From Chloroflexota bacterium (lineage in GTDB: Bacteria > Chloroflexota > Limnocylindria > P2-11E): a stretch of DNA of 64,000 bases. Each line of letters starts with the position of its first letter. Positions within the stretch are counted from its first letter, which is position 1. Location: NCBI GenBank assembly GCA_005881885.1, contig VBDX01000134.1, positions 4,534 through 68,533 on the forward strand. The letters are read 5' to 3'. Below, piece by piece: positions 1 through 64,000 of the stretch. The position numbers were made by a program, and so were the translations under genes. A model generated the notes under the pieces. It had not been told where the DNA came from. It worked only from the letters and a program-made list of their open reading frames with translations, and did not search any database.

Positions 1-2328
1 CGTCTCTTCAACGAGACCAAGGAGGCACTCGCACAGCAGACCGCAACGAGCGACATCCTGAAGGTCATCGCACGATCACCGACAGACGTTCAGCCGGTAC
101 TCGACGCGATCGCCGAAAACGCCGCCCGGGTTTGCGGCGCGAGCGACGCCCACGTGTATCGCGTCGACGGTGCAGTCCTGATGCAGTGGGCGCACTACGG
201 ACCGATTCCCGGGCTCGACGCCGGCGAGGCGCTGCCTCTCAGCCGCGAGTCCCTGATTGGCCGCTGCATCGTCGACCGAAGGACGATTCACATTCGCGAT
301 GCCGCTGCGGAGCTCGATCCCGCCGACTATCCGATCAGCGTCGATCTCCAGCGCCGCTGGGGCTACCGGACATCCCTCTCGGTGCCTCTGCTTCGTCACG
401 GCGTCGCGATCGGTGGTATCGCCATCCGCCGGATGGAGGTCGAGCCGTTCTCCCTGAAGCAGATCGAGCTTCTCGAGACCTTCGCCGCTCAGGCGGTCAT
501 CGCCATCGAGAACGTGCGTCTCTTCAACGAGACCAAGGAAGCACTCGAGCAGCAGACCGCGATCGCGGACGTGCTCAAGACGATCAGCCGCTCCGCGTTC
601 GATCTCCGGCCCGTCCTCGACGTCGTGCTTGAGAATGCGGTCCGCCTCGCCGGTGCCGATATTGGTTGGCTCTCGCGTGTCGAGAGCGAGCGGTTCCAGA
701 CGATCGCGTATAGCAGCAGCTTCCCGGCAGATGTCCGCGAGGCGCTCGCGAGAGACCGCGCAGCAGGCCATTTCGGCGGCGACTGGCGACCGTTCGGGTC
801 CGAGAGTGGCGTGATGGGCACGGTCCTCGAGCGCCGAACGACCGTTCAGATCGCAGACGCGAAAGCCGACCCGATCCTCGGGAAGTCGCTCGTCGTCCGC
901 TTGACCGAATCGCGTGCCGTTCTCGGAGTGCCAATGCTGCGGGAAGGCGTCGTCATCGGAGGCGTTGTGCTGGCCCGATACGACGTCCGGCCGTTCAACG
1001 AGCGCGATGTTGAGCTCGTCCAGACGTTTGCGGACCAAGCAGCCATTGCGATCGAGAATGTTCGACTCTTCGACGAAACGCGCGCTGCCCTCGAACGCGA
1101 GACGGCGGTAGGCAACGTCCTCAAGACGCTCAGCCGGACCGTCTTCGATCTCGAGCCTGCGCTGGAGGCCGTGGTCGAGAACGCCGCGCGCCTGGCGGAC
1201 GCGGATGTCGCCTGGATGACGAAGCAAGTCGACGGCTTGAACTACGACTGGGGTGCTCGCTATGCGAAATCGGGCGATCCCGATGTGATCTTTGGACAGC
1301 GGGCGTTCGGGCGCAACACGCTCTATGTCGAAGGGTCGGTCATGAACCGGGTCCTTGCGGAACGGCGCACGCTCCACGTGCCGGACATGCAAGCGGAGCC
1401 CGACCTACTGTCGAAATCGAGAGTCGTCCGAGAGACCAGCTCGCGCTCCGTGCTCGGCGTCCCCGTGCTCAGCGAAAGCGAGGTCCTTGGAGCGATCGTC
1501 CTCGGGCGACTCGCGGTCCGACCCTTCTCGGATCGCGAGATCCAGCTCGTGGAGACGTTCGCCGATCAGGCGGCGATCGCGATCCAGAACGTGCGTCTGT
1601 TCAACGAGATTCAGGACAAGAGCCGCCAGCTCGAGGTCGCGAGCCGGCACAAGAGCGAGTTCCTTGCGAACATGAGCCATGAACTCCGGACCCCCCTCAA
1701 TGCCATCATCGGGTTCTCCGAGGTCCTCCTCGAGCGGATGTTCGGCGAGGTCAACACCAAGCAAGAGGACTACTTGCGCGACATCCTCGGGTCGGGCCGC
1801 CATCTGCTCACGCTCATCAACGACATCTTGGATCTTTCGAAGATCGAAGCGGGACGAATGGAGCTCGAGCGAAGCATCTTCTCACTGCGGACGGCACTGG
1901 AGAACGGCGTCACGATGGTGCGCGAGCGCGCCGGCCGTCACGACATCGCTATCGCCATCGATCTCGGGGAGGGCCTCGAGGAGGTCGCTGGCGACGAGCG
2001 CAAAATCAAGCAGGTCATCTACAACCTGCTTTCGAACGCCGTGAAGTTCACACCGGACGGCGGAAGCGTGAACGTGACCGCGGCGCGCGAGAACGGCGCG
2101 GCCACCGTGACCGTTCGCGACACCGGCATCGGGATAGCCCCGGAGGATCAGGAGCGGATCTTCGAGGAATTCAGCCAGGTCGGCCGCGATCCGGAACGAT
2201 CGCGCGAGGGGACCGGCCTTGGGCTCACCCTCTCGAAGCGCTTCGTGGAGTTGCACGGCGGAACGATCAAGGTCGAGAGCGCGCCCGGCCAGGGCAGCGC
2301 GTTCACGTTTACGCTGCCGCAACCATGA
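1..2328 (+). CDS. Multi-GAF sensor histidine kinase, 5'-partial. The reading frame is open from position 1, upstream of the listed ATG at 154
   Basis: Repeated GAF modules joined by a recurring linker helix ([30 protein letters not shown]). HisKA H-box [18 protein letters not shown]. HATPase_c motifs [22 protein letters not shown]. The frame continues to the window start. Confidence 0.85.
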
Positions 2329-2699
2329 CCCGGATCCTCCTCGTCGAAGACAACGAAAAGAACATGAAGCTCGCGCGGGACCTGCTCGCGTACAACGGGC
2401 ACACCGTCTTCGAAGCCACGACCGGCGAAGCGGCTGTGGCGACGGCAACGAAGGAGCTGCCCGACCTCGTCCTGATGGACATTCAGCTCCCGGGCATCGA
2501 CGGCATCGAGGCGCTGCGCCGGATCCGCGCAGACGGCAAGGCCTCGCGCATCCCCGTGGTCGCGTTGACCGCCTCCGTGATGGCCGACGATCGCGAGCGC
2601 TTCGACAAAGCCGGCTTCGACGGATTCCTCGCGAAGCCCATCGACGTCAAGACGTTCAACGACCAAGTCATGCAGCTCATCGCGAAGGGACGCGTATGA
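2325..2699 (+). CDS. Single-domain CheY-like response regulator receiver
   Basis: 124 aa. [10 protein letters not shown]...[13 protein letters not shown]...ALTAS...KPI receiver motifs. ATGA overlap with the kinase stop. Confidence 0.85.
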
Positions 2700-4279
2700 G
2701 CGACCGGCCTGCCCGCATCCTCGCGGTCGATGACAAGCCGGAGAACATTCGCCTGCTGGAGGCGGTCCTCGCGCCATCCGGTTACGAGGTGATCGCGGCA
2801 TCGAGCGGCGACGAGGCCATCGTCAAGGTCCGCGAGCAAACCCCCGACTTGATCCTCACCGACATCGTGATGCCGGGCATGACTGGCTACGAGCTCTGCC
2901 GCCGGCTGCGAGCCGACCCGGCGACGGCCTTCCTGCCGATCGTGACTCTGACCGCCAGCGGTGGCGAAGAAAAGCGCGAAGCTCTTGACGCCGGTGCGGA
3001 CGACTTCGTCGCCAAGCCTTTCGACAAGACGGAGCTCCTTGCTCGCGTGCGCTCGCTGCTGCGCATCAAGCGGTACTACGACGATCTGAACGACGCGCTC
3101 GACCGCCAGACCGCGATCGGGGACGTTCTGCGCACGATCGGCTCGTCGGCATTCGACATCGAGCCCGTCCTTCATTCGGTCGCGCAGCACGCCGCCAGGC
3201 TCTGCGGCGCCGAGAACGTGGTCATCTGGCGCACGACGGGCACCGGCTACCGCCTCTGGGTGGCCCAGGAAGTACGTGACGACTTCATGCGCATCGTCGC
3301 CGACCGTGAGATCCCGATCGGGCCGGACACGATCGTCGGCCGGGCGCACCTCGAGAAGCGGCCGGTCCAGGTGCCCGACATCAGCGAGTACTACCGCGGG
3401 GCGAGCGGACCCGCCGCCGAGATCGCACGGATCGGCGCCTACCGAACGCTCCTCGCCGTGCCGCTCATTCGTGACGATCAGGTCCTCGGCGTCCTGTCGC
3501 TCACACACACCCAGGTCCAGCCGTTCACTGAAGATCAGGTCGCTCTCGTCCGCACGTTCGCCGACCAGGCCGCGATCGCGATCGCGAACGCTGACCTCTT
3601 CGATACGGTCGAGCGTCAACGACAGCAGCTTTCCCGGTTCCTCTCACCGCAGATCGCCGCCCTCATCACCAGCGACGAAGGAGCGAAGATGCTGGAAGGC
3701 CATCGGCGCCAGATCACCGTCGTCTTCCTGGATCTGCGCGGCTTCACGGCCTTTGCGGAGACGGCCGAGCCCGAGGAGGTCCTCGGAGTTCTCCGCGAGT
3801 ACCAGAAGGCGATGGGCGAGCTCATCGTCGCGCACCAGGGCACCCTCGAGCACTTCGCCGGCGACGGGATGATGGTGTGGTTCAACGATCCGCTGCCGGT
3901 CCCGCAGCACGAGCTGCAGGCGGTCCGGATGGCCTGCTCCATGCGCGAGCGGTTCGACGAGCTGGCCAATGCCTGGAACAAGAAGGGTTACGTGCTCGGG
4001 TTCGGCGTCGGCGTCGCGACTGGCTATGCCACGCTCGGACGCATCGGCTTCGAGGGGCGGTACGACTACGGCGCGATCGGCAACGTGGTCATCCTCGCCC
4101 AGAGGTTGTCGGCGGAGGCCAAGGCCGGACAGATCCTCCTGAGCCAGCGCGTCCAGGCCGCCGTCGACCAGGAAGCCGAGACGACCTCCGTAGGCGAGCT
4201 CACCCTCAAGGGTTTCACTCGGCCCGTCCCGGCATTCGACGCGCGGTCCGTGAAGACGCCGGCACCCGTTCGCTCCTGA
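2696..4279 (+). CDS. Response-regulator receiver - GAF - class III adenylate/guanylate cyclase fusion
   Basis: N-terminal receiver (ILAVDDKPENIRLL, LILTDIVMPGMTG, KPF). GAF domain with the same linker motif as the kinase. C-terminal CYCc (ITVVFLDLRGFTAF...HFAGDGMMVWFNDP). ATG at 2696 overlaps the CheY stop (ATGA). The listed ORF start at 2219 is an upstream in-frame artefact. Confidence 0.85.
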   Translation: MSDRPARILAVDDKPENIRLLEAVLAPSGYEVIAASSGDEAIVKVREQTPDLILTDIVMPGMTGYELCRRLRADPATAFLPIVTLTASGGEEKREALDAGADDFVAKPFDKTELLARVRSLLRIKRYYDDLNDALDRQTAIGDVLRTIGSSAFDIEPVLHSVAQHAARLCGAENVVIWRTTGTGYRLWVAQEVRDDFMRIVADREIPIGPDTIVGRAHLEKRPVQVPDISEYYRGASGPAAEIARIGAYRTLLAVPLIRDDQVLGVLSLTHTQVQPFTEDQVALVRTFADQAAIAIANADLFDTVERQRQQLSRFLSPQIAALITSDEGAKMLEGHRRQITVVFLDLRGFTAFAETAEPEEVLGVLREYQKAMGELIVAHQGTLEHFAGDGMMVWFNDPLPVPQHELQAVRMACSMRERFDELANAWNKKGYVLGFGVGVATGYATLGRIGFEGRYDYGAIGNVVILAQRLSAEAKAGQILLSQRVQAAVDQEAETTSVGELTLKGFTRPVPAFDARSVKTPAPVRS

Positions 4280-4317
4280 CCCGACTCAAGAGAGAGCGGG
4301 CCTGCACATGCTAATGT

Positions 4318-4569
4318 ATGTGTATGTTTGGCAGACGGCTTCAAATACTTCTTGATGACCATCGCTATCGGCGCCTCGCTACGCGCGCGCGTCAGACGAA
4401 CAAGTCTGTAGGGGCACTCGTCCGTGAGGCGATCGACCTCGCCTATCCGGCCGGATCGGCGCGTCGCTCCACGGCCTTTCGGACGATCTTTCAGGCGCCG
4501 CGGATCGAACTGCCCTCGCCCCGAGAGCTCCGTCGGGAGCTCGAGGAGCTCCGTTCGGGTCGCGCGTGA
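4318..4569 (+). CDS. vapB: Ribbon-helix-helix antitoxin (VapB/CopG-like)
   Basis: Small protein RLQILLDDHRYRRLATRARQTNKSVGALVREAIDLAY, typical RHH antitoxin. ATGA-type overlap with the downstream PIN gene. Lower GC than its surroundings. Confidence 0.6.
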   Translation: MCMFGRRLQILLDDHRYRRLATRARQTNKSVGALVREAIDLAYPAGSARRSTAFRTIFQAPRIELPSPRELRRELEELRSGRA

Positions 4570-4991
4570 TCGTCCTCGACACGACGGTCCTTGCGTACGC
4601 GGTCGGTGCCGATACGAAGCTCGCCGAGCCCAACCTCCGAATCCTCGAAGCGGTGCGCGACGGAAGACTGGAAGCGACGACGACGGCCGAAGTCATTCAG
4701 GAGTTCGCCCACGTGTACGCGCGGCGCAGGGACCGAGCGCAGGCCGCTCAGTTGGCTCGCGCATACGCTGAGCTTCTGATGCCGCTTGCGGTGGTCGACC
4801 GGGCCGAGCTCGAGGCTGGGCTGGCTCTGTTTGAGCAGGTGCGCGCGCTCGGTGCATTCGACGGTGTGCTCGCGGCCGTAGCGCTCGGCCGCGGAGCAGA
4901 GGCCCTCGTCTCTGCTGATCGCGCGTTCGGCGCCGTGCCGAAGCTGCGACATGTCGATCCGTTCTCGTCGATCGAAGAGCTCTTCGCCTAA
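4566..4991 (+). CDS. vapC: PIN-domain toxin VapC
   Basis: 141 aa. MIVLDTTVLAYAVG... with conserved acidic residues in a PIN fold pattern. Coupled to the upstream RHH gene. Confidence 0.7.
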   Translation: MIVLDTTVLAYAVGADTKLAEPNLRILEAVRDGRLEATTTAEVIQEFAHVYARRRDRAQAAQLARAYAELLMPLAVVDRAELEAGLALFEQVRALGAFDGVLAAVALGRGAEALVSADRAFGAVPKLRHVDPFSSIEELFA

Positions 4992-6307
4992 GCGAGACCC
5001 GCGCGCTTCAGCAGCGGCTGCAGCTGCTCGGCGGCCTTCGCGCGCACCTCGTTCGGATCCATCTTCGTCGGCGTGCCGTCGCGAACTAGGAACTCGCCAT
5101 CCACGAGCACGTGCCGCACCGCACGCGAGCCGCCACCGAACAGGATGCGCGCGGCGGGATCGCCTCCGGGGCCATCGAGACGATCGACATCGAGGACCAC
5201 GAGATCGGCGCGCTTGCCTTGCTCGAGCGTGCCGACTTCCTGATCGATCTTCAGCATCTTCGCACCCTCACGCGTCGCGAGCGCCATCGAATCCGCCGCC
5301 GTGAGCGTGCCCAGCCCGCTGACCACGCGCGCGAGCAAGGTCGCGAGCCGCATTTCCTCGAAGCCATCGAGCTGGTTGTTGCACGCGGCGCCGTCGGCGC
5401 CGATCCCGACCGTGATGCGAGCGGCCCGGAGCTTCGCCACCTGGGCGATTCCGGAGCCGAGCTTGAGGTTCGATGAGGGACAGTGGGCGACCGACGTCTT
5501 CGTCGTGCGGAGGATCTCGATCTCCTGATCGTCGAGGTGCACGCCGTGCGCGATGATCGCGCGCTCGCAAGCGATCCCGGTGTCGAGCAGGTATTGCATC
5601 GGCGTCCGACCGGTTGCCATGACCACCGCGTTGCGCTCGTCGACGCTCTCGTTCGAATGGGTGTGGACCAGAAGGTCGCTCAGCTTCGCGAGCTGGGTGA
5701 CCGCCTCGAGGAGCTCGCGCGTGCACGACAACGCGAAGCGCGGCATGTACACGTACCCGATCCTGCCGCTCGACGCTTTGTGCCAACGCTTGGTGAGGGC
5801 GCCCGCGGCATCGAGCGATGCACGGGTCGTCTCGACCAAGGCCGGGGGCACACCCTCGCCCGAATCCATCATCGCCTGCCCGAAGCGGGCGCGGATGCCA
5901 CTCCGCACCAGCTCCTCCGCCACGATGTCGCCGAACTTCGTCGTTCCCATGTCGAGGATCGTCGTTGTCCCGGTCATCAGGAGATCGAGCAAGCCGAGCC
6001 GAACGCTGGCGCGCACCGACGCCTCATCGTGCGCGGCCTCGAGCGGCCACACGCGGGCGCGGAGCCACTGGAGGAGCGCCATATCTTCGGCAAGGCCGCG
6101 GAAGAGCGTTTGGACGAGATGGATGTGCGTCTGGACGAGCCCCGGCATGACCACGCAGCCCGAGATGTCGACGACCTCCGTGTCAGGCGGCGGTATCACC
6201 TGGCCGAGACCGCCAATGCGCGTGCCACTGACCAGGAGGTCGCCCCACATCGGACGCGGGCTGTCCTTGAGTGGCAGCAACGTCCCGCCGCGTAGGAGGA
6301 GGCTCAT
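4988..6307 (-). CDS. Amidohydrolase-superfamily deaminase/chlorohydrolase (guanine deaminase / MtaD / SsnA-like)
   Basis: Metal-binding HxH (QTHIHLVQT), HTHSNES, DHGVHL and GADGAACNN motifs. Start chosen at MSLLLRGG (ATG 6305-6307), which overlaps the stop of the upstream allC-like gene (ATGA). The listed ORF extends to 6625 through Arg/Gly-rich junk. Confidence 0.75.
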   Translation of the reverse strand: MSLLLRGGTLLPLKDSPRPMWGDLLVSGTRIGGLGQVIPPPDTEVVDISGCVVMPGLVQTHIHLVQTLFRGLAEDMALLQWLRARVWPLEAAHDEASVRASVRLGLLDLLMTGTTTILDMGTTKFGDIVAEELVRSGIRARFGQAMMDSGEGVPPALVETTRASLDAAGALTKRWHKASSGRIGYVYMPRFALSCTRELLEAVTQLAKLSDLLVHTHSNESVDERNAVVMATGRTPMQYLLDTGIACERAIIAHGVHLDDQEIEILRTTKTSVAHCPSSNLKLGSGIAQVAKLRAARITVGIGADGAACNNQLDGFEEMRLATLLARVVSGLGTLTAADSMALATREGAKMLKIDQEVGTLEQGKRADLVVLDVDRLDGPGGDPAARILFGGGSRAVRHVLVDGEFLVRDGTPTKMDPNEVRAKAAEQLQPLLKRAGLA

Positions 6308-7560
6308 GTCTGATACGCGAGCTCGCGCAACGCGGTCGCGAGCGTGCGCGTCCCCAGCACGACGTCCTCGGCCGCGGTCGCCTCGTCGGGGCAGTGGGAT
6401 CGCCCGCCGATGCTCGGAACGAAGAGCATCCCGGCGTTCGCCGCGGCCGTGAGCACCTGCGCGTCGTGCCCCGCGCCGCTCGTCATGTCGCGCGGCTCCA
6501 TGCCGGCCGCGAGGCAGGCCCGGCGGAGAACGTCCGCGATACGCGGCGAGAGCGTCACCGGGGAACGGTCCCGAAGCGTGCGGATCTCCACATCCAATCC
6601 ACGCTCCCGCGCGATCGCCTTGCACGCATCACCGATATGGGTGAGAAGCTCTGTCCGACGCGCGGGCTCCGGGTGTCGTGCATCAACTGTGAAACGAGCG
6701 ACGCCAGGAACCACGTTGACCTGCGCCGGCTCCACGGCGATGGTGCCCACCGTCGCCACCGCCGGGTGCCCCATGCGGACCGCGGTATCGGCGATGGCAA
6801 GCGTCATCGCTGAGGCGCCCAGCAAAGCATCACGGCGGCGAGTCATGGCCATCGCGCCGGCGTGATCGGGCTGTCCGCGCACCGTCACCTCGAGGTGCGC
6901 GGTGCCGGCGATGGTCGTGACGACGCCGAGCCGCGGCCCGTGATCCTCGAGAATCGGGCCTTGCTCTACGTGCAGCTCGACGAAGACGTCGATGTCGCGA
7001 CGCACGGCACCCGCCGCAGTGGCGGGGTCGAGGCCGACCGAACGCATCGCGTCGGCGAGCGTGATGCCGTCGGCGTCGCGGATGCGTTCGGCTTCGTCCG
7101 GCTCGAGGCGATCGGCGATGGCGCGCGCGCCCCAGAAGTTGGTGTTGAAACGGCTGCCCTCTTCCTCGCAGATGGCGACACACTCGAGGATCCGCGTCGA
7201 CCGGCCGAAGCGGTGCCAGAGACTCGTGACCGCTTCGATCCCCGCGACGATGCCGAGCGCGCCGTCGAGCGCGCCGCCGCCGCGGACCGTGTCGATGTGC
7301 GATCCGGTCACGATCGCGCGGCCTCCGCGCGAGCCCTCGATGCGCCCCCAAACGTTCCCGACCGCGTCGCGTCGCACGAAGAGACCCGCTTCTTTGAGCC
7401 AGCTGGCGACGAGTTCCATCGCCGAGCTCCACGCCGGCGTGTACAGGGCGCGATAGATCCCGCCCTGCGCGAGCGCTCCGCGCTGGGCGAGATCGTCCAG
7501 CCGGCGCAGGAGCCGGCGCTCGTCGATCGCGACCAGCTCTCCCGTCGTGGTCGCGCTCAT
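6304..7560 (-). CDS. allC: Allantoate amidohydrolase / N-carbamoyl-amino-acid hydrolase (M20 family)
   Basis: M20 dimerisation-type Zn hydrolase motifs (GSHIDTV, EEGSRF, GAGHDAQ). Lies in a ureide operon. ATGA overlaps on both sides. Confidence 0.8.
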   Translation of the reverse strand: MSATTTGELVAIDERRLLRRLDDLAQRGALAQGGIYRALYTPAWSSAMELVASWLKEAGLFVRRDAVGNVWGRIEGSRGGRAIVTGSHIDTVRGGGALDGALGIVAGIEAVTSLWHRFGRSTRILECVAICEEEGSRFNTNFWGARAIADRLEPDEAERIRDADGITLADAMRSVGLDPATAAGAVRRDIDVFVELHVEQGPILEDHGPRLGVVTTIAGTAHLEVTVRGQPDHAGAMAMTRRRDALLGASAMTLAIADTAVRMGHPAVATVGTIAVEPAQVNVVPGVARFTVDARHPEPARRTELLTHIGDACKAIARERGLDVEIRTLRDRSPVTLSPRIADVLRRACLAAGMEPRDMTSGAGHDAQVLTAAANAGMLFVPSIGGRSHCPDEATAAEDVVLGTRTLATALRELAYQT

Positions 7561-8948
7561 GCGGCGGTTCCTTCCTCCCTCGTGATGAATCGTCCATGCG
7601 GTGGGTTCGTGACGATCTCCCCGTCACGGTAGACGACGCGGCCGCGTACGAGCGTCGAAACGATCCGACCGCGGAACGAACGCCCGATGTACGGGTCCAC
7701 CCCGCGCGTATACGAGCGGTCGCGGTCGAGCGTCCATTCGCGATCCGGATCGAAGAGCACGACGTCGGCGTCCGACCCGGCCGCGATGGTTCCCTTCCGT
7801 GGCCAGAGCCCGAAGCGCCTCGCCGGCTTTGCCGCGAGACGCCAGGCGATGAAGCCCGCGACCTTGCGGACATCGAGCGCGTCGCCCGCCCGCCGCGCGG
7901 CTTCGGTGAAGGTCACCGGCAGCAAGGACTGCACGCCGGCGACACCGCCCCACGCCGCGAAGATGTCCCGTGTCCCGCGCGCCTTGAGATCCGGCGTACA
8001 CGGCGAGTGATCCGATGCGACCAGGTCGATCTTGCCGTCGACGAGCGCCTGCCAGAGCCCATCGCGGTTACGCATATCCCGAATGGGCGGTGCGCACTTG
8101 AGCGCAGGGCCCAGGTGCTCCATGTCGCTGTCGTCGAACTCGAGATAGTGCGGACAGGTTTCGACGGTCACGTCCGTCCCGGAGTCACGCGCCGCGCCGA
8201 TCGCGCCAAGAGCCTCGACCGCCGAGAGATGAACGATGTGGATGCGCGCGCCGGCCTCGCGAGCGGCCGCGCAGGCTCGCGCGACCGCACGCACCTCGAC
8301 GAGCGGCGGCCGCGACGCCGCCCACGCAGCCGCGTCACGCCGGCCGTCACCCCGAACGCGCCCGGTCGCCTCGCGCACGAGCGTCTCGTCTTCTGCATGC
8401 AAGGCGACGAGCAGACCGGCCTCCGCTGCGGCCCGGAGAGCCGGCACCAGCTCGTCGTCCGCCAGCGGCGGAAACTCAGGAACGCCGCTGTCGCAGAGGA
8501 AGGCCTTGCAGCCGATCGCGCCGCGACCCTTCAGCTCGTGGAGGCTCATCGGATCCGCGTCGACCAGCCCACCCCAGAGACCGAAGTCGACGATCGAGGC
8601 GCGCTCGGCCGCGGCACGCTTGGCGTCGAACGCGGTGCCGTCCAGAAGCGGCGGCACGGAGTTGAGGGGCATGTCCAGCACGGTCGTGATGCCGCCGGCC
8701 GCAGCGGCGCGGCTCCCGGTCGCCCAGCCTTCCCACTCCGTCCGGCCTGGCTCGTTGAAGTGCACGTGCGCGTCGACCATCCCCGGAAGCGCCAGCAACC
8801 CGCGGGCGTCGATCTCGTCCGCCGCCGTCGAGGCGCCCGGTTCCACGAGCGCGCTGATCCGACCGCCGCGGATCAGCACATCCCGCGCGTAGGCCCCCTC
8901 CGACACGACGACGGCACCGCGGATCGCAAGATCCGCACGAGGGCTCAC
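7557..8948 (-). CDS. allB: Allantoinase (cyclic amidohydrolase)
   Basis: DAHVHFNEPGRTEWEG..., carboxylated-Lys region, and the DHSP motif of the allantoinase/dihydropyrimidinase family. Operon context. Confidence 0.8.
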   Translation of the reverse strand: MSPRADLAIRGAVVVSEGAYARDVLIRGGRISALVEPGASTAADEIDARGLLALPGMVDAHVHFNEPGRTEWEGWATGSRAAAAGGITTVLDMPLNSVPPLLDGTAFDAKRAAAERASIVDFGLWGGLVDADPMSLHELKGRGAIGCKAFLCDSGVPEFPPLADDELVPALRAAAEAGLLVALHAEDETLVREATGRVRGDGRRDAAAWAASRPPLVEVRAVARACAAAREAGARIHIVHLSAVEALGAIGAARDSGTDVTVETCPHYLEFDDSDMEHLGPALKCAPPIRDMRNRDGLWQALVDGKIDLVASDHSPCTPDLKARGTRDIFAAWGGVAGVQSLLPVTFTEAARRAGDALDVRKVAGFIAWRLAAKPARRFGLWPRKGTIAAGSDADVVLFDPDREWTLDRDRSYTRGVDPYIGRSFRGRIVSTLVRGRVVYRDGEIVTNPPHGRFITREEGTAA

Positions 8949-9385
8949 TCCTCGTCGATGCCGAAGTCCTGCGCGCCCTCCCAGAGGGTGAGCCGTCCGA
9001 CCTCCGCGAGTCGCTCGTTGCCTTCAACGACGGTCGCGAAGTGATTCCCGGCGAGCTGACCCACCTTGCTCGCGAAGAGGGTCGAACCGTACGGAAAAAG
9101 GATCTCCATCTCCGAAATCCCGCCCGGATAGACGAGGATCTCGCCCGGTGCCGGATGACTCGTGTGATTCTCGTACTCGACACCGAGGCGCTTGGAGCCC
9201 ATCGGGACCCAGGTCGCCTCGCCGCTCCAGCGCACGTGTAGCAGCTTGCTTCGCAGGGGAAGGAGCTTGCGTATCGCGGCGGTCGTCTTCGGCGCCGCCT
9301 GCTCCTCGAGACGCGCCCGGAAGGTGAACGGGCCCGCGGTGATCCGGAGCATCCGCATCGCGGGCGTACGATACCGGCCGCTCAT
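8945..9385 (-). CDS. Cyclophilin-like-fold protein (DUF3830-like) common in ureide clusters. An alternative start at 9352 is possible
   Basis: MLRITAGPFTFRARLEEQAAPKTTAAIRKLLPL... A purine-rich GGAAAGGG sits 5 nt upstream of ATG 9383-9385. Stop overlaps the allantoinase start. Confidence 0.5.
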   Translation of the reverse strand: MSGRYRTPAMRMLRITAGPFTFRARLEEQAAPKTTAAIRKLLPLRSKLLHVRWSGEATWVPMGSKRLGVEYENHTSHPAPGEILVYPGGISEMEILFPYGSTLFASKVGQLAGNHFATVVEGNERLAEVGRLTLWEGAQDFGIDEE

Positions 9386-9677
9386 GGCGGCCCTTTCCAC
9401 CCACGTGCTGGACACGGCGACCGGCCGTCCGGCCGCAGGCGTCGCCGTCGCCCTCGAACGTGGGGGGAACGTGGTCGCACGCGGCACGACCGACGCGGAC
9501 GGCCGCATCAGCGAGCTCGCGTCGTCGCTCGCGCCCGGCCGCTACGAGCTCGTCTTCGAGCTGGCCGGCGGCTTCTTCCGCCGTGTGGCGCTCGAGATCG
9601 AGATCGGAAGCGAACCCACATACCACGTCCCGCTGCTCGTCACCCCGTTCGGCGTCACGAGCTACCGCGGCTCGTGA
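9384..9677 (+). CDS. hiuH: 5-hydroxyisourate hydrolase (transthyretin-like)
   Basis: LSTHVLDTATGRPAAGV N-terminus and the C-terminal YRGS signature. The listed ORF start at 9192 is upstream junk. Confidence 0.85.
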   Translation: MAALSTHVLDTATGRPAAGVAVALERGGNVVARGTTDADGRISELASSLAPGRYELVFELAGGFFRRVALEIEIGSEPTYHVPLLVTPFGVTSYRGS

Positions 9678-10117
9678 TGCGCATCGCGCGGGCGGATCTC
9701 GACGCCATTTTCGAGCGCGCGCCCGGCCTCGCCGAGCGCGTCCGTGGTGAGGACGCCGACGCGATCATCGCATCCGCGCGTGCCGCGCTCGCGCGGATGA
9801 GCGAGGCCGAGCGGATCGCGGTGCTGAACGCGCATCCCCGGATCGGAGCGGATGTGAGATCCCTCTCCGCGGCATCTCGCCGCGAGCAAGGACGCGCCGC
9901 CAGCGACGCGACGCATCAACACCTTCGTCGCTTGAACGACGAGTACGAGCGCAAATTCGGCTTCCGCTTCGTGGTCTTCGTGCATGGGCGTTCGAAGGTC
10001 GAGATCGTCCGGGTCTTCGAGGAGCGACTCAGGCGCGCGAAAGCGCACGAGCTTGCGACGGGTATCGAGGAGTTCCTCGCCATCGCCCACGACCGCTTGC
10101 TGGGAGTGCCACGGTGA
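9674..10117 (+). CDS. uraD: OHCU decarboxylase
   Basis: LNAHPRIG and YERKFGFRFVVFV motifs. GTGA/ATGA overlap with the hiuH stop. Confidence 0.85.
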   Translation: MMRIARADLDAIFERAPGLAERVRGEDADAIIASARAALARMSEAERIAVLNAHPRIGADVRSLSAASRREQGRAASDATHQHLRRLNDEYERKFGFRFVVFVHGRSKVEIVRVFEERLRRAKAHELATGIEEFLAIAHDRLLGVPR

Positions 10118-10965
10118 CGTCGACCGAGATCAGCTACGGCAAGGCGCGCGTCGTCTTCTATCGCCTCGCCGGACGTGAGGCTCCGCCACTTGCCGCGTCC
10201 GTCGACATCGACGTCTTCGGCGAGCGGTTCATCTCGGCGTACACCGAAGGCGATAACCGGGCCGTCGTCGCGACCGACACGATGAAGAACTTCGTATACG
10301 CGATGGCCGCCGAGTACGCCGGAAACACGCTCCTGGGACTCTGCGCGTTCGTCGGCCGCAGGTTTCTTGCGACCTACCCGGTGATGGAGGCGCTCCGTGT
10401 CTCTGCGCGCGAGGTGCCGCTCGACGCCGCTTCCGGTGAGCATGGGCCGAGCGAGGTCCTTTTCCGCTCGACGAGAGGCGACGGCGCGGTCGCGCGGGTC
10501 TCGCTCGACGTCGACGCCGGCGAGCCTCGGGTCACCGGCGCTCAGAGCGGCTGGGAAGGCATGGTCCTCGTGAAGACCACCGGGAGCTCGTTCGCCGCGT
10601 TCGCCCGTGACGATTACACGACCCTCCCCGAGCTCATCGATCGCCCGCTGACCATCCATCTCGACGCGTACTGGCGCTACGCGGATCTGCGCGACGGGAT
10701 CGCGGAGGGCGTCGGTTTTTTCGGACCGCGCGCGGTGCGCGACGAGATCGAGCGCACGTTCCACGAGTTCAACAGCCGGTCGATCCAGCATCTCGTGCAC
10801 GAGATGGGGACGCGCTTGCTCGCCGCGCATCCACAGCTCGCGGAAGCGGAGTTCGTCGCGGAGAACCACACGCCCGACCACGTGCGCGACGGCGCAGGCG
10901 GTGTGAAGGTGTTCGCCCAAGCGCGTGGCACGTTCGGGAAGATCGGCCTAGTCCTGCGGCGGTGA
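10114..10965 (+). CDS. uox: Urate oxidase (uricase)
   Basis: Tandem T-fold with YGKARVVFYR and VVATDTMKNFVY motifs. GTG start overlaps the uraD stop. Confidence 0.85.
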   Translation: MTSTEISYGKARVVFYRLAGREAPPLAASVDIDVFGERFISAYTEGDNRAVVATDTMKNFVYAMAAEYAGNTLLGLCAFVGRRFLATYPVMEALRVSAREVPLDAASGEHGPSEVLFRSTRGDGAVARVSLDVDAGEPRVTGAQSGWEGMVLVKTTGSSFAAFARDDYTTLPELIDRPLTIHLDAYWRYADLRDGIAEGVGFFGPRAVRDEIERTFHEFNSRSIQHLVHEMGTRLLAAHPQLAEAEFVAENHTPDHVRDGAGGVKVFAQARGTFGKIGLVLRR

Positions 10966-11114
10966 GGCGGAGGTCGGATTACGGGGTTTCATCTCAAGGG
11001 TAGACTCGGACGGTAGCCAAACGGAAAAAGCTCACTGGTCCTGCGCGCGTCCTGGTCATAACCGATCAACCGCTCGCGAACCTTATTGCCCTCACTCTCA
11101 ACCATGGGATTTAC

Positions 11115-11747
11115 GTGACGCGCACGGTGGCAACGGCGGAGGCGGGGCTCAACGAGCTTCGTGAGTGGCGCCCGCACCTCCTCTTGGTGGACATCGACCA
11201 GGAACGCGCCGAATCGCTCGACTTCATCGGCCAGCGCATCGCGAATCGCCGGATCCCGACGATCGCGCTGACCATCCGAGGCGATCTCAAAACCAAGCTC
11301 GCCGCATTCGATCATGGCGCCGACGACATCGTCACGGTGCCCTTCGCTCCCGAGGAGCTGCTCGCGCGCGTGCTCGCTCTCACGCGGCGCACGTACGGAG
11401 ATGCGGTGCCGTTCGCACCGGCGATCAAGGTGGCGGGCCTCGAGATCGACCTCCTCGAGCAACGCGTCAAGGCGGGAGCCTCAGAGGTTCGGCTGACCTC
11501 ACTCGAGCTTTCGCTCTTGTATTTGCTTGCATCGAACCCCGGGCAGACCCTGGCTCGGGACGAGATTCTCGATGCGCTCTGGGGCGCCGACTACGTCGCC
11601 GAGAGCAACGTCGTGGATCGTCACATTCGCAATCTCCGCAAAAAGCTCAGGGAAAACGGGCGCCGGCCCCGCTTCATCGGTACGGTCCCCAGAAAGGGCT
11701 ACCGCTTCCTGGGACGAAGTGATCGTCTTCATGAGTCTGCTTCATGA
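11115..11747 (+). CDS. Atypical OmpR-family response regulator (orphan). The conserved receiver N-terminus continues in frame upstream to about 11043, with no canonical start codon
   Basis: C-terminal winged-helix domain (VAGLEIDLLEQRV...LTSLELSLLYLLASNPGQTLARDEILDALWG...VDRHIRNLRKKL...GYRF). Upstream in-frame KRKKLTGPARVLVITDQPLANLIALTLNHG is paralogous to the N-terminus of the next gene. The receiver lacks the acidic DD pair and the conserved Lys (DDIVTVPF). Confidence 0.7.
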   Translation: MTRTVATAEAGLNELREWRPHLLLVDIDQERAESLDFIGQRIANRRIPTIALTIRGDLKTKLAAFDHGADDIVTVPFAPEELLARVLALTRRTYGDAVPFAPAIKVAGLEIDLLEQRVKAGASEVRLTSLELSLLYLLASNPGQTLARDEILDALWGADYVAESNVVDRHIRNLRKKLRENGRRPRFIGTVPRKGYRFLGRSDRLHESAS

Positions 11748-11777
11748 CTCATCGCAATTGGCGCGTACACCTGATGC

Positions 11778-12533
11778 GTGCCGGCAGCCAAAAGGGAGCG
11801 CCAGGAGAGTGAAGGACGTTCGGGACCCCGGGTCCTGATCGTCATGAGCGAGTCCATCAGCAATCTCGTCGCGCTGACGCTTCAGCACGGGCGCTACGAG
11901 TCCAGGAGGACCATCGATGCGGATGAGTGCCGCCAGCTGATCCGCGAGTGGGAGCCGCAGCTCGCCTTTATCGACCTCGACATCTACCCAAATTTCATCG
12001 ACGTCTTCCACCGCGAACAGGCGGTGGTGCCGACGCCGATCCTCGCGTTCACGAGAAAGCGCGATACCGCCCTCAAGATGAGTGCGTTCGAGCGCGGGGT
12101 CGACGACATCATCGAGGTGCCTTTCACGCTCGATGAGATCGTCGCACGTCCGTACGCGCTCATGCGACGCGTCCACCGCATCGACGTCCCGCTCGTGCCC
12201 AAAATCAGGCTGGACGGGCTCGAGGTCGACCTCATCGAGCAGCGGGTCCGTGTCGGCGGTAGGGAACTTTCGCTGACACCGATCCAACAGACCCTGCTCT
12301 ACCTGCTCGCCGCAAACGCGGGAGAGGTGCTGAGCCGCGAGGAGCTCCTGACGAGCATCTGGGGCGGCGAGTTCGAGATCGAGAGCAACGTCGTCGACCG
12401 CCACATCCGCGAGCTGCGAGTGAAGCTCGGCGACGACTGGCGCACGCCGCAGTTCATCGAGACAATGGCCGGCAAGGGCTACCGGTTCAAGTCGCAGGCC
12501 GCGGCGGATCGCGGCGGCGAAGCCGCGAAGTGA
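11778..12533 (+). CDS. Atypical OmpR-family response regulator (orphan), paralogue of the preceding gene
   Basis: Receiver-like N-terminus (RVLIVMSESISNLVALTL...LAFIDLD...VDDIIEVPF) followed by OmpR-type wHTH (LEVDLIEQRVRVGGRELSLTPIQQTLLYLL...VDRHIRELRVKL...GYRF). Confidence 0.8.
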   Translation: MPAAKRERQESEGRSGPRVLIVMSESISNLVALTLQHGRYESRRTIDADECRQLIREWEPQLAFIDLDIYPNFIDVFHREQAVVPTPILAFTRKRDTALKMSAFERGVDDIIEVPFTLDEIVARPYALMRRVHRIDVPLVPKIRLDGLEVDLIEQRVRVGGRELSLTPIQQTLLYLLAANAGEVLSREELLTSIWGGEFEIESNVVDRHIRELRVKLGDDWRTPQFIETMAGKGYRFKSQAAADRGGEAAK

Positions 12534-12648
12534 GGTTGCACCCCCGCTAAAGCGCGCTGCGCTGTATGACCACAGGAAATGACACATGTCGCGTAGGGTG
12601 ATAAATCTGCAAGACACCGCGGGGGCGGTGATCGGCGCGCATGCTTGA

Positions 12649-13005
12649 GAACGCGTTGGGGAGGCGAGGTACCTGTCGACTCGAAGCATCGTCCATTGGG
12701 AATGCCAGTCGCCTGAGCACCGCGCTCTCCGGTCTCGCCACGGAAACGGCGGGCTCACGATCCACGACGGAGCGTGGGCGTACTGCGACGGGGCGGGCTC
12801 GGACGACGCGCACCGCTGGTCCGCGACCGGGGGCCTGCCGCTCGAATCGCTCGTGCGCTGGACGACGCCCAACGGCGCACCCGCGGACGTACACGCCGCA
12901 GCGCCCGTGAACGGCGACCGGCCGACGCCCCAATTCGCCGCCCGGCCGACGAACGGGACCACCGCGAGGACCACGAGGAAGACGACCGGAGTCCGCCGGA
13001 CCTAG
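12649..13005 (+). CDS. Cryptic ORF with strong GC3 bias and no ATG/GTG/TTG start. It is in frame with the small ORF 12586-12648 through one TGA (possible pseudogene or unusual start)
   Basis: The frame with the stop at 13003-13005 has markedly higher third-position GC than the two listed overlapping ORFs. Encodes ...HWECQSPEHRALR...GLTIHDGAWAYCDGAGSDDAHRWSATGGLPLESLVRW... Confidence 0.3.
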   Translation, partial: ERVGEARYLSTRSIVHWECQSPEHRALRSRHGNGGLTIHDGAWAYCDGAGSDDAHRWSATGGLPLESLVRWTTPNGAPADVHAAAPVNGDRPTPQFAARPTNGTTARTTRKTTGVRRT

Positions 13006-13255
13006 CCAGTCAGGAGCGATCGAAGACTACCCGCATCCGCCACCCGGACGAGTTCGGCGATGCGTGGCTGCGCGGCATCGATCCACTGCCATCACCGCGG
13101 TTTTGGACGTGATGCCTGACGCGGCCTCTCGGGCGGAGCAGGCCGGGTCAGTATCTCGAGCGGATCGATCACGCTCACCGGGTTGCGCTGCGCCGTGCGA
13201 GGCGACCTCGCCGCCATATCCTCACCGGCACGCGCGACGACGGGGAGGTCGAGCG

Positions 13256-13540
13256 ATGTCCGACATGAGCCGCAACGAATATCTTCGCGGAGCGATGGCC
13301 GCCGGGGCGGCGTCCTTCGCGGAGTCCTTGACCGGCGAACGAGCCTCAGTGGACGGATCCGCTACTGCGCAGGCGCTCGACCACGTGCAGCGGCTGGTCG
13401 ACGCCGCGAGCGACCGCCTGACCGGCGCGCTCGCCGATGCCGGTCAGATCGAGAGCGAGGTGGTCACCGCGCTGCACACGATCCGCGCCCGCGCGCTCGC
13501 GGTCGCCGCGCAGGTGGACGCGGCGCTGCCACTCGGCTAA
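13256..13540 (+). CDS. Small hypothetical protein (about 95 aa)
   Basis: GGGGAGG RBS 7-8 nt upstream of ATG 13256. High GC3. MSDMSRNEYLRGAMAAGAASFAESL... Confidence 0.45.
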   Translation: MSDMSRNEYLRGAMAAGAASFAESLTGERASVDGSATAQALDHVQRLVDAASDRLTGALADAGQIESEVVTALHTIRARALAVAAQVDAALPLG

Positions 13541-13544
13541 GGCC

Positions 13545-14810
13545 TCACTCCGGGGTGCGCGGAAGTGCGGTCCCGATGACCTCGCGGATCGATCCGAGGG
13601 CGTGCTCGCGCACGTAGGCCGCGAGCCCCTCGATCACCCGTAGGGGCGCCAGCGGATCGGCGAACGTCGCGGTCCCGACCTGCACCGACGACGCGCCGGC
13701 CATCAGGAACTCGAGCGCATCCTGCGCGCTCGTCACGCCCCCCGCGCCTATGACCGGGATCGAAACGGCCTGCGCGACCTGATAGGTGATGTGGACGGCG
13801 ATCGGGCGGATCGCCGGCCCCGAAAGGCCACCGCTCCCAGTGCCGAGCATCGGGCGCCGACGCTCGGTGTCGATGCGCATCCCGAGCACGGTGTTGATCG
13901 CGGTGAGCCCGTCGGCGCCCGCTTCCTCGCAGGCGCGCGCGACGGCGACCACGTCGGGCGCGTTCGGGGTGAGCTTTACGATCACCGGGAGGTCCGTTTC
14001 GGCTTTCACCGCTCGCGTCACGTCGGCAGCCAGGTCCGGGTCGCAACCGAAGAGCATTCCGCCCCTCACGTTCGGGCACGACACGTTGAGCTCGTACGCG
14101 ACGACACCGGGCGTCCCCGTCATCTCGTGCACCACGTACACGTAGTCCTCGACGCTGTATCCGGCGACGTTCACGATCACCGGAACGCCGAGCTCGGCCC
14201 ACGCTCGGCCGTACCGGCGCGCGACCTCGACCGCGCCGGGGTTCTCCAGGCCGATCGAGTTGAGGATGCCCGACGGCGTCTCCGCGATGCGGTACTGCGG
14301 ATTGCCCGGTCGCGGGTTCGGGGTCGTTCCCTTGTTCACGATCGCGCCGAGCCTCGAGACGTCGATGAGCTCGGCGTATTCCACGCCCTGGCCAAACGTG
14401 CCCGATGCCGTCATGACCGGATTCTTCAGGCGCAGACCGCGCGCCGCCTCGACCGAGAGATCGACGCCGCTCTCGGGATAGCGCACACGCTTCGCAGCGC
14501 GGGGGTCTTCCTCGCTCGGCCCCTCGTGGGATCGCGATGTTCCGCGCGCCAGGGGCCGCTCGCTCGGAAGACCCCCACGCTGCTCCTCGGTTGCCAGGGC
14601 ATCGCGGAGTCTCGTTCCGAGTTCGCTCGGCGCGCGGTCCTCCTCCGGTTCCCCCGTCGCCGCTTCGAGCAGGCTCGCGTCGTCGAGTTCCGCGAGCTCC
14701 GCCGCATCCTCCTCGGACTCGCCGTCAGCTGCATCGTCCAGTGACTCCTCTATGGATTTGCTGACGTCGATGGAGCGCTCGACTTTCTTTCGGAAACGGC
14801 GCCAGGGCAT
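13545..14810 (-). CDS. pyrD: Dihydroorotate dehydrogenase catalytic subunit (class 1B) with an acidic N-terminal extension of about 110 aa
   Basis: GLRLKNPVMTASGTFG, NTVLGMRID and IPVIGAGGV motifs. Start ATG overlaps the pyrK stop (ATGA). An internal GTG at VDLSVE is an alternative start. Confidence 0.9.
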   Translation of the reverse strand: MPWRRFRKKVERSIDVSKSIEESLDDAADGESEEDAAELAELDDASLLEAATGEPEEDRAPSELGTRLRDALATEEQRGGLPSERPLARGTSRSHEGPSEEDPRAAKRVRYPESGVDLSVEAARGLRLKNPVMTASGTFGQGVEYAELIDVSRLGAIVNKGTTPNPRPGNPQYRIAETPSGILNSIGLENPGAVEVARRYGRAWAELGVPVIVNVAGYSVEDYVYVVHEMTGTPGVVAYELNVSCPNVRGGMLFGCDPDLAADVTRAVKAETDLPVIVKLTPNAPDVVAVARACEEAGADGLTAINTVLGMRIDTERRRPMLGTGSGGLSGPAIRPIAVHITYQVAQAVSIPVIGAGGVTSAQDALEFLMAGASSVQVGTATFADPLAPLRVIEGLAAYVREHALGSIREVIGTALPRTPE

Positions 14811-15652
14811 CAGGCGAGGATCCCCACCGTCGCGGGCTCACCCTGCTCGAAGGCGATGTCGCCGAGCGCGAAGACCGGGCCCTCGCGGCAAACGCGCGCG
14901 TTCCCCTGCGCGGTCACGACGACGCACGCGCGGCACACGCCCATCGCGCATCCCATGTGCTGCTCGACCGCGATCTGCGCGTCGAGGAGCGGACGCCGCC
15001 CCGGATACGCCGACGACGCGCGGTCCGCCTCGTCCCGCAGGCGCCCGAGCGCGGCGAGCATCGGCCACGGACCGCACGCGCACAGCTGATCGGCCCACTC
15101 GAGCAGCGGGCCGATCGCGTCGGTGACCCGTCCGGTGATCCCGAACGATCCGTCCTCCGTGGTGGTGACGTACTCGACGGTCGCTGGAAGCAGGTCGCTC
15201 GGCCAGAGGTGCGCGACGGATCGGCCGCCCATGAGCAGCGTGGCGTTTCGTCGGGCCGATTCTTGCTCGGCCAGCACGCGCATCGGCGCGATCCCGGTGC
15301 CGCCGGCGACGAGCAGGAGGTTCCGCGTCGAGCGGTGCACGACGAACGCAGACCCGAGCGGACCGAGCAAATCCAGCGCGTCGCCCTCGCGTCGCGCGGC
15401 GATCCATTCCCCGCCCGGGCCGAGCGGCTTCACGAGGAGCTCGATCTCGCCCGCCCTGCGGTCGATGCGGTTGAACGAATAGGGGCGGCGGAGGAGCGGC
15501 TCGAACGAAAGACCGGGCCGCACGTGGACGAACTGCCCCGCGCGGGCCTGCGCGGCGATCTCCGGGGCGGCGATCCGGAGCACCGTCCCGAGCTGACCGA
15601 TCTCGGTCGATGCGACGACGCGGCCTTCCTCGAGCAGCACTCCGGAAGACAA
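14810..15652 (-). CDS. pyrK: Dihydroorotate dehydrogenase electron-transfer subunit
   Basis: FAD/NAD-binding ferredoxin-reductase-like fold (RPYSF, GGTGIAP) and a C-terminal Cys cluster (CAMGVCRACVV). Confidence 0.85.
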   Translation of the reverse strand: MSSGVLLEEGRVVASTEIGQLGTVLRIAAPEIAAQARAGQFVHVRPGLSFEPLLRRPYSFNRIDRRAGEIELLVKPLGPGGEWIAARREGDALDLLGPLGSAFVVHRSTRNLLLVAGGTGIAPMRVLAEQESARRNATLLMGGRSVAHLWPSDLLPATVEYVTTTEDGSFGITGRVTDAIGPLLEWADQLCACGPWPMLAALGRLRDEADRASSAYPGRRPLLDAQIAVEQHMGCAMGVCRACVVVTAQGNARVCREGPVFALGDIAFEQGEPATVGILA

Positions 15653-15718
15653 GTCTCGCAGACAACGAAAGAGGGAGGCGCGGCGCGCCTCCCTCTCGAA
15701 CGCGCGTGATCGCTCGGG

Positions 15719-16264
15719 CTAGGTGAGCCGATTCTCAGCGAAGTCGAAGTTGAACGAGATCCACTCCCCGTTTGCGCCCAGCACCGAGTACTCGACCTCC
15801 CGGGCGCGTAGGCCGGAACCCGCCATCGCGACCTCATCACCGCCCGATCCGGTGGTCGCCTGAATGACGCCAGCGATCGCGCCGGGAACGCCCCCTCCGA
15901 GGTGCGGCTGGGGGCCCGTCGACTGGGCTCGCGTCGACGGACTGAACGAAGAGATGAGAATGTCCGTGAACTTGTACTTGAGGAAGTCGACCTGGTCCTT
16001 GCCCGCCTTGCGCAAGGTGAGCACGGCCTCCTTGAGGTGCGCGCCTGTCGCGAGGTACTTGAACAGGAGCGGCGAGGACTTGTCGATCTTGACCACGAAG
16101 CTGAAATCCTGCGCCGAGACCTTTCCCGTCCCTCCGCCGCCGCCGAACGCGCCGGGCTGGGTGGCGCCCCAGCTGAACGAGAGCACTTCGATCTCGTCCT
16201 TGTGCTTGGAGTCGAGGCTCTCGCCCTTGATGCCTTCGATCTTGAGAAATGAGTCGTATGCCAT
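15719..16264 (-). CDS. hcp: Hcp1-family protein (type VI secretion tube protein family), orphan
   Basis: MAYDSFLKIEGIKGESLDSKHKDEIEVLSFSWG...GGGGGTGKVSAQDFSFVVKIDKSSPLLFKYLATGAHL...LTLRKAG closely follows the Hcp1 consensus. GGAGGA RBS. No other T6SS genes in the window. Confidence 0.8.
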   Translation of the reverse strand: MAYDSFLKIEGIKGESLDSKHKDEIEVLSFSWGATQPGAFGGGGGTGKVSAQDFSFVVKIDKSSPLLFKYLATGAHLKEAVLTLRKAGKDQVDFLKYKFTDILISSFSPSTRAQSTGPQPHLGGGVPGAIAGVIQATTGSGGDEVAMAGSGLRAREVEYSVLGANGEWISFNFDFAENRLT

Positions 16265-16271
16265 CCCTTAA

Positions 16272-16793
16272 TTAATCCTCCGTGAACAGCGTCAGTGCGA
16301 ACTTCGCCGTGCCGTTTCCACCGAAGCCGTAGATATCCTGCTGGGCCGTGTAGCTGCCTCGTGCGCCGGTGTACTTCCCGGTGCCGCCCACGATCGCGTA
16401 GGTCCGCTCCGCTCCGACGCCAGAGCCAATGCCGACGATCGAGCCGGCGACGAGGTTGAGCGTGTGGACCTCGACCGTATTGCCGTGCCCCGCGAGCGTG
16501 AAGACCGCCGACGAGAAGTCGCCGACCTTGTCGCCCTCGAGTCCGTTTAGCAGATCGCCGTAGACCGCGTAGCGGTCGCCGGCCTGTGGGAGCTCGCCGA
16601 ACTTGAGGTCCGCCGAGTGCGCGTACCAGCCGCGCCCGTAGAGCTCGGTCGTGCGCGGGGTCGCACGCGTGGATACGCCCACCGCGGGACGCGAGTCCGT
16701 ACGGCCAGCGAAGATCGCGAAGCCGGCGGCGATGCCGGCGAGACCGCGCGTGATGACGCTGCGTCTGGGCAAGTGAGGAACGCCGTCTCTCAT
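16272..16793 (-). CDS. Tat-secreted dirigent-like beta-barrel protein
   Basis: Start chosen at MRDGVPHLPRRSVITRGLAGIAAGFAIFAG (twin-arginine signal) with a GGGAGGGAGG RBS. C-terminal AIVGGTGKYTGARGSY matches the dirigent VVGGTGKFRxARGY signature. The listed ORF extends to 17033 through junk. Confidence 0.65.
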   Translation of the reverse strand: MRDGVPHLPRRSVITRGLAGIAAGFAIFAGRTDSRPAVGVSTRATPRTTELYGRGWYAHSADLKFGELPQAGDRYAVYGDLLNGLEGDKVGDFSSAVFTLAGHGNTVEVHTLNLVAGSIVGIGSGVGAERTYAIVGGTGKYTGARGSYTAQQDIYGFGGNGTAKFALTLFTED

Positions 16794-16869
16794 GCCTCCC
16801 TCCCTTCGGGCAGGCGAGTGTGCGGTCAGGCCAACCGCCAGCGCAACGGCCAGCGGTCGCAACATGCGA

Positions 16870-18417
16870 TCAGGAGGGCTGCACTCCATCGGCGAGCGTG
16901 AGTAGTCCAAGTTCGAACATGCGTCGCGCGACGGGCAGACCGGCCTGGACGAAGCGTTCGGTGTCGTCGCCTGCCGCACCCTCCGCGAGCGCTGCATCGA
17001 CGAGCGCCAGACGGAGCGGACGCCTTCCGTCAAGCTTCGACAAGAGAAGGACCGCGCGCGGCTCGATGCCGGCCCGGAAGGGAAGGCCGTCGTCCAAGGT
17101 CACCGCCATCTCGTGCACGCGAGGCCGGGCGGCCTCGAATCGGACCTGCTGCTCGAGCCTCATGGACGCCGCGGGAACGAGGATCGCCTCGAGCAGTCCG
17201 GCTTCCCCGATCCGGGCGAGGAAATCGTGCGCGGCGAACATGCGCTGAACGTGGTCGCTCGCGGGCCTCACGCCGCCCGGTGGCAGAACCTCGATCCGGA
17301 ACCAGTTCGGCCCCGCCGCTCGGCGGCGAAGCACGACCGAGCCGTAGGCTATCCCTCGGATACCGAGCTTGCCGTAATAGCTCATCCAGCCGTCGATCAG
17401 TTCCGCATATCGAATCGGGTCGCCGGCTTCGGTCTGATTCCAGCCCGCGGCCGTCTCGAGCGGCTCGTCGGTGCGGTAGTGAAGTAGCCAGGCGTCGCAG
17501 CCGCTCCCTTCGACCCATCGGCGCACCCGGGCCGCGGGGTCTCCGTCAGGATCCGCGATCCAGCTGATCGCCACGGTCGCGAATCCGCCCTCTTCGAGGT
17601 GGGCTGGGATCGAGCGGACGACCTGTTCGGACACGCTGTCGCCTGGGAGTCCGCTGTCGCGGTAGATGTACTCGGTCGCGGGCGAGATCACGTAGGGCGG
17701 ATTGCACACGATCACGTCGAACCGCTCGTCCCGAACCGGGTCGAACCAGCTCCCGAGACGCAGCTCCAGATTCCGAACGCCGTTCAGCTGTGCATTGAAT
17801 GCGGCGAAGCGCAGAGCCCGGGGACTGATGTCTGTCCCCAGGACGCGGTCGGCATGGGGTGCCGCGACCAGCGCGACGACGCCGCAGCCGGTGCCGAGAT
17901 CGAGGAGGCTCCGAGCGTCGGGCCGCACCGTCAGATACGCAAGCGTCACGGAGGGGCGGTGCACACCGGGAACGTGGTCGGGCGGCGCCTTCTCACCCGC
18001 GCGGAGACGGACGTCCGACGTGATGAGCAGCTCATCGTGCGGCACGATCCGCACAGACGGACGCACCACGCCACCGTCGGCGCTCGCGATCCCAAGCCGA
18101 GTCAGGTCCGTCACACCCAGCGGCGCGATCGCCGTCGCAACGTCGTCCTCGGGAACGTCGAGGTTCAGCACGAAGAGACGGATCAGCGCTGCCAAGCCAC
18201 CCCGGCCCTCGAGGCGACGAAGCTGCACCGGAATATCCCAGGAGCGTGAGAGAACCTCGCTGTGAGCGCCGAGGGCCTCACCGATGCGTTCGGCCTTGAA
18301 GCCCGCCTCATCAAGCATCTCGCGGAAGCGGAGCATGAGTTCGGGCTGATCCAGGGCGAGAGGCCCTTCCACCGCGCCGATGGTAGAGAAAGAGGTGGGG
18401 CGCCTTCGCTGCCCCAT
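16870..18417 (-). CDS. Large class I SAM-dependent methyltransferase (NPPY-type, HemK-like core with extra N- and C-terminal domains)
   Basis: LDLGTGCGVVAL (motif I) and VIVCNPPY (motif IV). 515 aa. Confidence 0.75.
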   Translation of the reverse strand: MGQRRRPTSFSTIGAVEGPLALDQPELMLRFREMLDEAGFKAERIGEALGAHSEVLSRSWDIPVQLRRLEGRGGLAALIRLFVLNLDVPEDDVATAIAPLGVTDLTRLGIASADGGVVRPSVRIVPHDELLITSDVRLRAGEKAPPDHVPGVHRPSVTLAYLTVRPDARSLLDLGTGCGVVALVAAPHADRVLGTDISPRALRFAAFNAQLNGVRNLELRLGSWFDPVRDERFDVIVCNPPYVISPATEYIYRDSGLPGDSVSEQVVRSIPAHLEEGGFATVAISWIADPDGDPAARVRRWVEGSGCDAWLLHYRTDEPLETAAGWNQTEAGDPIRYAELIDGWMSYYGKLGIRGIAYGSVVLRRRAAGPNWFRIEVLPPGGVRPASDHVQRMFAAHDFLARIGEAGLLEAILVPAASMRLEQQVRFEAARPRVHEMAVTLDDGLPFRAGIEPRAVLLLSKLDGRRPLRLALVDAALAEGAAGDDTERFVQAGLPVARRMFELGLLTLADGVQPS

Positions 18418-18462
18418 CTCTTGTTGCAGGCAAGTTCATCTCGAAGAGCGGAAGCGGCGATG

Positions 18463-18873
18463 CTACGCGGGCAGCGGCGTCCCGACTGCGAACGTATAGC
18501 CGTCGGGATCCTCGAGCACGCAGTCGCGCCAGCCGTGCGGCCAGTCGCGCGTCGCGACGAGGACCGTGTAGCCGGCCTCGCGTGCCCGACGCTCGGCGGC
18601 GTCCGGTTCGATGCCGAGGATGCGTATCTCCGCGCCGAACCCGCGCTTCCCGAGCCCCTGGAGTCGCTCCGCCCAGGGCATGCGCTCGTAGGTGTGGTCG
18701 GCGTGCAGCTGGAGACGGACTCCATGACCCTCGAGCGCCGCGAAATCGCCGTCCGAGTAGAGTGCCGAGAGACCCAGCACCCCTGTGTAAAAAGGCAGGC
18801 TACGCGCGACGTCGCGAACAATGAGATTGACGCTGAGTCCACCAAGCGTGCGGCCGTAGTCCGCCGCGGTCAT
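18463..18873 (-). CDS. VOC / glyoxalase-bleomycin-resistance family protein
   Basis: Start at MTAADYGRTLGGLSVNLIVRDVARSLPFYTGVLGL. VOC beta-alpha-beta-beta-beta pattern. The listed ORF extends upstream through Arg-rich junk. Confidence 0.7.
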   Translation of the reverse strand: MTAADYGRTLGGLSVNLIVRDVARSLPFYTGVLGLSALYSDGDFAALEGHGVRLQLHADHTYERMPWAERLQGLGKRGFGAEIRILGIEPDAAERRAREAGYTVLVATRDWPHGWRDCVLEDPDGYTFAVGTPLPA

Positions 18874-19051
18874 CCAGGGCTGCGTCTTCCGCTTCTTCAC
18901 GCGGTCACCGCGAGGCGCTCCGTCGTGCGCATGCCCACGGCCCAGAGCGGCACGGTGACCACGATCATCGCCGCACCGAAGAGCAAGGCAGGCGCGGGGC
19001 CGTTCGCGGCGAGCACGCCGCCGCATCGCTCCACGAGAGGCCGCGGCGTGC

Positions 19052-20140
19052 TCAGAGCGGCGTCACCCGCCAGACCTCCGGGCTCGTTGTGAGGTCGGCT
19101 GAGGTCCGCCAGAGCAGTCCGCGACGGAAGGCCAGCACGATGCGCGCAGCGGGACCGTCGCGCACGGCGCCGTGTGCGACATCGATGAGCCGCACACCTC
19201 TGGGACACACCGTGGCGACGTCTCTTGCCGTCGCGCCGATCACGACGCAGCCCGTTTCGGCTTGCGCCGTGCGCGACCGCCCGCCGCTTACCGGGAGGAG
19301 CTCTATTTCTGTCGGCGGACGCACGGTCCCGAATCCCCGCACCCAGCCCACGGTGTCCGCGAAGCTCACCACATAGCCGCCCGCGTCGGCGCCTCGCGAG
19401 CTGAGCTGACGCGGTCGGCCGTCATACAGCTGCAGCTCCTGCTTCGCGCGATCAGCGCTGAACGTCGCCACCGCGACGCGTCCCGAGTCATCGAGATCGA
19501 AGTACGCCGGCTTGTCCGTGGTCAGGACCGTCTGACGAGGACCGTTCGGGCCCAGAAGGATGATCTCGTGCGGATCGAAGAGACCTCCGGCGTGAAGCCA
19601 TACGACGTCGCGGCCATTCGTCTTCGCGTACGGCCAGGGATTCCACGTATCGCCGCCCCTGAGACCGGTCAGGTCGATCTCGTCGAGCGTCTCCGTCTGC
19701 GCGGGATCGCGCCACGGCACCCGCAGGAGGCTGACGTGGGCGTCGCCGCCGCCAAGGTCCTCGGTCTGCCGAAGCAGCACGACCGCGTCGCGCGCGTCCT
19801 CGATGAGAAGCTCGGTCTCCTCCAGCTGGCGGAGCTCGTGGGTCTCGCCGCTTTGGAGATCGATCGCTCGAGCCTCGTACGTGATGCCCGCGACGCTCGA
19901 GCGGCGGAGCACGCCGACGAACACGTCGCGGTCGACCGCGACTTGCAACAGCTCGCAGGCCGGAAGCGCGCCGGGGATTGTCCGGGCATCGCAGTCCGGA
20001 AAGCTGATGCTCCGCTCGCCGCCGGCTGTGGCGAGCTGCGCCGAGGGCGAAACAGAGGGACGCTGCGGCGCGGTTCGCGATGCGTCAGAAGGCGCGATGC
20101 ACGCGCCAAGGAGCAGCACGACCAGCCCGAGGCGCTTCAT
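19052..20140 (-). CDS. Lipoprotein, function unknown
   Basis: MKRLGLVVLLLGACIAPS lipobox. AAGGATG RBS. Starts 2 nt after the carB stop. Confidence 0.6.
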   Translation of the reverse strand: MKRLGLVVLLLGACIAPSDASRTAPQRPSVSPSAQLATAGGERSISFPDCDARTIPGALPACELLQVAVDRDVFVGVLRRSSVAGITYEARAIDLQSGETHELRQLEETELLIEDARDAVVLLRQTEDLGGGDAHVSLLRVPWRDPAQTETLDEIDLTGLRGGDTWNPWPYAKTNGRDVVWLHAGGLFDPHEIILLGPNGPRQTVLTTDKPAYFDLDDSGRVAVATFSADRAKQELQLYDGRPRQLSSRGADAGGYVVSFADTVGWVRGFGTVRPPTEIELLPVSGGRSRTAQAETGCVVIGATARDVATVCPRGVRLIDVAHGAVRDGPAARIVLAFRRGLLWRTSADLTTSPEVWRVTPL

Positions 20141-20142
20141 CC

Positions 20143-23100
20143 TTAGTCCGCGGCCGCGGTCACCGGCTCCTGCGCTCGATACTCGGCGAGTGGAGCGACG
20201 GTGTGCGTCACCGCACTCGCGCGGAGCGCGGTGACTACCGCGAGCGCGGTGTCCAGCGACGTGAGACAGGGCACGCGCGCCTCGACCGCGGCGCGGCGGA
20301 TGAGAAACCCGTCGCGGTCGACCGTCTTGCCGAGCGTCGGCGTGTTGATGACCGCGACGCACTCCCCGGACCGGATCAGAGTCAGGATGTCCTGGCTGCC
20401 CTCAGCGAGCTTGCGCACTTCGGTGACGTCGATGCCCACCGAGCGAACCAGCGCCGCGGTGCCCGCTGTCGCGACGATCTCGTACCCGAGCCAGTGAAAG
20501 CCCTCGATGACCGGCACCACCTCGGCCTTGTCCTTGTCGGCGACTGTCACGAGCACCTTCCCGCTCCGCGCAGGCGCGAGACCGGCGGCGACGAGCGACT
20601 TCCAGAGCGCTGGGGCGAACGTGCGGTCGACACCCATCACCTCGCCGGTGCTCTTCATCTCCGGTCCGAGGTACGTGTCCACCTCGAGCAGCTTCGCCAT
20701 GGAGAACACCGGGGCCTTGAGGGCGACGAGCGACCCTGTGGGCCAAAGCCCGTCTTCGCGGGCGTAGCCCTCGTCCGCGAGCGTCGACCCGAGCGCGACG
20801 GCAACCGCGAGCGAGACGAGCGGGACACCCGTGACCTTGGTGAGGAACGGCACGGTGCGGCTCGCGCGTGGATTCACCTCGAGGACCCAGACCCTTCCGC
20901 TCTCCACGATGAATTGGATGTTGAGAAGGCCCTTGACTGGGAGTGAAACGGCGATGCGTCGCGTGAGCTCCACGATCTCGTCACGCTCCGCGGGCAGGAG
21001 ATTCTGAGCGGGATAGACCGCGTAGCTGTCGCCGGAGTGAACGCCGGCGCGCTCGATGTGCTCCATGATCCCGGCGACCAGCGTGTCGCGGCCGTCGCTG
21101 ACCGCGTCGAGCTCGACCTCCTTCCCATGCAGGTATTTGTCCACGAGGACGCGACCGGTTCCGGCCTCGAGCGCGGAACGGAAATAGCGCGCCAGGTCGT
21201 CGGGCCCGTACGCGATCTCCATCCCGCGCCCGCCCAGGACATAGCTCGGGCGAACCAGCACGGGGTAGCCGATCTCTTTCGCGATTGCGAGCGCTTCCGC
21301 AGGCGACTCCGCGGTGCCGCCCGGCGGTTGCGGGATGCCGAGCGCGTCGGCGAAGTCGTGGAAGCGGCGGCGGTCTTCGGCAAGTGCGATGGCGTCCGCC
21401 GAGGTCCCGGCGATCTCGCCACCCATCGCGGCAAGGCGGTCCGCCAGGTTCAGCGCCGTCTGCCCTCCGAACTGGACGAGCACCGGTACGGTGGGGGTGC
21501 CGAGGTAGGCAGCGCCCTCTTCGCTCGCTTCGTTGTCGATGATCGCGGCGATTGACTCTTCGTCTAGCGGATCGAAGTAGAGACGGGCGGACGCGTCGAA
21601 GTCGGTGGAGACCGTCTCCGGATTGCTGTTCACCATGATCGGCGCGACACCCCGATCCCGTAGCGCGCCGGCGGACTGCACGCAGCAGCAGTCGAACTCG
21701 ATGCCCTGGCCGATGCGGATCGGGCCCGATCCGAGAATGACTGCCTTCGGACCGGGAAGAGGCGCGGCCTCGTTCTCCTGCTCGTAGGTCGAATAGAAGT
21801 ACGGCGTGACCGCCTCGAACTCGGCCGCGCAGGTATCCACCATCTTGTAGACGGGACGGATCCCCCACTGCGTCCGCAGGCGTCGCACATCCGCCGGAAG
21901 CATTCCCGTCAGCGTCGCGATATCCGCGTCGGCGAAACCGAGACGCTTCGCATTGCGAAGGAGCGCGGGTGTCGGCGTCCGGCCCTGCAGCTCGTCCTCC
22001 GCGAAGCGGACGATGCGCGCGATCTTCCGCAGGAACCAGCGGTCGATGTGCGTCCGGGCGTGAAGCACGTCGACCGGTGCGCCGCGTCGCAGCGCGGCGA
22101 AGAGACGCCAAAGTCGATCGTCGGTCGGCGGACCGGAGAGGAACCGATCGACGAAGTCCGTCGGGTCGGCGACCTCCACCCAGGGCGGCGCTTCCCAGAG
22201 AAGACCCTGTCCCTTCACCTCGAGCGACCGAAGCGCCTTCTGCAACGCGGCCTCGAAGCTGCGATCGATCGCCATCACTTCGCCGGTGGCCTTCATTTGG
22301 GTGCCAAGGCTGCGGTCGGCCGCCGCGAACTTGTCGAACGGCCAGCGCGGGATCTTCACCACGACGTAATCGAGCGCGGGCTCGAAGGCCGCGGTCGTCT
22401 TCTTGGTCACCGCATTCGGGATCTGGTCGAGACGCTTGCCGATGGCGATCTTCGCTGCGACCCGCGCGATCGGATAGCCGGTCGCCTTCGATGCGAGCGC
22501 GGAGCTGCGCGATACCCGCGGGTTCACCTCGATAACGAAGTACGGCACTTGCGCGTCGGGCTCATCAGTGGGCGCGTGATCCGGATGCAGCGCGAACTGA
22601 ATGTTGCAGCCGCCCTCGATGCCGAGGGCACGAATGATCCGGAGAGCCGCCGAGCGAAGCATTTGGTATTCCTTGTCGGTCAGCGTCTGCGAGGGGGCGA
22701 CTACGATCGAGTCGCCGGTGTGTACCCCCATAGGGTCAAGGTTCTCCATGTTGCAGACGGTGATGCAGGTGTCCGCGCTGTCGCGCATCACCTCGTACTC
22801 GATCTCCTTCCAGCCGGAGAGCGAGCGCTCGACCAGGACCTGTCCGATGGGTGAGGCCGCCACGCCTCGACCCACTCGCACCGCGAGCTCCCCCGCGTCG
22901 CCGGCCACGCCGCCGCCGGTACCGCCGAGCGTGAAGGCCGGACGGACGACGAGCGGATAGCCGATCCGCTCGGCGAACGCGAGCGCTTCCTCGCTGGTGT
23001 GCGCGGTGGCCGACTCGGGCACAGGTTCGCCGATGGATAGGAGAAGCTGCTTGAACGCCTCGCGGTCTTCGGCCTGCTGGATCGCGGTGAGCGGTGTGCC

Positions 23101-23427
23101 CAGCAGGCGCACGCCGTAGCGCTCGAGCGCGCCGGATTCCGCGAGAGCGACAGCGAGGTTGAGGCCGGTCTGCCCGCCCAGCGTCGCGAGCAGACCGCTC
23201 GGACGCTCCCTGGCGATCACGCGCTCCAGGACCTCGACGGTGAGCGGCTCGAGGTACGTGACATCGGCGACGCCGGGGTCGGTCATGATCGTCGCCGGGT
23301 TCGAGTTCACGAGCACCGTTTCGATGCCCTCCTCGCGCAGCGCACGGCAGGCTTGCGTGCCGGCGTAGTCGAACTCGGCCGCTTGCCCGATGAGGATCGG
23401 GCCGCTCCCGATGATCAGGACCTTCAT
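20143..23427 (-). CDS. carB: Carbamoyl-phosphate synthase large subunit
   Basis: [25 protein letters not shown]..., duplicated ATP-grasp halves and an MGS-like C-terminus. ATG at 23425-23427 overlaps the phzF-like stop (ATGA). The listed GTG at 23439 is the alternative. Confidence 0.95.
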
Positions 23428-24269
23428 AGGTCGAGCCACCCGCCGCCCATCGGCACGCAGCGGCCGCCCACCCGTACGCTCGTGACCCGCCCGCCGGAGC
23501 TGTCGACCTCGATGTCCAGGATGCTCGGACGTCCGATCTCGAAGCCCTGCTCGCTGCGGATCCGTACGGTGCCCGCGTCCGACACGAGCCCCTGCGCGAC
23601 GAGATACGCGCCGAGGGGGCCCTGGGCTGCCCCCGTCGCCGGATCCTCACCGATGCCGAGGCCCTCGTCGAACATCCGTCCGTGCACGTGCGAGCCGGAA
23701 CGCTCGCCGCTCATCGCGAAGACGTAGACGTTCGCGCCGAGTGCGCTCGGGCGCCGGGCACGCCGGACTGCCTTGAGATTCGCGAGCGGCACGAACAGGA
23801 ACGGGACCCCGGATGAGCCGACCTGGATCGGCACGTCGCTGCGCACCTCTTCGACCGCGAGCGACAACGCTTCCGCGGTCGCTTGCCGCGTGATCGTCGA
23901 CCCGGTGAACGAGGGCAGGGGCTGCTCCATCTGCACGAATCCGTCGCGCGACGTCACGCGGATGGTGCCGACGCCTTCCTCGAGCCACATCGTGCCGTCG
24001 CGGCCCGCGGCGACGACGAAGGCCGTACCGATGGTCGGATGACCGGCGAACGGCAGCTCGGCGTCCGGTGTGAAGATGCGCAGCCGGTGATCGGCGGCCT
24101 TCGACGTCGGAGGCAGCACGAACGTGGTCTCAGAGAGGTGAAGCTCCTTCGCGATCGACTGCATCGAGCGCTCGTCGATCCCCCGGCCATCGGTGAACAC
24201 GGCCAGCGGATTCCCGCCGAAGGGACGATCCGTGAAGACGTCGACGAGCTGGTACTCGCGCCGCGTCAC
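23424..24269 (-). CDS. PhzF-family (phenazine biosynthesis-like) isomerase
   Basis: [20 protein letters not shown]...[10 protein letters not shown]...[15 protein letters not shown] motifs. Sits between carA and carB. Confidence 0.85.
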
Positions 24270-25396
24270 TTGCGAGCGACGGCGTCGCGGACGTCGTCCA
24301 TGAACGCGTCGAAGACCGGCTCGTTATCGCGTGGTCCGGGAGCGCCTTCGGGATGGTACTGAAACGTCCTGATCGGAAGCCTCTCGTGCACGAGGCCCTC
24401 GACCGAGCCGTCGTTGAGGTTCCGCGACGAGACGACGAAACCCGAGTCCGACGGGATCGACGACTCGTCCACCTGAAACTCGTGGTTCTGCGACGTGATC
24501 GCGACTTTTCCCGTGCGCAGGTCCTGGACCGGATGGTTCGCCCCGTGATGGCCGAACGGCAAGCGCGAGGTCGACGCGCCGATGGCACGGGCGACGAGCT
24601 GGTGGCCGAGGCAGATGCCGAGGATGGGCAGCGGGCGCGACGTCCCGCGCGCGGCGACCGCATCGAGCAGGGTTCGCGTGGTGGCCGCGATCTGCGGGAT
24701 CGCGGCCGGATCGCCTGGTCCGTTGGAGATGACGATTCCGTCGGGCGACCACGAGAGGATCTCGCGCGCGGTCGATGTCGCGGGGAAGATCTTCACCGTC
24801 GCGCCCCGCCGCACGAGGCACCGGACCTGGTTCTCCTTCACGCCCGTGTCCAGGAGCGCGACCTTGGGTCCGCTCCCGGTCTGCCGCGGGAGGCCCGTCG
24901 ATTCGACGACGAGCGGCTTCGCCGCGAGCGGAGCGGTCGCCTGCGCCTTGGCGACGGCCTCGCGCGCGATGTCCGGATCCTGCGAGCGATGCGGCGGCAC
25001 CTGCAGGATCGCGCCGCGCAGGGTGCCTTTCGCGCGCAGGCGCCGCACCAGCGCGCGCGTATCGATGCCCGCGAGGCCCGGGACGCCATAGGAACGCAGG
25101 TACGCATCGAGATCGATGGTCCCTTCGCGGCACGTCGTCACAACCTCGCGGACGACGAGCGCTTCGACCCATGGCCGGCGGCTCTCGGCCGCACGATCGA
25201 ACGTCCCGTAGTTGCCGATGAGCGGATAGGTCAGGACGACGATCTGTCCGTTGTAGGAAGCGTCGGACGCGATCTCCTGATATCCGGTCATCGCCGTGTT
25301 GAACACGACCTCACCCGACGCCGGGGAACCGTCACCGAAGGCTTCTCCCCACCACGTCGAGCCGTCTTCCAGCCCGAGGACCGCCGCCCTGGTCAT
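24266..25396 (-). CDS. carA: Carbamoyl-phosphate synthase small subunit
   Basis: N-terminal CPSase_sm domain, then a class I glutamine amidotransferase with the GICLGHQL Cys-His triad. Start MTRAAVLGLEDGS. Confidence 0.9.
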   Translation of the reverse strand: MTRAAVLGLEDGSTWWGEAFGDGSPASGEVVFNTAMTGYQEIASDASYNGQIVVLTYPLIGNYGTFDRAAESRRPWVEALVVREVVTTCREGTIDLDAYLRSYGVPGLAGIDTRALVRRLRAKGTLRGAILQVPPHRSQDPDIAREAVAKAQATAPLAAKPLVVESTGLPRQTGSGPKVALLDTGVKENQVRCLVRRGATVKIFPATSTAREILSWSPDGIVISNGPGDPAAIPQIAATTRTLLDAVAARGTSRPLPILGICLGHQLVARAIGASTSRLPFGHHGANHPVQDLRTGKVAITSQNHEFQVDESSIPSDSGFVVSSRNLNDGSVEGLVHERLPIRTFQYHPEGAPGPRDNEPVFDAFMDDVRDAVARK

Positions 25397-25448
25397 GAAT
25401 GCATAACTATACGTTGCGGATGCATAAAGATGCAATTGCCCTTCGAGC

Positions 25449-26675
25449 TCAGCGACGGCTGACCGCTTCGGCGGCATGCACAGCTCCTTCGTAGCGAACT
25501 TCTTCCCCAACCACTGTCGCAACGACCCGTCCTATCAGCGTCCGCCCTATCAGCGGGGTGTTCTTTCCTTTTGACGCGAGCTCGGCGGCTCGCGGCATCC
25601 ACTCGGCGTCGCGGTCGATGACGACCCAATCGCCCTTGGGTCGGTCGATCCCGAGGGCGCGCGCGGGTCCGCTCGTGAGCGCGTCGATCACCGTCTCAAG
25701 CGGGGCCCACCCCGCGCGGACGCCGCCGAGCACGAGCGCCAGCGCGGTCTCGAGACCCGAGATCCCGAACGCGGCCTGATCGAACTCGACGTCCTTCTTG
25801 ACGGATGCGTGCGGAGCGTGGTCGGTGGCGATCGCGTCGACCGTCCGGTCCTCGAGTCCGGCCCAGAGCGCTCGTACGTCCGCGCCCGTCCGCAGCGGCG
25901 GATTCACTTTCGTCGACGAGTCAAACGGCGCGCCCCGCGGTGCCCGTTCCTCGGTCTCCCACGCGAAGGCCCGCGATCCCGCGACCCACTCATCGGTCAT
26001 CGCGAGGTGATGAGGCGTGACGTCGCACGTGACCAAAGCGCCGTCGGCTTTCGCGCGGCGCACGAGCTCGACCGAGCCGGCTGTCGAGAGATGCGTCAGA
26101 TGCAACCGCGCGCCGGCGAGCTTGGCCAGCGCGAGGTCGCGCGCCACCGCAGCCTCCTCGGCGGCCGCGGGCATGCCCGGAAGGCCGAGCCGCGCGGAAA
26201 CCGCTCCTTCGTGCATGACGCCCTTCGCCGAGAGCGCGAGATCTTGCGCGTGCTCGATGATCGGCCGCCCCGAGGCCCGTGCGTACTCGAGCGCGCTGCG
26301 GAAGAGACGCGCATCCTCTACCGGCGATCCGTCGTCGGAGAAGGCGACCGCGCCGGCGTCGGCGAGCTCGACCATATCCGCGAGCTCGCGGCCCTTGCGC
26401 CCGCGCGTGATCGCGGCGACGAAGTGCACGCGCGCGCCGTTGACGCCGTAGCCACGGCCGAGCAGCTCCTTGAGCAGGCCCGGCGAATCGATCGCCGGTT
26501 CCGTATTCGGCATCGCACAGATGGTGGTGAAGCCGCCACGCAGCGCGGCCCTGCGACCGGTCTCGATCGTCTCCGAATCCTCGAATCCTGGCTCGCGCAG
26601 ATGGGTGTGCAGATCGACGAAGCCCGGGACCACGAGATAGCCCTTCGCCTCGAACGCGCGGCGGTCGAAGCTCAT
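25449..26675 (-). CDS. pyrC: Dihydroorotase
   Basis: PGFVDLHTHLREPG metal-binding motif and DHAPH. ATGA overlap with the pyrB stop. Confidence 0.9.
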   Translation of the reverse strand: MSFDRRAFEAKGYLVVPGFVDLHTHLREPGFEDSETIETGRRAALRGGFTTICAMPNTEPAIDSPGLLKELLGRGYGVNGARVHFVAAITRGRKGRELADMVELADAGAVAFSDDGSPVEDARLFRSALEYARASGRPIIEHAQDLALSAKGVMHEGAVSARLGLPGMPAAAEEAAVARDLALAKLAGARLHLTHLSTAGSVELVRRAKADGALVTCDVTPHHLAMTDEWVAGSRAFAWETEERAPRGAPFDSSTKVNPPLRTGADVRALWAGLEDRTVDAIATDHAPHASVKKDVEFDQAAFGISGLETALALVLGGVRAGWAPLETVIDALTSGPARALGIDRPKGDWVVIDRDAEWMPRAAELASKGKNTPLIGRTLIGRVVATVVGEEVRYEGAVHAAEAVSRR

Positions 26676-27751
26676 CCGCGCTTCTCGATCGGATTCGGCA
26701 GCCCTGCCCCGTCGGGGCCCCCAACCCCCGCGGCCAGGAGGTAGAGCAGAGCCATACGCACCGCAACGCCGTTTGCGACCTGTTTCTCGATCAGCGAACG
26801 GCTGCCGTGCGCGACGGCCGCGTCGATCTCGATCCCCTCGTTCATCGGGCCGGGATGCATCACCGGCGCGCCCGGCCGCATGCGCGCGACCCGCTCCTCC
26901 GACAGCCCCCACACGCGGCTGTACTCACGAACCGAGGGAAGAAGTCCGGACTCCTGTCGCTCCCGCTGCAGTCGAAGCGCGATGACCGCATCCGCCCCAT
27001 CGAGCGCGCGATCCAGCTCGGGCTCATACGTGACGCCGGCCGGCACCTCGCCGCAGCGCCACGCGACAGGGATAAGCGTCGGCGGACCCGAGAGCGTCAC
27101 GCGCGCGCCGAGCGGGACGAGCGTGTTGATGTCGGACCGGGCGACCCGGCTATGGAGGATGTCGCCGACGATCACCACGCGCTTGCCGCCGAGCTCGCCT
27201 ACGGCCTCGCGAAGGGTGTAGGCGTCGAGGAGGCCCTGCGTGGGATGAGCGTGCCACCCGTCGCCGGCATTGATGACGGCCGATTCGGTGCGCTCGGCGA
27301 CGAAGTACGGCGCGCCGGAAGAGCCGTGGCGTATCACGACCACGTCGCCGCCGAGGGCCTGCAGCGTGCGTACGGTGTCGAGGAGCGACTCGCCCTTCTC
27401 GACCGAGGACCCGGTGGCGGTGATGTTCACGACGTCGGCCGAGAGCGCCTTTGCCGCGAGCTCGAAGGACACGCGCGTGCGCGTCGAGACCTCCGCGAAG
27501 AACAGGATCACCGTTCGCCCACGGAGCGGAGGCGCGCGGCGGATCGGCCGCGAGAGGATCTCGACCATCGCGCGCGTCTGATCGAGCACCGTCTCGATCT
27601 CCTCGCGCGACCAATCGTCGGTGTCGAGCACATGTCGCCGGATCCACTTCACGCCGGGGCGACGCCCCGCTACCAGTTTTCGCAGGTCGCTACCGCGCCC
27701 AGGGGCCCCTCCCCCTGCCGCCCCTGCCACGCCGGGCTTAGACGCGCTCAT
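26672..27751 (-). CDS. pyrB: Aspartate carbamoyltransferase catalytic subunit
   Basis: STRTR carbamoyl-phosphate binding motif, HPTQ and HPGP motifs. Start approximate: ATG 27749-27751, or the GTG at VKWIRRHV. Confidence 0.9.
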
Positions 27752-28274
27752 GGACAGCCACCTCGACTTCGTCGCGACCGTCGACCTCCGTGAGATGCAC
27801 GCGAACGTCATCGTCAGGCGAAGTGGGGACGTTCTTGCCGACGAAGTCCGCGCGGATCGGAAGCTCGCGATGGCCGCGGTCCACGAGAACGGCAAGGCGG
27901 ATCGCACGCGGACGCCCGTAATCGACAAGCGCATCCATGGCCGCGCGGACGGTGCGGCCGGTGAAGAGCACGTCGTCGACGAGCACGACGACGCGGTCGG
28001 CGACGGAGAACGGGATCTCGGACTCGCGCACCACCGGCGCGTAGCCGATACGCGTCAGATCGTCACGGTAGAGGGTGATATCGATCGCGCCGAGAGGAAG
28101 ATCGACGCCTTCGTTCGCGCGTATGGCCTCGCGAATGCGCGACGCGAGCGCATCGCCGCGCGCGCGAATCCCGACGATCGCGAGAAGGGAGAGATCGCGG
28201 TCGCGCTCGACGATCTCGTGCGCGATCCTCGTGACGGCGCGGCGGACGTCCTCCGCACCGAGCAGCGTAGTTAC
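27738..28274 (-). CDS. pyrR: Pyrimidine operon regulator PyrR / uracil phosphoribosyltransferase. Start codon not canonical
   Basis: [22 protein letters not shown]...[26 protein letters not shown]...[22 protein letters not shown], almost collinear with B. subtilis PyrR. AAGGAG RBS at 28286-28281. No ATG/GTG/TTG lies between the RBS and the conserved N-terminus. Confidence 0.8.
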
Positions 28275-28280
28275 CTGGCG

Positions 28281-28303
28281 CTCCTTTCCGGCCTCGCAGG
28301 ACC
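28281..28303 (-). promoter_or_regulatory. PyrR-binding loop (UCCNGNGAGG-type) overlapping the pyrR ribosome-binding site
   Basis: mRNA sequence GGUCCUGCGAGGCCGGAAAGGAG matches the PyrR binding-loop consensus ARUCCNGNGAGG followed by AAGG. The AAGGAG doubles as the SD, suggesting translational autoregulation as in mycobacteria. Confidence 0.5.
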
Positions 28304-28398
28304 GGTACTTAAAGGTGATCGCGCTCCGACAAGTATAGGAATTCCGTACGCGCGAGGATGTGCATGACGCCGAAAGGCGCTTTGGAGTTAAACCCGAG

Positions 28399-28755
28399 AT
28401 GCACGTCTTCCAGCGTGGAGCTCTGGCACGGCGGCGAATCGTGCGGTTCGCCCTCACCTCCGCGACCGTGCTCGTCCTCGCGGGATTGGCCGTGCTGGTA
28501 GCGGGAGTCGTCTCGAGCGATGGCGGCCCGGTGCTGCCCGCATTCGTCGGCCCGCTGCAGCGCGTGCTCGCTCCGGCACCACCCCCAGCGACCTCGGCCC
28601 CGACCGCGAGGCCCACCACCACGTCGTCAGCGCCCACCACGGCCGGTCCCGCGAGCTCGCCGCCGGCAGCTTCTCCTCGAACCGGTCGCCCGTCGAACTC
28701 GCCGAACGGTCCGCCCAGCAGCTTCCCCGGCCATACACAGTCGCCGCATCCATAG
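28399..28755 (+). CDS. Membrane-anchored Pro/Thr/Ser-rich protein
   Basis: [36 protein letters not shown] (TM segment) followed by a [19 protein letters not shown] low-complexity tail. Lies immediately upstream of the GT2 gene. Confidence 0.4.
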
Positions 28756-28767
28756 AGCGGGCCGCCG

Positions 28768-30735
28768 ATGCGCCGATTCGCTCTCTTCATCGCGCTCGCG
28801 GCATTCGTCGCGACCGTGGCGCTCCTCGACGCGATAACGCGTGGCAGCTTTGTCGCCCCCGAAGGCCCGCCGGCCGCGGTGGATGGAACCGGACCGATCC
28901 TGGTAGCGAGCTCGGCGGCCGGTGGTCATCGGGGCGCGATCGGGCGTGGCCGGATCGCGCTCCTCGTTTCGCCACGCTCGTCCACCGTCGCGCGCGCGAT
29001 CGCGGGAGCGCTCGCGCGAACTGGGCTCTCGGCGACATTCGCGCTCACCGCGGAGATCGCGATCGGCGACCCATCGCTTACGGGCGACCTTCGCAAGAGT
29101 GGGCACAACGTGGCCTACGCCGGGGTCGCCGCGGCCGATGCCGCCTCGTTGCCGGAGCCACTCTGGCGCGTCGCTGAGACGCTCGGCCTGCGGATGGTCG
29201 AGTCCGCAGCAGGCGAGCGCCTCGCCCTGTACGCGCCGGCCAGGCTTCTGGGAGGCCGTCTCGATGAGGGCGCGCTCATCGAAGCGCGCCGAGCTAGCGC
29301 GCTGGGTCTGGTAAGCCTGGCGCCGGCGGCGGCTCCGGCCAATGACACAGCGACCGATGGCCTCGTGGTGATCACGAACACCGACGATGTCGGAGGCTTT
29401 GCCGCACAGGGATCGCGGGCCAGGCTGGTCTCGCTGCGGGCGCTCGCCGGCCTAAACCCAGAGCCGCCGCTCGATCCACTCCGTGGCGCGGCCGGCGAGC
29501 TGGCCCTTGCAATGGGACGGGCCGCGCGCTGGGCCGGCGATGCGCTCTCGGCGGCGGCCGCGCTCGCCGCCGCGCTCTACCTCGCCAGGCTGGTCGTCGT
29601 CATCTTCGTCGCCGCGCGGCACGCGGGCCGACCCCGCATCGCGGCCACGAGCTCGCCGACCGTCGCCGTGCTCGTCCCGGCCTATCGCGAGGAGCTCGTC
29701 ATCTCGCGCTGCGTCGCATCGCTTCGCGCGAGCGTCTATCCGAACCTCGAGATCATCGTGATCGACGACGGCTCCGACGATGCGACCGCCACCGCCGCGC
29801 GCCGCGCCGCGGCGGATGATCGGCGCGTCACCGTTATCCAGAAACAGAATGGTGGCAAAGCCTCGGCGCTCAATCACGGATTCTCCTCCACGCGGGCCGA
29901 TGTGATCGTCGTCGTGGATGCCGATTCCATCGTCGAACGCGACGCGATAGCCGAGCTCGTGAAGCCGCTCGCTGACGCTCGCGTCGGCGCGGTAGCGGGG
30001 AACGTAAAAGTTGGCAATCGCTGGAGCGTTCTCGGTGTCTTTCAGCACCTGGAGTACGTCATGGGGATCAACCTGGACCGCCGCTTCTTCGACGAGATCG
30101 ACGCGATCAGCGTGGTCCCGGGGGCGCTCGGGGCGTTTCGCCGCGAGGCGCTCGAGGCGGTCGGCAAATTCTCAACGGAGACACTCGCCGAGGACGCCGA
30201 TCTGACGGTGGCGATCGGCGAGAGAGGCTTCCACGTGCGGCACGCTCCCTACGCGCGGGCGTGGACTGAGGTGCCGAGCGCACTCGGTGCGTTGCGCCGT
30301 CAGCGCTTTCGCTGGACGTACGGCATATTGCAGGTGCTCTGGAAGCACCGCGGCGCCCCGGTGCGCCGAGGCGCGACGAACGTCGGCCGTCTAGGGCTTC
30401 CGTACCTGCTCGTCTTCGGGTACTTGCTTCCTCTGCTCTCTCCCGCGGTGGACGCTGTTGTGGTGTATGGGCTGATCGTCGCGGGAGCGCGTCCCGAGGT
30501 AGTGGCCCTCTTCGGGGTGGTGACGGGGCTGCAGCTCCTCGCGGCGATGTTCGCACTGCGACTCGATGGCGAGAACATCGCCTGGGCGGCCGGGACGCTT
30601 CCGATGCAGCTGGGCTATAGGCAGTTCCTCTCGTTCGTCACCATTTCAGCCCTGGGGGCGGCGGTCGCGGGCTTCCCCGTGAGTTGGGGAAAGCTACGGC
30701 GGCGTGGCCTTCCGGCCGAGGTCGGCCGTAGCTGA
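28768..30735 (+). CDS. Family-2 glycosyltransferase (PgaC/IcaA/NodC-like processive synthase) with an N-terminal NodB-deacetylase-like domain
   Basis: GT2 motifs: [37 protein letters not shown] and QRFRWTYG (QxxRW), with C-terminal TM helices. N-terminal 270 aa include the GHNVAYAG deacetylase-like region and a signal/TM segment. Confidence 0.8.
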
Positions 30736-30774
30736 GCCGCGAACGGCCAGCCGCCCGGCGTACCGTAGCCGCAG

Positions 30775-31485
30775 GTGCGCATCGTTCTCGCGATCGCGTG
30801 CGTGATCCTCTTCGGCGCGGTCGCGGTGATCCTATCGGTATCGCCCGCTATGAAGCAGCTCGGCCCGGCGGCCGGCCCGACACCGATGCCGTACTACACG
30901 GCGGTCCCCACCGTCGTGACCATCCCTCCGGATGTCGGCGAGCGCGGCGCCCGAACGTACGCCCGCCTCTGGGCCATGTTCCTCGTACCGATCGAAGGCG
31001 CGGATGTTCCCGACGATCCGGCTCTCATGCCCGGCGCGCCGCGCGACTACCGCGCTGGCATTCATGAGGGCGTCGACTTCCCCGCGCCGTCAGGGACGCC
31101 CGTGGTCGCGGCAGCCGCCGGCAGGGTCGTCCGCGTGGATACGAGCTTTCTCGATTGGACGCGCGAGCAGCAGGACATCGCGCTGGACGAAGCGTTGACG
31201 CTCGGTTACACGCCCGCCGCGACGCTCGATCGCATCCGCGGCCGGCAGGTCTGGATCGATCACGGCAAGGGAGTCGTGACGCGTTACGCACATCTCGCCG
31301 CGGTCGGGCCGCTGACCGTCGGTCAGATGGTCGAAGCGGGGACGCCGATCGGAGCCGTCGGCAGCTCCGGTTACCCGCAGGGAGGACCGCACCTTCACTT
31401 CGAGGTGCGGATCGGCGACGACTACTACGGCGACGGACTCAGCGGCGACGCCTTGACGCGCGCGGTCTGGCGATTGTTCCGGTAG
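30775..31485 (+). CDS. M23-family (LytM-like) metallopeptidase
   Basis: GIHEGVDF...HGKGVVTRYAHL...GGPHLHFEV (HxxxD ... HxH). N-terminal TM anchor. GTG start. Confidence 0.8.
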   Translation: MRIVLAIACVILFGAVAVILSVSPAMKQLGPAAGPTPMPYYTAVPTVVTIPPDVGERGARTYARLWAMFLVPIEGADVPDDPALMPGAPRDYRAGIHEGVDFPAPSGTPVVAAAAGRVVRVDTSFLDWTREQQDIALDEALTLGYTPAATLDRIRGRQVWIDHGKGVVTRYAHLAAVGPLTVGQMVEAGTPIGAVGSSGYPQGGPHLHFEVRIGDDYYGDGLSGDALTRAVWRLFR

Positions 31486-31487
31486 CG

Positions 31488-31673
31488 CTAGCCGCCGGGG
31501 CGGCTTCCACCTTCGAGAACGCATCGCGCGCACAGACACGCTTCGCCCTCGCGAGAGATGTCACCCATTCGGCCGCAGCGATCACAGCGGCCTTCTTCCG
31601 GCTTCCGGCCCACGACCTCGTCGGCCAGCCGGATCCATTTTGTGACCGCGCGCTCGGATTCCCGGTCGATCAA
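31488..31673 (-). CDS. Small zinc-ribbon protein (61 aa)
   Basis: CDRCG...CLCARC four-Cys arrangement. High GC3. Confidence 0.4.
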   Translation of the reverse strand: MIDRESERAVTKWIRLADEVVGRKPEEGRCDRCGRMGDISREGEACLCARCVLEGGSRPGG

Positions 31674-31752
31674 CGATTGAGCGGCGTCGCATACGCGGTG
31701 CCAGCGCGAGGCGGGCAGCAGGTATCAGATCTCGCTGTTACGAGGGCGTCAG

Positions 31753-32130
31753 CTAACGCAGGCCGGTGCGCCGCGCGCGGAGCGCGGCTTCGAGAACGAC
31801 CTCGACCGATTCGGAAGCCACCGGTGCGGGCACCGCGCGGAAGATCCCGATCTCGGTGACCTTGTCCTTCTCGGGCGCGTCGTACCACCACGACAGGTGG
31901 CTGATCTCGCACATGTAGACGTAGGCGGTCGTGCTCTTCGGAGTGAGGAACCGGATCGCGCCGAGGAGATCGAGCCGCGGTGGAACGATCCGCGCGGAGT
32001 CCCAGAGCTCCCGCTTGGCGACCTCAAGGATCGTCTCGCCGGCCTTGCGCCCGCTCGTAGGAAAGTGCCACCCGGCGGCGTCCGGCTTCCGGATCCAGAC
32101 GGTGAGATCGCCATAGAAGGGAACGATCAT
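31753..32130 (-). CDS. NUDIX hydrolase
   Basis: Nudix box G(x5)E(x7)REL: PTSGRKAGETILEVAKRELWDSARIV. Start at MIVPFYGDL. The listed ORF extends to 32217. Confidence 0.6.
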   Translation of the reverse strand: MIVPFYGDLTVWIRKPDAAGWHFPTSGRKAGETILEVAKRELWDSARIVPPRLDLLGAIRFLTPKSTTAYVYMCEISHLSWWYDAPEKDKVTEIGIFRAVPAPVASESVEVVLEAALRARRTGLR

Positions 32131-32289
32131 CGCAAGCTGGGCCGAGGCCGGAGGGTATTCACGAAAGGTGTTGTCTCTACGCGAAACGAAGGTGTGCTCG
32201 GTCACTATGCCGCACACTAAGCAGGGGAAGAAGCGAGCGTCAATAGCACAGCGGATTCGAGCCTGCGTAACGACGCCGCTTTGACCCGC

Positions 32290-33381
32290 TTAGGCGCGGA
32301 AGAGCTCTGAGACTCGGAAGGGATCGGCCGCGACGACGCTGGCCGCGTAGAGCTCCATCCCGCCAATGTCGCTCGTCTTGTTGGCGGGATCGCCTCGGTC
32401 GACGAGGCGTGCATGCGGTGGAAAGCGGCGCCAGTCGTTGCCGTCGGCAGCAAGTGGCGGAAGCAGCAGCGCCAGGTTGTATGCGACGACGCCGTGCGCA
32501 CGGTACGCGGCGATCGCCCTCGCAATGGCCGGAGCGAGTGCGATCTCGTCTTCGCCGGGTCGCCCGAGGATGACGACCTCGCTCTCCTTCACGGGCACGA
32601 GCGAAGCGAACACTCGGGCCCCATCGCGCTCGTCGCCGAGATCCAGCGCCTCGTGGACGCGCCAGAGGTCGTCGAAGTAGTCCCGGCCGTGCTGCTCGTC
32701 GTAGGCGAGCGAACGCCGGCGGAGCAACTCGACACGCGGGTAGTGCATGCCTCTGGTCACGGTCATCTGCATGTGGCCGTGCACGATCGAGCCACCTGCG
32801 CGCCAGAGGCAGTTCCAGATCAGGAAGTAGTACTTCGCCGATGGATCCTCGTCGATCGCGGCCTGGGCCCACCGGCGCGCAGTCAGCAGGCGGTCGCGGA
32901 TCACGGTCGCGTCCATCGCCGCGAGCGGGTCGTGCTCGTCGAAGACCAGGACGCCGTGGTACGTGTCGTATTTCGCGATGTTCGATGCGGTTATCCCATG
33001 CTCGCCTCGGATGCGGCCGAACGTGTCCGCCGGCGTGCCGGTCTCGGGATGACAGAACGGGTCTCCCCGCGCCCGCTCGATCGTTTCCCGGACCTCGTTG
33101 CCGCCCTTTACTTCGACCGGTCGGCGCGCGCGCAGGTCGTTGAAGAGCGCACCCTCCATCATCACGAGGTTCGTGACGCGGACGATCCGCTGGGTCGTCA
33201 CCGAGTCGACCGAGCCGAACTGCTTGGTGATCCACTCCCGCATCTCCGGCGGCGGATCGAGCCGACTGGTGGTCGTCGAGACGGCGAAGATCCGCTCGGC
33301 GGCGGCGCGCGCCTCAGGCGGAAGCGCCGCGATCCGCTCCTCGAGCTCGGCGATGGACGGCCGCGTCTCGGTGGACTTCAC
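32290..33381 (-). CDS. GalT-like HIT-superfamily nucleotidyltransferase/phosphorylase (galactose-1-phosphate uridylyltransferase family)
   Basis: HGHMQ (HxHxQ) active-site motif. GTG start at VKSTETRPSIAELEER overlaps the glgA stop (GTGA). Confidence 0.7.
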   Translation of the reverse strand: MKSTETRPSIAELEERIAALPPEARAAAERIFAVSTTTSRLDPPPEMREWITKQFGSVDSVTTQRIVRVTNLVMMEGALFNDLRARRPVEVKGGNEVRETIERARGDPFCHPETGTPADTFGRIRGEHGITASNIAKYDTYHGVLVFDEHDPLAAMDATVIRDRLLTARRWAQAAIDEDPSAKYYFLIWNCLWRAGGSIVHGHMQMTVTRGMHYPRVELLRRRSLAYDEQHGRDYFDDLWRVHEALDLGDERDGARVFASLVPVKESEVVILGRPGEDEIALAPAIARAIAAYRAHGVVAYNLALLLPPLAADGNDWRRFPPHARLVDRGDPANKTSDIGGMELYAASVVAADPFRVSELFRA

Positions 33382-34793
33382 GCCGCCCGCCGCGCCTTCG
33401 CCGCGGCGCCATACATCTCGACGTAGCGCCGCGCCGAGGCTTTCCATGAATGATCCTCGCGCATCGCGCGCGTGCGGAGCGCAAGCCATGGCTGCCCGCC
33501 CGCGCGATAGCGATGCAGCGCGCGTTCGATGGCGTCGGCGAACCCGGCCGCTTCGTACTTGGTGAAGGAGAAGCCGTTGCCGCGCGCGTCTCCGTCAATG
33601 TCGCGCACGGTGTTCGCGAGCCCGCCGACCGCGCGAACTACAGGGACCGTGCCGTAGCGGAGCGAGATCAGCTGGCCGAGGCCGCACGGCTCGAACCGCG
33701 ACGGCATGAGGAACATGTCCGAGCCCGCATAGATGCGTTGTGCGAGCGCCGCATCGAAACCGAGCGTGAGGGCAAGCCGCCCCTTCATCTTCTGGGCGAG
33801 CTCGCGCCAGCGCTGCTCGTAGGTGGGGTCCCCGGCTCCAAGCACGACGAGCTGGCCACCCTTGTCGAGGAGCCACGGAGCCACCGCGGTGAGCAGATCG
33901 ACGCCCTTCTGCTCGACGAGCCGTCCGATCACACCGAAGACCGGCGCGCTCGGCTGCACGGTGAGACCGGTCTCCGTCTGCAGCGCCGCCTTGCAGACGG
34001 CCTTGCCACTCTGGTCGTCTGCGGTGTAGTGCGCGGCGATATGCGGGTCGCGCGAGGGATCGAAGAACGTCGTATCGATCCCATTGGTGATGCCCCAGAG
34101 ATCGTCGCGTCGGTCGCGCAGAAGACCCTCGAGTCGCTCCCCGAACTCGGGCGTGAGGATCTCCTCCGCATAACGCTCGCTCACCGTCGAGACGATGTCC
34201 GCGGTCGCGATGGCCCGCGCCATCGGGTTCGCCTCGTCGCGGCCCTCGACCGCCAGACGCGAGCGCGGCAGCCCCACCAGGCGGAGAACGTCCGCGCTCG
34301 TGCGTCCCTGGTACGCGAGGTTGTGGATCGTGAAGACCGTCGCCGAGCCAGGCAGCTTCCGCGAGCGTGCGGCGAGCTGCACGAGCAGGGCCGCGTGCCA
34401 GTCGTGGGCGTGGATCACGTCGGGCTTCGTCTCCTCCAGGTCCGCGAGCACTGCACGGCAAAACAACGCGTAACGCTTTGCGTCGTCCGCGTACCCGTAC
34501 ACCTTGTCGCGCCCGATGCGGAAGCTACGCACGAAGACGAAGCGCACACCGTCGCGCGTGATCTCGGGGTACGCGATGCGCGCGTGGGCGGCACCGTACG
34601 GAACGGAGTGGGTTCGCGCGCTCTTGGCGGGGATGGCGAACTTCACGACATCGATCGAACGATGGAGCGGAAGATAGACGCTGACCTCGTGGCCGAGCGC
34701 GGCCAGCGCCTGAGGCAGAGAGCCCACGACATCGGCGAGGCCGCCGACCTTGGCGTAGGGAGCGACCTCGGCGGCCGCGAACGAAATCCGCAC
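33378..34793 (-). CDS. glgA: Glycogen (starch) synthase, GT5
   Basis: MRISFAAAEVAPYAKVGGLADVVGSLPQALAALGHEVSV (KxGGL motif) and a C-terminal GT-B domain. Confidence 0.9.
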   Translation of the reverse strand: MRISFAAAEVAPYAKVGGLADVVGSLPQALAALGHEVSVYLPLHRSIDVVKFAIPAKSARTHSVPYGAAHARIAYPEITRDGVRFVFVRSFRIGRDKVYGYADDAKRYALFCRAVLADLEETKPDVIHAHDWHAALLVQLAARSRKLPGSATVFTIHNLAYQGRTSADVLRLVGLPRSRLAVEGRDEANPMARAIATADIVSTVSERYAEEILTPEFGERLEGLLRDRRDDLWGITNGIDTTFFDPSRDPHIAAHYTADDQSGKAVCKAALQTETGLTVQPSAPVFGVIGRLVEQKGVDLLTAVAPWLLDKGGQLVVLGAGDPTYEQRWRELAQKMKGRLALTLGFDAALAQRIYAGSDMFLMPSRFEPCGLGQLISLRYGTVPVVRAVGGLANTVRDIDGDARGNGFSFTKYEAAGFADAIERALHRYRAGGQPWLALRTRAMREDHSWKASARRYVEMYGAAAKARRAA

Positions 34794-34911
34794 GGATCAA
34801 GGAGAGATGTTAACGGCGCGTAAGGATTTCGCGTTGCGCCTCCTTGGACGCACTGTCCGGACACGGATGCGTTAGACACGGAGTAGGCGGGATAAAGAGG
34901 CCCTAGATGGA

Positions 34912-35907
34912 GTGGAGCAGATGAAGGCATTACATCGGAAACTCGCGCTCGGGCTCGCGATCGGCGTCGCTAGCGTGGGCATGTTCGGGGCGGCGGCGCT
35001 CGGCGCCTTTGGACTTGAGGTCTCCTCGAGCGTCGGCTCGGCGATCGCTCCCGTCGGCTCGGTGCTCGGCGCCGAGAAGCCGGACAAGTTCAAAGGGATC
35101 CTCGACGCTCTCGTGCAGAAGGGTGTCATCACCCAGCAGCAAGAAGACGCGATCCTCGCTGCGATGAAGGATGCGGCGGGCAAAGACTCCGCCCGCGTCC
35201 ACGTGGCGCACGATCTCTTCGGTGCCGCGGCTCAGTATCTCGGTACCACCGAGAAGGACCTGCGCGCGAAGCTCCCCGGCACGAGCCTTGGAAAGATCGC
35301 TGACGGTATGGCCCCCGCGAAGTCGCGTGCCGGGCTCGTCGCCGCGCTTACGACCGCGGCGAACGCCGACATCGACAAGGCCGTCGCCGACAAGAGGATC
35401 ACCGCCGACCAGGCGACGACCCTTCGGTCCAAGGTCGCCGGCGAGATCACCTCGCTCGTCGACCGGACCTGGCCGACGAAGCCGACTGCCGCCGTGCGGG
35501 CGCCGAATCTGAAGAGCTTCCTCGGCGAGATGTCGAAGACCGTTCAGACGTTCCTCGGACTTTCGGCAACGGACATCGCGACCGCGCTGCGGAACGGTCA
35601 GAGCCTGGGCGAGCTCGCGAACGCGACCAAGCCCAACGGTCGGGACAGTCTCATCGCCGCCCTGACGTTGAGCGCGAACACGCGGATCGACAAAGCCGCC
35701 GCTGACAAGAAGATCACGACCGATCAGGCGACCACCCTGAAGAGCAAGGTGGGCGCTGCAATCACGACCTTCGTCGACCGCAAGTTCCCGGTGCGGAGCT
35801 CGACGGAGCCCGCGTCGCCGGCGAACGGCACGACGCCGGCGGCGCCAACGACCACGAAGCCGACAACGCCGGCGAGCCCATCGCCGACGCCGAAAGAAGA
35901 TCGATAG
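34912..35907 (+). CDS. Secreted/anchored protein with two internal repeats of about 100 aa and a Pro/Thr-rich tail
   Basis: N-terminal hydrophobic segment. Repeats ...LVAALTTAANADIDKAVADKRITADQATTLRSKVAGEITSLVDRTWP / ...LIAALTLSANTRIDKAAADKKITTDQATTLKSKVGAAITTFVDRKFP. Confidence 0.6.
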   Translation: MEQMKALHRKLALGLAIGVASVGMFGAAALGAFGLEVSSSVGSAIAPVGSVLGAEKPDKFKGILDALVQKGVITQQQEDAILAAMKDAAGKDSARVHVAHDLFGAAAQYLGTTEKDLRAKLPGTSLGKIADGMAPAKSRAGLVAALTTAANADIDKAVADKRITADQATTLRSKVAGEITSLVDRTWPTKPTAAVRAPNLKSFLGEMSKTVQTFLGLSATDIATALRNGQSLGELANATKPNGRDSLIAALTLSANTRIDKAAADKKITTDQATTLKSKVGAAITTFVDRKFPVRSSTEPASPANGTTPAAPTTTKPTTPASPSPTPKEDR

Positions 35908-35938
35908 GAGCGGTACCGATCTCATTCCGCGCGAAGAC

Positions 35939-35967
35939 GCCGGGCGAAAGCCCGGCGTTCTTGTTGT
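35939..35967 (+). terminator. Rho-independent terminator after the repeat-protein gene
   Basis: GCCGGGC-GAAA-GCCCGGC perfect 7-bp stem with a GNRA loop, followed by GTTCTTGTTGT. Confidence 0.6.
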
Positions 35968-36136
35968 CAGCGGTATCCGTTCGGTCGCGAGTAGGAACGG
36001 GCATGCTCACCGGTCGTTGGACCTAACGCTGGGGAGACGGGGCGGAGGCGGAAGCATGTCGAACCCGCTCACACATGTCGCGACGCGAAGCGCCGGCGTT
36101 ATAGTCGGCGCGCCAGCGAGGGGCACGGAGTTGGGA

Positions 36137-38041
36137 ATGGAGCGGGTACTAGAGGGCCGATACAAGATCGAGGAGCCGCTCGGTGTGGGCGGCTCTTCTC
36201 AGGTCTACCTCGCCCGCGACAAGGCATTGAACCGCGACGTCGCGTTGAAGGTGCTCGATGCGCCCGCGGCCGCTGACGGCGATACCCGCAGGATGTTCGT
36301 CAAGGAAGCGCGCGCTCTGGCGCAGCTCTCCCACCCGAATATCGTCGCCGTCTACGACGTGGGCGAGGTCGATGGCTCGCCGTTCATCGTCATGGAGTAC
36401 CTCGCCGGCGGATCGCTGAAGCAGAAGATCGAGGGCACCGGTCCGCTCAACGCGGGCGAAGCGGTCCGTGTCGCGATCGAGGTCGCCAACGGCCTTGCGT
36501 TCGCGCACTCCAAGGGCATCATCCACGCGGACCTCAAGCCCTCGAACATCCTGTTCGACGCGAACGACACCGCGAAGATATGCGACTTCGGTATCGCCCG
36601 CACCCCGCAGGAGGACGCCGATACGCCGCAGCTCTACGCCACGGCGATGTACGTCGCACCCGAGCGGGTCGAGGGCAAGAGCACGACGGTGCAGTCGGAT
36701 GTTTACGGGCTGGGCCTCGTCCTGTACGAGGCGCTCGTCGGCAAACCGCCCTTCACGAGCTCGAACGCCGCGGTCCTCCTGCGCGACCATGTCGTGCGTC
36801 AGCCTGTGCCACCGAGCCACCTCCGGCAGTCGCTGCCAAAGGAGCTCGACACCGTCGCGCTGAAGGCGCTGGCGAAACAGCCAAACCTCCGCTACCAGAA
36901 GGCGAGCGACTTCGCGGTCGCCCTACAGCGGATCGAGAACGTCGACAAGGAGCTGGCGACCACGCGAATGGTGATGGCCGACCCGCTCGAGGACTTCATC
37001 CCGAAGACCGAGCAGAGCCCGGTCGTCGCATTGCTCTCCGCCTACGGCCAACCGATCCGGCGGGTGTTCTTCGCGCTGTTCGCCGCCCTTCCGGTATTCG
37101 CGATGGCGACGCTCGCGGGCTTCGAGATCGTCGGCTCGCTGCTCGCGGCCGCGCTCGTCGCGGTCGTCGGCGCCGCCGGCCAGCTCGGCATCGCGATCGC
37201 GATCGGCTGGGTGATCGAGACCGCGCTGCTGTTCGTGTTCGTTCCCGGTCTCTCGTTACTTTTCGCGGGGCTCGGCATCTTGCTGTACCTGAGAACCACC
37301 CCGCCGGAGCAGATCGCGCTCGCGATGGCCATTCCGGTGCTCACGCCCCTTGGTCTCGCGCCCGCGATGATCCTCACCGCCGCCGCCGTCTTCGGCCTGA
37401 CCGGTGTCCTCACGGTTGCCGCCAGCGCCACGATGACGATGCTCTTCGCGGTCGCGATGGGCGTTCAGTCACTTGGTCCATACGCGCAGACCGGTATGTC
37501 GCTGCGGCAGGAGTCGCTCTTCAACCCGGTGCGGGCGGCCGAGACAAAGGCGGCGCTCGCAACCTTCGTACAGAACTCGAATGATCGCTGGGGCCCGCTC
37601 AGCACCCAGCTCGACCCCGCGGTCCTCTGGTCGCAGATGACCGGCCTCGTCTCGCGCCTCGCGGGCGCGACGCTAGAGACATGGATCGCGACGGTGCTCG
37701 CGTGGACGATGGCCGCGCTCACCGTATGGACCGTCACGCGCCTCTTGCGCACCTTCTTCGACACGCTGCTCCGCCGCCCCAAGCGCTGGTTCGCGTTGTA
37801 CGTCCTCGCGGCCGGAGCGGGCGTCACCGGCGGCGCCGCCATCCTCTACATGTTCGCGGTGACGCTCTCCGCGCTCGACGACGCGCCGGGCCGGCCCGGG
37901 AACGGTGTGCTGTTCCTCGCGGCGATGACCGGCGCGATCCTCGCGCTCGCCGCCGGGATCGTGATCAGCGCCACCGAGCAGCCTGAGCCTGAAGCGGAAG
38001 GATCGATCCCGATGTCCGCGCGAAGGATCCCGGTCCGCTAA
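36137..38041 (+). CDS. Hanks-type Ser/Thr protein kinase with a polytopic membrane C-terminal half
   Basis: GVGGSSQVY, VALKVL, HADLKPSNIL, DFGIA and APE motifs. About 300 aa of TM helices C-terminal. Confidence 0.85.
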   Translation: MERVLEGRYKIEEPLGVGGSSQVYLARDKALNRDVALKVLDAPAAADGDTRRMFVKEARALAQLSHPNIVAVYDVGEVDGSPFIVMEYLAGGSLKQKIEGTGPLNAGEAVRVAIEVANGLAFAHSKGIIHADLKPSNILFDANDTAKICDFGIARTPQEDADTPQLYATAMYVAPERVEGKSTTVQSDVYGLGLVLYEALVGKPPFTSSNAAVLLRDHVVRQPVPPSHLRQSLPKELDTVALKALAKQPNLRYQKASDFAVALQRIENVDKELATTRMVMADPLEDFIPKTEQSPVVALLSAYGQPIRRVFFALFAALPVFAMATLAGFEIVGSLLAAALVAVVGAAGQLGIAIAIGWVIETALLFVFVPGLSLLFAGLGILLYLRTTPPEQIALAMAIPVLTPLGLAPAMILTAAAVFGLTGVLTVAASATMTMLFAVAMGVQSLGPYAQTGMSLRQESLFNPVRAAETKAALATFVQNSNDRWGPLSTQLDPAVLWSQMTGLVSRLAGATLETWIATVLAWTMAALTVWTVTRLLRTFFDTLLRRPKRWFALYVLAAGAGVTGGAAILYMFAVTLSALDDAPGRPGNGVLFLAAMTGAILALAAGIVISATEQPEPEAEGSIPMSARRIPVR

Positions 38042-38043
38042 AA

Positions 38044-38388
38044 CTAGCGGGCCTTCTTCGCAGGCAGCTTCTTCGCATAGGCGTACGCCTGATCCACCCA
38101 CGCGCGCAGCTTCGCGGGATTCGTCACGACGGCATCCGGCACCACGACGTACTCCTTCATCGGCCGCCCCGGCATCGGTTCGAACGTCTTCGCGGTCGTC
38201 GCGCCGGCGATCGTGCGCTCTGCGCCGAGCCTCACGATGATCTTGTCCTGGTAGGTGCCCGCGAACATGTTCCCATTCAGGAAGAGCGCGGGATAGCCGA
38301 ACATCGGCCGCGCCGTGACGCTCGGACCGCTCGGCTTCGCTTTCTCGAATGCGGCGATGAGCTCGGGTGGTGACTTCTTCCAGGCCAT
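38044..38388 (-). CDS. TfoX/Sxy N-terminal-domain protein
   Basis: ARPMFGYPALFLNGNMFAG...KIIVRL matches the TfoX_N domain pattern. Confidence 0.6.
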   Translation of the reverse strand: MAWKKSPPELIAAFEKAKPSGPSVTARPMFGYPALFLNGNMFAGTYQDKIIVRLGAERTIAGATTAKTFEPMPGRPMKEYVVVPDAVVTNPAKLRAWVDQAYAYAKKLPAKKAR

Positions 38389-38463
38389 CTTTTTGGAGGT
38401 TAGTCAGTCGATCGGTCGCGCGATTTTTCCGCACTAGTGCTTGCTTTTTTGGTTGCGGCGTGA

Positions 38464-38479
38464 TAGAACTAACGTTCTA
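38464..38479. promoter_or_regulatory. SOS (LexA, Cheo-like) box TAGAAC-N4-GTTCTA
   Basis: Perfect palindrome TAGAACTAACGTTCTA about 50 nt upstream of the HNH gene start, and divergent from the TfoX-N gene. A near-identical 20-mer recurs at 51161-51180. Confidence 0.55.
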
Positions 38480-38528
38480 GAGGCCATCAGGCGGAGGAAG
38501 GACCGACCCGGACCTCAGAGGTCGTTCC

Positions 38529-39527
38529 TTGACCGCCGCTGCCGCTGGTCTCGAGGCCCTTGCGACTCGCCGCTGCTACGACTGCGGCTTGGTCAAGCCC
38601 ATCACCGACTTCGCCTTCCGCAACATCGCTCTCGGAACGCGCCAGGGCCGTTGCCGTGCCTGTCATGCCGCGTATCGACGCGCTCACTACCTCCGCAATC
38701 GCGCGACGTATATCCGGCAGGAGGTCGCGCGAATCCGGAAGTATCGCGACAAGAACAGGCCGCTCCTACGCGAGTACTTACGCGCCCATCCTTGCGTCGA
38801 CTGCGGTGAGACGGACATCGTCGTTCTCGATTTCGACCATCGGGATCCATCAAAGAAGAGACATAACGTTGTGGTCCTTGCCATGCACAAAGGGTGGCCC
38901 CGCGTACTACCGGAGATCGAGAAGTGCGACGTCCGGTGCGCGAACTGTCACCGGCGCCGAACCGCGGCGCAATTCAACTGGCGAGCTCAACGACCTGAAA
39001 ATCTAGCATCGTCAGGGACGAAAACTCCGCCGGAACGGAGTGTCGGGTTGTTCGAGCTCGCTGCCCGCAACGATCCGGGCTTGAAGAAGTGCGGCAAGTG
39101 CATGCTCGTGAAACCACTGTCGATGTTTCCCTTCAAAGATCGGGCGCTCGGCAAGCGTGGATCCAAGTGTTTGGCCTGTACCGCTGCGTACAGCCAAGAG
39201 CACTACAAGCGCAATCGGGCCAAGTACTTGAAGAAAGCGCGCAAGAGCCGCCGGCGCGGGTACCGGATGAACAGAGGTTTGGTCCTGACCTACTTGCTGG
39301 AGCATCCATGTGTGGATTGCGGAGAGTCCGACACGCTCTTGCTCGAGTTCGATCACAGGGATCCCGACTCCAAGGTCGATGACGTAGCACACCTCGCCCA
39401 GTACCGGCCCTGGCGCTTCGTGATCGCTGAGATCAACAAGTGCGATGTGCGCTGCGCCAATTGCCACCGCCGAAGGACGGCGCGGCAGTTCGGGTGGACG
39501 AAGCTACTCGATGCGCCGGCGGCATAG
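38529..39527 (+). CDS. Tandem-duplicated zinc-ribbon + HNH nuclease-like protein
   Basis: Two repeats of about 160 aa. Each has a CxxC...CxxC ribbon, then HPCVDCGE...DFDHRDP...KCDVRCANCHRRRTA (HNH with a CxxC/CxxCH zinc site). Lower GC and GC3 than neighbouring genes. Confidence 0.7.
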   Translation: MTAAAAGLEALATRRCYDCGLVKPITDFAFRNIALGTRQGRCRACHAAYRRAHYLRNRATYIRQEVARIRKYRDKNRPLLREYLRAHPCVDCGETDIVVLDFDHRDPSKKRHNVVVLAMHKGWPRVLPEIEKCDVRCANCHRRRTAAQFNWRAQRPENLASSGTKTPPERSVGLFELAARNDPGLKKCGKCMLVKPLSMFPFKDRALGKRGSKCLACTAAYSQEHYKRNRAKYLKKARKSRRRGYRMNRGLVLTYLLEHPCVDCGESDTLLLEFDHRDPDSKVDDVAHLAQYRPWRFVIAEINKCDVRCANCHRRRTARQFGWTKLLDAPAA

Positions 39528-39539
39528 AATGTCTCGTAC

Positions 39540-39610
39540 GCGGGTGTGTTGTAGTGGAAACAAAAATCCTTCCCAAGGATTGATCGCGGGTCCGATTCCC
39601 GCCACCCGCT
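39540..39610 (+). tRNA. tRNA-Gly (anticodon CCC). No encoded CCA. T-loop has C at position 55
   Basis: Manual fold. Acceptor GCGGGTG/CACCCGC. D-stem TTGT/ACAA with GG in the loop. Anticodon stem AATCC/GGATT, loop TTCCCAA. T-arm GCGGG-TCCGATT-CCCGC. Discriminator U, as in bacterial tRNA-Gly. 71 nt. Confidence 0.6.
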
Positions 39611-39836
39611 CAGTAGAAACCTAGATGACAATACGTGATTCGTTTAAGGCTCTCGTCGGAAAGCGCGTCGTCCTCGACCTCACATCGACCGCCGATAGCG
39701 CGGTCGCGCGAGGCAAGCTCCTCGGAACGATCGATGCCGCAGACGGTCTCGTCCTCATCGTCGAACCCGACGAAGCACCAGGGACGCGACGCAGCGTGCA
39801 TTCACATCACGTGACGAACGCACGCGCGGTCTAGCG

Positions 39837-40055
39837 ATGGACCGAGCGCTCATCCAGTTCATCTGCGTGCGTACCGATCATCGGAAGAAGCGACCCGTGG
39901 ATCCGTCGAGCCCGTTCAACGTCGCCGAAGAAGGCGGCTGGGCGTACTGCCCTGGCGGCATGCCGGACGGTCACAAATGGTTCAAGACCGGCGGCATCAC
40001 GCGCGCCGGGCTCGCCAAATTCGAATGGCCCGAGGAGGACGAGGCGGAAAGCTAG
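39837..40055 (+). CDS. Small hypothetical protein (72 aa)
   Basis: ORF immediately downstream of the tRNA. Weak support, no recognised domain. Confidence 0.3.
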   Translation: MDRALIQFICVRTDHRKKRPVDPSSPFNVAEEGGWAYCPGGMPDGHKWFKTGGITRAGLAKFEWPEEDEAES

Positions 40056-40513
40056 AGGCGCAGCGGCCGCGCCACCGGATCCTTGAACATCGCGCCCGGA
40101 TCGTCTTTCCAGCGGGCCGGCTGCACGTCGATATACAGCTCGATCTCATTGCCGTCCGGGTCTTCGATGTACAGGCTGTGGGTCACGCCGTGATCGGTCG
40201 CACCGACGATCCGCACGTCCGCAGCGGCGACCGCGTCCCGCGCCTCGCGGAGCTCGTCGTCGGACTCCCCGACCTTGAGGCCAAAGTGGTAAAGACCGAT
40301 GCGTCGTCCGCGCGGAATCGGTGCAGCGCTCGGCCCGACCTCGATCAGCAATAGCTCGTGATGTGTGCGGCCGGACGAGAATGCCGCCGCGGGAAACGCG
40401 AGGCCTTCCTCAGGCGTGATCTCCGTCCAGCCAAGCGTCTCGCCGTAGAACTTGCGCGAGCGCTTAAGGTCGCGGACATATAGGACGATATGGCCGAGTT
40501 CTTTGACCTTCAT
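40052..40513 (-). CDS. VOC / glyoxalase family protein
   Basis: MKVKELGHIVLYVRDLKRSRKFYGETLGW... paired beta-alpha-beta-beta-beta modules with H/E metal ligands. Confidence 0.75.
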   Translation of the reverse strand: MKVKELGHIVLYVRDLKRSRKFYGETLGWTEITPEEGLAFPAAAFSSGRTHHELLLIEVGPSAAPIPRGRRIGLYHFGLKVGESDDELREARDAVAAADVRIVGATDHGVTHSLYIEDPDGNEIELYIDVQPARWKDDPGAMFKDPVARPLRL

Positions 40514-40571
40514 TGACTACTCCCTAGGTATTCCCGTAACACGCCCCAGATCCAGCGTGTTCCACTTACGC

Positions 40572-41852
40572 ATGCGCGCGCTCCTCTCCGCGATCATCTT
40601 GATCGCTACGCTGACAGCTGGCGGACGGACCGCGGCGGCGACGTGCACTCTGGACATCGGTCCGGGTATCCCTCCACCCGTCGCCACCCCGGCGAAGCTT
40701 CCCGGATTCCACGCCGCCTGGTACGGCCAGAGCGGGTATATGCGCCTGTGCGCGGGGAATACCGCAACGGCGACTCTCGCGTACTACAACTCGGGCTCGC
40801 TCGGCTGGGTCGCGGGCCGGATGGGCGAGTCGGCCTACCTCGGCACGTGGGACAGCGAGCCCGGCCAGGACCAGCCAAGCGTCTTGGGCGGGGACGGCCG
40901 GCTCGGCTCGCCCGCGACCGGATGGCCGCGCTATAACCGGATCGCCGTGCAACCCGCGCAGTACGTCGGGCCGGGTCAGATCGCCTGGTTCCAGTTCACC
41001 GTGAAAGCTCCGTCGACGCCTGGCACATACCGGCTCTACGTGCGTCCGCTCGTCGAGGGCGCGACCTGGCTCGAGGACATCGGGGTCTTCTGGCAGGTCA
41101 CCGTCCTCAATCCCGACGGTACGCCGCCGAAGCCGACGCCCCCGGATCCGGTCGGCGTCCGCTTCCAAATCGATCCAGGTGTCAGCGCGCCGGACATCGC
41201 TCTCGTCCATCAGGGTGTGCAGCACGAGAGCGCATTCCTCGACTTGAACGCCGGCGGTACGCGCCGCTCTCCTTCGCTCGTGCACGTGTATGTCGGCGAC
41301 ACCACGAAGCAGTACTGCTGCCTGACCATCGGCGACAGCTTCGAGATCGTCACATCCAACCCGGCCTGGCGGACCCCGCCGGCCTCCGCGCCGGACACGT
41401 GGACCGCGGACACCGAGCGCACCGAGCTCGCCGCCCACGAGTACGTGCACCTCTGGCAGTACTCGATCGGCGGCAACGCGTGCATGGTCGGCGTCCGCTG
41501 GATGGCCGAGGGAATGGCGGAGTCGTTCGCCTACCGCTCCCTCGTTGCCGACGGGATCATCCCGCAGGCGAACCTGGACACGTTCACGAGACGTCAGCTC
41601 ACGACGGCGACGAATCAGGTCGCGCTCTCCTCGCTCGAATCATCCTGGCCCGCGAACGCCAACCCGTTCGCACTCGGGTACCTCGCCGTCGACCGGCTGC
41701 TCGCGCCGAAGGGCGTCACCACCATCCGCGACTGGTGCGCGCGCGTCGGGTCCGGACAGGAATGGCACCAGGCCTTCGCCGCGGCGTTCGGCGAGACCAC
41801 GGACGCGTTCTATTCGCGCTTTGAAGCGTTCCGTTCCGCGTACATCCGCTAG
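40572..41852 (+). CDS. Secreted HExxH zinc-metallopeptidase-like protein, with an N-terminal domain shared with the GH-like-10 protein at the window end
   Basis: Signal peptide MRALLSAIILIATLTAGG. HEYVHLWQ HExxH motif. N-terminal FHAAWYGQSGYMRLCAGNTATATLAYYNSGSLGWV domain is paralogous to residues encoded at about 63790-64000. Confidence 0.65.
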   Translation: MRALLSAIILIATLTAGGRTAAATCTLDIGPGIPPPVATPAKLPGFHAAWYGQSGYMRLCAGNTATATLAYYNSGSLGWVAGRMGESAYLGTWDSEPGQDQPSVLGGDGRLGSPATGWPRYNRIAVQPAQYVGPGQIAWFQFTVKAPSTPGTYRLYVRPLVEGATWLEDIGVFWQVTVLNPDGTPPKPTPPDPVGVRFQIDPGVSAPDIALVHQGVQHESAFLDLNAGGTRRSPSLVHVYVGDTTKQYCCLTIGDSFEIVTSNPAWRTPPASAPDTWTADTERTELAAHEYVHLWQYSIGGNACMVGVRWMAEGMAESFAYRSLVADGIIPQANLDTFTRRQLTTATNQVALSSLESSWPANANPFALGYLAVDRLLAPKGVTTIRDWCARVGSGQEWHQAFAAAFGETTDAFYSRFEAFRSAYIR

Positions 41853-41999
41853 TTGCTCACTTTTCGGTAGCTACTAGGCTTCGGGGAAGTAAGCGCCACG
41901 ATCGTCCGCGTGATGGCGCACCCTCCCGGCGAACGCTTTTCTGGTGGGACTCGCGCTGGTCGCGGCGTACGGCCGGTTCGTCGTCGTACCCTTCTAATG

Positions 42000-42452
42000 G
42001 TGGAGCTCAAACCCGGGGATCAAGCACCCGCCTTCGCGCTCCCCGATGAGAATGGGGAGGTCGTCTCGACGAAGGACCTGAAAGGGTCGCGTTACGTCGT
42101 GTACTTCTACCCGAAGGACGACACGCCGGGCTGCACGACCGAAGCCTGCCAGTTCACCGACAACTTCCCCCAGTTCGAGATGCTCGGCGTCCCGGTCCTT
42201 GGCGTCTCGCGGGACGATGCCAGAGCGCATCAAGCCTTCCGAAAGAAGTACGGCCTGCGCGTGCAGCTTCTGACCGACGCCGACCGCAAGGCTCACGATG
42301 CGTACGGCGCCTGGGGCGACCGGCCCGGACGAGGCGAGGGCGTGATCCGATCCACCTTCCTCATCGGGCGGGACGGCCGCGTCGAGCGCGCGTGGTACGC
42401 GGTGAAGCCCGACGGCCACGCGCTCGAGGTGCTTTCCGCCCTTCGCGTCTAG
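42000..42452 (+). CDS. bcp: Peroxiredoxin Bcp (thiol peroxidase)
   Basis: APAFALPDENGEVVS...FYPKDDTPGCTTEACQF motif. Confidence 0.85.
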   Translation: MELKPGDQAPAFALPDENGEVVSTKDLKGSRYVVYFYPKDDTPGCTTEACQFTDNFPQFEMLGVPVLGVSRDDARAHQAFRKKYGLRVQLLTDADRKAHDAYGAWGDRPGRGEGVIRSTFLIGRDGRVERAWYAVKPDGHALEVLSALRV

Positions 42453-43185
42453 CGTCCCGCCGCGGCGCCCCGTCTTCCTCGAAGCGAAGCACCTTGAAGC
42501 CCTCGCCGTACGCGTAACGCTTGCGCTTGCCGGTCTCCCGCATCCAGCCGCGGATGAAGTCCACGCTCTCGGGCTCGATCTGCGAGCGGTGCGCGAGGAG
42601 CGCCTTCATCTTGATCTCGACCACATCGCTGACGTCGACGATCGTGTCCGGGTTGCCGAACGCCATGAGGAAGAGGGCTTTTGGCTTGTGCGGTTCGAGC
42701 CGTTCTTTCTGCCAGAGCTCCGGCAGCATCTGGCGAGTGGACGCGTCCGGATTGATCGACCGAAGGACGACCTCACCGGCAGCGATGTGGTCGGGATGGT
42801 TGACATAGCCGCCTCCGTACCTGGTCGTTGGGTCCATCGTGAAGATCACGTCCGGTCGGTATCGGCGGATCTCGCGCGCGACGGCGCGACGCACGTCGAT
42901 CGTCGGCTCGAGGTAGCCGTCTTCGAAGTCCAGGAAGACGACATTCTTCACGCCGAGGATTCGCGCGGCTTCGCGTTGCTCCGCTGCGCGAACGTCGCGC
43001 AAACGCTCGCGCGTCATGTCGGGATCCTGTGAGCCCGACGCTCCGTTGGTGACCATGCAGTACGTGAACTCGACTCCGGCCTTGGCCCACCTGGCGACCG
43101 TTCCGGCCATCCCAAACTCGGCGTCGTCGGGGTGCGCATAGATCGCCATGGCGCGCTGCACGTCGAGCGTCTTATCGAACCGCAC
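42361..43185 (-). CDS. PIG-L / LmbE-family N-acetylglucosaminyl deacetylase
   Basis: AHPDDAE zinc motif near the N-terminus and HPDH. The Arg-rich C-terminal tail overlaps the bcp 3' end (convergent), so the true stop is uncertain. Confidence 0.75.
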   Translation of the reverse strand: MRFDKTLDVQRAMAIYAHPDDAEFGMAGTVARWAKAGVEFTYCMVTNGASGSQDPDMTRERLRDVRAAEQREAARILGVKNVVFLDFEDGYLEPTIDVRRAVAREIRRYRPDVIFTMDPTTRYGGGYVNHPDHIAAGEVVLRSINPDASTRQMLPELWQKERLEPHKPKALFLMAFGNPDTIVDVSDVVEIKMKALLAHRSQIEPESVDFIRGWMRETGKRKRYAYGEGFKVLRFEEDGAPRRDARREGRKAPRARGRRASPRTTRARRGRPAR

Positions 43186-43293
43186 ATCGCTAGTGTGGCG
43201 CGAACGCGGCGTGCGGTCCGAAAGACGATGTCACGACTCCCCGCTCATCCGGGCGCCGTCTCGCGGGCACGGCGCGATGACGTCGCGGGACCG

Positions 43294-44448
43294 ATGTCTG
43301 CGCTTCTCCGCTTTTGCGGTCTTACGGCAGGCCAGTTTGGCGGGAGCGGCCGTGCAGGCCGTCCGATCTGGGCGGCCGCGTATCGTGCGCGGGCGATGCG
43401 CCGTGCCACCGGAGAGGCCCCCGGGCGGATCAATCTCATTGGCGAGCACACCGACTACAACGATGGGCTCGTGCTTCCGGTGGCTTTGGGTCTGGGCGTC
43501 ACTGTCGTCGCACGACCGCGCGACAACCGCACCGCACACCTGGTGACCGATGCGGACGTGGAGCCCCGCGAGACCTCCTACATCGTCGGTGCCGAGCGAA
43601 GCGATGGGACCTGGGCGGACCGCGCGCGGGGCGTGACAGCGGCGTTGCTTGGCCGCGGCGCGCCCGTGGATGGATTCGAGGCGGAGATCAGCAGCACGCT
43701 TCCACTCGGTGCCGGACTTGGTTCGAGCGCCGCGCTCGCCGTCGCGCTCGTTCGGGCGCTGCGCGAGCTTTTCGACCTGACGCTGGACGACGGCGAGATC
43801 GCAACTGTGGCCCATGCCGCGGAGACCGAGTTCGTCGGGGCGCGCGCCGGTTTGATGGATCAGCTCGCTTCGATCTACGGCCGCCGCAGCGAGGCGCTCC
43901 TCATCGATCTTCACGATCTCTCGCGGGTCGCGGTCGCGCTGCCGGGCGAGCTCGAGCTCGCGGTCATCGACTCGGGTACCCGCCATCAACACGCGACCGG
44001 CGGATACAACCGCCGACGCGAGGAGTGCGAAGAGGCCGCGCGGCACCTGGGCGTCGGGTCGCTTCGCGACCTCGAGGATCGACGTCTCGAGGACGTGCTG
44101 GAGCGCCTTCCGCCGCCACTCGATCGCCGTGTGCGGCACGTCCTCACCGAGAACACGCGCGTGCGTGACGCGATCGCGGCACTGCGCGCGGCCGATCTGT
44201 CGAGGCTCGGCGCATTGCTCGATTCGTCGCACCGGTCACTTCGTGACGACTACGAGGTCTCGACGGCGGAGCTCGATCGTCTCGTGGACCTGGCGCGCGA
44301 CGATCGGGCGGTGCGCGGCGCTCGGCTCGTTGGCGGTGGATTCGGTGGCAGCGTCCTCGCATTGACCGAACGCGGTGAGGCACGAAGCGCAGCCGAGCGC
44401 ATTCTTCGACGTTACGATCGAGGCCGCCTCGTCGCCGTGGTGCCCTGA
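43294..44448 (+). CDS. galK: Galactokinase (GHMP kinase)
   Basis: APGRINLIGEHTDYNDGLVLPVAL galactokinase signature and the GHMP motif PLGAGLGSSAA. Start at MSALLRF. Confidence 0.85.
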   Translation: MSALLRFCGLTAGQFGGSGRAGRPIWAAAYRARAMRRATGEAPGRINLIGEHTDYNDGLVLPVALGLGVTVVARPRDNRTAHLVTDADVEPRETSYIVGAERSDGTWADRARGVTAALLGRGAPVDGFEAEISSTLPLGAGLGSSAALAVALVRALRELFDLTLDDGEIATVAHAAETEFVGARAGLMDQLASIYGRRSEALLIDLHDLSRVAVALPGELELAVIDSGTRHQHATGGYNRRREECEEAARHLGVGSLRDLEDRRLEDVLERLPPPLDRRVRHVLTENTRVRDAIAALRAADLSRLGALLDSSHRSLRDDYEVSTAELDRLVDLARDDRAVRGARLVGGGFGGSVLALTERGEARSAAERILRRYDRGRLVAVVP

Positions 44449-45551
44449 TGGGGATCGGAAAGCTGTCTGATGGCCTCGCGCCTACGCCGCCGATGGGGTG
44501 GAACAGCTGGAATCGCTTTGGCGTCAAGATCGACGAGCGACTGGTGCTCGAGACCGCTGAAGCGATCGTCGAGAGCGGGATGCGCGATGCGGGTTACCGC
44601 TACGTGGTCATAGATGACGGCTGGATGGCGCCCGAGCGCGATCGCAATGGTGACTTCGTCGCCGATCCTGCGAAGTTTCCCAGCGGCATCGCGGCCCTCG
44701 CCGAACGGATTCACGCGCTCGGTCTGCGGTTCGGCATCTATACCGACGCCGGGACAAGAACATGCCAGGGCCTGCCGGCAAGCCTTGGGTACGAGTTCCG
44801 GGATGCCCGCCGGTTCGCGGCGTGGGGCGTCGACTACGTGAAAGTGGACTGGTGTCACACCGCCGGCCTGGGCCCGCGCGCGTGCTACGCGAAATGGGCG
44901 ATGGCGATCCAGGCGACGAGGCGGCCGATCGTCCTCTCCATCTGCGAGTGGGGTCGAGCGCGACCCTGGGAGTGGGCCGGTAGGCTCGGCCATCTCTGGC
45001 GAACATGCTGGGACATCCAGCCGGAGTGGTCGAGCGTCACGACGATCCTCGATCGGCAGGCGGAGCTGCATCCGTACTCAGGTCCCGATCACTGGAACGA
45101 TCCGGACATGCTCGAGGTCGGGAACGGCCTGACCGCGAGCGAAGATCGTGCGCATTTCGCGTTGTGGGCGATGCTGGCCGCGCCGCTCATGGCCGGGAAC
45201 GACCTGCGCCAGATGAGCGACGGCGTCCGCGGGATCCTCACGGCGACCGAGATCGTCGCGATCGATCAGGACGCCCTCGGAATGCAAGCCCGGCGCGTCC
45301 GCCGCGAGGAGGACATCGAGGTGTGGGTGCGAGGCTTGGCGGGCTCGCGAGCCGTCGCCGTGGCGCTGTTCAACCGCGGGCCCCAAGACCGGGAGCTGCG
45401 CGCCGGGCTGGACGAGATCGGATTCGCGTCCTCCGATGTTGTGCGAGTTCGCGACCTTTGGCTGCGATCGGACCTCGGGGAGCGTCGCCGCGAGATCGTG
45501 ACCACGGTCCCCTCGCATAGTGCTGCTGTTCTCCGCGTGAGCGCGTACTAG
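44448..45551 (+). CDS. Alpha-galactosidase (GH27, melibiase)
   Basis: PPMGWNSWNRFG N-terminus. YVVIDDGW, DYVKVDWC and LEVGN GH27 motifs. Overlaps the galK stop. Confidence 0.85.
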   Translation: MGIGKLSDGLAPTPPMGWNSWNRFGVKIDERLVLETAEAIVESGMRDAGYRYVVIDDGWMAPERDRNGDFVADPAKFPSGIAALAERIHALGLRFGIYTDAGTRTCQGLPASLGYEFRDARRFAAWGVDYVKVDWCHTAGLGPRACYAKWAMAIQATRRPIVLSICEWGRARPWEWAGRLGHLWRTCWDIQPEWSSVTTILDRQAELHPYSGPDHWNDPDMLEVGNGLTASEDRAHFALWAMLAAPLMAGNDLRQMSDGVRGILTATEIVAIDQDALGMQARRVRREEDIEVWVRGLAGSRAVAVALFNRGPQDRELRAGLDEIGFASSDVVRVRDLWLRSDLGERRREIVTTVPSHSAAVLRVSAY

Positions 45552-45661
45552 TACCCGCCTGACCCATTCGTACCTGAGCCGGTTAGCGATACCCCGATGA
45601 GAGCCGTCTCATCAATTTGGCGGACGGCAACGGAGGCGCGGGAGCGCATGTTATCCGGGCC

Positions 45662-46813
45662 ATGGGTGTGGTGGGGCGATGGGGTATCTACGTCGCTATT
45701 TGTGCGGCCGTGCTTTTCGCATTGCTCACAGCGGACTCCCCCGCGGCCGCTCAGTCCGCGCTCCTCGACACGCTCTCCACGCATGTCACGCTCGCGCGCG
45801 ACGGCGCCGTCGACCTGGTCACGGACGAGCGAGTGATCCGTAGCGGCGACACCGTCGCCACGGACCGGACCGGCCACGCGGTGGTCACCTATCCCGACGG
45901 ATCGACGGCCCTGCTCGAGGAGTCGAGCGAGCTCACGATCGAATTCGTGCACACGACGGCGGGCGATTACGTCGTGCGGATGCAGCAAACCCTCGGGCGC
46001 GTCTGGTACGCGGTCGCGAGGACGATCGCTTCGGGCAGCCGGTACGAGGTGCACAGCGCGGCCATGGCCTCGGTCATCCGCGCCGGTTCAAGCTCGTTCG
46101 TCGCGGTCCTGCCCGGTGGCGAGACGACTGTGGTGGCGACCGCGGGCAGCGTCGAGACGAGCGCCGGCGAGACGAGCGCCGGCGGGACAGCGATCACCGT
46201 TCCAGCGGGCGCGTCCGCGGTCATGAGCGCCGCCGGGAGTCCGTCGCCGCCGGGCCCCGCCGCGACGGTCACGACGGTCAACCCGCCTGCGACACCCTCG
46301 CTCGCCGCGCCGCGCGAGGACGTCCAGACGGCGCTGGCATCGCCCACGGCGACGGAGCGGGAGTCGACACCCAGCGCGGCGCCGACCGCATTCGCTCCAC
46401 CGGCCGACACGCTCCCACCGCCTCCCGTCGTTATCACGATGGCAAAGGTCGCCAGGGCCGCCGCGCCTCTTGTGACGCCGACGCAAACGAGCTCGCCGAC
46501 CACGAGCACGCCATCGGCCGATCCGACTCCGCAGACGACGGCCGCTGGCGCGAGCTCGGCGCCGAAAGCGTCGCAGAGCGCCTCGACGGCGTCCGTGAAG
46601 CTCGCCGCTTCGACCGCGCCGGCGGTCGAGCCAAAGGCGGCGCCCAAGCCGGCCGCAGCGCCCGAGCGGGTGGCCGCTGCACGGGCCGCAGCACCCGAGC
46701 CGCTTACCTCGGCACGGAGCACAGCGCCCGAGCGCGTGGCCGCTGCGCGGGCCGCAGCGCCCGAGCCGGTGACGGCTGCGCCCGGGCGAGACTCGAAGGC
46801 CGAGAAGGCCTAG
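45662..46813 (+). CDS. Secreted FecR-like domain protein with a long Ala/Pro/Thr/Ser-rich tail
   Basis: Signal/TM MGVVGRWGIYVAICAAVLFALL. Central beta-rich TDRTGHAVVTYPDGSTALLEESSELTI region. Confidence 0.5.
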   Translation: MGVVGRWGIYVAICAAVLFALLTADSPAAAQSALLDTLSTHVTLARDGAVDLVTDERVIRSGDTVATDRTGHAVVTYPDGSTALLEESSELTIEFVHTTAGDYVVRMQQTLGRVWYAVARTIASGSRYEVHSAAMASVIRAGSSSFVAVLPGGETTVVATAGSVETSAGETSAGGTAITVPAGASAVMSAAGSPSPPGPAATVTTVNPPATPSLAAPREDVQTALASPTATERESTPSAAPTAFAPPADTLPPPPVVITMAKVARAAAPLVTPTQTSSPTTSTPSADPTPQTTAAGASSAPKASQSASTASVKLAASTAPAVEPKAAPKPAAAPERVAAARAAAPEPLTSARSTAPERVAAARAAAPEPVTAAPGRDSKAEKA

Positions 46814-46822
46814 GTCCGCGGG

Positions 46823-47251
46823 CTACCGCGCGATCAGGATCGCGCCGGCCACCATCAGGGCGGCGCCCGCGACCTTCCACACCGTGAGCGATTCGCCGAG
46901 AAAGAGCGCCGCGAGCACGACGACGAGGACGACCGAAAGCCGATCCAGGCCACTGACCGCGCTCGCTTGGCCGATCTTCAGTGCTGCGAAGTACGCGAGC
47001 CAGGATCCCGCGCCGGCGAATCCCGCGAGACCGATGAACATCCAGCCTTTCCGGTCGATGCTGCCGAGCTCTCTGACGTCGCCGGCCGCCACCGCGGCGA
47101 CCGTTATCACCGCGGCCATCACGATCGCGCGGGCCATCGTCGCAGGGATCGGCGTGACGTCACCGAGGCCGATCTTGCCGAAGATCGCGACGAGCGCCGC
47201 ACCAAAGGCGGAGAGAAGACCAAGGACGACCCAGCCAGCGATCTCGGGCAC
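46823..47251 (-). CDS. EamA/DMT-family small membrane protein (4 TM)
   Basis: Hydrophobicity pattern and the EamA-like ...AALFLGESLT... motif. Confidence 0.6.
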   Translation of the reverse strand: MPEIAGWVVLGLLSAFGAALVAIFGKIGLGDVTPIPATMARAIVMAAVITVAAVAAGDVRELGSIDRKGWMFIGLAGFAGAGSWLAYFAALKIGQASAVSGLDRLSVVLVVVLAALFLGESLTVWKVAGAALMVAGAILIAR

Positions 47252-47304
47252 GCGTAACGTCCTGCAGAGGACGGGCCTGTTCGCGCCGTTCTCTGAAGGC
47301 CTGC

Positions 47305-48345
47305 CTAGGGCAGGCGATTGAACCAGAGAAGCGAGAAAGCGCCGGCCATCACCGCCAGCACCGCGGCGGCCAGGGTGAAGTACGCGGTGAGCTCCGTCTT
47401 CTCGTTGCGGATGACGAGCTGCGTGGTGAGGTTCTCGTAGACCGCGCGGAGGTCCTGCTCGGTGCTCGCGCTGAAGTACTCGCCGTCGGTGAGCTGCGCG
47501 ATCTTCTTCAGGGTGGCTTCATCGAGAGCGGTGCGGACAGCGCGTCCCTGCAGCCGGACGATCGTGCCGGCAGCGCTCCCGACGCCGATCGTGTACACGC
47601 GGACGCCACGCGAAATAGCTTGATCCACGACGTCGAGCGGAGGCGGGAACTGATTGTTCTGGCCATCGGAGAGGAGGACGATCGACGCGGACGAGTGCTG
47701 ACCCTGGAGGTATGCCGGAAGCGGCGCGGCCGTCGCTCGGGGAGTGGGGGCGCCGTTCGGATTCTGCTGTTGCAGGATTGAGCTCGGAAGGTCCGTCTCG
47801 CTTCCCATCGACTCCTCGATGGCATCGAGCGATACGAGGATCGCGCGCCCGATGGCCGTCGCGCGCTGCGGCCTGAGGCGGTTGATCGCGGCGATCACCA
47901 GGCCCTTGTCGGTCGTTGGCGACTGGACGATCGACGCGTCTCCGGAGAACGAGACGACGCCGATCTTCACGCTCTCGCTCTGCTTGTCGACGAAGGCACG
48001 CGCCGCCGCCTTCGCCGCTTCGATACGGTTCGGCTTCATGTCCTCGGCGAGCATCGACCCTGACACGTCGATGGCCAGGATGACCGTCCCCTCTTGGCTT
48101 GGAACGGCGACCACGGCCTGCGGCCGCGCGACGGCGATCGACATGAACGCGAGGGCGATCAGGAAGAAAGCGGGCGGAACGTGGCGACGCCATCCCGGAC
48201 CCTTGCCGATGGCCTCGCGGACGAGCGAAAGGTTCGCGTACCGGAGCGCGTAGCGGTTGCGGCGCCGCTGCGCGAGCACGTACAGCAGGGCGAGGCCGGC
48301 GACCACGACGAGCAGCACGAGCGCCGTCGGCCAGATGAACGTCAT
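47305..48345 (-). CDS. VWA-domain membrane protein (BatA-like)
   Basis: N-terminal TM helices, then VILAIDVSGSMLAEDMKPNRIEAAK (MIDAS DxSxS). Confidence 0.75.
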   Translation of the reverse strand: MTFIWPTALVLLVVVAGLALLYVLAQRRRNRYALRYANLSLVREAIGKGPGWRRHVPPAFFLIALAFMSIAVARPQAVVAVPSQEGTVILAIDVSGSMLAEDMKPNRIEAAKAAARAFVDKQSESVKIGVVSFSGDASIVQSPTTDKGLVIAAINRLRPQRATAIGRAILVSLDAIEESMGSETDLPSSILQQQNPNGAPTPRATAAPLPAYLQGQHSSASIVLLSDGQNNQFPPPLDVVDQAISRGVRVYTIGVGSAAGTIVRLQGRAVRTALDEATLKKIAQLTDGEYFSASTEQDLRAVYENLTTQLVIRNEKTELTAYFTLAAAVLAVMAGAFSLLWFNRLP

Positions 48346-49256
48346 GCGATCCTTCCCATCGCCGCGCGTCGTGCGGCACGCCGCTTCCGTGCGTACGCGA
48401 AACGAACGATAGCGCGGACCAGGTCCTCGTCTGTACGGAGGACGAGGACGTCGACTCCCGCGCGCGCGAAGGCTCGCGCAAGTCGCTCCTCACGCCGTCG
48501 CGCCGCCTCGGTGAACCGTTCACGGAAGCGCCGGTCGTGCGTGTCCACGCGGAGCTGCTCGCCTGTCTCGCTATCGGTGAGGACGACCGGGCCGATGTCG
48601 GGCAGCTCGCTCTCGCGCGGATCTATCAGGCGTATGGCGAGCGTCTCGTGCCGGCGCGCGATCTGCAGCAGGCCCTCCTCCCATCCTTCGGCGCTAAAGA
48701 AGTCTGAGACGACGAACACGAGCGAGCGCCGCTTGAGCGTGCGCATCCCCGCTTCGAGGAGCTCGCTCAGCGACGTGAGCGGCGCCTTCTCGATGCGCGG
48801 CCGCTTCTCGATCTCGTGCAGGAGCCGAAGGACCTGGATCCGGCCGCCCAGCGCGGGGATCGCACGCTCGACCCCCGTCGCGTAGATCGTCGCGCCGACC
48901 TTGTTCCCGTGGCGTGTCAGAAGACGGGCGAGGACGGCGGTGAAGTCCAGCAGCAGATCGCGCTTACGCCGGTCCACCGTACCGAAGTCGACGGACGGCG
49001 AGAGGTCTAGCAGGAAGTGCGCGCTGATCTCGCGATCCTCGAGATATTCGCGAACGTAGGGGGTGTCGAGGCGTGCGGTGACATTCCAGTCGATGTGCCG
49101 CACGTCGTCGCCGAACGCGTACTCGCGGATGTCCGCCAGGTCGAGGCCCTGGCCCTTGAACACCGTGCGGTAGTCGCCCTGTAACAGCCCATCGAGCCGC
49201 CGCACGACGGTCCAGTCGAGGCGCTCGAGCCGTCGCTCAGGCGCGGATCGTGACAT
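48342..49256 (-). CDS. DUF58 protein (partner of MoxR/VWA)
   Basis: YAFGDDVRHIDWNVTAR motif characteristic of DUF58. Lies between the MoxR and VWA genes. Confidence 0.75.
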   Translation of the reverse strand: MSRSAPERRLERLDWTVVRRLDGLLQGDYRTVFKGQGLDLADIREYAFGDDVRHIDWNVTARLDTPYVREYLEDREISAHFLLDLSPSVDFGTVDRRKRDLLLDFTAVLARLLTRHGNKVGATIYATGVERAIPALGGRIQVLRLLHEIEKRPRIEKAPLTSLSELLEAGMRTLKRRSLVFVVSDFFSAEGWEEGLLQIARRHETLAIRLIDPRESELPDIGPVVLTDSETGEQLRVDTHDRRFRERFTEAARRREERLARAFARAGVDVLVLRTDEDLVRAIVRFAYARKRRAARRAAMGRIA

Positions 49257-50238
49257 GTTCCTGCAGTGGCTCGGTGGGCACCGGGATGCGCGCGAGCACG
49301 CGGCGGACGACCTCGTCCGCGGTGACCTCGTCGGACAGCGCTTCGAACGAAAGCACGATGCGGTGCCGGATCACGTCGAGGGCGAGGTCCTGGATGTCCT
49401 GTCCGGTCACGTAGCGCCTGCCGCGCAAGAAGGCGAGTGCCCGGCCGGCGAGTACGAGATTGATCGAAGCGCGCGGGCTCGCACCGTAGCTCACGTACTT
49501 GGCGATGTCGCCGATGCCGTACTCGGCGGGTTGGCGCGTGGCCGACGAGAGGCGGACCACGTATTCCATCAGCGTCGGGTCGACGAACACGTCATCGACC
49601 TCGCGCTGGAGCGCGATGAGGCGCTCCGTCGTCATGACCGGGACGACCGGCGAGAGCCGTCCGGTCATCCGTTCGACCACAACGAACTCGTCCATCTCGC
49701 TCGGGTACCCGACGAGGACTTTCATCATGAACCGGTCGACCTGCGCCTCCGGCAGCTGGTAGACGCCCTCCGTCTCGATCGGGTTCTGCGTGGCCATGAC
49801 GAGGAAGGGATCCGGGACCTTGTGGGTCTCACGGCCGATCGTCACCTGCCGCTCCTGCATCACCTCGAGCAGGGCGCTCTGGACTTTCGCCGGCGCGCGG
49901 TTGATCTCGTCGGCGAGCAGTAGATTCGTGAACACCGGGCCGAGCGACGTCTGGAAGTCACCGAGGCGCTGGTTGTAGATACGCGTGCCGACGAGGTCGG
50001 CGGGGACAAGGTCAGGCGTGAACTGGATCCGTTTGAAGTCGCCGGTGATCGCCTGCGCGACCGTCTTGACCGAGAGCGTCTTCGCGAGTCCGGGCACACC
50101 CTCGACCAGAAGGTGGCCGCGCGCCAGGAGGCTGACCAGGAGGCGCTCCAGCAGGTGATCCTGGCCGACGATCACCTTCTTGATCTCGAAGAGGAGCCTG
50201 CCGGTGTCGGGCGGGACCGCGACCTGGGGTTCGGTCAT
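49237..50238 (-). CDS. moxR: MoxR-family AAA+ ATPase
   Basis: LLVEGVPGLAKT Walker A, LLADEINRA Walker B, sensor motifs. Confidence 0.9.
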   Translation of the reverse strand: MTEPQVAVPPDTGRLLFEIKKVIVGQDHLLERLLVSLLARGHLLVEGVPGLAKTLSVKTVAQAITGDFKRIQFTPDLVPADLVGTRIYNQRLGDFQTSLGPVFTNLLLADEINRAPAKVQSALLEVMQERQVTIGRETHKVPDPFLVMATQNPIETEGVYQLPEAQVDRFMMKVLVGYPSEMDEFVVVERMTGRLSPVVPVMTTERLIALQREVDDVFVDPTLMEYVVRLSSATRQPAEYGIGDIAKYVSYGASPRASINLVLAGRALAFLRGRRYVTGQDIQDLALDVIRHRIVLSFEALSDEVTADEVVRRVLARIPVPTEPLQEHVTIRA

Positions 50239-50251
50239 GACGTCCTTCCTC

Positions 50252-51088
50252 TTAGTCCGGCGGCAGGCCGAGCGCGCCTGCCGCGGTGTCGATGGTCACG
50301 GCAAATCCGACCCCGCTGAAGGCGGGCTGCCCCGTCGGATTGACGAGTCCGGTCACGATTCCGACGACGTCACCGTCGCGATTCACGAGTGGCCCTCCCG
50401 AGGATCCCGGATTCACCGCAGCGTCAAACTGGATGAGTCCGGTGAGCGTTCGCCCCTGCCCGGGGATCTGCACGCTGCGGTTGAGGCCGCTGATCACACC
50501 TGTCGAGAGCGAGCGCGTCAGCGCGAACGGGTTTCCGACGACGATCGCGTCGTCGCCGATGTGGACCGTCGATGGACTACCAAGAGTCGCGGCCGTGATC
50601 TGCGCGGGCGGTGTCGCCGGACGCAACGCCGCAATGTCGTTCTCGGCCATCTGCGCGATGACCACCGCCCGCGATTGCGTGCCGTCGGCGAAGATGACCG
50701 TCACGCTCGGCCAGCCCTGGACGACGTGCAACGCGGTAAGGATGTCGCCGGCCTCGTCAATGACCACTCCGGAGCCGGCTTCCACGAGCGTCCCATCGGG
50801 CTTCGCGGTCTTGATCTGGACCACAGCCGGCGCAACCTTCGCGTAGACCTCGCTGATCGCGGGCGTCGGTGTGGGCGATGGCCGTACGTCCTCGGGAGCC
50901 GGCACCGGGGCGAGGGAGATCGCGATGAGCAGAGCCGGGCCCGCGAGCGCGGCGCCCCACGGAAGGGCGCGACGGATCACCGCTCCGATGCGCTCCCGCT
51001 GCGGACTCGGCGACGCGCCGGGTTCCGCGACAGCGTCAGGGCGGCCGCGCGGGAACGAGCCATATGGCCGATCCGCTCTGGTGGGCAC
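50252..51088 (-). CDS. Trypsin-like (S1C/HtrA-type, no PDZ) serine protease, membrane-anchored
   Basis: TALHVV (His), DIAAL (Asp) and NPGSSGGPLV (Ser) catalytic triad motifs. N-terminal TM. Confidence 0.75.
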   Translation of the reverse strand: MPTRADRPYGSFPRGRPDAVAEPGASPSPQRERIGAVIRRALPWGAALAGPALLIAISLAPVPAPEDVRPSPTPTPAISEVYAKVAPAVVQIKTAKPDGTLVEAGSGVVIDEAGDILTALHVVQGWPSVTVIFADGTQSRAVVIAQMAENDIAALRPATPPAQITAATLGSPSTVHIGDDAIVVGNPFALTRSLSTGVISGLNRSVQIPGQGRTLTGLIQFDAAVNPGSSGGPLVNRDGDVVGIVTGLVNPTGQPAFSGVGFAVTIDTAAGALGLPPD

Positions 51089-51164
51089 GAACCTCGGTCG
51101 AGTGTAGGCATCGAGCTTCGGTGACCGGGTATGGGTTGAGTAAGAGGGAGGTCTCTTGCGCTGA

Positions 51165-51180
51165 TAGAACTAATGTTCTA
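51165..51180. promoter_or_regulatory. SOS (LexA, Cheo-like) box TAGAAC-N4-GTTCTA
   Basis: TAGAACTAATGTTCTA about 50 nt upstream of the radical-SAM gene. TGATAGAACTAAYGTTCTA is shared with the site at 38461-38480. Confidence 0.55.
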
Positions 51181-51230
51181 TCGTTCACAGGCCGGGCACG
51201 GGACATCTGGGTCGATGAGAGCGGTCCACT

Positions 51231-52142
51231 TTGCAAGGACGGATTGCGCGAGTGAGCGAGATCACGTATCGGGAGATAGAGGCAAGAGGCGCACTCAACC
51301 GCGTTCGGGGAATGCCGTTCGAGTGGAGCCTGAACCCCTACCTCGGTTGTGCGCACGCCTGTTCCTACTGTTTCGCTCGCGCGTACCACGCTCGTTATCG
51401 CGAACGCGATGTCGGCGAAGCGTTCGATCGGAATATCGAGGTGCGCACGAACTTCGTCGATCGCCTGCGCAACGAGCTCCGGCGCCGGCCACAGGGGTCG
51501 GTGGCGATCGGTACCGCGACCGACCCCTACCAACCGATCGAGGGCACATACCGGCTGACCCGTGGTTGCCTTGAGGCGCTCGTGGACTTCCCGATGCCGA
51601 CGGGCATCGTCACCAAGGGTCCGCTCGTCGTGCGAGATATCGACGTATTGCAGCGGCTCGACGCAAAGACCGACCTGACCGTGTACTTCAGCGTCCCTTG
51701 CGTGGACGAAGAGGTCGTTCGCAAGACCGATCCAGGCACGGCCCCACCACGGCAGCGTCTCCGGGCGCTCCGGATGCTTCGCGACGCCGGTATCGACGCG
51801 GCAGTGCTGTGCATGCCGGTGTTGCCCGGCATCACCGACAGCGAGGAATCGCTCGACCGCGCGGCGAAAGCCGCGAGCGAAGCAGGCGCAACGGCTTTCC
51901 GCCACCGTCCACTCAAGATCGACGTCGAGATACGCGACTACTACATGCAGTTCCTGGCCGCCGAGTTCCCGATGCTCGTACCGCGATACGAAGCGCTGTA
52001 CGGCAATGACATTCACCCGGGTAAGGAGTACGAACGCGAGCTCGAGCAGCGGGTCACGCGCGTCCGGACGCGCTACGAGTTCCGCGAGCGACCGGCGCGT
52101 GAGCGCAAGCCCGAAAACGAGCAGCTTCAGCTGGCTCTGTAG
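51231..52142 (+). CDS. Radical-SAM protein of the SPL/DNA-repair-photolyase-like family
   Basis: NPYLGCAHACSYCFA (CxxxCxxC cluster), 303 aa. Preceded by an SOS box. Confidence 0.8.
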   Translation: MQGRIARVSEITYREIEARGALNRVRGMPFEWSLNPYLGCAHACSYCFARAYHARYRERDVGEAFDRNIEVRTNFVDRLRNELRRRPQGSVAIGTATDPYQPIEGTYRLTRGCLEALVDFPMPTGIVTKGPLVVRDIDVLQRLDAKTDLTVYFSVPCVDEEVVRKTDPGTAPPRQRLRALRMLRDAGIDAAVLCMPVLPGITDSEESLDRAAKAASEAGATAFRHRPLKIDVEIRDYYMQFLAAEFPMLVPRYEALYGNDIHPGKEYERELEQRVTRVRTRYEFRERPARERKPENEQLQLAL

Positions 52143-52334
52143 TCAGCACAGACACCCAGCGGGTGTCCGGATTCCGAGCACGGCATCGAGGGAGATACGC
52201 CAGGACCTGCAATCGCGGGGATCACCGTGACATCTGCGTTACGGCGGGGATCAGCATTAATGGCGCCAGCGAAAAGGCACAGGAACTGCGTATGCGAGAG
52301 ACGTGGCAAACGAGGAACGGCGGAGCGCCGAGCG

Positions 52335-52622
52335 ATGAGCTGGATCGATCAGCTCATCCAGCATCTCGAGCAGGTCACCTGCAGCGGCTGCGGGGAGTAC
52401 TACCACGGCGGGGACATCGCGGCCGTAGTCACCGAGCCGTCACGCCTCATCGTGCGGTTGCGCTGCCGATCATGTGGACAGGACGGCATCGCAATCCTCG
52501 ACTTCGGGACGAAGCCGGTTGCTCCTGAGCCCATTACCGCCGACGACGTGCTCGACACGCACGACCTACTGGCGCGTGCGAGCGGACCGCCCACAGAGCT
52601 TTTCCCGGCGCTGGCGATCTAG
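52335..52622 (+). CDS. Small zinc-ribbon protein
   Basis: CSGCGEYY...CRSCGQ. Start at MSWIDQ. The listed ORF begins further upstream. Confidence 0.4.
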   Translation: MSWIDQLIQHLEQVTCSGCGEYYHGGDIAAVVTEPSRLIVRLRCRSCGQDGIAILDFGTKPVAPEPITADDVLDTHDLLARASGPPTELFPALAI

Positions 52623-52909
52623 GTCAGCCGGCGCAGCGCGCCGGACGTCTCGCGTACGTCGCGCCACCTTTCGTGGTTCGGTACTGCCTTGCAGCCGGCG
52701 AAGGCCGGAGGTCGCGGGATGCGACCCGCCGTTCACGATCTCGCGGGTGCATTCGGTCCCGCCAAAAGACAAACGGCGAGCATGATTTTTGACCTTCGCT
52801 CGCTGGTCCGGCCGGAAAGTGACCATGCGAGGGCCGCGGCGTGCGAAATCAACACATTGACTTCGTTACTCAGCATGACAAAACTCTCCTTCCGAGCTAG
52901 GGGAGGCGC

Positions 52910-53305
52910 GTGATGTCGACGATCGTCCACTACGAGTGCCGCAACCCAGGTCACCTTCGCGGAGGATCGCGCCGCGGGATCGGTGGGACCGTCATTCACC
53001 ATGGATCGGTCGGCTATTGCGACGGGGTCAACGTCGACGGTGCCCATCGGTGGGTCCCGACCGGCGGGGTGCCGATCGAATACCTCTACGACGGCTCGCC
53101 GACATTCGACGGCCCGGGCACGTACCGCGCGAGCGACGGAGCGCTCGTGCACGTTCGCCCTGCGGCCAGCGGCAAGCTGCTGTTCGAGGTCGACGGGGGA
53201 CGATTCGCGGCACGGACCGATCTGCATGTCGGTGTGAAGCTTTCGGACGATCCTGACTGGCCCGATCCCGAGCCGGTCCGGATGGCGCTCCTGCACGCGG
53301 ACTAG
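52910..53305 (+). CDS. Hypothetical protein (131 aa)
   Basis: GGGGAGG RBS upstream. High GC3. No recognised domain. Confidence 0.45.
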   Translation: MMSTIVHYECRNPGHLRGGSRRGIGGTVIHHGSVGYCDGVNVDGAHRWVPTGGVPIEYLYDGSPTFDGPGTYRASDGALVHVRPAASGKLLFEVDGGRFAARTDLHVGVKLSDDPDWPDPEPVRMALLHAD

Positions 53306-53426
53306 CTTCTCCTCCGTACAGACGCCGCTCTCGAACCGCGACATCGCGGAGCTCCTCGCGCTCGAATCCGAGCGAGCCGAAGGGCGCAAGCAGCGCGCAC
53401 TGCGTCGCGCATCTCGTGCCGCGCTC

Positions 53427-54572
53427 ATGTGGTCGGAAGAAGCTACCGTCATCCAGGAATCCGGACGCGATCTCACCGAGCTCAGCGCCATCGGTCCGTT
53501 CACCGCGAACTTCATCTCGCGATGGCTGAAGGATCGGCCCGAGGTACCCGCACCGCCGCCGATCCGAGACGGATTCATCACCTACGCCTCCGCGCGCGAG
53601 GTCACCAGAGTCCACGCCGAGTGGGTCGGCGCAGCGAAAGCGGACCATCAGATGCACACCGACGAGACTGACGGTAGCTCCACGATCGACGAGATGGCCG
53701 AGGCTGCGCGGGCTCTGGGGCGGGAACGAATCGCCATCACCGACCACTCCAGGACGCTACGCATCACGAACGGGATGGATGAAGCCCGTCTCGCGGCACA
53801 GGGCGACCGCGTCGACGCGGTCAACGCGCGCGGGGCGGGTCCGTGGGTCCTCAAGGGCATCGAGATGGACCTCACGCCTGAAGGCGCCGGCGACATGGAG
53901 CCCGCAGCGCTCGCGCGGCTCGACCTCGTGCTCGGCGCCTTCCACTCCAAGCTTCGTCTCCGTGACGACCAGACCGAGCGCTACTTCCGCGCGCTCGCGA
54001 ACCCCGACATACAGGTGCTGGCCCATCCGCGCGGGCGCGTCTACAACTTCCGTACGGGCCTCGTCTGCGACTGGGACCGCGTCGCCCGCCGGGCAAGCGA
54101 GACCGGCACGGTCCTCGAGATCGACGCTTATCCCGATCGCCAGGACCTCGACATCGAGCGCCTGCGCATCGTGGCGGCCGAAGGCGCCTGGATCTCTATT
54201 GGCACCGACGCTCACAGTCCCGGCGAGCTGGCGTTCCTCGAGATCGGGATCGCGGCGGCGATCCTCGCGGGCGTTCCCAGGGAAAGGGTGCTGAACCTGC
54301 TCTCCAATCGCGCATTCGCGGAGCGGGTCGGCCTCGTTCGTGCAGCAAAGGCCGCGAAGATTTCCGAAAGGGGCACGAACAGAGTGGCAGGTGGAAAGCG
54401 CGAGCGCATCGACACCACGCCGGGCAAGTCCGGTGGTTCTCGTTTCGTCCGGCGCGAGGCCGGCGGGAGATTCAGCACCGACCAAACGAGCGCAGGTCGG
54501 AGCGTCGCCCAGGACAAGCGAGTGAAGGCGAAGAACGCGGCGCCGAAAGGGATGAAGGATCGCGGCGACTAA
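53427..54572 (+). CDS. PolX-like protein: N-terminal HhH (8-kDa lyase-like) segment joined directly to a PHP phosphoesterase domain, no polymerase core. The conserved N-terminus continues in frame upstream to about 53238
   Basis: Upstream in-frame NRDIAELLALESERAEGRKQRALRRASRAALMW...LTELSAIGPFTANFISRWL resembles the PolX 8-kDa domain. PHP motifs ADHQMHTDETDGSST, ITDHS, GTDAH. Confidence 0.7.
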   Translation: MWSEEATVIQESGRDLTELSAIGPFTANFISRWLKDRPEVPAPPPIRDGFITYASAREVTRVHAEWVGAAKADHQMHTDETDGSSTIDEMAEAARALGRERIAITDHSRTLRITNGMDEARLAAQGDRVDAVNARGAGPWVLKGIEMDLTPEGAGDMEPAALARLDLVLGAFHSKLRLRDDQTERYFRALANPDIQVLAHPRGRVYNFRTGLVCDWDRVARRASETGTVLEIDAYPDRQDLDIERLRIVAAEGAWISIGTDAHSPGELAFLEIGIAAAILAGVPRERVLNLLSNRAFAERVGLVRAAKAAKISERGTNRVAGGKRERIDTTPGKSGGSRFVRREAGGRFSTDQTSAGRSVAQDKRVKAKNAAPKGMKDRGD

Positions 54573-54675
54573 GACCAAGGAGAAGGCGCGCTCCCTCCGC
54601 GAGTACACGCGCAAGCGCGACTTCGCGACCACAGACGAGCCTCGGGGCGTTCGAGCGCGGAGCTCTCCACGGCCG

Positions 54676-55185
54676 TTGTTCGTGGTCCAGAAGCACCGCG
54701 CGAGCGCTCTGCACTACGACTTTCGCCTAGAGGCCGGCGGCGTTCTCGTATCGTGGGCTGTCCCCAAGGGTCCATCGCCCGATCCAAAGGTCAAGCGTCT
54801 CGCGATGGCCGTGGAGGACCACCCGCTCGACTACGCGCGCTTCGAGGGTGTGATCCCCGAGGGCGAGTACGGCGGCGGTACGGTCATGGTCTGGGACATC
54901 GGGACGTACGAGCTCGAGGGCGATGAAAGCTTCGACGAGGCGCTTCGCAAGGGCCGGATCGTCTTCACGCTGAACGGCAAGAAGCTGAGGGGCGGGTGGG
55001 TCCTTGTCCACACGAGCGGCCGGCAGTGGCTCCTCATGAAGCGGACGGACCGGCACGCTTCCACGGTCGATGTGACCCGAGCGAAGCCGCGCTCGGTCCT
55101 CACCCGCCGGCTTCTCGCGGGGATCGCCCGCGACGAGGGCGGCGACGTAGCGAAGGCCGCGACCGGCGATCCCAGCGGTAGGTAG
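54676..55185 (+). CDS. ligD: Stand-alone LigD 3'-phosphoesterase (PE) domain protein
   Basis: FVVQKHRASALHYDFRLE...VSWAVPKGPS...GGGTVMVWDIGTY matches the LigD-PE consensus. Confidence 0.85.
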   Translation: MFVVQKHRASALHYDFRLEAGGVLVSWAVPKGPSPDPKVKRLAMAVEDHPLDYARFEGVIPEGEYGGGTVMVWDIGTYELEGDESFDEALRKGRIVFTLNGKKLRGGWVLVHTSGRQWLLMKRTDRHASTVDVTRAKPRSVLTRRLLAGIARDEGGDVAKAATGDPSGR

Positions 55186-55209
55186 GGCCCCTGGTGGGGC
55201 AGGGCCGAA

Positions 55210-56136
55210 GTGAAGCTCATCCGCCCAATGCTCGCGACGCTGTCGCCCAGCGTCGTGGAGGGGCCGGAATGGGTCTTCGAGGAAAAGTACGACGGCATCC
55301 GCGCACTCGCCGGCCGCGAACGCGGCCGCGTGAAGATGTGGTCGCGGATGCTGCAGGACCTGACCGCCGGGTTCCCCCACGTCGCCCTGGCGGTGGCCGC
55401 GCTACCCGGCGGGGACCTTCTGCTCGACGGTGAGCTCGTGGCGCTTGACGCGAAAGGAGTCTCGCGCTTCCAGCTGTTGCAGCGACGCGGCGCTGCCGGG
55501 GCTTCGCCCACGAGGTACGCGGTGTTCGACCTGCTCGAGCTCGAGGGCCGAACGCTCATACGACGCCCGCTCGGCGAGCGCCGCTCCGCGCTCGAGCGTT
55601 TCATCGGCCTGCGGACCGAGCCGTTCTTCGTTTCCCGCCGGCTCGTCCGAGATGGGAAGGCCGCGTACCGCGAGGCCAAGCGCCTCGGTTGGGAAGGCAT
55701 CATCGCGAAGGACGAGAGTTCGCCGTACGAGCCAGGCACGCGGTCGCGCTACTGGCGCAAGGTCAAGGTGCGAAAGGAGTCCGAGTTCGTGATCGGCGGA
55801 TTCACCGCGCCTCAGGGCGGCAGGCAGCATCTTGGCGCTCTCCTCGTCGGGCTCTACGACGGACGGAGGCTGCGCTTTGTCGGCAAGGTCGGCACCGGCT
55901 TCACGCAGCAGACGCTGGACATCCTCGCCGCGAAGCTGGACCGCCTTCGAACCGAGCGTCCGCCTTTCGATCCGCCGCCACGCATACGCGACGCGACCTG
56001 GGTCCGGCCGAAGCTCGTCGCGCAGCTCGCATATGCCGAGTGGACCGCTGACGGCAAGCTGCGCCAACCGGCGTTCCTCGGCCTTCGCACCGATAAGCAC
56101 CCGGCGGAGGTCACCTGGAGCCAGCGTGAGCGCTAG
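55210..56136 (+). CDS. ligD: Stand-alone ATP-dependent DNA ligase domain protein (LigD ligase module)
   Basis: EEKYDGIRA (KxDG adenylation motif I), plus motifs III-V and an OB-fold region. Confidence 0.85.
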   Translation: MKLIRPMLATLSPSVVEGPEWVFEEKYDGIRALAGRERGRVKMWSRMLQDLTAGFPHVALAVAALPGGDLLLDGELVALDAKGVSRFQLLQRRGAAGASPTRYAVFDLLELEGRTLIRRPLGERRSALERFIGLRTEPFFVSRRLVRDGKAAYREAKRLGWEGIIAKDESSPYEPGTRSRYWRKVKVRKESEFVIGGFTAPQGGRQHLGALLVGLYDGRRLRFVGKVGTGFTQQTLDILAAKLDRLRTERPPFDPPPRIRDATWVRPKLVAQLAYAEWTADGKLRQPAFLGLRTDKHPAEVTWSQRER

Positions 56137-57013
56137 CGCGGGGAAGATCGCCGGCGTCGCGATCAGCAACCCCGACAAAGTGTGGTGGCCCGACGACGGC
56201 ATCACCAAGGCCGACGTCGCCCGCTTCTACGACGGCATGTGGTCGCGTCTTCTGCCGTGGCTGCGCGACCGGCCGCTCACCGGCGAGCGGTGCCCCGACG
56301 GCATGCTCGGCAGCTGTTTCTATCAAAAGGACTTCCCCGAGGACCGCGCGCCCGCCGGTCCACGTCTGGTCCTCCAGGCGACGAGCACGGGGAAGGACGT
56401 CCGCTACATCGTCGGCGGCTCGCGCGCGACGCTCATCGGGATGGTGAATCTCGGGTGCATCGCGATCCACGTCATGACCTCGCGCGCCTCGCGCATGGAC
56501 GAGGTGGACTGGCTCGCCTTCGACATGGATCCGCAGACCGGCGAGTTCGCCGATGCGGCGCGCGCGGGACTCGCGCTCCGAACGGTGCTCGACGAGGTCG
56601 GCCTCGTCTCCTACCCAAAGACTTCGGGAAGCCGAGGGCTCCACATCTTCTGCCCGCTCCGCGCTGGCGTCTCACCGCAGCGTGCCGCCGCGGTGGCCGT
56701 ATCGCTCGGCCAGGAGCTCGCACGCCGCGAGCCTGACCTCGTGACGGTCGAGTTCTCCAAGAGCAAGCGGGGTGCGCGGGTCTTCGCCGACGCGATGCGG
56801 AACGCGTACGGGCAGACCATCGTCGGTCCGTACAGCGTCCGCCGCCGGCCAAAGGCGCCGGTCTCGACGCCGCTCGCGTGGGACGAGGTCACGACCCGGC
56901 TCGACCCGGCGTCATTCAATTTGCGAACGTTCGAGCGCCGCATCGCGCGATCCGATCCGTGGGCCGATTTCTGGCGGCGCCGGCAGTCGGTACCTCGTCG
57001 CATCGCGACGTGA
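56126..57013 (+). CDS. ligD: Stand-alone NHEJ polymerase/primase domain protein (LigD PolDom)
   Basis: KTSGSRGLHI and SKSKRGARVFAD motifs of the archaeo-eukaryotic-primase-like LigD Pol domain. GTG start overlaps the ligase stop by 11 nt. Confidence 0.85.
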   Translation: MSASAGKIAGVAISNPDKVWWPDDGITKADVARFYDGMWSRLLPWLRDRPLTGERCPDGMLGSCFYQKDFPEDRAPAGPRLVLQATSTGKDVRYIVGGSRATLIGMVNLGCIAIHVMTSRASRMDEVDWLAFDMDPQTGEFADAARAGLALRTVLDEVGLVSYPKTSGSRGLHIFCPLRAGVSPQRAAAVAVSLGQELARREPDLVTVEFSKSKRGARVFADAMRNAYGQTIVGPYSVRRRPKAPVSTPLAWDEVTTRLDPASFNLRTFERRIARSDPWADFWRRRQSVPRRIAT

Positions 57014-58299
57014 GCAGGGCGGAGGAGCTCGCCAAGGAGAAGCAGCCGATCAAGAAGGCGGCTTTCCTCCTCGGCCCGGGTTTCATCACGGGAGCCGCGG
57101 ACGATGACCCAAGCGGCATCGGGACGTACGCCGTGGCTGGTGCGTCTCTCGGCCTCGCGACGCTCTGGACCGCCCTCCTGACATTCCCGTTCATGGCGGC
57201 GGTCCAGAACATCTGCGCGCAGCTCGGCCAGGTCTCCGGAACGGGCCTCGCCGGCATCCTCAAGGAGCACTACCCGCGCTGGGTGCTTTACCCGGCGGTC
57301 GCGCTCGTGGTGATCGCGAACGTCGTGAACGTCGGGGCTGACCTCGGTGCGATCGCAGATGCAGCGGGCATCGTCGTCGGGATGCCGGTCCCATGGCTCG
57401 TGGTACCGATCGCGCTCGGCCTCGTTGCGCTGCAGATCTTCGCGCGCTTTCGAGCGATCGAGCGCACCTTCAAGTTCCTGACCCTGGCGCTGCTCGCGTA
57501 TGTGGTCGACGCGTTCCTCGTGCATCCGTCGCTGGGCGAGACGCTTCGCGCCACGATCGTGCCGACCATCGCGTTCGACCATGACTACATCGCGGTGCTC
57601 GTGGCGATCTTGGGCACGACGATCTCGCCGTACTTGTTCTTCTGGCAAACGAGCCTCGAGGTCGAGGAGGAAAAGTCCGCCGGCAGGCGCACGCGAGGGG
57701 AGCGGCGTGGCGCGTCACCATTCGAGTTGCGCGTCGCCACGATCGACGTGACCGTCGGGATGTTCGTCTCGAACCTCGTGATGTATTTCATCATCCTCGC
57801 GACTGCCCTGACGCTGAACGCCGGCGGAATCTGGAACATCGACACGGGCGCAGACGCCGCGCAAGCGCTCCGTCCGCTCGCGGGGGACCTCGCGGGCCTG
57901 ATCTTCGCGATCGGCATGATCGGCACCGGTCTTCTCGCGGTACCGGTGCTCGCGGGCGCATCCGCCTATGCCGTTTCAGAGACGTTCGGTTGGCGCGAAG
58001 GGCTCGACGAGAACTGGCATCGGGCGAGGCCGTTCTACGGCGTCGTCGCGATCGCGACGATCGTCGGACTCGCGATTCCATTCTCTGGGGTCAAGCCGAT
58101 CGACGCGCTCTTCGTCACCTCCATCCTGAACGGGATTGCGGCGCCACCACTCCTCGTCGTGATCATGCTCGCCGCGAGGAACACAAAGGTCATGGGCGAT
58201 CAGACCATCGGCACGGTCCTCACTACGCTCGGCTGGATCGTCACCGTCGCGATGTTCGCCGCCCTCGCCGGCCTCGTTCTCACCTCATTCGCAGGGTGA
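57009..58299 (+). CDS. mntH: NRAMP-family divalent metal (Mn2+) transporter
   Basis: LGPGFITGAADDDPSGIGTYAVAGA NRAMP signature and 11 predicted TM helices. GTG start overlaps the LigD-Pol stop (GTGA). Confidence 0.85.
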
Positions 58300-58372
58300 A
58301 CGTGCCTGACGACACATTCGCGGTGTGCGCCGACGCACCCGCGCGGCGATCCGGGTGCCCGACGCTTTCGGT

Positions 58373-59020
58373 ATGTCGTCCCGGATCGCTCGGCTCATCG
58401 TGCGCGGCCTCTTCGCGGCGCTCTTCCGGATCCGCCGAAGCGGCGATCTCCCCGCGCACGGCCCGCTCATCGTCGTCGCGAACCATCAGGGCTGGGCGGA
58501 CGGCTTCCTTCTGGCTGCCGCGTTCCCGCTCGCGGCCCCCATCCGCCTTCTCGGAGATCGCGACGGCACGATGGGCGTCTGGTGGCATCGCGCGATCCTG
58601 CGTCTGGTTGGGCTCATCATTCCCATCGATCGCGGGGCGGCGGGCGCGGATCGCGGCGCGATCAAGGCGACGTTTGCCGCTCTTGCGCGCGGAGAGATCG
58701 TCGTCGTCTTCGCCGAAGGCCGCGTGTCTCGCGCGGAGTCGGCGCTCGGGCCGTTCGCTCGCGGGGTGGGCTACCTCGCGCTGCGATCGGGAGCCCCGGT
58801 CCTTCCGGTCTGGCTCAGTGGGACGGCAGAGCTCTATCTGGGCCGGGATCTCGCGCTCATCGCGGGCCGGCCGCGGTCCGTCGCGGCGGCGACGCCGACG
58901 AAGGAGCGGACGTCCAAGCTCGCGCGCGTGCTTCATGACGATCTGGCTTCGCTCACACCCTTGTGGCGGGATCCCGAGCCGGCCGAAAAGCGCTGGCGCT
59001 GGCTGACGGAGCTTTTCTAG
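58373..59020 (+). CDS. plsC: 1-acyl-sn-glycerol-3-phosphate acyltransferase
   Basis: VANHQGWADG (HX4D), FAEGRVSR and GAPVLPV motifs. Confidence 0.75.
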   Translation: MSSRIARLIVRGLFAALFRIRRSGDLPAHGPLIVVANHQGWADGFLLAAAFPLAAPIRLLGDRDGTMGVWWHRAILRLVGLIIPIDRGAAGADRGAIKATFAALARGEIVVVFAEGRVSRAESALGPFARGVGYLALRSGAPVLPVWLSGTAELYLGRDLALIAGRPRSVAAATPTKERTSKLARVLHDDLASLTPLWRDPEPAEKRWRWLTELF

Positions 59021-59688
59021 GCGCGGATCTCCCGCAGAAGCGAGCTCTCGTCGAGCACGCGGATGTTCCGGCGACCCACCTCGATCAAACCGCGCCGCTC
59101 GAAGTCGGCGAGTAGCTTGTTCACCGTCATGCGCGTAGAGCCGATCGCGGCCGCGAGATCGTCCTGGGTCAGGGGCATCTTCCCGGCTCGCCCGACCTCC
59201 ACGAGGTACTTGGCGAGTCGGCTCGCGACGTCGAGGAAGGCGAGGTCGCCGACCTGGGACTCGAGCTTCCGGATCGTCCGCGTAAGGCGCTCGAACATGT
59301 AGCGGCGCGCGCCCTCGTTGCGACCGAGCACGCGGAGCGCGCCATCGCGCGCGATCTGGAGTGCGGTCGTCGCCACGACGCACACCGCGGTCCCGTCGCG
59401 CGGCCCCTGTTCGAATAGAGCGAGCTCGCCGAAGAACTCGCCCCGCCGATGCAGTGACACCAGAAGCTCCCGCCCGTTCTCGTCAAGAAGGAGCACCTTC
59501 ACCAGACCATCGACGACCACGTAGGCGTGCGCGGCCGGATCGCCCTGGTGGTACACAACTTCGTCGGCCTTGAACTTGCGCAAGGCCATCGAGTTGCCGA
59601 GGTCAAGGCGATCGGCGTCCGGAAGGACCTCGAGTGGGAGCACGTCACCGAGCGTGCCGGCGATCGCGAGTATCTCCTCCGGCCGCAT
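59017..59688 (-). CDS. Crp/Fnr-family transcriptional regulator
   Basis: cNMP-binding domain (FGELALF) and C-terminal HTH (TQDDLAAAIGSTRMTVNKLL). Confidence 0.8.
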   Translation of the reverse strand: MRPEEILAIAGTLGDVLPLEVLPDADRLDLGNSMALRKFKADEVVYHQGDPAAHAYVVVDGLVKVLLLDENGRELLVSLHRRGEFFGELALFEQGPRDGTAVCVVATTALQIARDGALRVLGRNEGARRYMFERLTRTIRKLESQVGDLAFLDVASRLAKYLVEVGRAGKMPLTQDDLAAAIGSTRMTVNKLLADFERRGLIEVGRRNIRVLDESSLLREIRA

Positions 59689-60431
59689 CAGTACCGGACC
59701 TGACGGCGGAGGGTTTCTTGGTCTCTTATTTCGATACGGCGGCGGCCGACCGCGACGGCCCCGAGGCCCTCGAGGTCCGCGAGCGCACGGTTTACGGAAA
59801 CGCGCGTGGCGCCGACGAACGCCGCGAGATCGTCCTGCGTCAGCTCGACCTCGTTACGCTCGTTCGCCGCCGCGAGATCGAGAAGGCACTTCGCGACGCG
59901 GCCCGGTACGTCGAGGAACACGAGGTCTTCGATCCGGCCGGAGGCGCGGCGGACCGTGCGAGCGAGCAGTCGGAGGATCTCCCTGATCGCGCGCGGGCTT
60001 CGCTCGATGACCCGGAGAAAGTCGTCGCGCGCGATCGTCACAACCTGCGTCTCGCTAAGTGCGGTGACCGTGGCGGATCGCGGGGCGTCATCGAAGAGCG
60101 CGAGCTCGCCGAACACCGCGCCGTCGCGCTCGATCGCCACGACGATCTCATGTCCTTGCTCGTCAGGGATCGCAACCTTCACCGAGCCCGACGCGATCAC
60201 GTAGAGGTGCCCAGCCGGATCATCGCGATGGAAGACGACCTCGTCGCGGGCAAAGCGACGGGACCGGATGTGCGCCGCGACCTCTTTGCGTTCCGCCTCC
60301 GTCAGCGCCCCGAATATCGGCACGCCAAGGAGAACGCGCGCGACCGCGTCGGCGTCCACGGCCTCGGAACGATACGCTCCGAATGGTGGGCGCACGCATT
60401 CGCGTGGTGGGTCACCGCGGCGCCGCGGCAC
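59688..60431 (-). CDS. Crp/Fnr-family transcriptional regulator, tandem paralogue. Probable GTG start near 60359
   Basis: cNMP-binding (FGELALF) and HTH (TQDDLAAFVGATRVSVNRAL). The upstream-most ATG would overlap the divergent GDPD gene, so the GTG at VDADAVARV is more likely. Confidence 0.75.
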   Translation of the reverse strand: MPRRRGDPPRECVRPPFGAYRSEAVDADAVARVLLGVPIFGALTEAERKEVAAHIRSRRFARDEVVFHRDDPAGHLYVIASGSVKVAIPDEQGHEIVVAIERDGAVFGELALFDDAPRSATVTALSETQVVTIARDDFLRVIERSPRAIREILRLLARTVRRASGRIEDLVFLDVPGRVAKCLLDLAAANERNEVELTQDDLAAFVGATRVSVNRALADLEGLGAVAVGRRRIEIRDQETLRRQVRY

Positions 60432-61159
60432 GCGCTCCTGAAAACACCATCGCCTCGCTCGCGCGGGGCATGCGCGATGGGGCCGACGAGGTGGAGTTCG
60501 ACGTTCAGCGCACCAAAGACGGCGTCGCGGTCCTCCTGCACGACGACACGCTGGACCGAACGACGAGTGGCCGCGGTCCTCTTCGCGACCGCACGCTGTC
60601 GGAGATCAGGGTCCTCGATGCGGGCAGCTGGTTCGCGCCGGAGTTCTCGGGCGAGCGCCTCCCGTCGCTCGCCGACGTCTGCGCCTGGGCGACTGCGGCG
60701 GGCGCGGATCTCTCGGTCGAGCTGAAGCAGCCCGCTCCGGGCGAGGGTCGTGCGATGGATGACGGCCTCGCCGAGAGCGCTGTCGCCGAGCTTCGCGCTA
60801 GCGGCCTCCTCGAGCGCGCGGTCGTCCACTCGTTCGACCATCCGACGATCGCGCAGGTGCGCCACGTCGCGCCAGACGCGCGCGCCGCATTGCTGTACAC
60901 CGGGCCGAACCTCGTCGATCCCTTGGCGATCGCGCGGACGGTGCCCGGGATCGTTGCCGTTCACCTTCGGTGGTACTGGGTCTCGCGCGAGCTCTGCGCG
61001 GCGGCGCACGCGGAAGGGCTGCGCGTCCACGCGTACGGCATCCCGGAGCCGCTCGAGCGTGAGGTGATCCTCCGCCTGGCACACTTCGGCGTCGATTCGC
61101 TTTCGGCCGACGATCCGGGTGAGCTCGTGAAGCTTCTCGCGGCGGAGGGGCTGCGTTGA
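60383..61159 (+). CDS. Glycerophosphodiester phosphodiesterase
   Basis: VVGHRGAAARAPENT and EFDVQRTKDGVAVLLHDDTLDRTT GDPD motifs. Confidence 0.85.
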   Translation: MVGARIRVVGHRGAAARAPENTIASLARGMRDGADEVEFDVQRTKDGVAVLLHDDTLDRTTSGRGPLRDRTLSEIRVLDAGSWFAPEFSGERLPSLADVCAWATAAGADLSVELKQPAPGEGRAMDDGLAESAVAELRASGLLERAVVHSFDHPTIAQVRHVAPDARAALLYTGPNLVDPLAIARTVPGIVAVHLRWYWVSRELCAAAHAEGLRVHAYGIPEPLEREVILRLAHFGVDSLSADDPGELVKLLAAEGLR

Positions 61160-61974
61160 CGCCGCGCGAGGGCTGGCTCGAGCGTGATGGCGCGCGCCTG
61201 CATTACGTGGAATGGCCCGGCGACACCGGCCGCGCGTTCGCTCTTCACGGCCTCTCGTCGAATGCCCGCTTCTGGACGCGCGTCGCCTCGCAGCTCAAGG
61301 GGTGGCGCCTCGTCGCGCTCGACCAGCGCAGTCATGGCCCTTCGGACCGCATCCGGACCGGCGATTCGCTCGCGACGTTCGTCGATGACGCGCGCCACGC
61401 GATCGACACGCTGGGTCTCGAGCGGCCGGTGCTCGTGGGACATTCCTGGGGCGCGAGCATCGCGCTCGAGCTCGCGGCTCGCCACCCGGAAACGGTCTCG
61501 GCGCTCGGCTTCATCGATGGGCCGGCGTGGCCCTTGTCGGACTCGATGACCTGGGCGGAGTTCGCGGCTCGCTCGCAAACGACGCTGCCACGACATTTCG
61601 ATCTCGCTGCCGCGACCGCTGCCGCGCGGGCCTGGCATGGACCCCTGTGGGGCGAAGATCTCATCGAGTTCGTCCACGCGGGTCATCGCACCGAGGGCGA
61701 TGCCGTCGTGCTGACGCTGACGTACGAGGCGAGAGCCCGCATCCTTCGCGATCTCTTCGATCTGCGTCAGGACCGCGCGTGGCGGGCCCTTGCGATCCCA
61801 GCCTTCGCGGCGTTCGCGCTTCGAAAGAGCGACGTGGTCCTCGCCGCGACAAAGCGAGCCGCGGAGCACATCGCGGCGGTCGCCCCAAAAGTACTGATCA
61901 AGTGGTACGACTCGCCGCATGACATCCCGCTCTCGTTGCCGGGAGATATCGCGAACGACATCGCAGCGCTCTGA
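61156..61974 (+). CDS. Alpha/beta-hydrolase fold protein
   Basis: FALHGLSSNARFW and VLVGHSWGASIALE (GxSxG nucleophile elbow). Confidence 0.8.
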   Translation: MTPREGWLERDGARLHYVEWPGDTGRAFALHGLSSNARFWTRVASQLKGWRLVALDQRSHGPSDRIRTGDSLATFVDDARHAIDTLGLERPVLVGHSWGASIALELAARHPETVSALGFIDGPAWPLSDSMTWAEFAARSQTTLPRHFDLAAATAAARAWHGPLWGEDLIEFVHAGHRTEGDAVVLTLTYEARARILRDLFDLRQDRAWRALAIPAFAAFALRKSDVVLAATKRAAEHIAAVAPKVLIKWYDSPHDIPLSLPGDIANDIAAL

Positions 61975-62074
61975 CCGACCTCGCGCTCGCTAGCTCTGCT
62001 GCTTGACGTGACCCGGAACCGGCCTGAACACTTGCCGTGAGCCAGACGAGTTCGCGGTTCGGGGAAGGGAAAAG

Positions 62075-64000
62075 CTGAAGCTCGTAACTCTCGCTGCCAT
62101 CTTCTGGTACGTCGCCAGCTTGTTCGCTTCGGTCCCGCAGGAAGACAGCCCGGCTGTGGCTGCCGCGCCCGCGGGCCAATTTCGCGCGTTCTGGGCCGAT
62201 GCGTTCGGCGATGGGCTCTTCGACCAGGCTCAGATCGATTCGCTCCTTGCGGCGACGAAGGCGGTCCACGCGAACGCCATCGTCGCGCAGGTCGTGCGTC
62301 GCGGTGATTGCCTGTGCCTGCGCGCGGGGCTGCCGCTTGCCGAGGGGGTCGCGCCGGGGTTCGACCCGTTGCAATCCTTGATCAATACGGCGCACGCACA
62401 GGGCATCGAGGTGCACGCGTGGGTGATCGCCACGGCGATGTGGAACAGCACAACGCTTCCACGCGACCCGAACCACATCTTCAACCTCCACGGCCCATCC
62501 GCTGTCGGCCGAGAGAACTGGCTCATGACGCGCTCCGACGGGCAGTCGAAGCTCAACGACGACTGGATGCTCGATCCTGGCCATCCGGACGCGGCCGCGT
62601 GGGTCGTGACCATGTCGACGAACGTCGTCCGCAACTACGACGTCGACGGGATCAACCTCGACCGGATCCGCTATCCCGACGGGAACCTCGGCACCAACGT
62701 CCCGTCGTGGGGCTACAACCCCACATCGCTCGCACGCTTCCGCGCGGAGACCGCACGGACGGACACGCCCGCCAACAGCGATCCCCAGTGGACCCAGTGG
62801 AGGCGCGATCAGGTCACGGGGATCGTGCGACGGATCTACCTCGAGTCGACGGCGTTGCGGCCGCGGATCCGCGTCAGTGCGGACACCATCACGTATGGCA
62901 ACGGACCGCAGACGCTCGGTTCATTCGAGTCGACGCGCGCGTACGCTGAACAGCTTCAGGACTGGCGCGGCTGGCTGCGTGAAGGGATCGTCGACACCGC
63001 GCTGCTCATGAACTACAAGCGCGACAGTCTGGCGACGGAGCCAGGGAACCAGCGGCGGATGTACGACGAGTGGAGCGAGTTCGCCAAAGACAACCAGTAC
63101 CGCCGCTCCAGCGCTGTCGGGACTGCCCTTTACCTGAACGACATCGCATCGAGCGTGAGCCAGGCAAGGCGTGCGGTCACGCCGAGCGGATCTGGCAACC
63201 TCGCCTCGGGCTGGGTCGGCTACTCCTACCGCACGCCTGACACGTTGACCAACGCCGGAACGCGCACCGGCGCGGCAAGTCGAACCGAGCTTATCCGCGG
63301 GCTGACGCAGCCTTCGCAGTACGACACGATCACACCACCCGTGTTCGCCGATGCGCCGCCGGTACCACCGATGACGTGGAAGACGCAGCCGATTTTCGGT
63401 CACCTTCGCGGCGTGGCGATCGCGACTGATGGAGAGCCGCTCAGCGGAACGGTCGTGCATCTCGTCGACCCTGCGTCGGGCATCGTCGCGCGAATCGCGA
63501 CGACCGACGGCACGGGGTGGTTCGGCTTCGTCGACCTTCCGATCGGCGCCTACCGCGTCACCACGGACTCGCCGCGTGTCACCGGCGGCGAGCTCGGTGA
63601 GTCAACGGTCGCCGCGGGACAGGTCAGCATGCTCGGCGCTCCCGCGCCGGTGCCGTCGCCAGCCCCGAGTCCGTCGCCGGCGCCCTCGGCGCCACCTTCA
63701 CCTTTGCCCTCGGCACCGCCCACGCCGGCCACTTGCCAGAGCAGTGACGGGCCTGGGATCGCGCCGCCCGCCAAGGTTGCGTCCGGGATGGGCGGCTTCC
63801 ACGCATCCTGGTTCGGACAGAGCGGTTATCCGACGCTCTGCCCGGGTCAGACCTCGACGGCGGTGGTCGCTTTCTACAACAGCGGCACGCGAGGCTGGGT
63901 GGCGAACAAGATGGGCGACGTCGCGTACCTCGGCACCTGGGAGCCCGAACCCGGGCAGGACAAGGCCAGCACGCTCGGGGGCGACGGCGCCGCGGGCTCT
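62075..64000 (+). CDS. Secreted glycoside-hydrolase-like family 10 (DUF187/YddW-like) protein, with a CarboxypepD_reg-like domain, a Pro-rich linker and a C-terminal domain shared with the 40572 metalloprotease. 3'-partial. No canonical start (CTG after a GGGGAAGGG RBS)
   Basis: Frame open from 62012 to the window end. Signal-like KLKLVTLAAIFWYVASLFASV, GHL10-like FRAFWADAFGDGL...AHAQGIEVHAWV, then GTVVHLVDPASGIVARIATTDGTGWFGFVDLPIGAYRV, then FHASWFGQSGYPTLCPGQTSTAVVAFYNSGTRGWV. The listed ORF 62308-62949 is in the wrong frame. Confidence 0.65.
   Translation, partial: MKLVTLAAIFWYVASLFASVPQEDSPAVAAAPAGQFRAFWADAFGDGLFDQAQIDSLLAATKAVHANAIVAQVVRRGDCLCLRAGLPLAEGVAPGFDPLQSLINTAHAQGIEVHAWVIATAMWNSTTLPRDPNHIFNLHGPSAVGRENWLMTRSDGQSKLNDDWMLDPGHPDAAAWVVTMSTNVVRNYDVDGINLDRIRYPDGNLGTNVPSWGYNPTSLARFRAETARTDTPANSDPQWTQWRRDQVTGIVRRIYLESTALRPRIRVSADTITYGNGPQTLGSFESTRAYAEQLQDWRGWLREGIVDTALLMNYKRDSLATEPGNQRRMYDEWSEFAKDNQYRRSSAVGTALYLNDIASSVSQARRAVTPSGSGNLASGWVGYSYRTPDTLTNAGTRTGAASRTELIRGLTQPSQYDTITPPVFADAPPVPPMTWKTQPIFGHLRGVAIATDGEPLSGTVVHLVDPASGIVARIATTDGTGWFGFVDLPIGAYRVTTDSPRVTGGELGESTVAAGQVSMLGAPAPVPSPAPSPSPAPSAPPSPLPSAPPTPATCQSSDGPGIAPPAKVASGMGGFHASWFGQSGYPTLCPGQTSTAVVAFYNSGTRGWVANKMGDVAYLGTWEPEPGQDKASTLGGDGAAGS

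Follow-up and report, generated by a model that had tools for sequence, protein, structure and literature searches.

The left end of the 64-kb window (the whole stretch of DNA that was analysed) carries three genes in the order GAF-rich HisKA kinase, DivK-like receiver and REC-GAF-class III cyclase, whose products are proposed to form a cytoplasmic two-component system with a cyclic-nucleotide output, read by a Crp-family regulator and governing the purine-catabolism cluster in which the genes lie. As a complete chain, from sensor to regulated genes, this proposal has about an even chance of being right. The kinase and receiver reading frames, and the receiver and cyclase frames, overlap by ATGA at 2325-2328 and 2696-2699, as can be read directly, and the translationally coupled kinase, receiver and REC-GAF-cyclase unit described in an earlier note on this DNA is present. 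Pfam, with all scores above the curated cut-offs, finds three GAF stretches, HisKA and HATPase_c in ORF1, Response_reg in ORF2 (124 aa), and Response_reg (residues 8-119), GAF (154-296) and Guanylate_cyc (338-506) in ORF3 (527 aa). The three-gene unit with its 4-nt overlaps is kept in relatives whose cyclases are 83, 73, 71 and 56% identical (every sequence compared is of metagenome assembly origin).

Only the 3′ third of the kinase gene (1..2328, + strand, as are all features of the three genes) falls within the window, whose left edge cuts it; from base 1 onwards, frame 1 has no stop before the one at 2326-2328. The full gene is present on a near-identical contig, L001 (18 mismatches to the window over 14.3 kb, at an offset of 7305), at L001:3106-9633, with a likely TTG start preceded by GGGAGG. 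It encodes about 2,175 aa, in which 11 tandem GAF stretches are followed by HisKA and HATPase_c, and no membrane segment was found in the full 11-GAF protein. The earlier note remarked neither on the 11 GAFs of the kinase nor on the purine-catabolism cluster around the operon. Modules 9 (1..516), 10 (517..1062; 95% conserved in L006 and L010) and 11 (1063..1593, adjoining the kinase core) are those within the window, and orthologous kinases have 6-13 modules, with cassette loss and reordering. HisKA (DHp) is at 1651..1854 (aa 551-618 of the fragment), its H-box SHELRTPLN having the phospho-accepting His at 1678-1680. The HATPase_c catalytic domain (1990..2322) has its boxes intact (N 2023-2052, G1 2119-2136, F 2158-2172, G2 2209-2226), and the top matches of the kinase core include DivJ and PdhS models.

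Phospho-acceptor residues are intact in both receivers. The stand-alone DivK-like one (2325..2699; Response_reg 91 bits) has, from its translation, the acidic pair E8/D9, the acceptor D52 (2478-2480), T82 and K104. Among solved structures it matches DivK best (1m5t, E 5e-26), and among protein families the receivers found in the hybrid kinases BarA, TorS and ArcB. The receiver of the cyclase protein (2717..3054) has PleD as its best solved relative (E 9e-40), and its D12/D13, acceptor D56 (2861-2863), T86 and K107 are invariant across 56 orthologues.

The assignment of the third gene (2696..4279) rests on Pfam, structure matches and an AlphaFold2 monomer model. In the model a continuous 40-residue helix (3026..3145; residues 111-150) runs from REC alpha5 through a linker motif shared with the kinase into GAF alpha1. 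The C-terminal helix of the GAF module (3071..3592) leads into the segment LSRFLSPQIAALITS before the catalytic domain (3530..3694; helices 279-324 and 327-333 of the model, where confidence is low at 312-336), which we take, from its resemblance to sequences in the literature, to be a cyclase-transducer-like element. The key residues of the class III cyclase homology domain (3707..4213) were placed by alignment to CyaB 3r5g, Cya2 2w01 and CyaC 1wc0. As modelled, the domain superposes on CyaB with a TM of 0.83 and on Cya2 with 0.80; for the REC-GAF part and the dual-sensor kinase 6oap the TM is 0.79, across about 310 columns.

A helix repeat common to kinase and cyclase had been regarded as unusual and as a sign of module shuffling between them. 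The repeat does exist in the DNA itself: four copies of the linker and N-terminal GAF helix (6-101, 522-617, 1068-1163 and 3076-3171; 69-71% nucleotide identity) and four of the C-terminal GAF helix (461-539, 1007-1085, 1538-1616 and 3537-3615) were found by repeat search. However, the cyclase copy, RYYDDLNDALDRQTAIGDVLRTIGSSAFD, has the AL[ED].QTAI.DVL.TI..S.FD part in common and lacks the RLF[ND]ET[KR] part. Nor is the motif unusual: at E<=1e-10, one GAF module as query finds 5,405 protein clusters, most of the matches listed having the motif, and as judged from these sequences the shared linker motif is the signature of an abundant GAF subfamily. Recent copying of a kinase GAF into the cyclase was considered and rejected, as the cyclase GAF shares no more than 31-40% identity with the kinase modules (it is 64% identical to L013 g4). 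The shuffling that is documented is in relatives, at the shared helices. Kinase module 9 is the orthologue of the cyclase-proximal GAF in fused GAF-cyclase genes elsewhere (82% identity to L013 g3, 77-79% to the last GAF of L090, L091 and L092), and these fused genes are joined within the helices.

Downstream of the cyclase are genes, assigned by NCBIfam score, for a deaminase-like amidohydrolase (4988-6307), allantoate amidohydrolase (6304-7560), allantoinase (7557-8948) and DUF3830 (8945-9385) on the − strand, and for hydroxyisourate hydrolase (9405-9677), OHCU decarboxylase (9677-10117) and urate oxidase (10114-10965) on the + strand. All orthologous loci with enough flank, from soil Chloroflexota, are within such a purine cluster, and both the three-gene unit and the fused GAF-cyclase are found inside it. 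On this synteny, which is within one bacterial class, the two-component system most likely governs the surrounding cluster. The alternative, that it is a general stress or redox sensor whose position is inherited gene order devoid of regulatory meaning, is a possible if rather unlikely one. Group-2 relatives with a like three-part design are outside purine clusters; GAFs bind many types of ligand, and the closest solved structures to those here bind cAMP, haem or cGMP, none being a precedent for a purine catabolite. Further, no Crp-type palindrome was seen by eye in the conserved region between the xanthine dehydrogenase (XDH) and kinase operons. Against this, the two operons are divergent and share that conserved promoter region of about 65 nt, and the purine linkage has outlasted both the cluster rearrangement that distinguishes L005 and L009 from the rest and the swap to fused GAF-cyclase genes in four independent loci.

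The unit had been called a phosphorelay. In the strict His-Asp-His-Asp sense the term is not supported, as no Hpt was found, with a profile made from those of nine relatives, in the six-frame ORFs of the window or of ten orthologous loci, and because of this the arrangement looks like a branched two-component system. Relatives at 44-50% identity do encode Hpt. Nostocoides sp. F2B08 (L031) and Limnocylindrales L019 also have a REC-GAF-cyclase, an upstream GAF-array kinase and overlapping genes. However, the kinases of such relatives are hybrids with two fused receivers, their Hpt being fused in L031 and encoded right after the cyclase in L019-L024 and L027; L031 and L019 are, besides, outside purine clusters, and L031 has the canonical catalytic Asn. 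Since such hybrids exist, the small receiver, whose counterpart in them is fused to the kinase and whose best matches are hybrid-kinase receivers, may be a relay intermediate using an unlinked Hpt. A true multi-step relay, in which the kinase would phosphorylate the small receiver only and an Hpt encoded elsewhere would pass the phosphoryl group to the cyclase receiver, is nevertheless unlikely: the clade that lacks the Hpt gene is precisely the one with the receiver in a gene of its own, and the kinase here has no fused receiver.

Two Crp/Fnr regulators at 59-60.4 kb had been suggested as possible readers of the cyclase product, and both do consist of cNMP_binding and HTH_Crp_2 domains. The case is better for the one at 59688..60431 (− strand), which has the canonical FGELALF...PRSAT cNMP-binding motif and, compared along its full length, shares 52% identity with the Crp encoded by the last gene of the XDH operon in L005 and L009. 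It is probably the orthologue of this cluster-linked Crp of the sister clade and the probable, predicted reader, though in this genome it is 55 kb from the cyclase. The other (59017..59688, − strand), with PRDGT in place of RSA, is only 38% identical to the L005 Crp and less closely tied to the cyclase. Coupled immediately downstream of the cyclase in L005 and L009 there is also a gene for two cNMP-binding domains, of ordinary CAP type with FGE...R[GS]AT motifs.

The catalytic domain had been named an adenylate cyclase, with loss of its metal-binding Asp pair singled out as what would make it inactive. Both are present, D346 (3731-3733) and D390 (3863-3865), and in column counts from sets of 121 and 147 homologues they are invariant, as are R348, R470 (4103-4105) and K505, so that phosphate-binding Arg, transition-state Arg and terminal Lys are retained. 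The substrate-specifying pair is His386 (3851-3853, the Lys position) and Gly459 (4070-4072, the Asp/Thr position), neither the K/D(T) of adenylate cyclases nor the E/C of guanylate cyclases, and the transition-state Asn position is Ile466 (4091-4093). All three are conserved among 121 homologues, so 'adenylate' is unproven, and with a His/Gly pair the purine of the product is not predictable. Low activity or a different product is possible because of these three non-standard positions. Nevertheless, it is improbable that the protein is a weak or inactive pseudo-cyclase, serving in dimerisation, as a scaffold or to bind nucleotide without turnover, even with Thr or Ser at the Asn position in some members of the wider clade. 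A His386 that is invariant in 121 homologues is not a pattern of decay and, together with the invariant D346, R348, D390, R470 and K505, argues for selection on an active site. Asn463 (4082-4084) co-occurs with Ile466 and may stand in for the lost Asn, and in L005 and L009 there are the cNMP-binding genes coupled to the cyclase. There is also a precedent in M. tuberculosis Rv1900c (1yk9, matched at 2e-10), which has Asn in place of the substrate Lys and His in place of the catalytic Asn and can dispense with both for activity (it is of a different subfamily, with other replacements and an alpha/beta-hydrolase N-terminus). A product other than cAMP or cGMP, such as a pyrimidine cyclic nucleotide, would suit a pair that fits neither purine rule and a position that is Arg, His or Gln, and never Lys, among 147 representative relatives, but it is very improbable given the CAP-type domains of the L005 and L009 partners, the Gly held in common with the guanylate cyclase Cya2 of Synechocystis and the absence of a defence-type effector gene nearby.

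The closest solved catalytic domains, at 34% identity, are those of P. aeruginosa CyaB (E 4.5e-32) and Synechocystis Cya2 (1.7e-26), which have Lys/Thr and Glu/Gly, respectively, where His/Gly is found here, and which retain the Asn replaced here by Ile. Cyanobacterial CyaC (receiver-kinase-receiver-cyclase) and Anabaena CyaB1 and CyaB2 (tandem GAF-PAS-cyclase) have similar, class IIIb-like, catalytic domains, controlled by phosphotransfer in CyaC and by tandem GAFs in CyaB1/2. The best solved-structure matches include CyaC 1wc0 and the GAFs of CyaB2 (1ykd). The present system differs in that its parts are divided among three genes, its GAFs do not have NKFDE, the signature of cNMP-binding GAFs, and its active site shows His/Gly/Ile where theirs is Lys/Thr/Asn. 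In the dual-sensor histidine kinase (6oap/6oaq/6ob8; sequence match to its REC-GAF, E 2.7e-17) one long helix likewise joins receiver and GAF to bring two inputs to one output; its GAF is a bilin-binding photosensor and its output a kinase rather than a cyclase. The likeness to the branched Caulobacter DivJ/PleC-DivK-PleD pathway is one of architecture. There too, the two receivers served by one HisKA kinase are a single-domain protein and part of a nucleotide cyclase, with adjacent genes, and DivK and PleD are the best solved relatives of the two receivers here. The output here is a class III cyclase homology domain instead of GGDEF, a GAF stands between it and the receiver, and the sensor is a cytoplasmic 11-GAF array.

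Put together as the preferred two-component system, the 11 different GAF modules, on continuous helices, would sense intracellular ligands and set autophosphorylation at the H-box histidine. From there the phosphoryl group would pass to the receivers from the next two coupled genes, Asp52 of the small one, acting as a competing sink or kinase modulator, and Asp56 of the cyclase. Phosphorylation of the latter would be transmitted through the 40-residue helix to the cyclase's own GAF, and through the second long helix to the catalytic domain, as a dimer, switching on cNMP synthesis. The cNMP would be read by regulators of the Crp family, of which that at 59.7-60.4 kb is the likeliest, and the regulated target would most likely be the surrounding purine-catabolism genes (xanthine dehydrogenase, uricase, allantoinase and others). 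As fused GAF3-4-cyclase genes without kinase or receivers replace the kinase/receiver unit in the same slot in L013, L090, L091 and L092, GAF sensing and cyclase output are the constant parts.

The reading frame of the kinase gene (frame 1) is open at base 1 and meets no stop until 2326–2328, so this first gene is cut by the edge of the window. An ATGA overlap joins it to a second frame of 124 aa (2325–2699), which is joined in the same way to a third of 527 aa (2696–4279). Pfam domains score well over their curated thresholds in all three: three stretches of GAF, then HisKA and HATPase_c, in the first fragment (1–2328), Response_reg in the second, and Response_reg (residues 8–119), GAF (154–296) and Guanylate_cyc (338–506) in the third. 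The three translationally coupled genes that the earlier note had read from the sequence are thus confirmed. The kinase has all of its H, N, G1, F and G2 boxes, with GTGLGL among the motifs located and the H-box histidine at 1678–1680, and its HisKA and HATPase_c domains both exceed the Pfam cut-offs.

The full extent of the kinase is seen on a 99-kb soil-metagenome scaffold, L001, on which the cyclase protein occurs unchanged and which has 18 mismatches to the window in 14.3 kb. The kinase frame there encodes 11 tandem GAF modules (~170–180 aa each) followed by the HisKA and HATPase_c core, and its likely start, a TTG at L001:3106 preceded by GGGAGG, gives a protein of ~2,175 aa; no membrane segment is present in it. 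Only modules 9, 10 and 11 fall inside the window. Two independent assemblies (L002 and L003) are colinear with this scaffold at 99.7% over 7.7 kb, so the order of the modules is not an accident of assembly. Identity among the modules is 31–54%. [Module 6 (L001:5767–6276) is the sole distal GAF module that stays at 65–72% identity in the distant orthologues L006, L012 and L005, where the other distal modules fall to 40–52%; its conservation hints at a special role.]

A linker repeat shared by kinase and cyclase, which the earlier note had proposed, is real in the DNA, with four copies at 69–71% identity (6–101, 522–617, 1068–1163 and 3076–3171), but the cyclase copy matches only in part, having just the ALD-RQTAIGDVLRTIGSSAFD portion in common with the kinase copies, and the description of the motif as unusual is rejected. 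A second DNA repeat corresponds to the C-terminal GAF helix. What the repeats may do is suggested by an AlphaFold2 model of the cyclase built with 56 orthologues (mean pLDDT 81). An unbroken modelled helix, residues 111–150, runs from alpha5 of the receiver through the shared motif into alpha1 of the GAF domain, and another, 279–324, leads from the last helix of the GAF into the stretch ahead of the catalytic domain. The modelled REC-GAF half superposes on the dual-sensor kinase 6oap with a TM score of 0.79, and the catalytic half on CyaB and Cya2 with 0.83 and 0.80. Since these modelled helices are continuous, the repeated motif is taken, on the model, to be a signalling helix that joins modules.

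Close homologues of the cyclase are found in Candidatus Limnocylindria and other Chloroflexota, and distant ones in Actinomycetota such as Gaiellaceae, together with one isolate, Nostocoides sp. F2B08. Where cyclase identity is at least 56% (group 1), the three-gene unit with its overlaps is conserved, and the kinases have 6, 6, 7, 8, 10, 10, 11, 12 or 13 GAF modules. [Two loci were set aside: L007, whose kinase has apparently only two GAFs on a contig cut or chimeric at its left end, and, on similar grounds, L011, whose kinase frame is short.] The kinase of one group-1 locus, L010, has the module order 1,2,5,6,X,8,9,4,10,11 as against 1 to 11 in L001, with orthologous modules 83–96% identical, a difference which shows in the DNA as insertions and deletions of unit size. 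Modules 10 and 11, those nearest the kinase core, change least. Where cyclase identity is 44–50% (group 2), the small receiver is fused to the kinase to give a hybrid with two receivers, and a histidine phosphotransfer (Hpt) domain is either fused as well, as in L031, or has a gene of its own immediately 3′ or 5′ of the cyclase. [L031 is the locus of the cultured actinobacterium Nostocoides sp. F2B08 (NZ_WESE01000001.1: 629956–652303). Its order is GAF2-HisKA-HATPase-REC-REC-Hpt and then an overlapping REC-GAF-cyclase gene, whose product has the His/Gly pair described below together with the canonical Asn; the isolate could serve as an experimental model.]

Four loci (L013, L090, L091 and L092) have neither kinase nor receivers, and a single gene for three or four GAFs and the cyclase stands between the genes for xanthine dehydrogenase (XDH) and amidohydrolase. 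The junction GAF in L013, the third of four, is 82% identical to kinase module 9 (1–516 in the window), with its junction in the N-terminal helix, ...RLFNKTKEALE being followed across it by RQTAIGDVLRTIGSAAFD; the fourth GAF is 64% identical to the cyclase GAF. For the other three, the junction GAF is the last, at 77–79% to module 9, and the junction lies inside the C-terminal helix FADQAAIAI and leads straight onto the transducer segment and catalytic domain. Orthologues of module 9 are present in the kinases of L001 and L010 and absent from those of L004, L006, L008 and L012. The match of the fused-gene GAFs to module 9 at helix junctions means that GAF modules have passed between the arrays of kinases and the cyclase genes, with break points in the two conserved helices. 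The change could have gone either way, by deletion from the split form or by insertion into the fused form. Module shuffling, as the earlier note had it, therefore holds broadly but fails for the pair of GAFs that it compared. Recent copying between this operon's own two genes was considered and rejected: the cyclase GAF shares 31–40% identity with each kinase module, a level no higher than that among the modules themselves (31–54%).

Every group-1 locus with enough flanking sequence is bordered at both ends by genes of purine catabolism. An XDH operon (FAD, Fe-S and Mo subunits), transcribed divergently, lies at one end, and at the other a convergent set encodes a deaminase-like amidohydrolase, allantoate amidohydrolase, allantoinase and DUF3830, after which come genes for hydroxyisourate hydrolase, OHCU decarboxylase and urate oxidase. 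Two loci at 56% cyclase identity, L005 and L009, have the purine cluster rearranged and still linked. There, a Crp-family gene ends the XDH operon, and its product shows 52% identity, across its full length, to the window regulator at 59691–60431 and 38% to that at 59020–59688; the gene directly 3′ of the cyclase, and coupled to it, encodes a 710-aa membrane protein with two cNMP-binding domains. Both regulators of the window (59017–60431) have cNMP_binding (79.5 and 89.1 bits) and HTH_Crp_2 domains, and the two Crp/Fnr proteins that the earlier note put at 59–60.4 kb are accordingly present as predicted readers of a cyclic nucleotide. One alternative is that the synteny with purine genes has no regulatory meaning. 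It is consistent with the search by eye of the conserved XDH–kinase intergenic region for a Crp-type TGTGA-N6-TCACA, in which none was seen, only an everted TCAC-N4-GTG and repeated TCACT; set against the persistence of the linkage where the cluster is rearranged and where a fused gene takes the slot, it is doubtful, and a regulatory link to purine catabolism is the reading preferred here.

Several observations on the flanks may be recorded. The XDH operon is separated from the kinase or fused-cyclase gene by a divergent promoter region of ~65 nt (L001:3037–3105), which is almost invariant in L001, L004, L006, L008, L010, L012, L013 and L038 and carries GGATTATCACTTCCGTGTTCG and GGTCACTAGGAT. 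The XDH FAD-binding subunit gene beside it (L001:2413–3036) has an internal deletion of ~219 nt relative to L010 and other loci, which may impair the XDH of this strain or may reflect a local misassembly of the scaffold. On the other side, a promoter/terminator scan gave no convincing terminator 3′ of the cyclase (4279–4318). An ORF resembling a ribbon-helix-helix antitoxin (4318–4569) overlaps by 4 nt one for a PIN-domain toxin (4566–4991), and this VapBC-like pair (4318–4991) stands between cyclase and amidohydrolase, as also in L002 and L003; L004, L006, L008 and L010 have just ~50 nt in its place, which makes it a strain-specific insertion. The DUF3830 gene (8945–9385) has no match in NCBIfam and belongs to the cluster in all loci examined, between the allantoinase and hydroxyisourate hydrolase genes. 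In all orthologous loci, two OmpR-family regulators (11004–11747 and 11778–12533 in the window) lie 3′ of the uricase gene. Neither the acidic pair nor the conserved Lys is present in their receiver halves (VPF replaces KPF), so they look phosphorylation-independent. The first has receiver-like sequence from ~11040, but the stretch from the upstream stop to 11115 has no ATG, GTG or TTG. In the 56% clade (L005:11563–16000; L009:11563–15603) the membrane protein with two cNMP-binding domains is M50-peptidase-like; small genes with weak Frankia_peptide matches follow it and then the Crp gene. In an Rfam search, neither a riboswitch nor any other RNA turned up near the operon, and the only RNA family match in the window is tRNA-Gly(CCC) at 39540–39611, in a stretch (38.4–40.0 kb) with a G+C of 0.58–0.62 as against ~0.68 elsewhere.

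The receiver of the cyclase keeps D12, D13, D56, T86 and K107 without exception in 56 orthologue sequences, and the small receiver, as read from its translation, keeps E8, D9, D52, T82 and K104. The three genes had been called a phosphorelay, and the stand-alone receiver (2325–2699) is indeed separate from the output receiver, as an intermediate receiver would be; in relatives, its counterpart forms one protein with the kinase. A strict His-Asp-His-Asp relay also needs an Hpt, and none was found: when six-frame ORFs from the window and from ten orthologous loci were searched with an Hpt profile built from nine relatives, nothing matched at E<=10, and tblastn gave nothing under E 1.9. An Hpt encoded elsewhere in the genome would restore a true phosphorelay, as the Hpt of group 2 might suggest, and is unlikely. 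The reading favoured is that the kinase would phosphorylate both receivers directly; we infer phosphotransfer from this kinase to these receivers solely from the conserved coupling of the operon. The arrangement recalls the branched DivK–PleD pathway, in which the small receiver controls the kinase allosterically and the output is GGDEF whereas here it is PF00211, and the likeness is one of function, not of membership.

Guanylate_cyc (PF00211) matches the cyclase at 67.7 bits against a cut-off of 21.9, and the key segments of the catalytic domain align gap-free with P. aeruginosa CyaB, Synechocystis Cya2 and Spirulina CyaC. Metal-binding D346 (FLDLRGFT) and D390 (AGDG) align with the aspartates of these enzymes and are kept in 120–121 of 121 close homologues, so the loss of this pair, by which the earlier note would have recognised an inactive cyclase, has not occurred. 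The phosphate-binding Arg (R348), the transition-state Arg (R470) and the terminal Lys (K505) are likewise invariant in close homologues. Adenylate cyclases have Lys with Asp or Thr at the two substrate-specifying positions, and guanylate cyclases Glu with Cys, Ser or Gly. The cyclase has His386 (121 of 121) and Gly459 (Gly in 108, Ala in 13), and the choice that the earlier note offered between K/D and E/C fits in neither direction. The transition-state Asn and Arg of class III cyclases are four residues apart; the Asn position is here Ile466 (120 of 121), and an Asn three residues before it, Asn463, co-occurs with that Ile and is kept in 115 of 121. Among 147 representatives at ~50–65% identity, Lys never occurs at the 'Lys' position, which is taken by Arg, His or Gln, and most retain the canonical Asn. 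The combination of Asn463 and Ile466 is concentrated in the subclade of the query, with a few sequences showing both or neither. These odd residues would suit a pseudo-enzyme, which is improbable: their conservation argues for a site that is working but non-standard, and Rv1900c, active with neither the Lys nor the Asn, offers a precedent. The pair as a whole fits neither class, which would allow a product other than a purine cyclic nucleotide; with Gly at the second specificity position of the guanylate cyclase Cya2 also, such a product is very improbable.

The NKFDE signature (N-K...F-x3-D-E), by which membership of the cNMP-binding GAFs of PDE2 and CyaB1 type is recognised, is absent from kinase and cyclase. 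Profile comparison with the GAFs of CyaB2, DevS and PDEs gave matches at a generic level only, and a search of solved GAF structures for a ligand was uninformative, with just generic matches to cAMP-, haem- and cGMP-binding GAFs.

Around the observed gene order, domains, conserved residues, synteny and alternative wirings of the operon, and the helical connections that the model gives the cyclase, the following scheme may be drawn. The GAF array would sense cytoplasmic ligands and set the activity of the kinase, whose phosphate would reach both receivers, the DivK-like one serving as a sink or modulator and the PleD-like one switching the cyclase via its GAF domain. The cNMP made would be read by Crp, with purine catabolism as target. 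The interpretation that the earlier note gave is thus supported in part. It is possible, and put forward tentatively, that poly-GAF arrays are cassette-built integrators of metabolite signals. Six to thirteen distinct GAF modules would be threaded on one helical spine and be gained, lost, reordered and exchanged by recombination in the helices ALE-QTA and FADQAAIAI; the same array would be wired to a class III cyclase directly or via an inserted kinase-receiver relay; and in Limnocylindria purine catabolism would be controlled by a cyclic-nucleotide circuit made up of the array, Crp and a His/Gly cyclase clade not characterised before.

Both two-component control and tandem-GAF control of class III cyclases are already known, and the system is a variant of the two-component- or GAF-regulated class III cyclases. 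No description of this cyclase family, its motif or such a regulatory link was found in literature on REC-GAF cyclases, non-canonical class III residues, the QTAT motif, Limnocylindria signalling and cAMP control of purine catabolism. Four features appear not to have been described before: a kinase with 11 non-identical GAFs (6–13 in orthologues) whose cassettes differ between close relatives; one genomic slot in which the same GAF sensor and cyclase are connected via a relay or by direct fusion at two helix junctions; a large cyclase clade that never has the canonical Lys, with Arg, His or Gln instead; and a conserved physical link of cyclic-nucleotide signalling with purine or nitrogen scavenging in an abundant uncultured class of soil Chloroflexota. 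What is noteworthy is the size of the GAF array and its evolution by cassettes, the series of split and fused forms in one slot, and the tie of the Lys-less clade to purine catabolism. The split and fused series is a natural experiment on the passage of GAF signals along helical linkers; the purine link, if it is regulatory, would represent a new control logic for purine catabolism.

Follow-up and report, generated by a model that had tools for sequence, protein, structure and literature searches.

A conserved pair of tandem OmpR-type pseudo-receiver regulators in the class Limnocylindria

It is acknowledged to be an open question how pseudo-receivers are turned on and off (PMC12632262). The question is raised here by a locus of an uncultured soil Chloroflexota bacterium, in which two genes for OmpR-type regulators with degenerate receiver domains stand one behind the other: how might such a pair work, if not through a kinase of its own? 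We analysed the whole 64 kb stretch of DNA that carries the pair (64,000 nucleotides, called the window below; positions are counted from its first letter), together with relatives of the two proteins, here named A and B.

Overall architecture of the A–B locus

The initial annotation described two OmpR-family regulators in tandem on the + strand, and this description was confirmed. The features of the two genes are as follows.

11013–11747, + strand: gene A, 244 codons and a TGA stop; OmpR-type regulator with a pseudo-receiver; putative start at the non-canonical codon GTA 11013–11015
11043–11405, + strand: pseudo-receiver domain of A, residues 11–131
Key codons of the A pseudo-receiver: T17 and D18, 11061–11066; D60, 11190–11192; D62, 11196–11198; T87 and I88, 11271–11276; I106, 11328–11330; V109, 11337–11339
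11421–11708, + strand: winged-helix DNA-binding domain of A, residues 137–232; recognition helix ESNVVDRHIRNLRKKL
11778–12533, + strand: gene B, 251 codons and a TGA stop; OmpR-type regulator with a more degenerate pseudo-receiver; start codon GTG
11829–12176, + strand: pseudo-receiver domain of B, residues 18–133
Key codons of the B pseudo-receiver: M23, S24 and E25, 11844–11852; D66, 11973–11975; D68, 11979–11981; T92 and R93, 12051–12056; I111, 12108–12110; V114, 12117–12119
12201–12488, + strand: winged-helix DNA-binding domain of B, residues 142–237; recognition helix ESNVVDRHIRELRVKL

The two proteins are 44% identical over 238 residues. Both contain an ordinary OmpR winged helix, as had been claimed, with Trans_reg_C scores (Pfam PF00486) of 87.5 bits for A and 85.9 bits for B against a cut-off of 26.2. 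The receiver domain of A is recognized by the Response_reg model (PF00072; 41.8 bits, above cut-off), and that of B reaches just 20.7 bits, under the cut-off of 30.2. AlphaFold2 models, which are of single chains only, were obtained for both proteins. The model of A (pLDDT 81.6) agrees with the receiver fold and places strand beta1 at residues 11–16. The model of B (pLDDT 79.8) displays the (beta-alpha)5 fold followed by the winged helix, with the five strands and five helices at pLDDT of about 80–90; its best full-length Foldseek matches are RpaA, KdpE and MtrA, and CosR and HP1043 are also found among the structural matches. By winged helix and receiver fold, A and B are thus response regulators of the OmpR/PhoB family.

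Within this family, the closest solved sequences are MtrA, KdpE, PrrA and RpaA (E about 1e-30 to 1e-27); the MtrA, KdpE and PrrA matches range from 1e-30 to 1e-28 for A and from 1e-25 to 1e-20 for B. None of the NCBIfam equivalog cut-offs (PhoB, MtrA, RpaB, NblR, KdpE, YycF and others) was reached, the best scores being 136.8 bits for PhoB (cut-off 296.2) and 130.7 bits for MtrA (cut-off 300), with other models lower; on the MtrA model, A and B score 131 and 119 bits, respectively. GlnR of M. tuberculosis (8hih) is matched at E values of 1.4e-12 by A and 5.7e-12 by B. The earlier label "GlnR/JadR1-like" therefore holds as an analogy and fails as a family membership (E about 1e-12 for GlnR versus 1e-30 for MtrA).

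Degenerate active sites of the receiver domains

The key residues of both receivers were mapped by HMMER alignment to MtrA (2gwr) and by MAFFT alignment with CheY, PhoB and MtrA. All positions were placed unambiguously: the DDI..VPF segment of A and B aligns column for column with the canonical DDY..KPF, and neither the HMMER nor the MAFFT alignment offers a gap placement that restores the acidic pair or the Lys, the outcome that would have overturned the initial annotation. In A, the pocket consists of T17 (DD1), D18 (DD2), D60 (D), T87 (T), I106 (K-3) and V109 (K). In B, the corresponding residues are M23 (DD1), S24 (DD2, followed by E25), D66 (D), T92 (T), R93 (T+1), I111 (K-3) and V114 (K).

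In both proteins, Val stands in place of the catalytic Lys before the cis-Pro, and the Y-T switch has Ile instead of Tyr. Among 119 relatives of each family, the K position is occupied by V (114), I (2), S (1), M (1) and L (1) in family A, and by V (107), M (10), L (1) and I (1) in family B; not one of the 238 sequences carries K or R there, in line with the Lys replacement noted at the outset. The conserved Thr/Ser position retains Thr in both proteins, and the phospho-acceptor Asp, which had been suggested to be kept, is retained as well (Asp in 116/119 members of family A and 119/119 of family B). The canonical Mg2+-binding acidic pair is incomplete in both. Its reported replacement applies fully to B, where both residues are lost, and only half to A, where D18 is kept and is conserved in 114 of the 119 relatives. 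Furthermore, the T+1 position is Arg in all 119 members of family B.

More than 100 clusters per family, all from the Chloroflexota class Limnocylindria, show these substitutions, which extend to the roughly 130 nearest 50%-identity clusters in a search of 1.84 billion proteins. The nearest clusters have in common a non-acidic DD1, a retained D with an acidic residue at D+2, a retained T with mostly Arg at T+1, an aliphatic K-3, and a K position that is V, I, M, L or A with Pro directly after it; canonical receivers first appear in this search at E about 1e-33.

A pseudo-receiver or atypical response regulator is a recognizable receiver without at least one of DD, D, T and K (PMC12632262). A and B fall under this definition, since both have lost the K and at least one DD residue. 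The epithet "aspartate-less" was misplaced under the definitions of the same review: because the phospho-acceptor Asp is present in A and B, they are pseudo-receivers and not aspartate-less receivers (ALR). Phosphorylation has probably been lost in A and B, to judge from these substitutions. As a speculation by analogy, the invariant T+1 Arg of B and the acidic D+2 would be compatible with a GlnR-like charge network around an unphosphorylated Asp; the Asp of GlnR is used for forming the dimer and not for phosphorylation (PMC12632262).

Orphan status of the pair

The pair is flanked by a uricase gene upstream and by small ORFs and then pyrD downstream. No histidine kinase gene lies in an operon with A and B or adjoins them in the 64 kb window, as had been remarked. 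The sole histidine kinase of the window, a GAF-HisKA kinase at 1–2328, is located 8.7 kb upstream of the pair and is directly followed by its own stand-alone receiver and then a receiver-GAF-cyclase. In the loci where the pair follows dnaK (see below), no histidine kinase was found near it either. A and B are thus orphan response regulators.

Conservation of the pair and natural fusions

A and B were found in tandem in 19/19 loci with enough upstream flank, in two genomic contexts. Where B is 69% identical or more, the pair is found between the uricase operon and pyrD; the more divergent lineages carry it after hrcA-grpE-dnaK. It is therefore the pair, rather than its neighbourhood, that is conserved. 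The uricase/pyrD context was considered as a clue to the regulon and rejected: this synteny is confined to the closer lineages, and a context that changes between lineages is uninformative on the regulon. The duplication proposed initially is borne out in that the genes are tandem paralogues; it is not a local event, as the sequences indicate that A–B is an ancient paralogue pair kept across the whole class Limnocylindria.

Two natural fusions stand in place of the A–B pair downstream of dnaK. P0016 (388 aa) occurs in identical form in two independent assemblies; P0009 (378 aa) shares 83% identity with it. In both, the receiver of A without its DNA-binding domain is joined to a full-length B (REC_A-REC_B-wHTH). 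In two alignments made for the fusion, MAFFT put the A and B receivers into the same columns. This type of fusion is rare, with 2 clusters among 853 matches, and it speaks for a physical cooperation between the receivers of A and B. The absence of the A DNA-binding domain is equally in keeping with a modulation of B by the A receiver and with a symmetric heterodimer.

In five more clusters, a canonical receiver is fused ahead of an A-like pseudo-receiver-wHTH, which suggests that the module repeatedly works with a second receiver-fold domain. Kinship of these canonical receivers with the stand-alone receiver beside the GAF kinase of the window was ruled out, the identity being a generic 23–44% only.

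DNA-binding and dimerization regions

Identity between A and B is 54% in the DNA-binding domain and 39% in the receiver. Their recognition helices are nearly identical, with SNVVDRH(I/V)R.LR.KL in common. In the alpha4-beta5-alpha5 region, the residues round GxDD...E(E/I)(L/V)AR..AL.RR are conserved in both proteins; such conservation of the dimer face equally permits homodimers. A GCGTAGAC box common to both genes was tried as an operator and ruled out, as its 82 occurrences in the window (one mismatch allowed) show no enrichment over the 82.2 expected.

Start of gene A and promoter-like blocks

The beginning of gene A is unusual. Its frame contains no ATG, GTG or TTG between the stop TAG 11001–11003 and GTG 11115, and this first canonical start is V35, inside strand beta2. 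The codon aligned with the ATG or GTG of relatives is GTA, ATA or GTC in 42/61 distinct sequences; 43 distinct sequences lack a canonical start at the aligned position, and 28/53 metagenome sequences are without any in-frame ATG, GTG or TTG upstream of beta1. In the 43 start-less sequences, the amino acids of the six codons that precede GPAR are preserved (entropy by codon position 0.34, 0.57 and 1.00), and the GPAR codons vary at third positions only. CTG 11052, or TTG/GTG at "RVL", was considered as the only start of A. Upstream of these candidates the GPAR and KKNQLL codons vary at third positions, a pattern typical of translated sequence, and a downstream-only start was therefore rejected. 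Read-through or coupling from the uricase gene was likewise discarded, as the reading frame of A relative to that of uricase changes from locus to locus.

For the N-terminal extension of A to be real, translation must begin at a non-canonical codon (GTA 11013). The segment KRKKLTGP, given earlier as the N-terminus of A, lies downstream of the TAG stop with no canonical start of its own and would be correct only if this GTA is used. As for the basic extension said to be shared by the two proteins, both N-termini are basic and have the (G)P.RV junction in common, but they are not clearly homologous in sequence.

A promoter-like block precedes each gene.

10978–11006, + strand: promoter-like block upstream of A; ATTACG 10978–10983, 17-nt spacer, TAGACT 11001–11006, then six bases to GTA 11013
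11744–11771, + strand: promoter-like block upstream of B; ATGACT 11744–11749, 16-nt spacer, TACACC 11766–11771, then six bases to GTG 11778

The A block is conserved at the nucleotide level without 3-base periodicity across 16 genome loci and 53 distinct metagenome sequences. The B block, whose ATGACT overlaps the stop TGA 11745–11747 of A, is conserved as ATGACA-N17-TAGACC-N6/7-GTG in 18/18 loci, and the start of B is GTG in all 18. The two blocks align base for base, which suggests that the promoter was duplicated together with the gene. A scan of 10800–13700 for strict sigma-70 consensus promoters and terminators found nothing, so that a promoter in the A block is something we infer. No Rfam match was found in 9000–17000, and no conserved RNA structure upstream of A. 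TANNNT boxes 5–8 nt upstream of candidate starts occur five times in the window against 0.9 expected, a suggestive but weak excess.

The conserved box, of the TA...T/C type, ends 6 nt before the first codon of each gene, which suggests leaderless mRNAs and separate control. In mycobacteria, the start of leaderless mRNAs on a 5' AUG or GUG is established (PMC9094748).

Discussion

We propose, with a probability of about 0.55, that A and B are a phosphorylation-independent pair whose members cooperate, the likely form being a receiver-receiver heterodimer that binds shared DNA sites. The receivers keep the fold, the central Asp and the Thr; the Lys has become Val and the switch Tyr has become Ile, and of the metal-binding acidic pair A has lost one residue and B both. 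No cognate histidine kinase would drive them, and the two proteins would act as a unit. Their receivers most likely pair via alpha4-beta5-alpha5, the dimerization face of the OmpR/PhoB family, which would set two winged helices of the same specificity on tandem half-sites. Instead of Asp phosphorylation, the relative amounts of A and B or some input acting on the receivers may set the output, and the promoter-like box of each gene would allow A and B to be controlled separately, from leaderless mRNAs. Heterodimer formation is the presumptive element here, suggested by the sequences.

Several other explanations were weighed. Separate A and B homodimers may compete for or divide the same DNA sites, for example as activator and repressor, with no A:B contact, the adjacency of the genes reflecting co-regulation. 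The near identity of the recognition helices, the dimer-face residues conserved in each protein, the promoter-like box of each gene and the many atypical regulators that are constitutive homodimers all fit this explanation. However, the REC_A-REC_B-wHTH fusion is kept in two diverged variants, and the DNA-binding domain of A is dispensable in that lineage, which is at odds with competition at the DNA; we see homodimers as a real but minority possibility. Control by a distant kinase such as the GAF-HisKA kinase at 1–2328, with receivers that are weak but not dead, is unlikely in our view. D60/D66 and T87/T92 are invariant or nearly so, A keeps D18, the GAF kinase is found in synteny with the pair in most genomes and its cluster in all uricase-context loci, and phosphotransfer sometimes survives a substitution of DD, T or K (PMC12632262). 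Against this, an aliphatic residue replaces the Lys throughout, B is without the acidic pair for Mg2+, and a bulky T+1 residue (the Arg of family B) is expected to obstruct access to the site. Moreover, the obvious partners of the kinase are the stand-alone receiver and the receiver-GAF-cyclase right behind it, and the pair persists in dnaK-context loci without such a kinase cluster nearby.

Decay of gene A into a pseudogene, with only B functional, would account for the missing ATG, GTG or TTG between TAG 11001 and GTG 11115 and for the closest relatives being truncated to 201–210 aa by gene callers. It is very improbable, as the frame is intact, full length and 63–95% identical to relatives, the N-terminal codons are under protein-level selection in the 43 start-less sequences, and the same start-codon situation recurs in many species-level genomes. 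To return to the cooperating pair, a more specific form of it, in which A and B are obligate pseudo-receiver heterodimers and the A subunit is translated from a leaderless mRNA with a non-canonical first codon, strikes us as rather doubtful on the sequence evidence.

The A–B pair is a new branch of a known kind of regulator, the atypical response regulators such as GlnR, BldM/WhiI and CmrR/CmrT, which offer precedents by analogy. GlnR of actinomycetes resembles A and B in being an orphan OmpR-type regulator with a degenerate pocket and a retained central Asp, but it is a homodimer encoded by a single gene, whereas A and B are a paralogue pair in Chloroflexota and not GlnR orthologues. BldM and WhiI of Streptomyces, two orphan regulators without kinase control, were shown by experiment to form an atypical-receiver heterodimer with a combined output, a "coincidence detector"; they belong to the NarL/FixJ family and their genes are not adjacent, whereas pairing of A with B is suggested by adjacency and fusion. 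CmrR and CmrT of Clostridioides difficile are two OmpR-family regulators encoded together, for which heterodimers were detected and of which CmrT is a pseudo-receiver (PMC12548384). The receiver of CmrR is canonical, however, and the operon includes the kinase CmrS, whereas A and B are both pseudo-receivers with no kinase in the unit.

Similarity to other systems is looser. HP1043 (HsrA), ChxR and CosR are also OmpR-type orphans with a degenerate receiver, active as constitutive dimers via part of alpha4-beta5-alpha5, but they are single genes that have lost other residues, and their similarity to A and B is at the family level only. MtrA (2gwr) aligns with A and B over the full length (30% identity, same domain order); unlike them, it has the complete DD/D/T/K set and the cognate kinase MtrB. 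In PleD-type Rec-Rec' arrangements, one receiver stands beside a second, degenerate one that acts as adaptor and dimerization domain, which resembles the REC_A-REC_B-wHTH fusion and the relatives with REC-PsR-wHTH layout; PleD has a GGDEF output instead of a winged helix, and the receivers of A and B in the window are on separate proteins and both degenerate.

What the pair controls is likely central, given that the A/B regulators are among the most conserved proteins of Limnocylindria, with 65–95% identity across more than 1000 clusters. In most genomes, gene A has been truncated by automated annotation. A non-canonical start, if true, could keep A low and limiting relative to B. Ribosomes of Limnocylindria would then start on a 5'-terminal RUN codon, beyond 5' AUG and GUG, and if initiation at GUA, AUA or GUC on leaderless mRNA is real, the known rules of bacterial initiation would be widened. 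The locus is a clean natural system for the question of pseudo-receiver switching: a well-delimited, class-wide clade in which the Lys has become aliphatic and T+1 is Arg, found in an abundant but uncultured class of soil bacteria. Two pseudo-receiver regulators are always together and sometimes fused, and in relatives a canonical receiver precedes; this togetherness and the fusions suggest that the module works by pairing one receiver with another.

Domain organization and receiver active sites of A and B

The tandem OmpR-type regulator genes A and B lie on the forward strand of the window, which has a G+C content of 65-70%.

11013-11747, + strand: gene A, start inferred at GTA 11013, ending at TGA 11747; the frame is open from just after the stop TAG 11001-11003
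11778-12533, + strand: gene B, GTG start at 11778, TGA stop ending at 12533, 251 codons

The two proteins are 44% identical across 238 residues, and the Trans_reg_C winged-helix domain is strong in both (87.5 bits for A and 85.9 bits for B). The Pfam receiver score is above the cut-off for A (41.8 bits) and below it for B (20.7 bits against 30.2). AlphaFold2 models made from the family alignments predicted a complete (beta-alpha)5 receiver and a winged helix for each protein (pLDDT 81.6 and pTM 0.73 for A, pLDDT 79.8 and pTM 0.73 for B), and the Foldseek neighbours of B were full-length OmpR-family structures, namely RpaA, KdpE, MtrA, CosR, VanR, and PhoP.

The key receiver residues were placed by HMMER alignments to MtrA (2gwr), PrrA, KdpE, and RpaA, and again by aligning 238 relatives with CheY, PhoB, and MtrA in MAFFT, the MtrA sequence being that of its HMMER match. 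All placements were concordant. The mapping onto CheY/PhoB receivers that the initial annotation had proposed thus gives one answer, with valine at the Lys position of both proteins, and none of the 238 aligned sequences has Lys or Arg there.

Key receiver positions of A and B (DD1/DD2, acidic pair; D, T, and K, phospho-acceptor Asp, conserved Thr/Ser, and Lys; other positions are offsets from these)
Position; A; B
DD1; T17 (family V, I, T, or A); M23 (M in 117/119)
DD2; D18 (D in 114/119); S24 (family N 104, S 7)
D; D60 (near-invariant); D66 (near-invariant)
D+2; Asp; Asp
T; T87; T92
T+1; I88 (family variable); R93 (R in 119/119)
K-3, switch aromatic position; Ile; Ile
K; V109; V114

The annotation had described both receivers as having lost the acidic pocket and the Lys. 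This stands for the Lys and for the acidic pair of B, but A keeps one of its two acidic residues (D18). The term "aspartate-less" has to be dropped because D60 and D66 are present, and the accompanying remark that a putative phospho-acceptor is kept was right, as these residues are essentially invariant across both families. The definitions of Bourret and colleagues separate pseudo-receivers and atypical response regulators from aspartate-less receivers (PMC12632262); by these definitions and on sequence grounds, the receivers of A and B are pseudo-receivers and the proteins atypical response regulators.

Family breadth and identity

In public metagenomes, A and B are each represented by hundreds to thousands of 90%-identity clusters, the best 120 for each being 64-95% identical to the query. 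The homologue search suggested in the annotation thus uncovered a class-wide family, whose named sources are all Chloroflexota or 'Candidatus Limnocylindria' MAGs. A scan of GTDB species representatives gave 21 loci, all in Chloroflexota/Limnocylindria MAGs save two contigs, DASPWX010000103.1 and DATLPP010000107.1, binned as Bathyarchaeia and 'Candidatus Udaeobacter' MAGs, respectively. Both have the same uricase-A-B synteny as elsewhere at ~70% identity, and are probably mis-binned Limnocylindria contigs.

When 1.84 billion representative proteins were scanned in full with HMMER, only 161 matched at E <=1e-30. The ~130 nearest clusters share a signature in which DD1 is non-acidic, D and T are kept, D+2 is acidic, T+1 is mostly Arg, K-3 is aliphatic, and the place of K is taken by V, I, M, L, or A, with Pro after it. 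The first canonical receivers (DD, D, T-A, Y, K-P) come at about E 1e-33. No NCBIfam equivalog came near its cut-off, and none of the sequence tests run matched A or B to GlnR, JadR1, HP1043, ChxR, NblR, MtrA, or PhoB. Judged by these comparisons, the relatives form a distinct, uncharacterised clade within a well-known category, the atypical OmpR/PhoB response regulators with a pseudo-receiver. The earlier label "GlnR/JadR1-like" is apt for that category but not as an identity with either protein.

Conserved pairing, gene neighbourhoods, and kinases

In each of the 19 loci whose flanks are long enough, A lies directly 5' of B (tblastn), and the adjacency is ancient. Wherever B shares 69% identity or more with that of the window, a single gene order is found.

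Gene order in the uricase context
1; GAF-HisKA kinase, stand-alone receiver, receiver-GAF-cyclase
2; amidohydrolases (- strand)
3; HIU hydrolase, OHCU decarboxylase, uricase
4; A, B, small ORFs
5; pyrD, pyrK, carB, carA, pyrC (- strand)

In the more divergent lineages, where B has 58-65% identity, the pair sits after hrcA-grpE-dnaK instead, and with two such contexts the neighbourhood says little about the targets. In two loci (L008 9135-9908 and L023 9191-10000), a more degenerate third paralogue is inserted between A and B, with 29-35% identity to them by BLASTP and weak Response_reg and Trans_reg_C scores. The 1 kb 3' of B (12534-13544) gave no Pfam or Rfam match and holds a small ORF (13256-13540, 94 aa) with 54-100% identity in related loci; three small genes are called at the equivalent place in L002. 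A lone Hcp-like gene (15719-16264, - strand; T6SS_HCP, E 2e-33) lies between pyrK and a methyltransferase within the pyrimidine-biosynthesis string. It is found in L001 and L006 and is missing from L002, and no further genes for type VI secretion turned up.

The sole histidine kinase of the 64 kb, all remaining called genes having been scanned, is a GAF-GAF-GAF-HisKA-HATPase protein at 1-2328, which upholds the earlier statement that none is adjacent to the pair. After it come a stand-alone receiver (about 2320-2700) and a receiver-GAF-adenylate/guanylate cyclase; this cluster (1-4279) is syntenic with A-B in all uricase-context loci, with purine-catabolism genes intervening. A Ser/Thr protein kinase at 35741-38041 deserves mention only because GlnR is regulated through Ser/Thr phosphorylation (PMC12632262).

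Promoter-like blocks and the start of A

Both genes are preceded by a conserved block, ATKACR, 16-17 nt, TAGAC(T/C), and 6-7 nt before the first codon. The blocks of A and B can be aligned base for base, so the duplication took the promoter-like block and the gene together. The block has neither 3-base periodicity nor conserved RNA structure, and its spacing predicts leaderless mRNAs for both genes, with transcripts beginning on the first codon or beside it. The 13-codon mini-ORF at 10962-11003, whose GTG overlaps the uricase stop (GTGA) and which ends at the TAG within the -10-like box of A, is probably incidental, since its frame relation differs at other loci. An inverted repeat at 11725-11752 (ATGAGTC-N8-GACTCAT), spanning the stop codon of A and the -35-like box of B in the window and in L005, its closest relative, could be a candidate operator or weak terminator; at the equivalent position, CGTGA-GT-TCACG and then TCATGAC are present in most other loci.

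The first codon of B is GTG at all 18 loci. For A, we tabulated the codon aligned with the Met/Val of relatives beginning 'MKKNQLLGPARV' in 61 distinct sequences, and found GTA in 28, GTG in 15, ATA in 8, GTC in 6, ATG in 3, and CTT in 1. In the window, GTA 11013-11015 aligns with the ATG/GTG of relatives, 6 nt past the conserved TAGACT box, and a second GTA lies one codon further upstream here and in the closest relatives. No ATG, GTG, or TTG occurs in the frame of A from TAG 11001-11003 to GTG 11115, and 28 of 53 distinct metagenome sequences are without one in frame between the upstream stop and beta1 (residues 11-16 from codon 11013 in the AlphaFold2 model). GTG 11115 is V35, within beta2, so the 210-residue ORF given by ORF lists and gene callers would be without beta1 and alpha1.

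A pseudogene would be one explanation for such a start, and it is strongly disfavoured by what follows the codon. Where the start is non-canonical (43 sequences), the next six codons hold K/R-K-N-Q-L-L, with entropies of 0.34, 0.57, and 1.00 by codon position, and the subsequent GPAR codons vary at the third position only. This pattern indicates that the N-terminal stretch is nevertheless translated and under protein-level selection; gene callers truncate most family members. Leaderless initiation is known from 5' AUG or GUG codons (PMC9094748), and a first codon of the R-U-N form falls outside this rule. The start of A is the part likeliest to surprise a specialist.

Evidence for A and B acting together

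The DNA-binding domains of A and B (52/96 residues identical, 54%) are closer than the receivers (44/114, 39%), and the common recognition helix, SNVVDRH(I/V)R.LR.KL, suggests that both should read the same half-site. The dimer-face segment alpha4-beta5-alpha5, GxDD...PF..(E/D)E(L/I)(L/V)AR..AL.RR, is kept in both.

Natural fusions also occur. P0016 (388 aa; two independent soil assemblies encode identical copies) and P0009 (378 aa, 83% identical to it) join the A receiver, without its DNA-binding domain, to a complete B through a joint of ~20 residues. In three independent soil assemblies, the fusion replaces the pair directly 3' of dnaK.

L097 583-1749: fusion gene
L098 583-1749: fusion gene
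L099 430-1566: fusion gene

With only 2 clusters among 853 matches, this form is rare but has been maintained. In five other clusters (P0360, P0370, P0397, P0422, and P0493), a canonical receiver with DD, D, S/T, and K all present precedes an A-like pseudo-receiver-wHTH (~45% identity to A), so the module stands repeatedly beside a second receiver-fold domain. A receiver plus A-like pseudo-receiver-wHTH gene at L100 7319-8485 has a KaiC-like ATPase, a Crp-type regulator, and a stand-alone receiver in its vicinity.

The reading with the most support is that A and B act as a pair without a kinase, through association of their receivers. Pairing would bring an equivalent winged helix from each subunit to sites in tandem, and activity would depend on the subunit amounts or on some other input. 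Such pairing logic has been demonstrated for BldM/WhiI and is suspected for CmrR/CmrT (PMC12548384). For the retained Asp, GlnR and RamR offer a precedent, as it serves dimer formation there and not phosphorylation (PMC12632262). The Arg at T+1 of B might make a charge cluster of this sort with its neighbours, the retained Asp and acidic D+2. Two rivals have to be weighed against this reading. Weak residual phosphorylation might persist on the retained Asp, in receivers with an aliphatic residue for Lys. Independent homodimers of A and of B might instead occupy shared sites, as the common helix would allow; the A-receiver/B fusions point to the mixed pair.

Collectively, three features are new: a class-wide clade that has Arg at T+1 and aliphatic residues in place of Lys and Tyr, an obligate tandem in which both pseudo-receiver regulators share a DNA-reading helix, and fusion variants that point to receiver-receiver pairing.

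What the first reader, a model, noticed from the sequence alone, without database searches (positions are those of the whole stretch)
56126..58299. mntH start overlaps the LigD-Pol stop (GTGA), apparently coupling Mn2+ uptake to Mn2+-dependent NHEJ enzymes
The NRAMP transporter begins with GTG at 57009-57011, whose last two bases are the first two of the ligD-pol TGA. This is the same coupling geometry used throughout the window. LigD Pol and PE domains are well known to prefer Mn2+. Co-expression of a manganese importer with them would be a neat functional link that has not, to my knowledge, been pointed out.
Basis: inference. Interest (0 to 1): 0.55.

Follow-up and report, generated by a model that had tools for sequence, protein, structure and literature searches.

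The report
LigD polymerase gene overlaps NRAMP-like transporter
In one group of soil Chloroflexota, a DNA-repair polymerase gene ends four bases inside the start of a metal-transporter gene, so the two are very probably made together; but the transporter is not a true manganese importer (MntH), and the pairing is found only in this group, so a repair-metal link is unproven.

Summary
The overlap is real. An NTGA overlap is kept in all 15 related Ca. Limnocylindria loci that show the junction. None of these starts has a Shine-Dalgarno sequence. This fits co-transcription and termination-reinitiation coupling.

- The protein is not MntH. It scores 109 bits against a 430-bit cutoff and keeps 1 of the 5 Slc11 signature residues (DPSG / TTISPY instead of DPGN / AxxMPH).
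- Its best solved relative is the Mg2+/Mn2+ uniporter EleNRMT. It belongs to a large uncharacterised NRAMP-related subfamily, so Mn2+ transport is possible but unassigned.
- The adjacency is confined to one Limnocylindria clade, where the whole ~10-gene block is syntenic. It is absent from 78 distant subfamily members, 4 loci of a sister Limnocylindria clade and 4 plasmids.
- NTGA overlaps are routine here: 14 in the window.
- The gene row continues into a PlsC-like acyltransferase.
- No Ku gene, riboswitch or MntR/DtxR-like box was found.

Most likely this is a lineage-specific operon. Dedicated cofactor supply is a low-probability reading.

The parts
53427..54572 (+). Stand-alone PHP-domain protein, similar to the PHP exonuclease domain of PolX; first recognisable repair gene of the row
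   Evidence: Pfam PHP hit. NCBIfam PRK07945 scores 192 bits, and the PolX model matches at positions 334-564 of 571. The gene is fragmentary or absent in 5 of 11 relatives.
54559..55185 (+). LigD 3'-phosphoesterase (PE) as a separate gene. The first canonical start is TTG 54676, but the conserved N-terminus begins upstream, possibly at ATC 54559.
   Evidence: PF13298 scores 149 bits. TIGR02777 scores 186 bits for the ORF from 54676 (model positions 29-155) and 210 bits for the ORF from 54559 (model positions 1-155). The upstream stretch is conserved as coding, with indels in multiples of 3.
55210..56136 (+). LigD ATP-dependent ligase domain as a separate gene
   Evidence: TIGR02779 scores 303 bits against a 227.75-bit cutoff; PF01068 and PF04679 also match.
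56126..57013 (+). LigD primase-polymerase (Pol) as a separate gene. GTG start lies 11 nt inside the ligase gene; stop is TGA 57011-57013.
   Evidence: PF21686 scores 262 bits. TIGR02778 scores 221 bits against a 214.7-bit cutoff. The Shine-Dalgarno duplex energy is -10.0 kcal/mol. The junction with the ligase gene is conserved in 12 of 13 relatives.
57010..57013 (+). GTGA overlap: the transporter start codon GTG 57010-57012 shares TG with the Pol stop TGA 57011-57013
   Evidence: Read directly from the sequence. An NTGA overlap is present in 16 of 16 loci. No Shine-Dalgarno sequence precedes the start in 16 of 16 loci.
57010..58299 (+). NRAMP-related divalent-cation transporter (429 aa) of the DPSG / GTTISPY subfamily; not a canonical MntH
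   Evidence: PF01566 scores 259.5 bits. MntH model NF001923 scores 109 bits against a 430-bit cutoff. The best PDB match is 7QIA EleNRMT. The subfamily signature was seen.
58325..59020 (+). PlsC-like acyltransferase, same strand, 25 nt downstream; probably the last gene of the row
   Evidence: PF01553 scores 74 bits. It is adjacent in all relatives that show this side, with a variable short gap.
59017..59688 (-). CRP/FNR-family regulator, convergent with the row and marking its 3' end
   Evidence: cNMP_binding and HTH_Crp_2 domains match. The gene is syntenic in relatives.

Best explanation
This is a lineage-specific operon in one clade of soil Ca. Limnocylindria (Chloroflexota). The gene row is (PHP)-PE-Lig-Pol-transporter-acyltransferase. 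The transporter gene has no Shine-Dalgarno sequence, and its start codon sits on the Pol stop codon. Ribosomes finishing Pol most likely reinitiate on it, which ties transporter output to Pol translation. The transporter is an NRAMP-related protein of the outgroup/NRMT side of PF01566. It lacks the Asn, Ala, Met and His residues that make MntH a selective, proton-coupled Mn2+/Fe2+ importer. It probably moves Mg2+ and/or Mn2+. The pairing with LigD genes most likely reflects shared transcription in this lineage, through operon accretion or possibly a common stress or dormancy regulon. It is probably not a dedicated, general Mn2+-supply device for end joining. What is shown: the overlap, its conservation, the family assignments and the restricted distribution. 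What is inferred: co-transcription, reinitiation coupling and the substrate.
For: The overlap is read directly from the sequence. An NTGA overlap is present in 16 of 16 loci, and two of them have shifted junctions that are still ATGA. The other junctions of the row are also overlapped: PE>Lig is NTGA in 8 of 11, and Lig>Pol overlaps by 11 nt in 12 of 13. Anti-SD duplex energies before the transporter start are -2.9 kcal/mol or weaker in all 16 loci, against a background mean of -2.9, -10.0 for Pol and -7.4 for Lig. No sigma-70-like promoter was found between 52 and 60 kb, and no terminator-like site lies at the junction. The signature DxxG-TxxS compares with NRMT DxxG-TxxA/T and canonical DxxN-A/CxxM (PMC8806188). 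The distribution is restricted: 0 of 78 distant homologues, of which 56 have at least 900 nt of upstream sequence, carry LigD, PHP or Ku nearby, and their neighbours are not conserved. A sister Limnocylindria clade has the gene next to an MgtE_N/CBS protein plus a second Nramp gene instead. Four plasmid contexts lack LigD and Ku. As a sensitivity control, the window Pol finds LigD on 622 plasmids at 29-40% identity. NTGA junctions are routine, with 14 in the window. An unrelated acyltransferase shares the row.
Against: There are no transcript data, so an internal promoter inside the 3' end of Pol cannot be excluded, and Chloroflexota promoters may not fit the sigma-70 scan. The PHP and acyltransferase starts also lack Shine-Dalgarno sequences, so a missing SD is not specific to coupled genes here. 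All loci with the pairing are syntenic over about 10 kb, so conservation of adjacency alone cannot separate selection from shared ancestry. The persistence of NTGA through junction shifts, and the Mn2+ requirement of PE and Pol, leave room for a real functional link.
Confidence: 0.6

Rival explanations
1. Dedicated cofactor supply. The transporter imports Mn2+, or Mg2+, specifically to load the Mn2+-dependent PE, Pol and PHP enzymes. Stoichiometric co-translation is selected for that reason.
For: PE requires Mn and POL was crystallised with Mn (PMC8656161). NRMT/outgroup relatives move Mn2+: EleNRMT has a Km of about 119 uM (PMC8806188), and the A. capsulatum NrmT rescues a Mn-uptake mutant (PMC4072509). 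The overlap is conserved 16 of 16, including re-created ATGA at shifted junctions. PHP has been lost in several relatives, but PE-Lig-Pol-transporter stays intact.
Against: The pairing is absent from every other lineage sampled. The protein lacks the Mn-selective Met and Asn residues. A membrane importer changes the whole cytoplasmic metal pool, so physical or stoichiometric coupling to one enzyme has no obvious advantage. The row also contains an acyltransferase. No Mn-responsive element was found.
Confidence: 0.2
2. Independent expression. The transporter and acyltransferase are transcribed from their own promoter inside the Pol 3' end, and the 4-nt overlap is only genome compaction with no regulatory meaning.
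For: NTGA overlaps are common in this genome. The last ~25 nt of Pol are poorly conserved, and upstream in-frame starts exist in some loci. The transporter occurs as a stand-alone gene elsewhere.
Against: No promoter-like site was found, and no inverted repeat or operator lies in 56700-57100. None of the 16 loci has a Shine-Dalgarno sequence to support independent initiation. There is no intergenic space.
Confidence: 0.15
3. Mis-called start. The transporter really starts elsewhere (upstream GTG 56959 or 56878, or downstream ATG 57193), so there is no GTGA coupling.
For: Some database homologues are called 17 aa longer, at 446 aa, which corresponds to the -51 start. In-frame GTGs exist at 56878 and 56959 in the window.
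Against: The -51 and -132 starts are missing in L006, L007 and L009, whereas the overlapping start is universal. The codon-bias switch between frames falls at about 56940-57000. ATG 57193 would delete TM1, which carries the invariant Asp33.
Confidence: 0.05

Closest known systems
NRMT, NRAMP-related Mg2+ transporters (EleNRMT, PDB 7QIA; C. acetobutylicum NrmT)
   Same: Both belong to PF01566 and share the LeuT-type fold family. EleNRMT is the best solved-structure match (176 bits, about 33% identity). TM1 has DxxG in both, with Gly replacing the metal-binding Asn. TM6 starts with Thr in both, and both lack the Met and the proton-pathway His.
   Different: Identity is only about 33%. TM1 is DPSG rather than DAGG. 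TM6 is TxxS-P-Y rather than TxxA/T-P-W. The window protein has a subfamily-specific WQxSxEVEE stretch after TM6. It has no adjacent MgtE_N fragment and no M-box riboswitch. True NRMT-signature paralogues (NDAGG / GTTITPY) exist separately in Limnocylindria.
Canonical MntH / Slc11 (DraNramp, EcoDMT, ScaDMT)
   Same: Same Pfam family. The TM1 Asp is conserved (Asp33). Both are predicted importers of divalent cations.
   Different: Only 1 of the 5 Slc11 signature residues is kept: Asp is present; Asn is replaced by Gly36, Ala by Thr203, Met by Ser206 and His by Tyr208 (PMC9606685). The protein scores 109 bits against the 430-bit NF001923 cutoff and 76 bits against the 272.5-bit TIGR01197 cutoff. 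It scores 73 bits to DraNramp.
A. capsulatum ACP_2977, an NrmT-branch protein that rescues Mn2+ uptake (Shin et al. 2014)
   Same: It is an NRAMP-related protein that is not MntH and has no riboswitch. It shows that this side of the family can carry Mn2+.
   Different: ACP_2977 sits downstream of an MgtE cytoplasmic-domain fragment, and the window gene does not.
Cellier's 'Slc11 outgroup' within PF01566
   Same: [quoted passage not shown] That description fits the window protein.
   Different: Membership could not be tested because the outgroup sequences were not on hand.
Split or stand-alone LigD gene sets, and PolX/PHP-LigD operons
   Same: Separate PE, Lig and Pol genes in one row with a PHP exonuclease gene upstream. 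A PolX-LigD operon association is reported in Alphaproteobacteria (PMC9226535). Stand-alone archaeal Lig/Pol/PE/Ku operons are known (own knowledge, Methanocella paludicola).
   Different: No Ku gene lies in the 64-kb window or in the flanks of relatives. A transporter and an acyltransferase are appended to the row. No such arrangement was found in the literature search.
Termination-reinitiation translational coupling at ATGA/GTGA overlaps
   Same: The 4-nt overlap geometry is the same, and the downstream gene has no Shine-Dalgarno sequence. This is a common operon feature (own knowledge).
   Different: Nothing distinguishes this case mechanistically. Fourteen such junctions occur in the window.

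Membership tests
MntH / Slc11 (H+-coupled Mn2+/Fe2+ importer) | TM1 DPGN (DxxN) metal-binding motif | tested here: not met
   The window has D33-P-S-G36; Asn is replaced by Gly (alignment to DraNramp; signature definition in PMC8806188).
MntH / Slc11 (H+-coupled Mn2+/Fe2+ importer) | TM6 A/CxxM-P-H motif (Met as soft ligand, His in the proton pathway) | tested here: not met
   The window has T203-T-I-S206-P-Y208. PMC9606685 lists Asp, Asn, Ala, Met and His as the co-evolved Slc11 sites.
MntH / Slc11 (H+-coupled Mn2+/Fe2+ importer) | Score at or above the curated NCBIfam cutoffs (NF001923 430 bits; TIGR01197 272.5 bits; NF037982 50 bits) | tested here: not met
   The scores are 109.3, 76.0 and 40.2 bits.
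MntH / Slc11 (H+-coupled Mn2+/Fe2+ importer) | Mn-responsive control (MntR/DtxR operator or yybP-ykoY riboswitch) | tested here: inconclusive
   No Rfam family other than one tRNA was found in the window. The best matches to recalled MntR/DtxR consensus sequences are no better than in shuffled sequence, and none lies near the cluster. The consensus sequences are approximate and come from other phyla.
NRMT (NRAMP-related Mg2+ transporter) | DxxG in TM1 | tested here: met
   The motif is DPSG.
NRMT (NRAMP-related Mg2+ transporter) | TxxA/T in TM6 | tested here: inconclusive
   The window has TxxS. Thr is at the first position, but Ser stands where Ala or Thr is expected. Ser is the subfamily norm: TTISPY occurs in 83 of 110 recognisable motifs.
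NRMT (NRAMP-related Mg2+ transporter) | Closer to characterised NRMTs than to MntH | tested here: met
   The protein scores 176 bits to EleNRMT and 73 bits to DraNramp. Identity is only about 33%, however, whereas Limnocylindria NDAGG-type paralogues are 43-45% identical to EleNRMT.
NRMT (NRAMP-related Mg2+ transporter) | Association with an MgtE cytoplasmic-domain fragment and/or an M-box riboswitch | tested here: not met
   No M-box was found, and no MgtE_N gene lies between 47 and 64 kb. In the sister clade the homologue lies beside, but is not itself part of, an MgtE_N/CBS plus Nramp pair.
NRMT (NRAMP-related Mg2+ transporter) | Mg2+ transport, not coupled to H+ | not testable with these tools
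   This needs complementation or proteoliposome assays.
Pfam Nramp (PF01566) | Score above the gathering threshold over the full domain | tested here: met
   The protein scores 259.5 bits against a 29.8-bit threshold, covering model positions 2-355 of 357.
LigD primase-polymerase domain | TIGR02778 and PF21686 above cutoff | tested here: met
   The scores are 221 bits against 214.7 and 262 bits against 27.4.
Bacterial NHEJ system (Ku + LigD) | A Ku gene accompanying the LigD functions | tested here: not met
   tblastn with M. tuberculosis Ku found nothing better than E=1.5 in the window or in the 16 loci fetched by then (L001-L016, 14 of them Limnocylindria). The Ku sequence was recalled from memory and validated as Ku by Pfam at 180 bits. 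The rest of the genome is not available, so Ku may be encoded elsewhere.
Translationally coupled operon pair | Start codon overlapping the upstream stop, conserved, with no Shine-Dalgarno sequence of its own | tested here: met
   
Translationally coupled operon pair | Co-transcription, and dependence of downstream translation on upstream translation | not testable with these tools
   This needs transcript mapping and reporter fusions.

The most novel reading that the evidence does not exclude
A member of an uncharacterised NRAMP-related subfamily (DPSG / TxxS-P-Y) has been recruited into a split-LigD repair operon. It is co-translated with the polymerase to supply the Mn2+ (or Mg2+) that PE, Pol and the PHP exonuclease need during dormancy or desiccation. 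This would be a 'cofactor supply' gene built into a DNA end-repair module that has no Ku gene nearby.
Probability: 0.12. Interest if true: 0.6.

Novelty: new member of a known kind. Interest (0 to 1): 0.3.

Why it matters
If the link were functional, it would be a first example of a DNA-repair operon carrying its own metal-cofactor importer. It would also give a physiological handle on a large, uncharacterised branch of the NRAMP family, which has about 1000 representatives at 50% clustering with E<1e-30. As it stands, the practical value is corrective. The gene should not be annotated as mntH, its substrate is open between Mg2+ and Mn2+, and the LigD pairing is a local feature of one soil Chloroflexota clade rather than a general rule.

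Tried and rejected
- Alternative start codons for the transporter were rejected. The starts at 56878 and 56959 are not conserved, and 57193 would delete TM1.
- A promoter and terminator scan of 52-60 kb found no sigma-70-like site and nothing at the junction.
- An Rfam scan of the whole window found only a tRNA, with no M-box or Mn riboswitch.
- A search for MntR/DtxR/IdeR consensus sequences recalled from memory gave best matches no better than shuffles, and none near the cluster.
- An inverted-repeat search in 52.1-54.7 kb and 56.7-57.1 kb found no operator-like palindrome in the intergenic parts.
- No Ku was found in the window or flanks.
- Pfam scans of neighbouring ORFs between 47 and 64 kb found no further repair or metal genes.
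- A +1 frameshift from PHP into PE was considered as the explanation for the missing PE start. It was judged unlikely because no codon between the PE-frame TGA and the PHP stop can re-pair in the +1 frame (reasoning).
- Structure prediction was not run, because the sequence match to 7QIA already places the fold.
- The only plasmid seen to carry both a subfamily member and a LigD (Rhizobium sp. CB3090) has them about 256 kb apart.
Full report
**Observation**

The window is high-GC (67.6%). By the names attached to its closest protein and genome matches, it comes from Candidatus Limnocylindria, Chloroflexota. The sequence at 57005-57016 reads GCGACGTGAGCA. The GTG is at 57010-57012 and the LigD-Pol stop TGA is at 57011-57013. 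Third-position GC switches from the Pol frame to the transporter frame at about 56940-57000.

**Gene row**

All genes below are on the + strand.
- PHP-domain protein, 53427-54572.
- LigD-PE, first canonical start at 54676, ending at 55185.
- LigD ligase, 55210-56136.
- LigD-Pol, 56126-57013.
- NRAMP-like transporter, 57010-58299.
- PlsC-like acyltransferase, 58325-59020.
A convergent CRP-family regulator on the minus strand (59017-59688) ends the row. Upstream lie a radical-SAM gene and two conserved small ORFs with no family assignment.

**Is the start real, and is the overlap conserved?**

A genome scan returned 14 Limnocylindria loci from different species-level genomes. A metagenome scan added two more. 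Fifteen of these 16 show the Pol-transporter junction; L002 begins inside the transporter gene. In the window and in those 15 loci the transporter start overlaps the Pol stop as NTGA. Counting the window, the forms are ATGA x12, GTGA x3 and TTGA x1. In L005 and L006 the junction has moved by one and four codons and is still ATGA. The alternative upstream in-frame starts seen in the window are missing in L006, L007 and L009. ATG 57193 would remove TM1. Most database homologues are called at 429 aa.

The neighbouring junctions are equally tight.
- PE>Lig is NTGA in 8 of 11.
- Lig>Pol is an 11-nt overlap in 12 of 13.
- Transporter>acyltransferase has a short, variable gap.

None of the 16 transporter starts has a Shine-Dalgarno sequence. 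Duplex energies are -2.9 kcal/mol or weaker, against a background mean of -2.9, -10.0 for Pol and -7.4 for Lig. No sigma-70-like promoter lies between 52 and 60 kb, and no terminator-like site lies at the junction. These facts fit co-transcription and termination-reinitiation coupling. Both are inferred, not shown.

The geometry itself is routine in this genome. Fourteen NTGA junctions between codon-bias-supported ORFs occur in the window.

**What the transporter is**

It is a full-length PF01566 protein (259.5 bits). It falls far below every curated MntH/Nramp cutoff: 109 against 430, 76 against 272.5 and 40 against 50 bits. Its best solved relative is EleNRMT (7QIA, 176 bits). DraNramp MntH scores 73 bits.

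The residue-by-residue alignment shows D33-P-S-G36 in TM1 and T203-T-I-S206-P-Y208 in TM6. Published signatures are as follows.
- Canonical transporters have DxxN plus A/CxxM. NRMTs have DxxG plus TxxA/T (PMC8806188).
- Asp, Asn, Ala, Met and His are the co-evolved sites that define Slc11 (PMC9606685).

The window protein keeps only the Asp. A search of 1.84 billion cluster representatives found 1001 relatives at E<1e-30. Most of the top 150 share DPSG and TTISPY. This is therefore a large, coherent subfamily.

Limnocylindria also encode separate NDAGG / GTTITPY proteins. These are 43-45% identical to EleNRMT and about 33% identical to the window protein. The window protein is thus a sister subfamily rather than an NRMT proper. 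It may be the 'outgroup' that Cellier distinguishes from NRMT, but this could not be tested.

The substrate cannot be assigned.
- EleNRMT moves both Mg2+ and Mn2+ without proton coupling.
- An A. capsulatum NrmT-branch protein rescues Mn2+ uptake.
Mn2+ is possible, Mg2+ is at least as likely, and 'mntH' is the wrong label.

**Is the pairing conserved?**

Within the clade that has it, transporter identity to the window is 81-93%. There the whole block from MoxR and a trypsin-like protease to the CRP regulator is syntenic. Adjacency in these loci says little beyond shared ancestry. Outside that clade the pairing disappears.
- A metagenome scan with a subfamily alignment returned 78 loci at 45-56% identity. 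Fifty-six of them have at least 900 nt of upstream sequence. None has LigD-Pol, Lig, PE, PHP or Ku within up to 10 kb, and their neighbours are not conserved.
- In a sister Limnocylindria clade (63-67% identity, four loci) the gene lies beside an MgtE_N/CBS protein plus a second Nramp gene, with no LigD.
- The subfamily occurs on 129 plasmids. Four inspected contexts show ion-homeostasis or stress neighbours and no LigD or Ku. These neighbours include a VIT family protein, a KUP/HAK/KT potassium transporter, an MgtC/SapB family protein, a CBS-domain protein next to a second NRAMP gene, and a universal stress protein.
- As a sensitivity control, the window Pol detects LigD on 622 plasmids at 29-40% identity.

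**Context of the repair genes**

The PE, Lig and Pol domains are separate genes that pass their equivalog-domain cutoffs. The upstream PHP protein resembles the PolX exonuclease domain. A PolX-LigD association is already described (PMC9226535).

No Ku was found in the window or in relatives' flanks. No metal riboswitch and no MntR/DtxR-like site above chance was found. A literature search for LigD, manganese and Nramp together returned only genome-inventory papers, none on gene adjacency.

**Verdict**

The best explanation is a lineage-specific operon in which an NRAMP-related divalent-cation transporter and an acyltransferase are co-transcribed with split LigD genes, with the transporter translationally coupled to Pol (confidence about 0.6). 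A dedicated metal-supply role is attractive and not excluded (about 0.2 in its general form, about 0.12 in the specific novel form). Interest is modest at 0.3.

Noticed in passing
window 54556-54676 (PHP stop TAA 54570-54572; first canonical PE start TTG 54676): The PE gene has no ATG, GTG or TTG before its conserved N-terminus. The 100 nt upstream of TTG 54676 are conserved as coding in the PE frame (…TKERARSLREYKRKRDFAKTPEP…), with indels in multiples of 3. Extending the ORF to ATC 54559 raises the TIGR02777 score from 186 to 210 bits and completes model positions 1-155. Several relatives (L005, L009, L010, L018) have no canonical start at all. ATC is conserved in 10 of 11 loci and lies 7 nt after AAAGGG. 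This suggests AUC initiation or some form of recoding; a +1 frameshift from PHP looks unlikely.
   Followed up: partly
PHP gene: window 53427-54572; L005, L006, L009, L010, L011: The PHP exonuclease gene is fragmentary or missing in 5 of 11 relatives, while PE-Lig-Pol-transporter-acyltransferase stays intact. Its last ~30 nt are conserved even where the gene is gone, probably because they form the PE translation-initiation region.
   Followed up: partly
L097 8356-10889; L098 9109-11645; L099 3853-6358; L100 1180-3685; L104 9744-12697: In a sister Limnocylindria clade and on a Mycolicibacterium plasmid, the DPSG-type gene lies near a pair made of an MgtE_N/CBS cytoplasmic protein and a second Nramp gene. 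That second gene carries the true NRMT signature (NDAGG / GTTITPY). This is the arrangement Shin et al. 2014 described for NrmT, and it places two NRAMP-related subfamilies side by side.
   Followed up: partly
window 57619-57669 (residues 204-220 of the transporter): The subfamily has a nearly invariant P-Y-L-F-F-W-Q-x-S-x-E-V-E-E stretch just after the TM6 binding-site motif. It is absent from EleNRMT (PWMMFFNQSNVVE). It may be a cytoplasmic acidic gate or metal site, and it is uncharacterised.
   Followed up: no
window 52227-52622 and 52910-53305 (+): Two small ORFs of 131 aa each lie between the radical-SAM gene and PHP. They are conserved at 67-86% identity in the relatives but match no Pfam family. 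They are on the same strand as the repair row and may belong to it.
   Followed up: partly
L012 (DATLPP010000098.1) and L013 (DASPWX010000057.1): These contigs carry the Limnocylindria-type block at 82-83% identity and in full synteny. They are filed under MAGs named Candidatus Udaeobacter and Bathyarchaeia, which is probably mis-binning.
   Followed up: no
window 59017-59020: The acyltransferase (+) and the CRP-family regulator (-) converge and overlap by 4 nt at their stop codons. A second CRP paralogue follows in most relatives.
   Followed up: no
window 1-64000: No Ku gene was found anywhere in the window or within 8 kb of the cluster in relatives. The split LigD genes here are either served by a distant ku or act without Ku.
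   Followed up: partly
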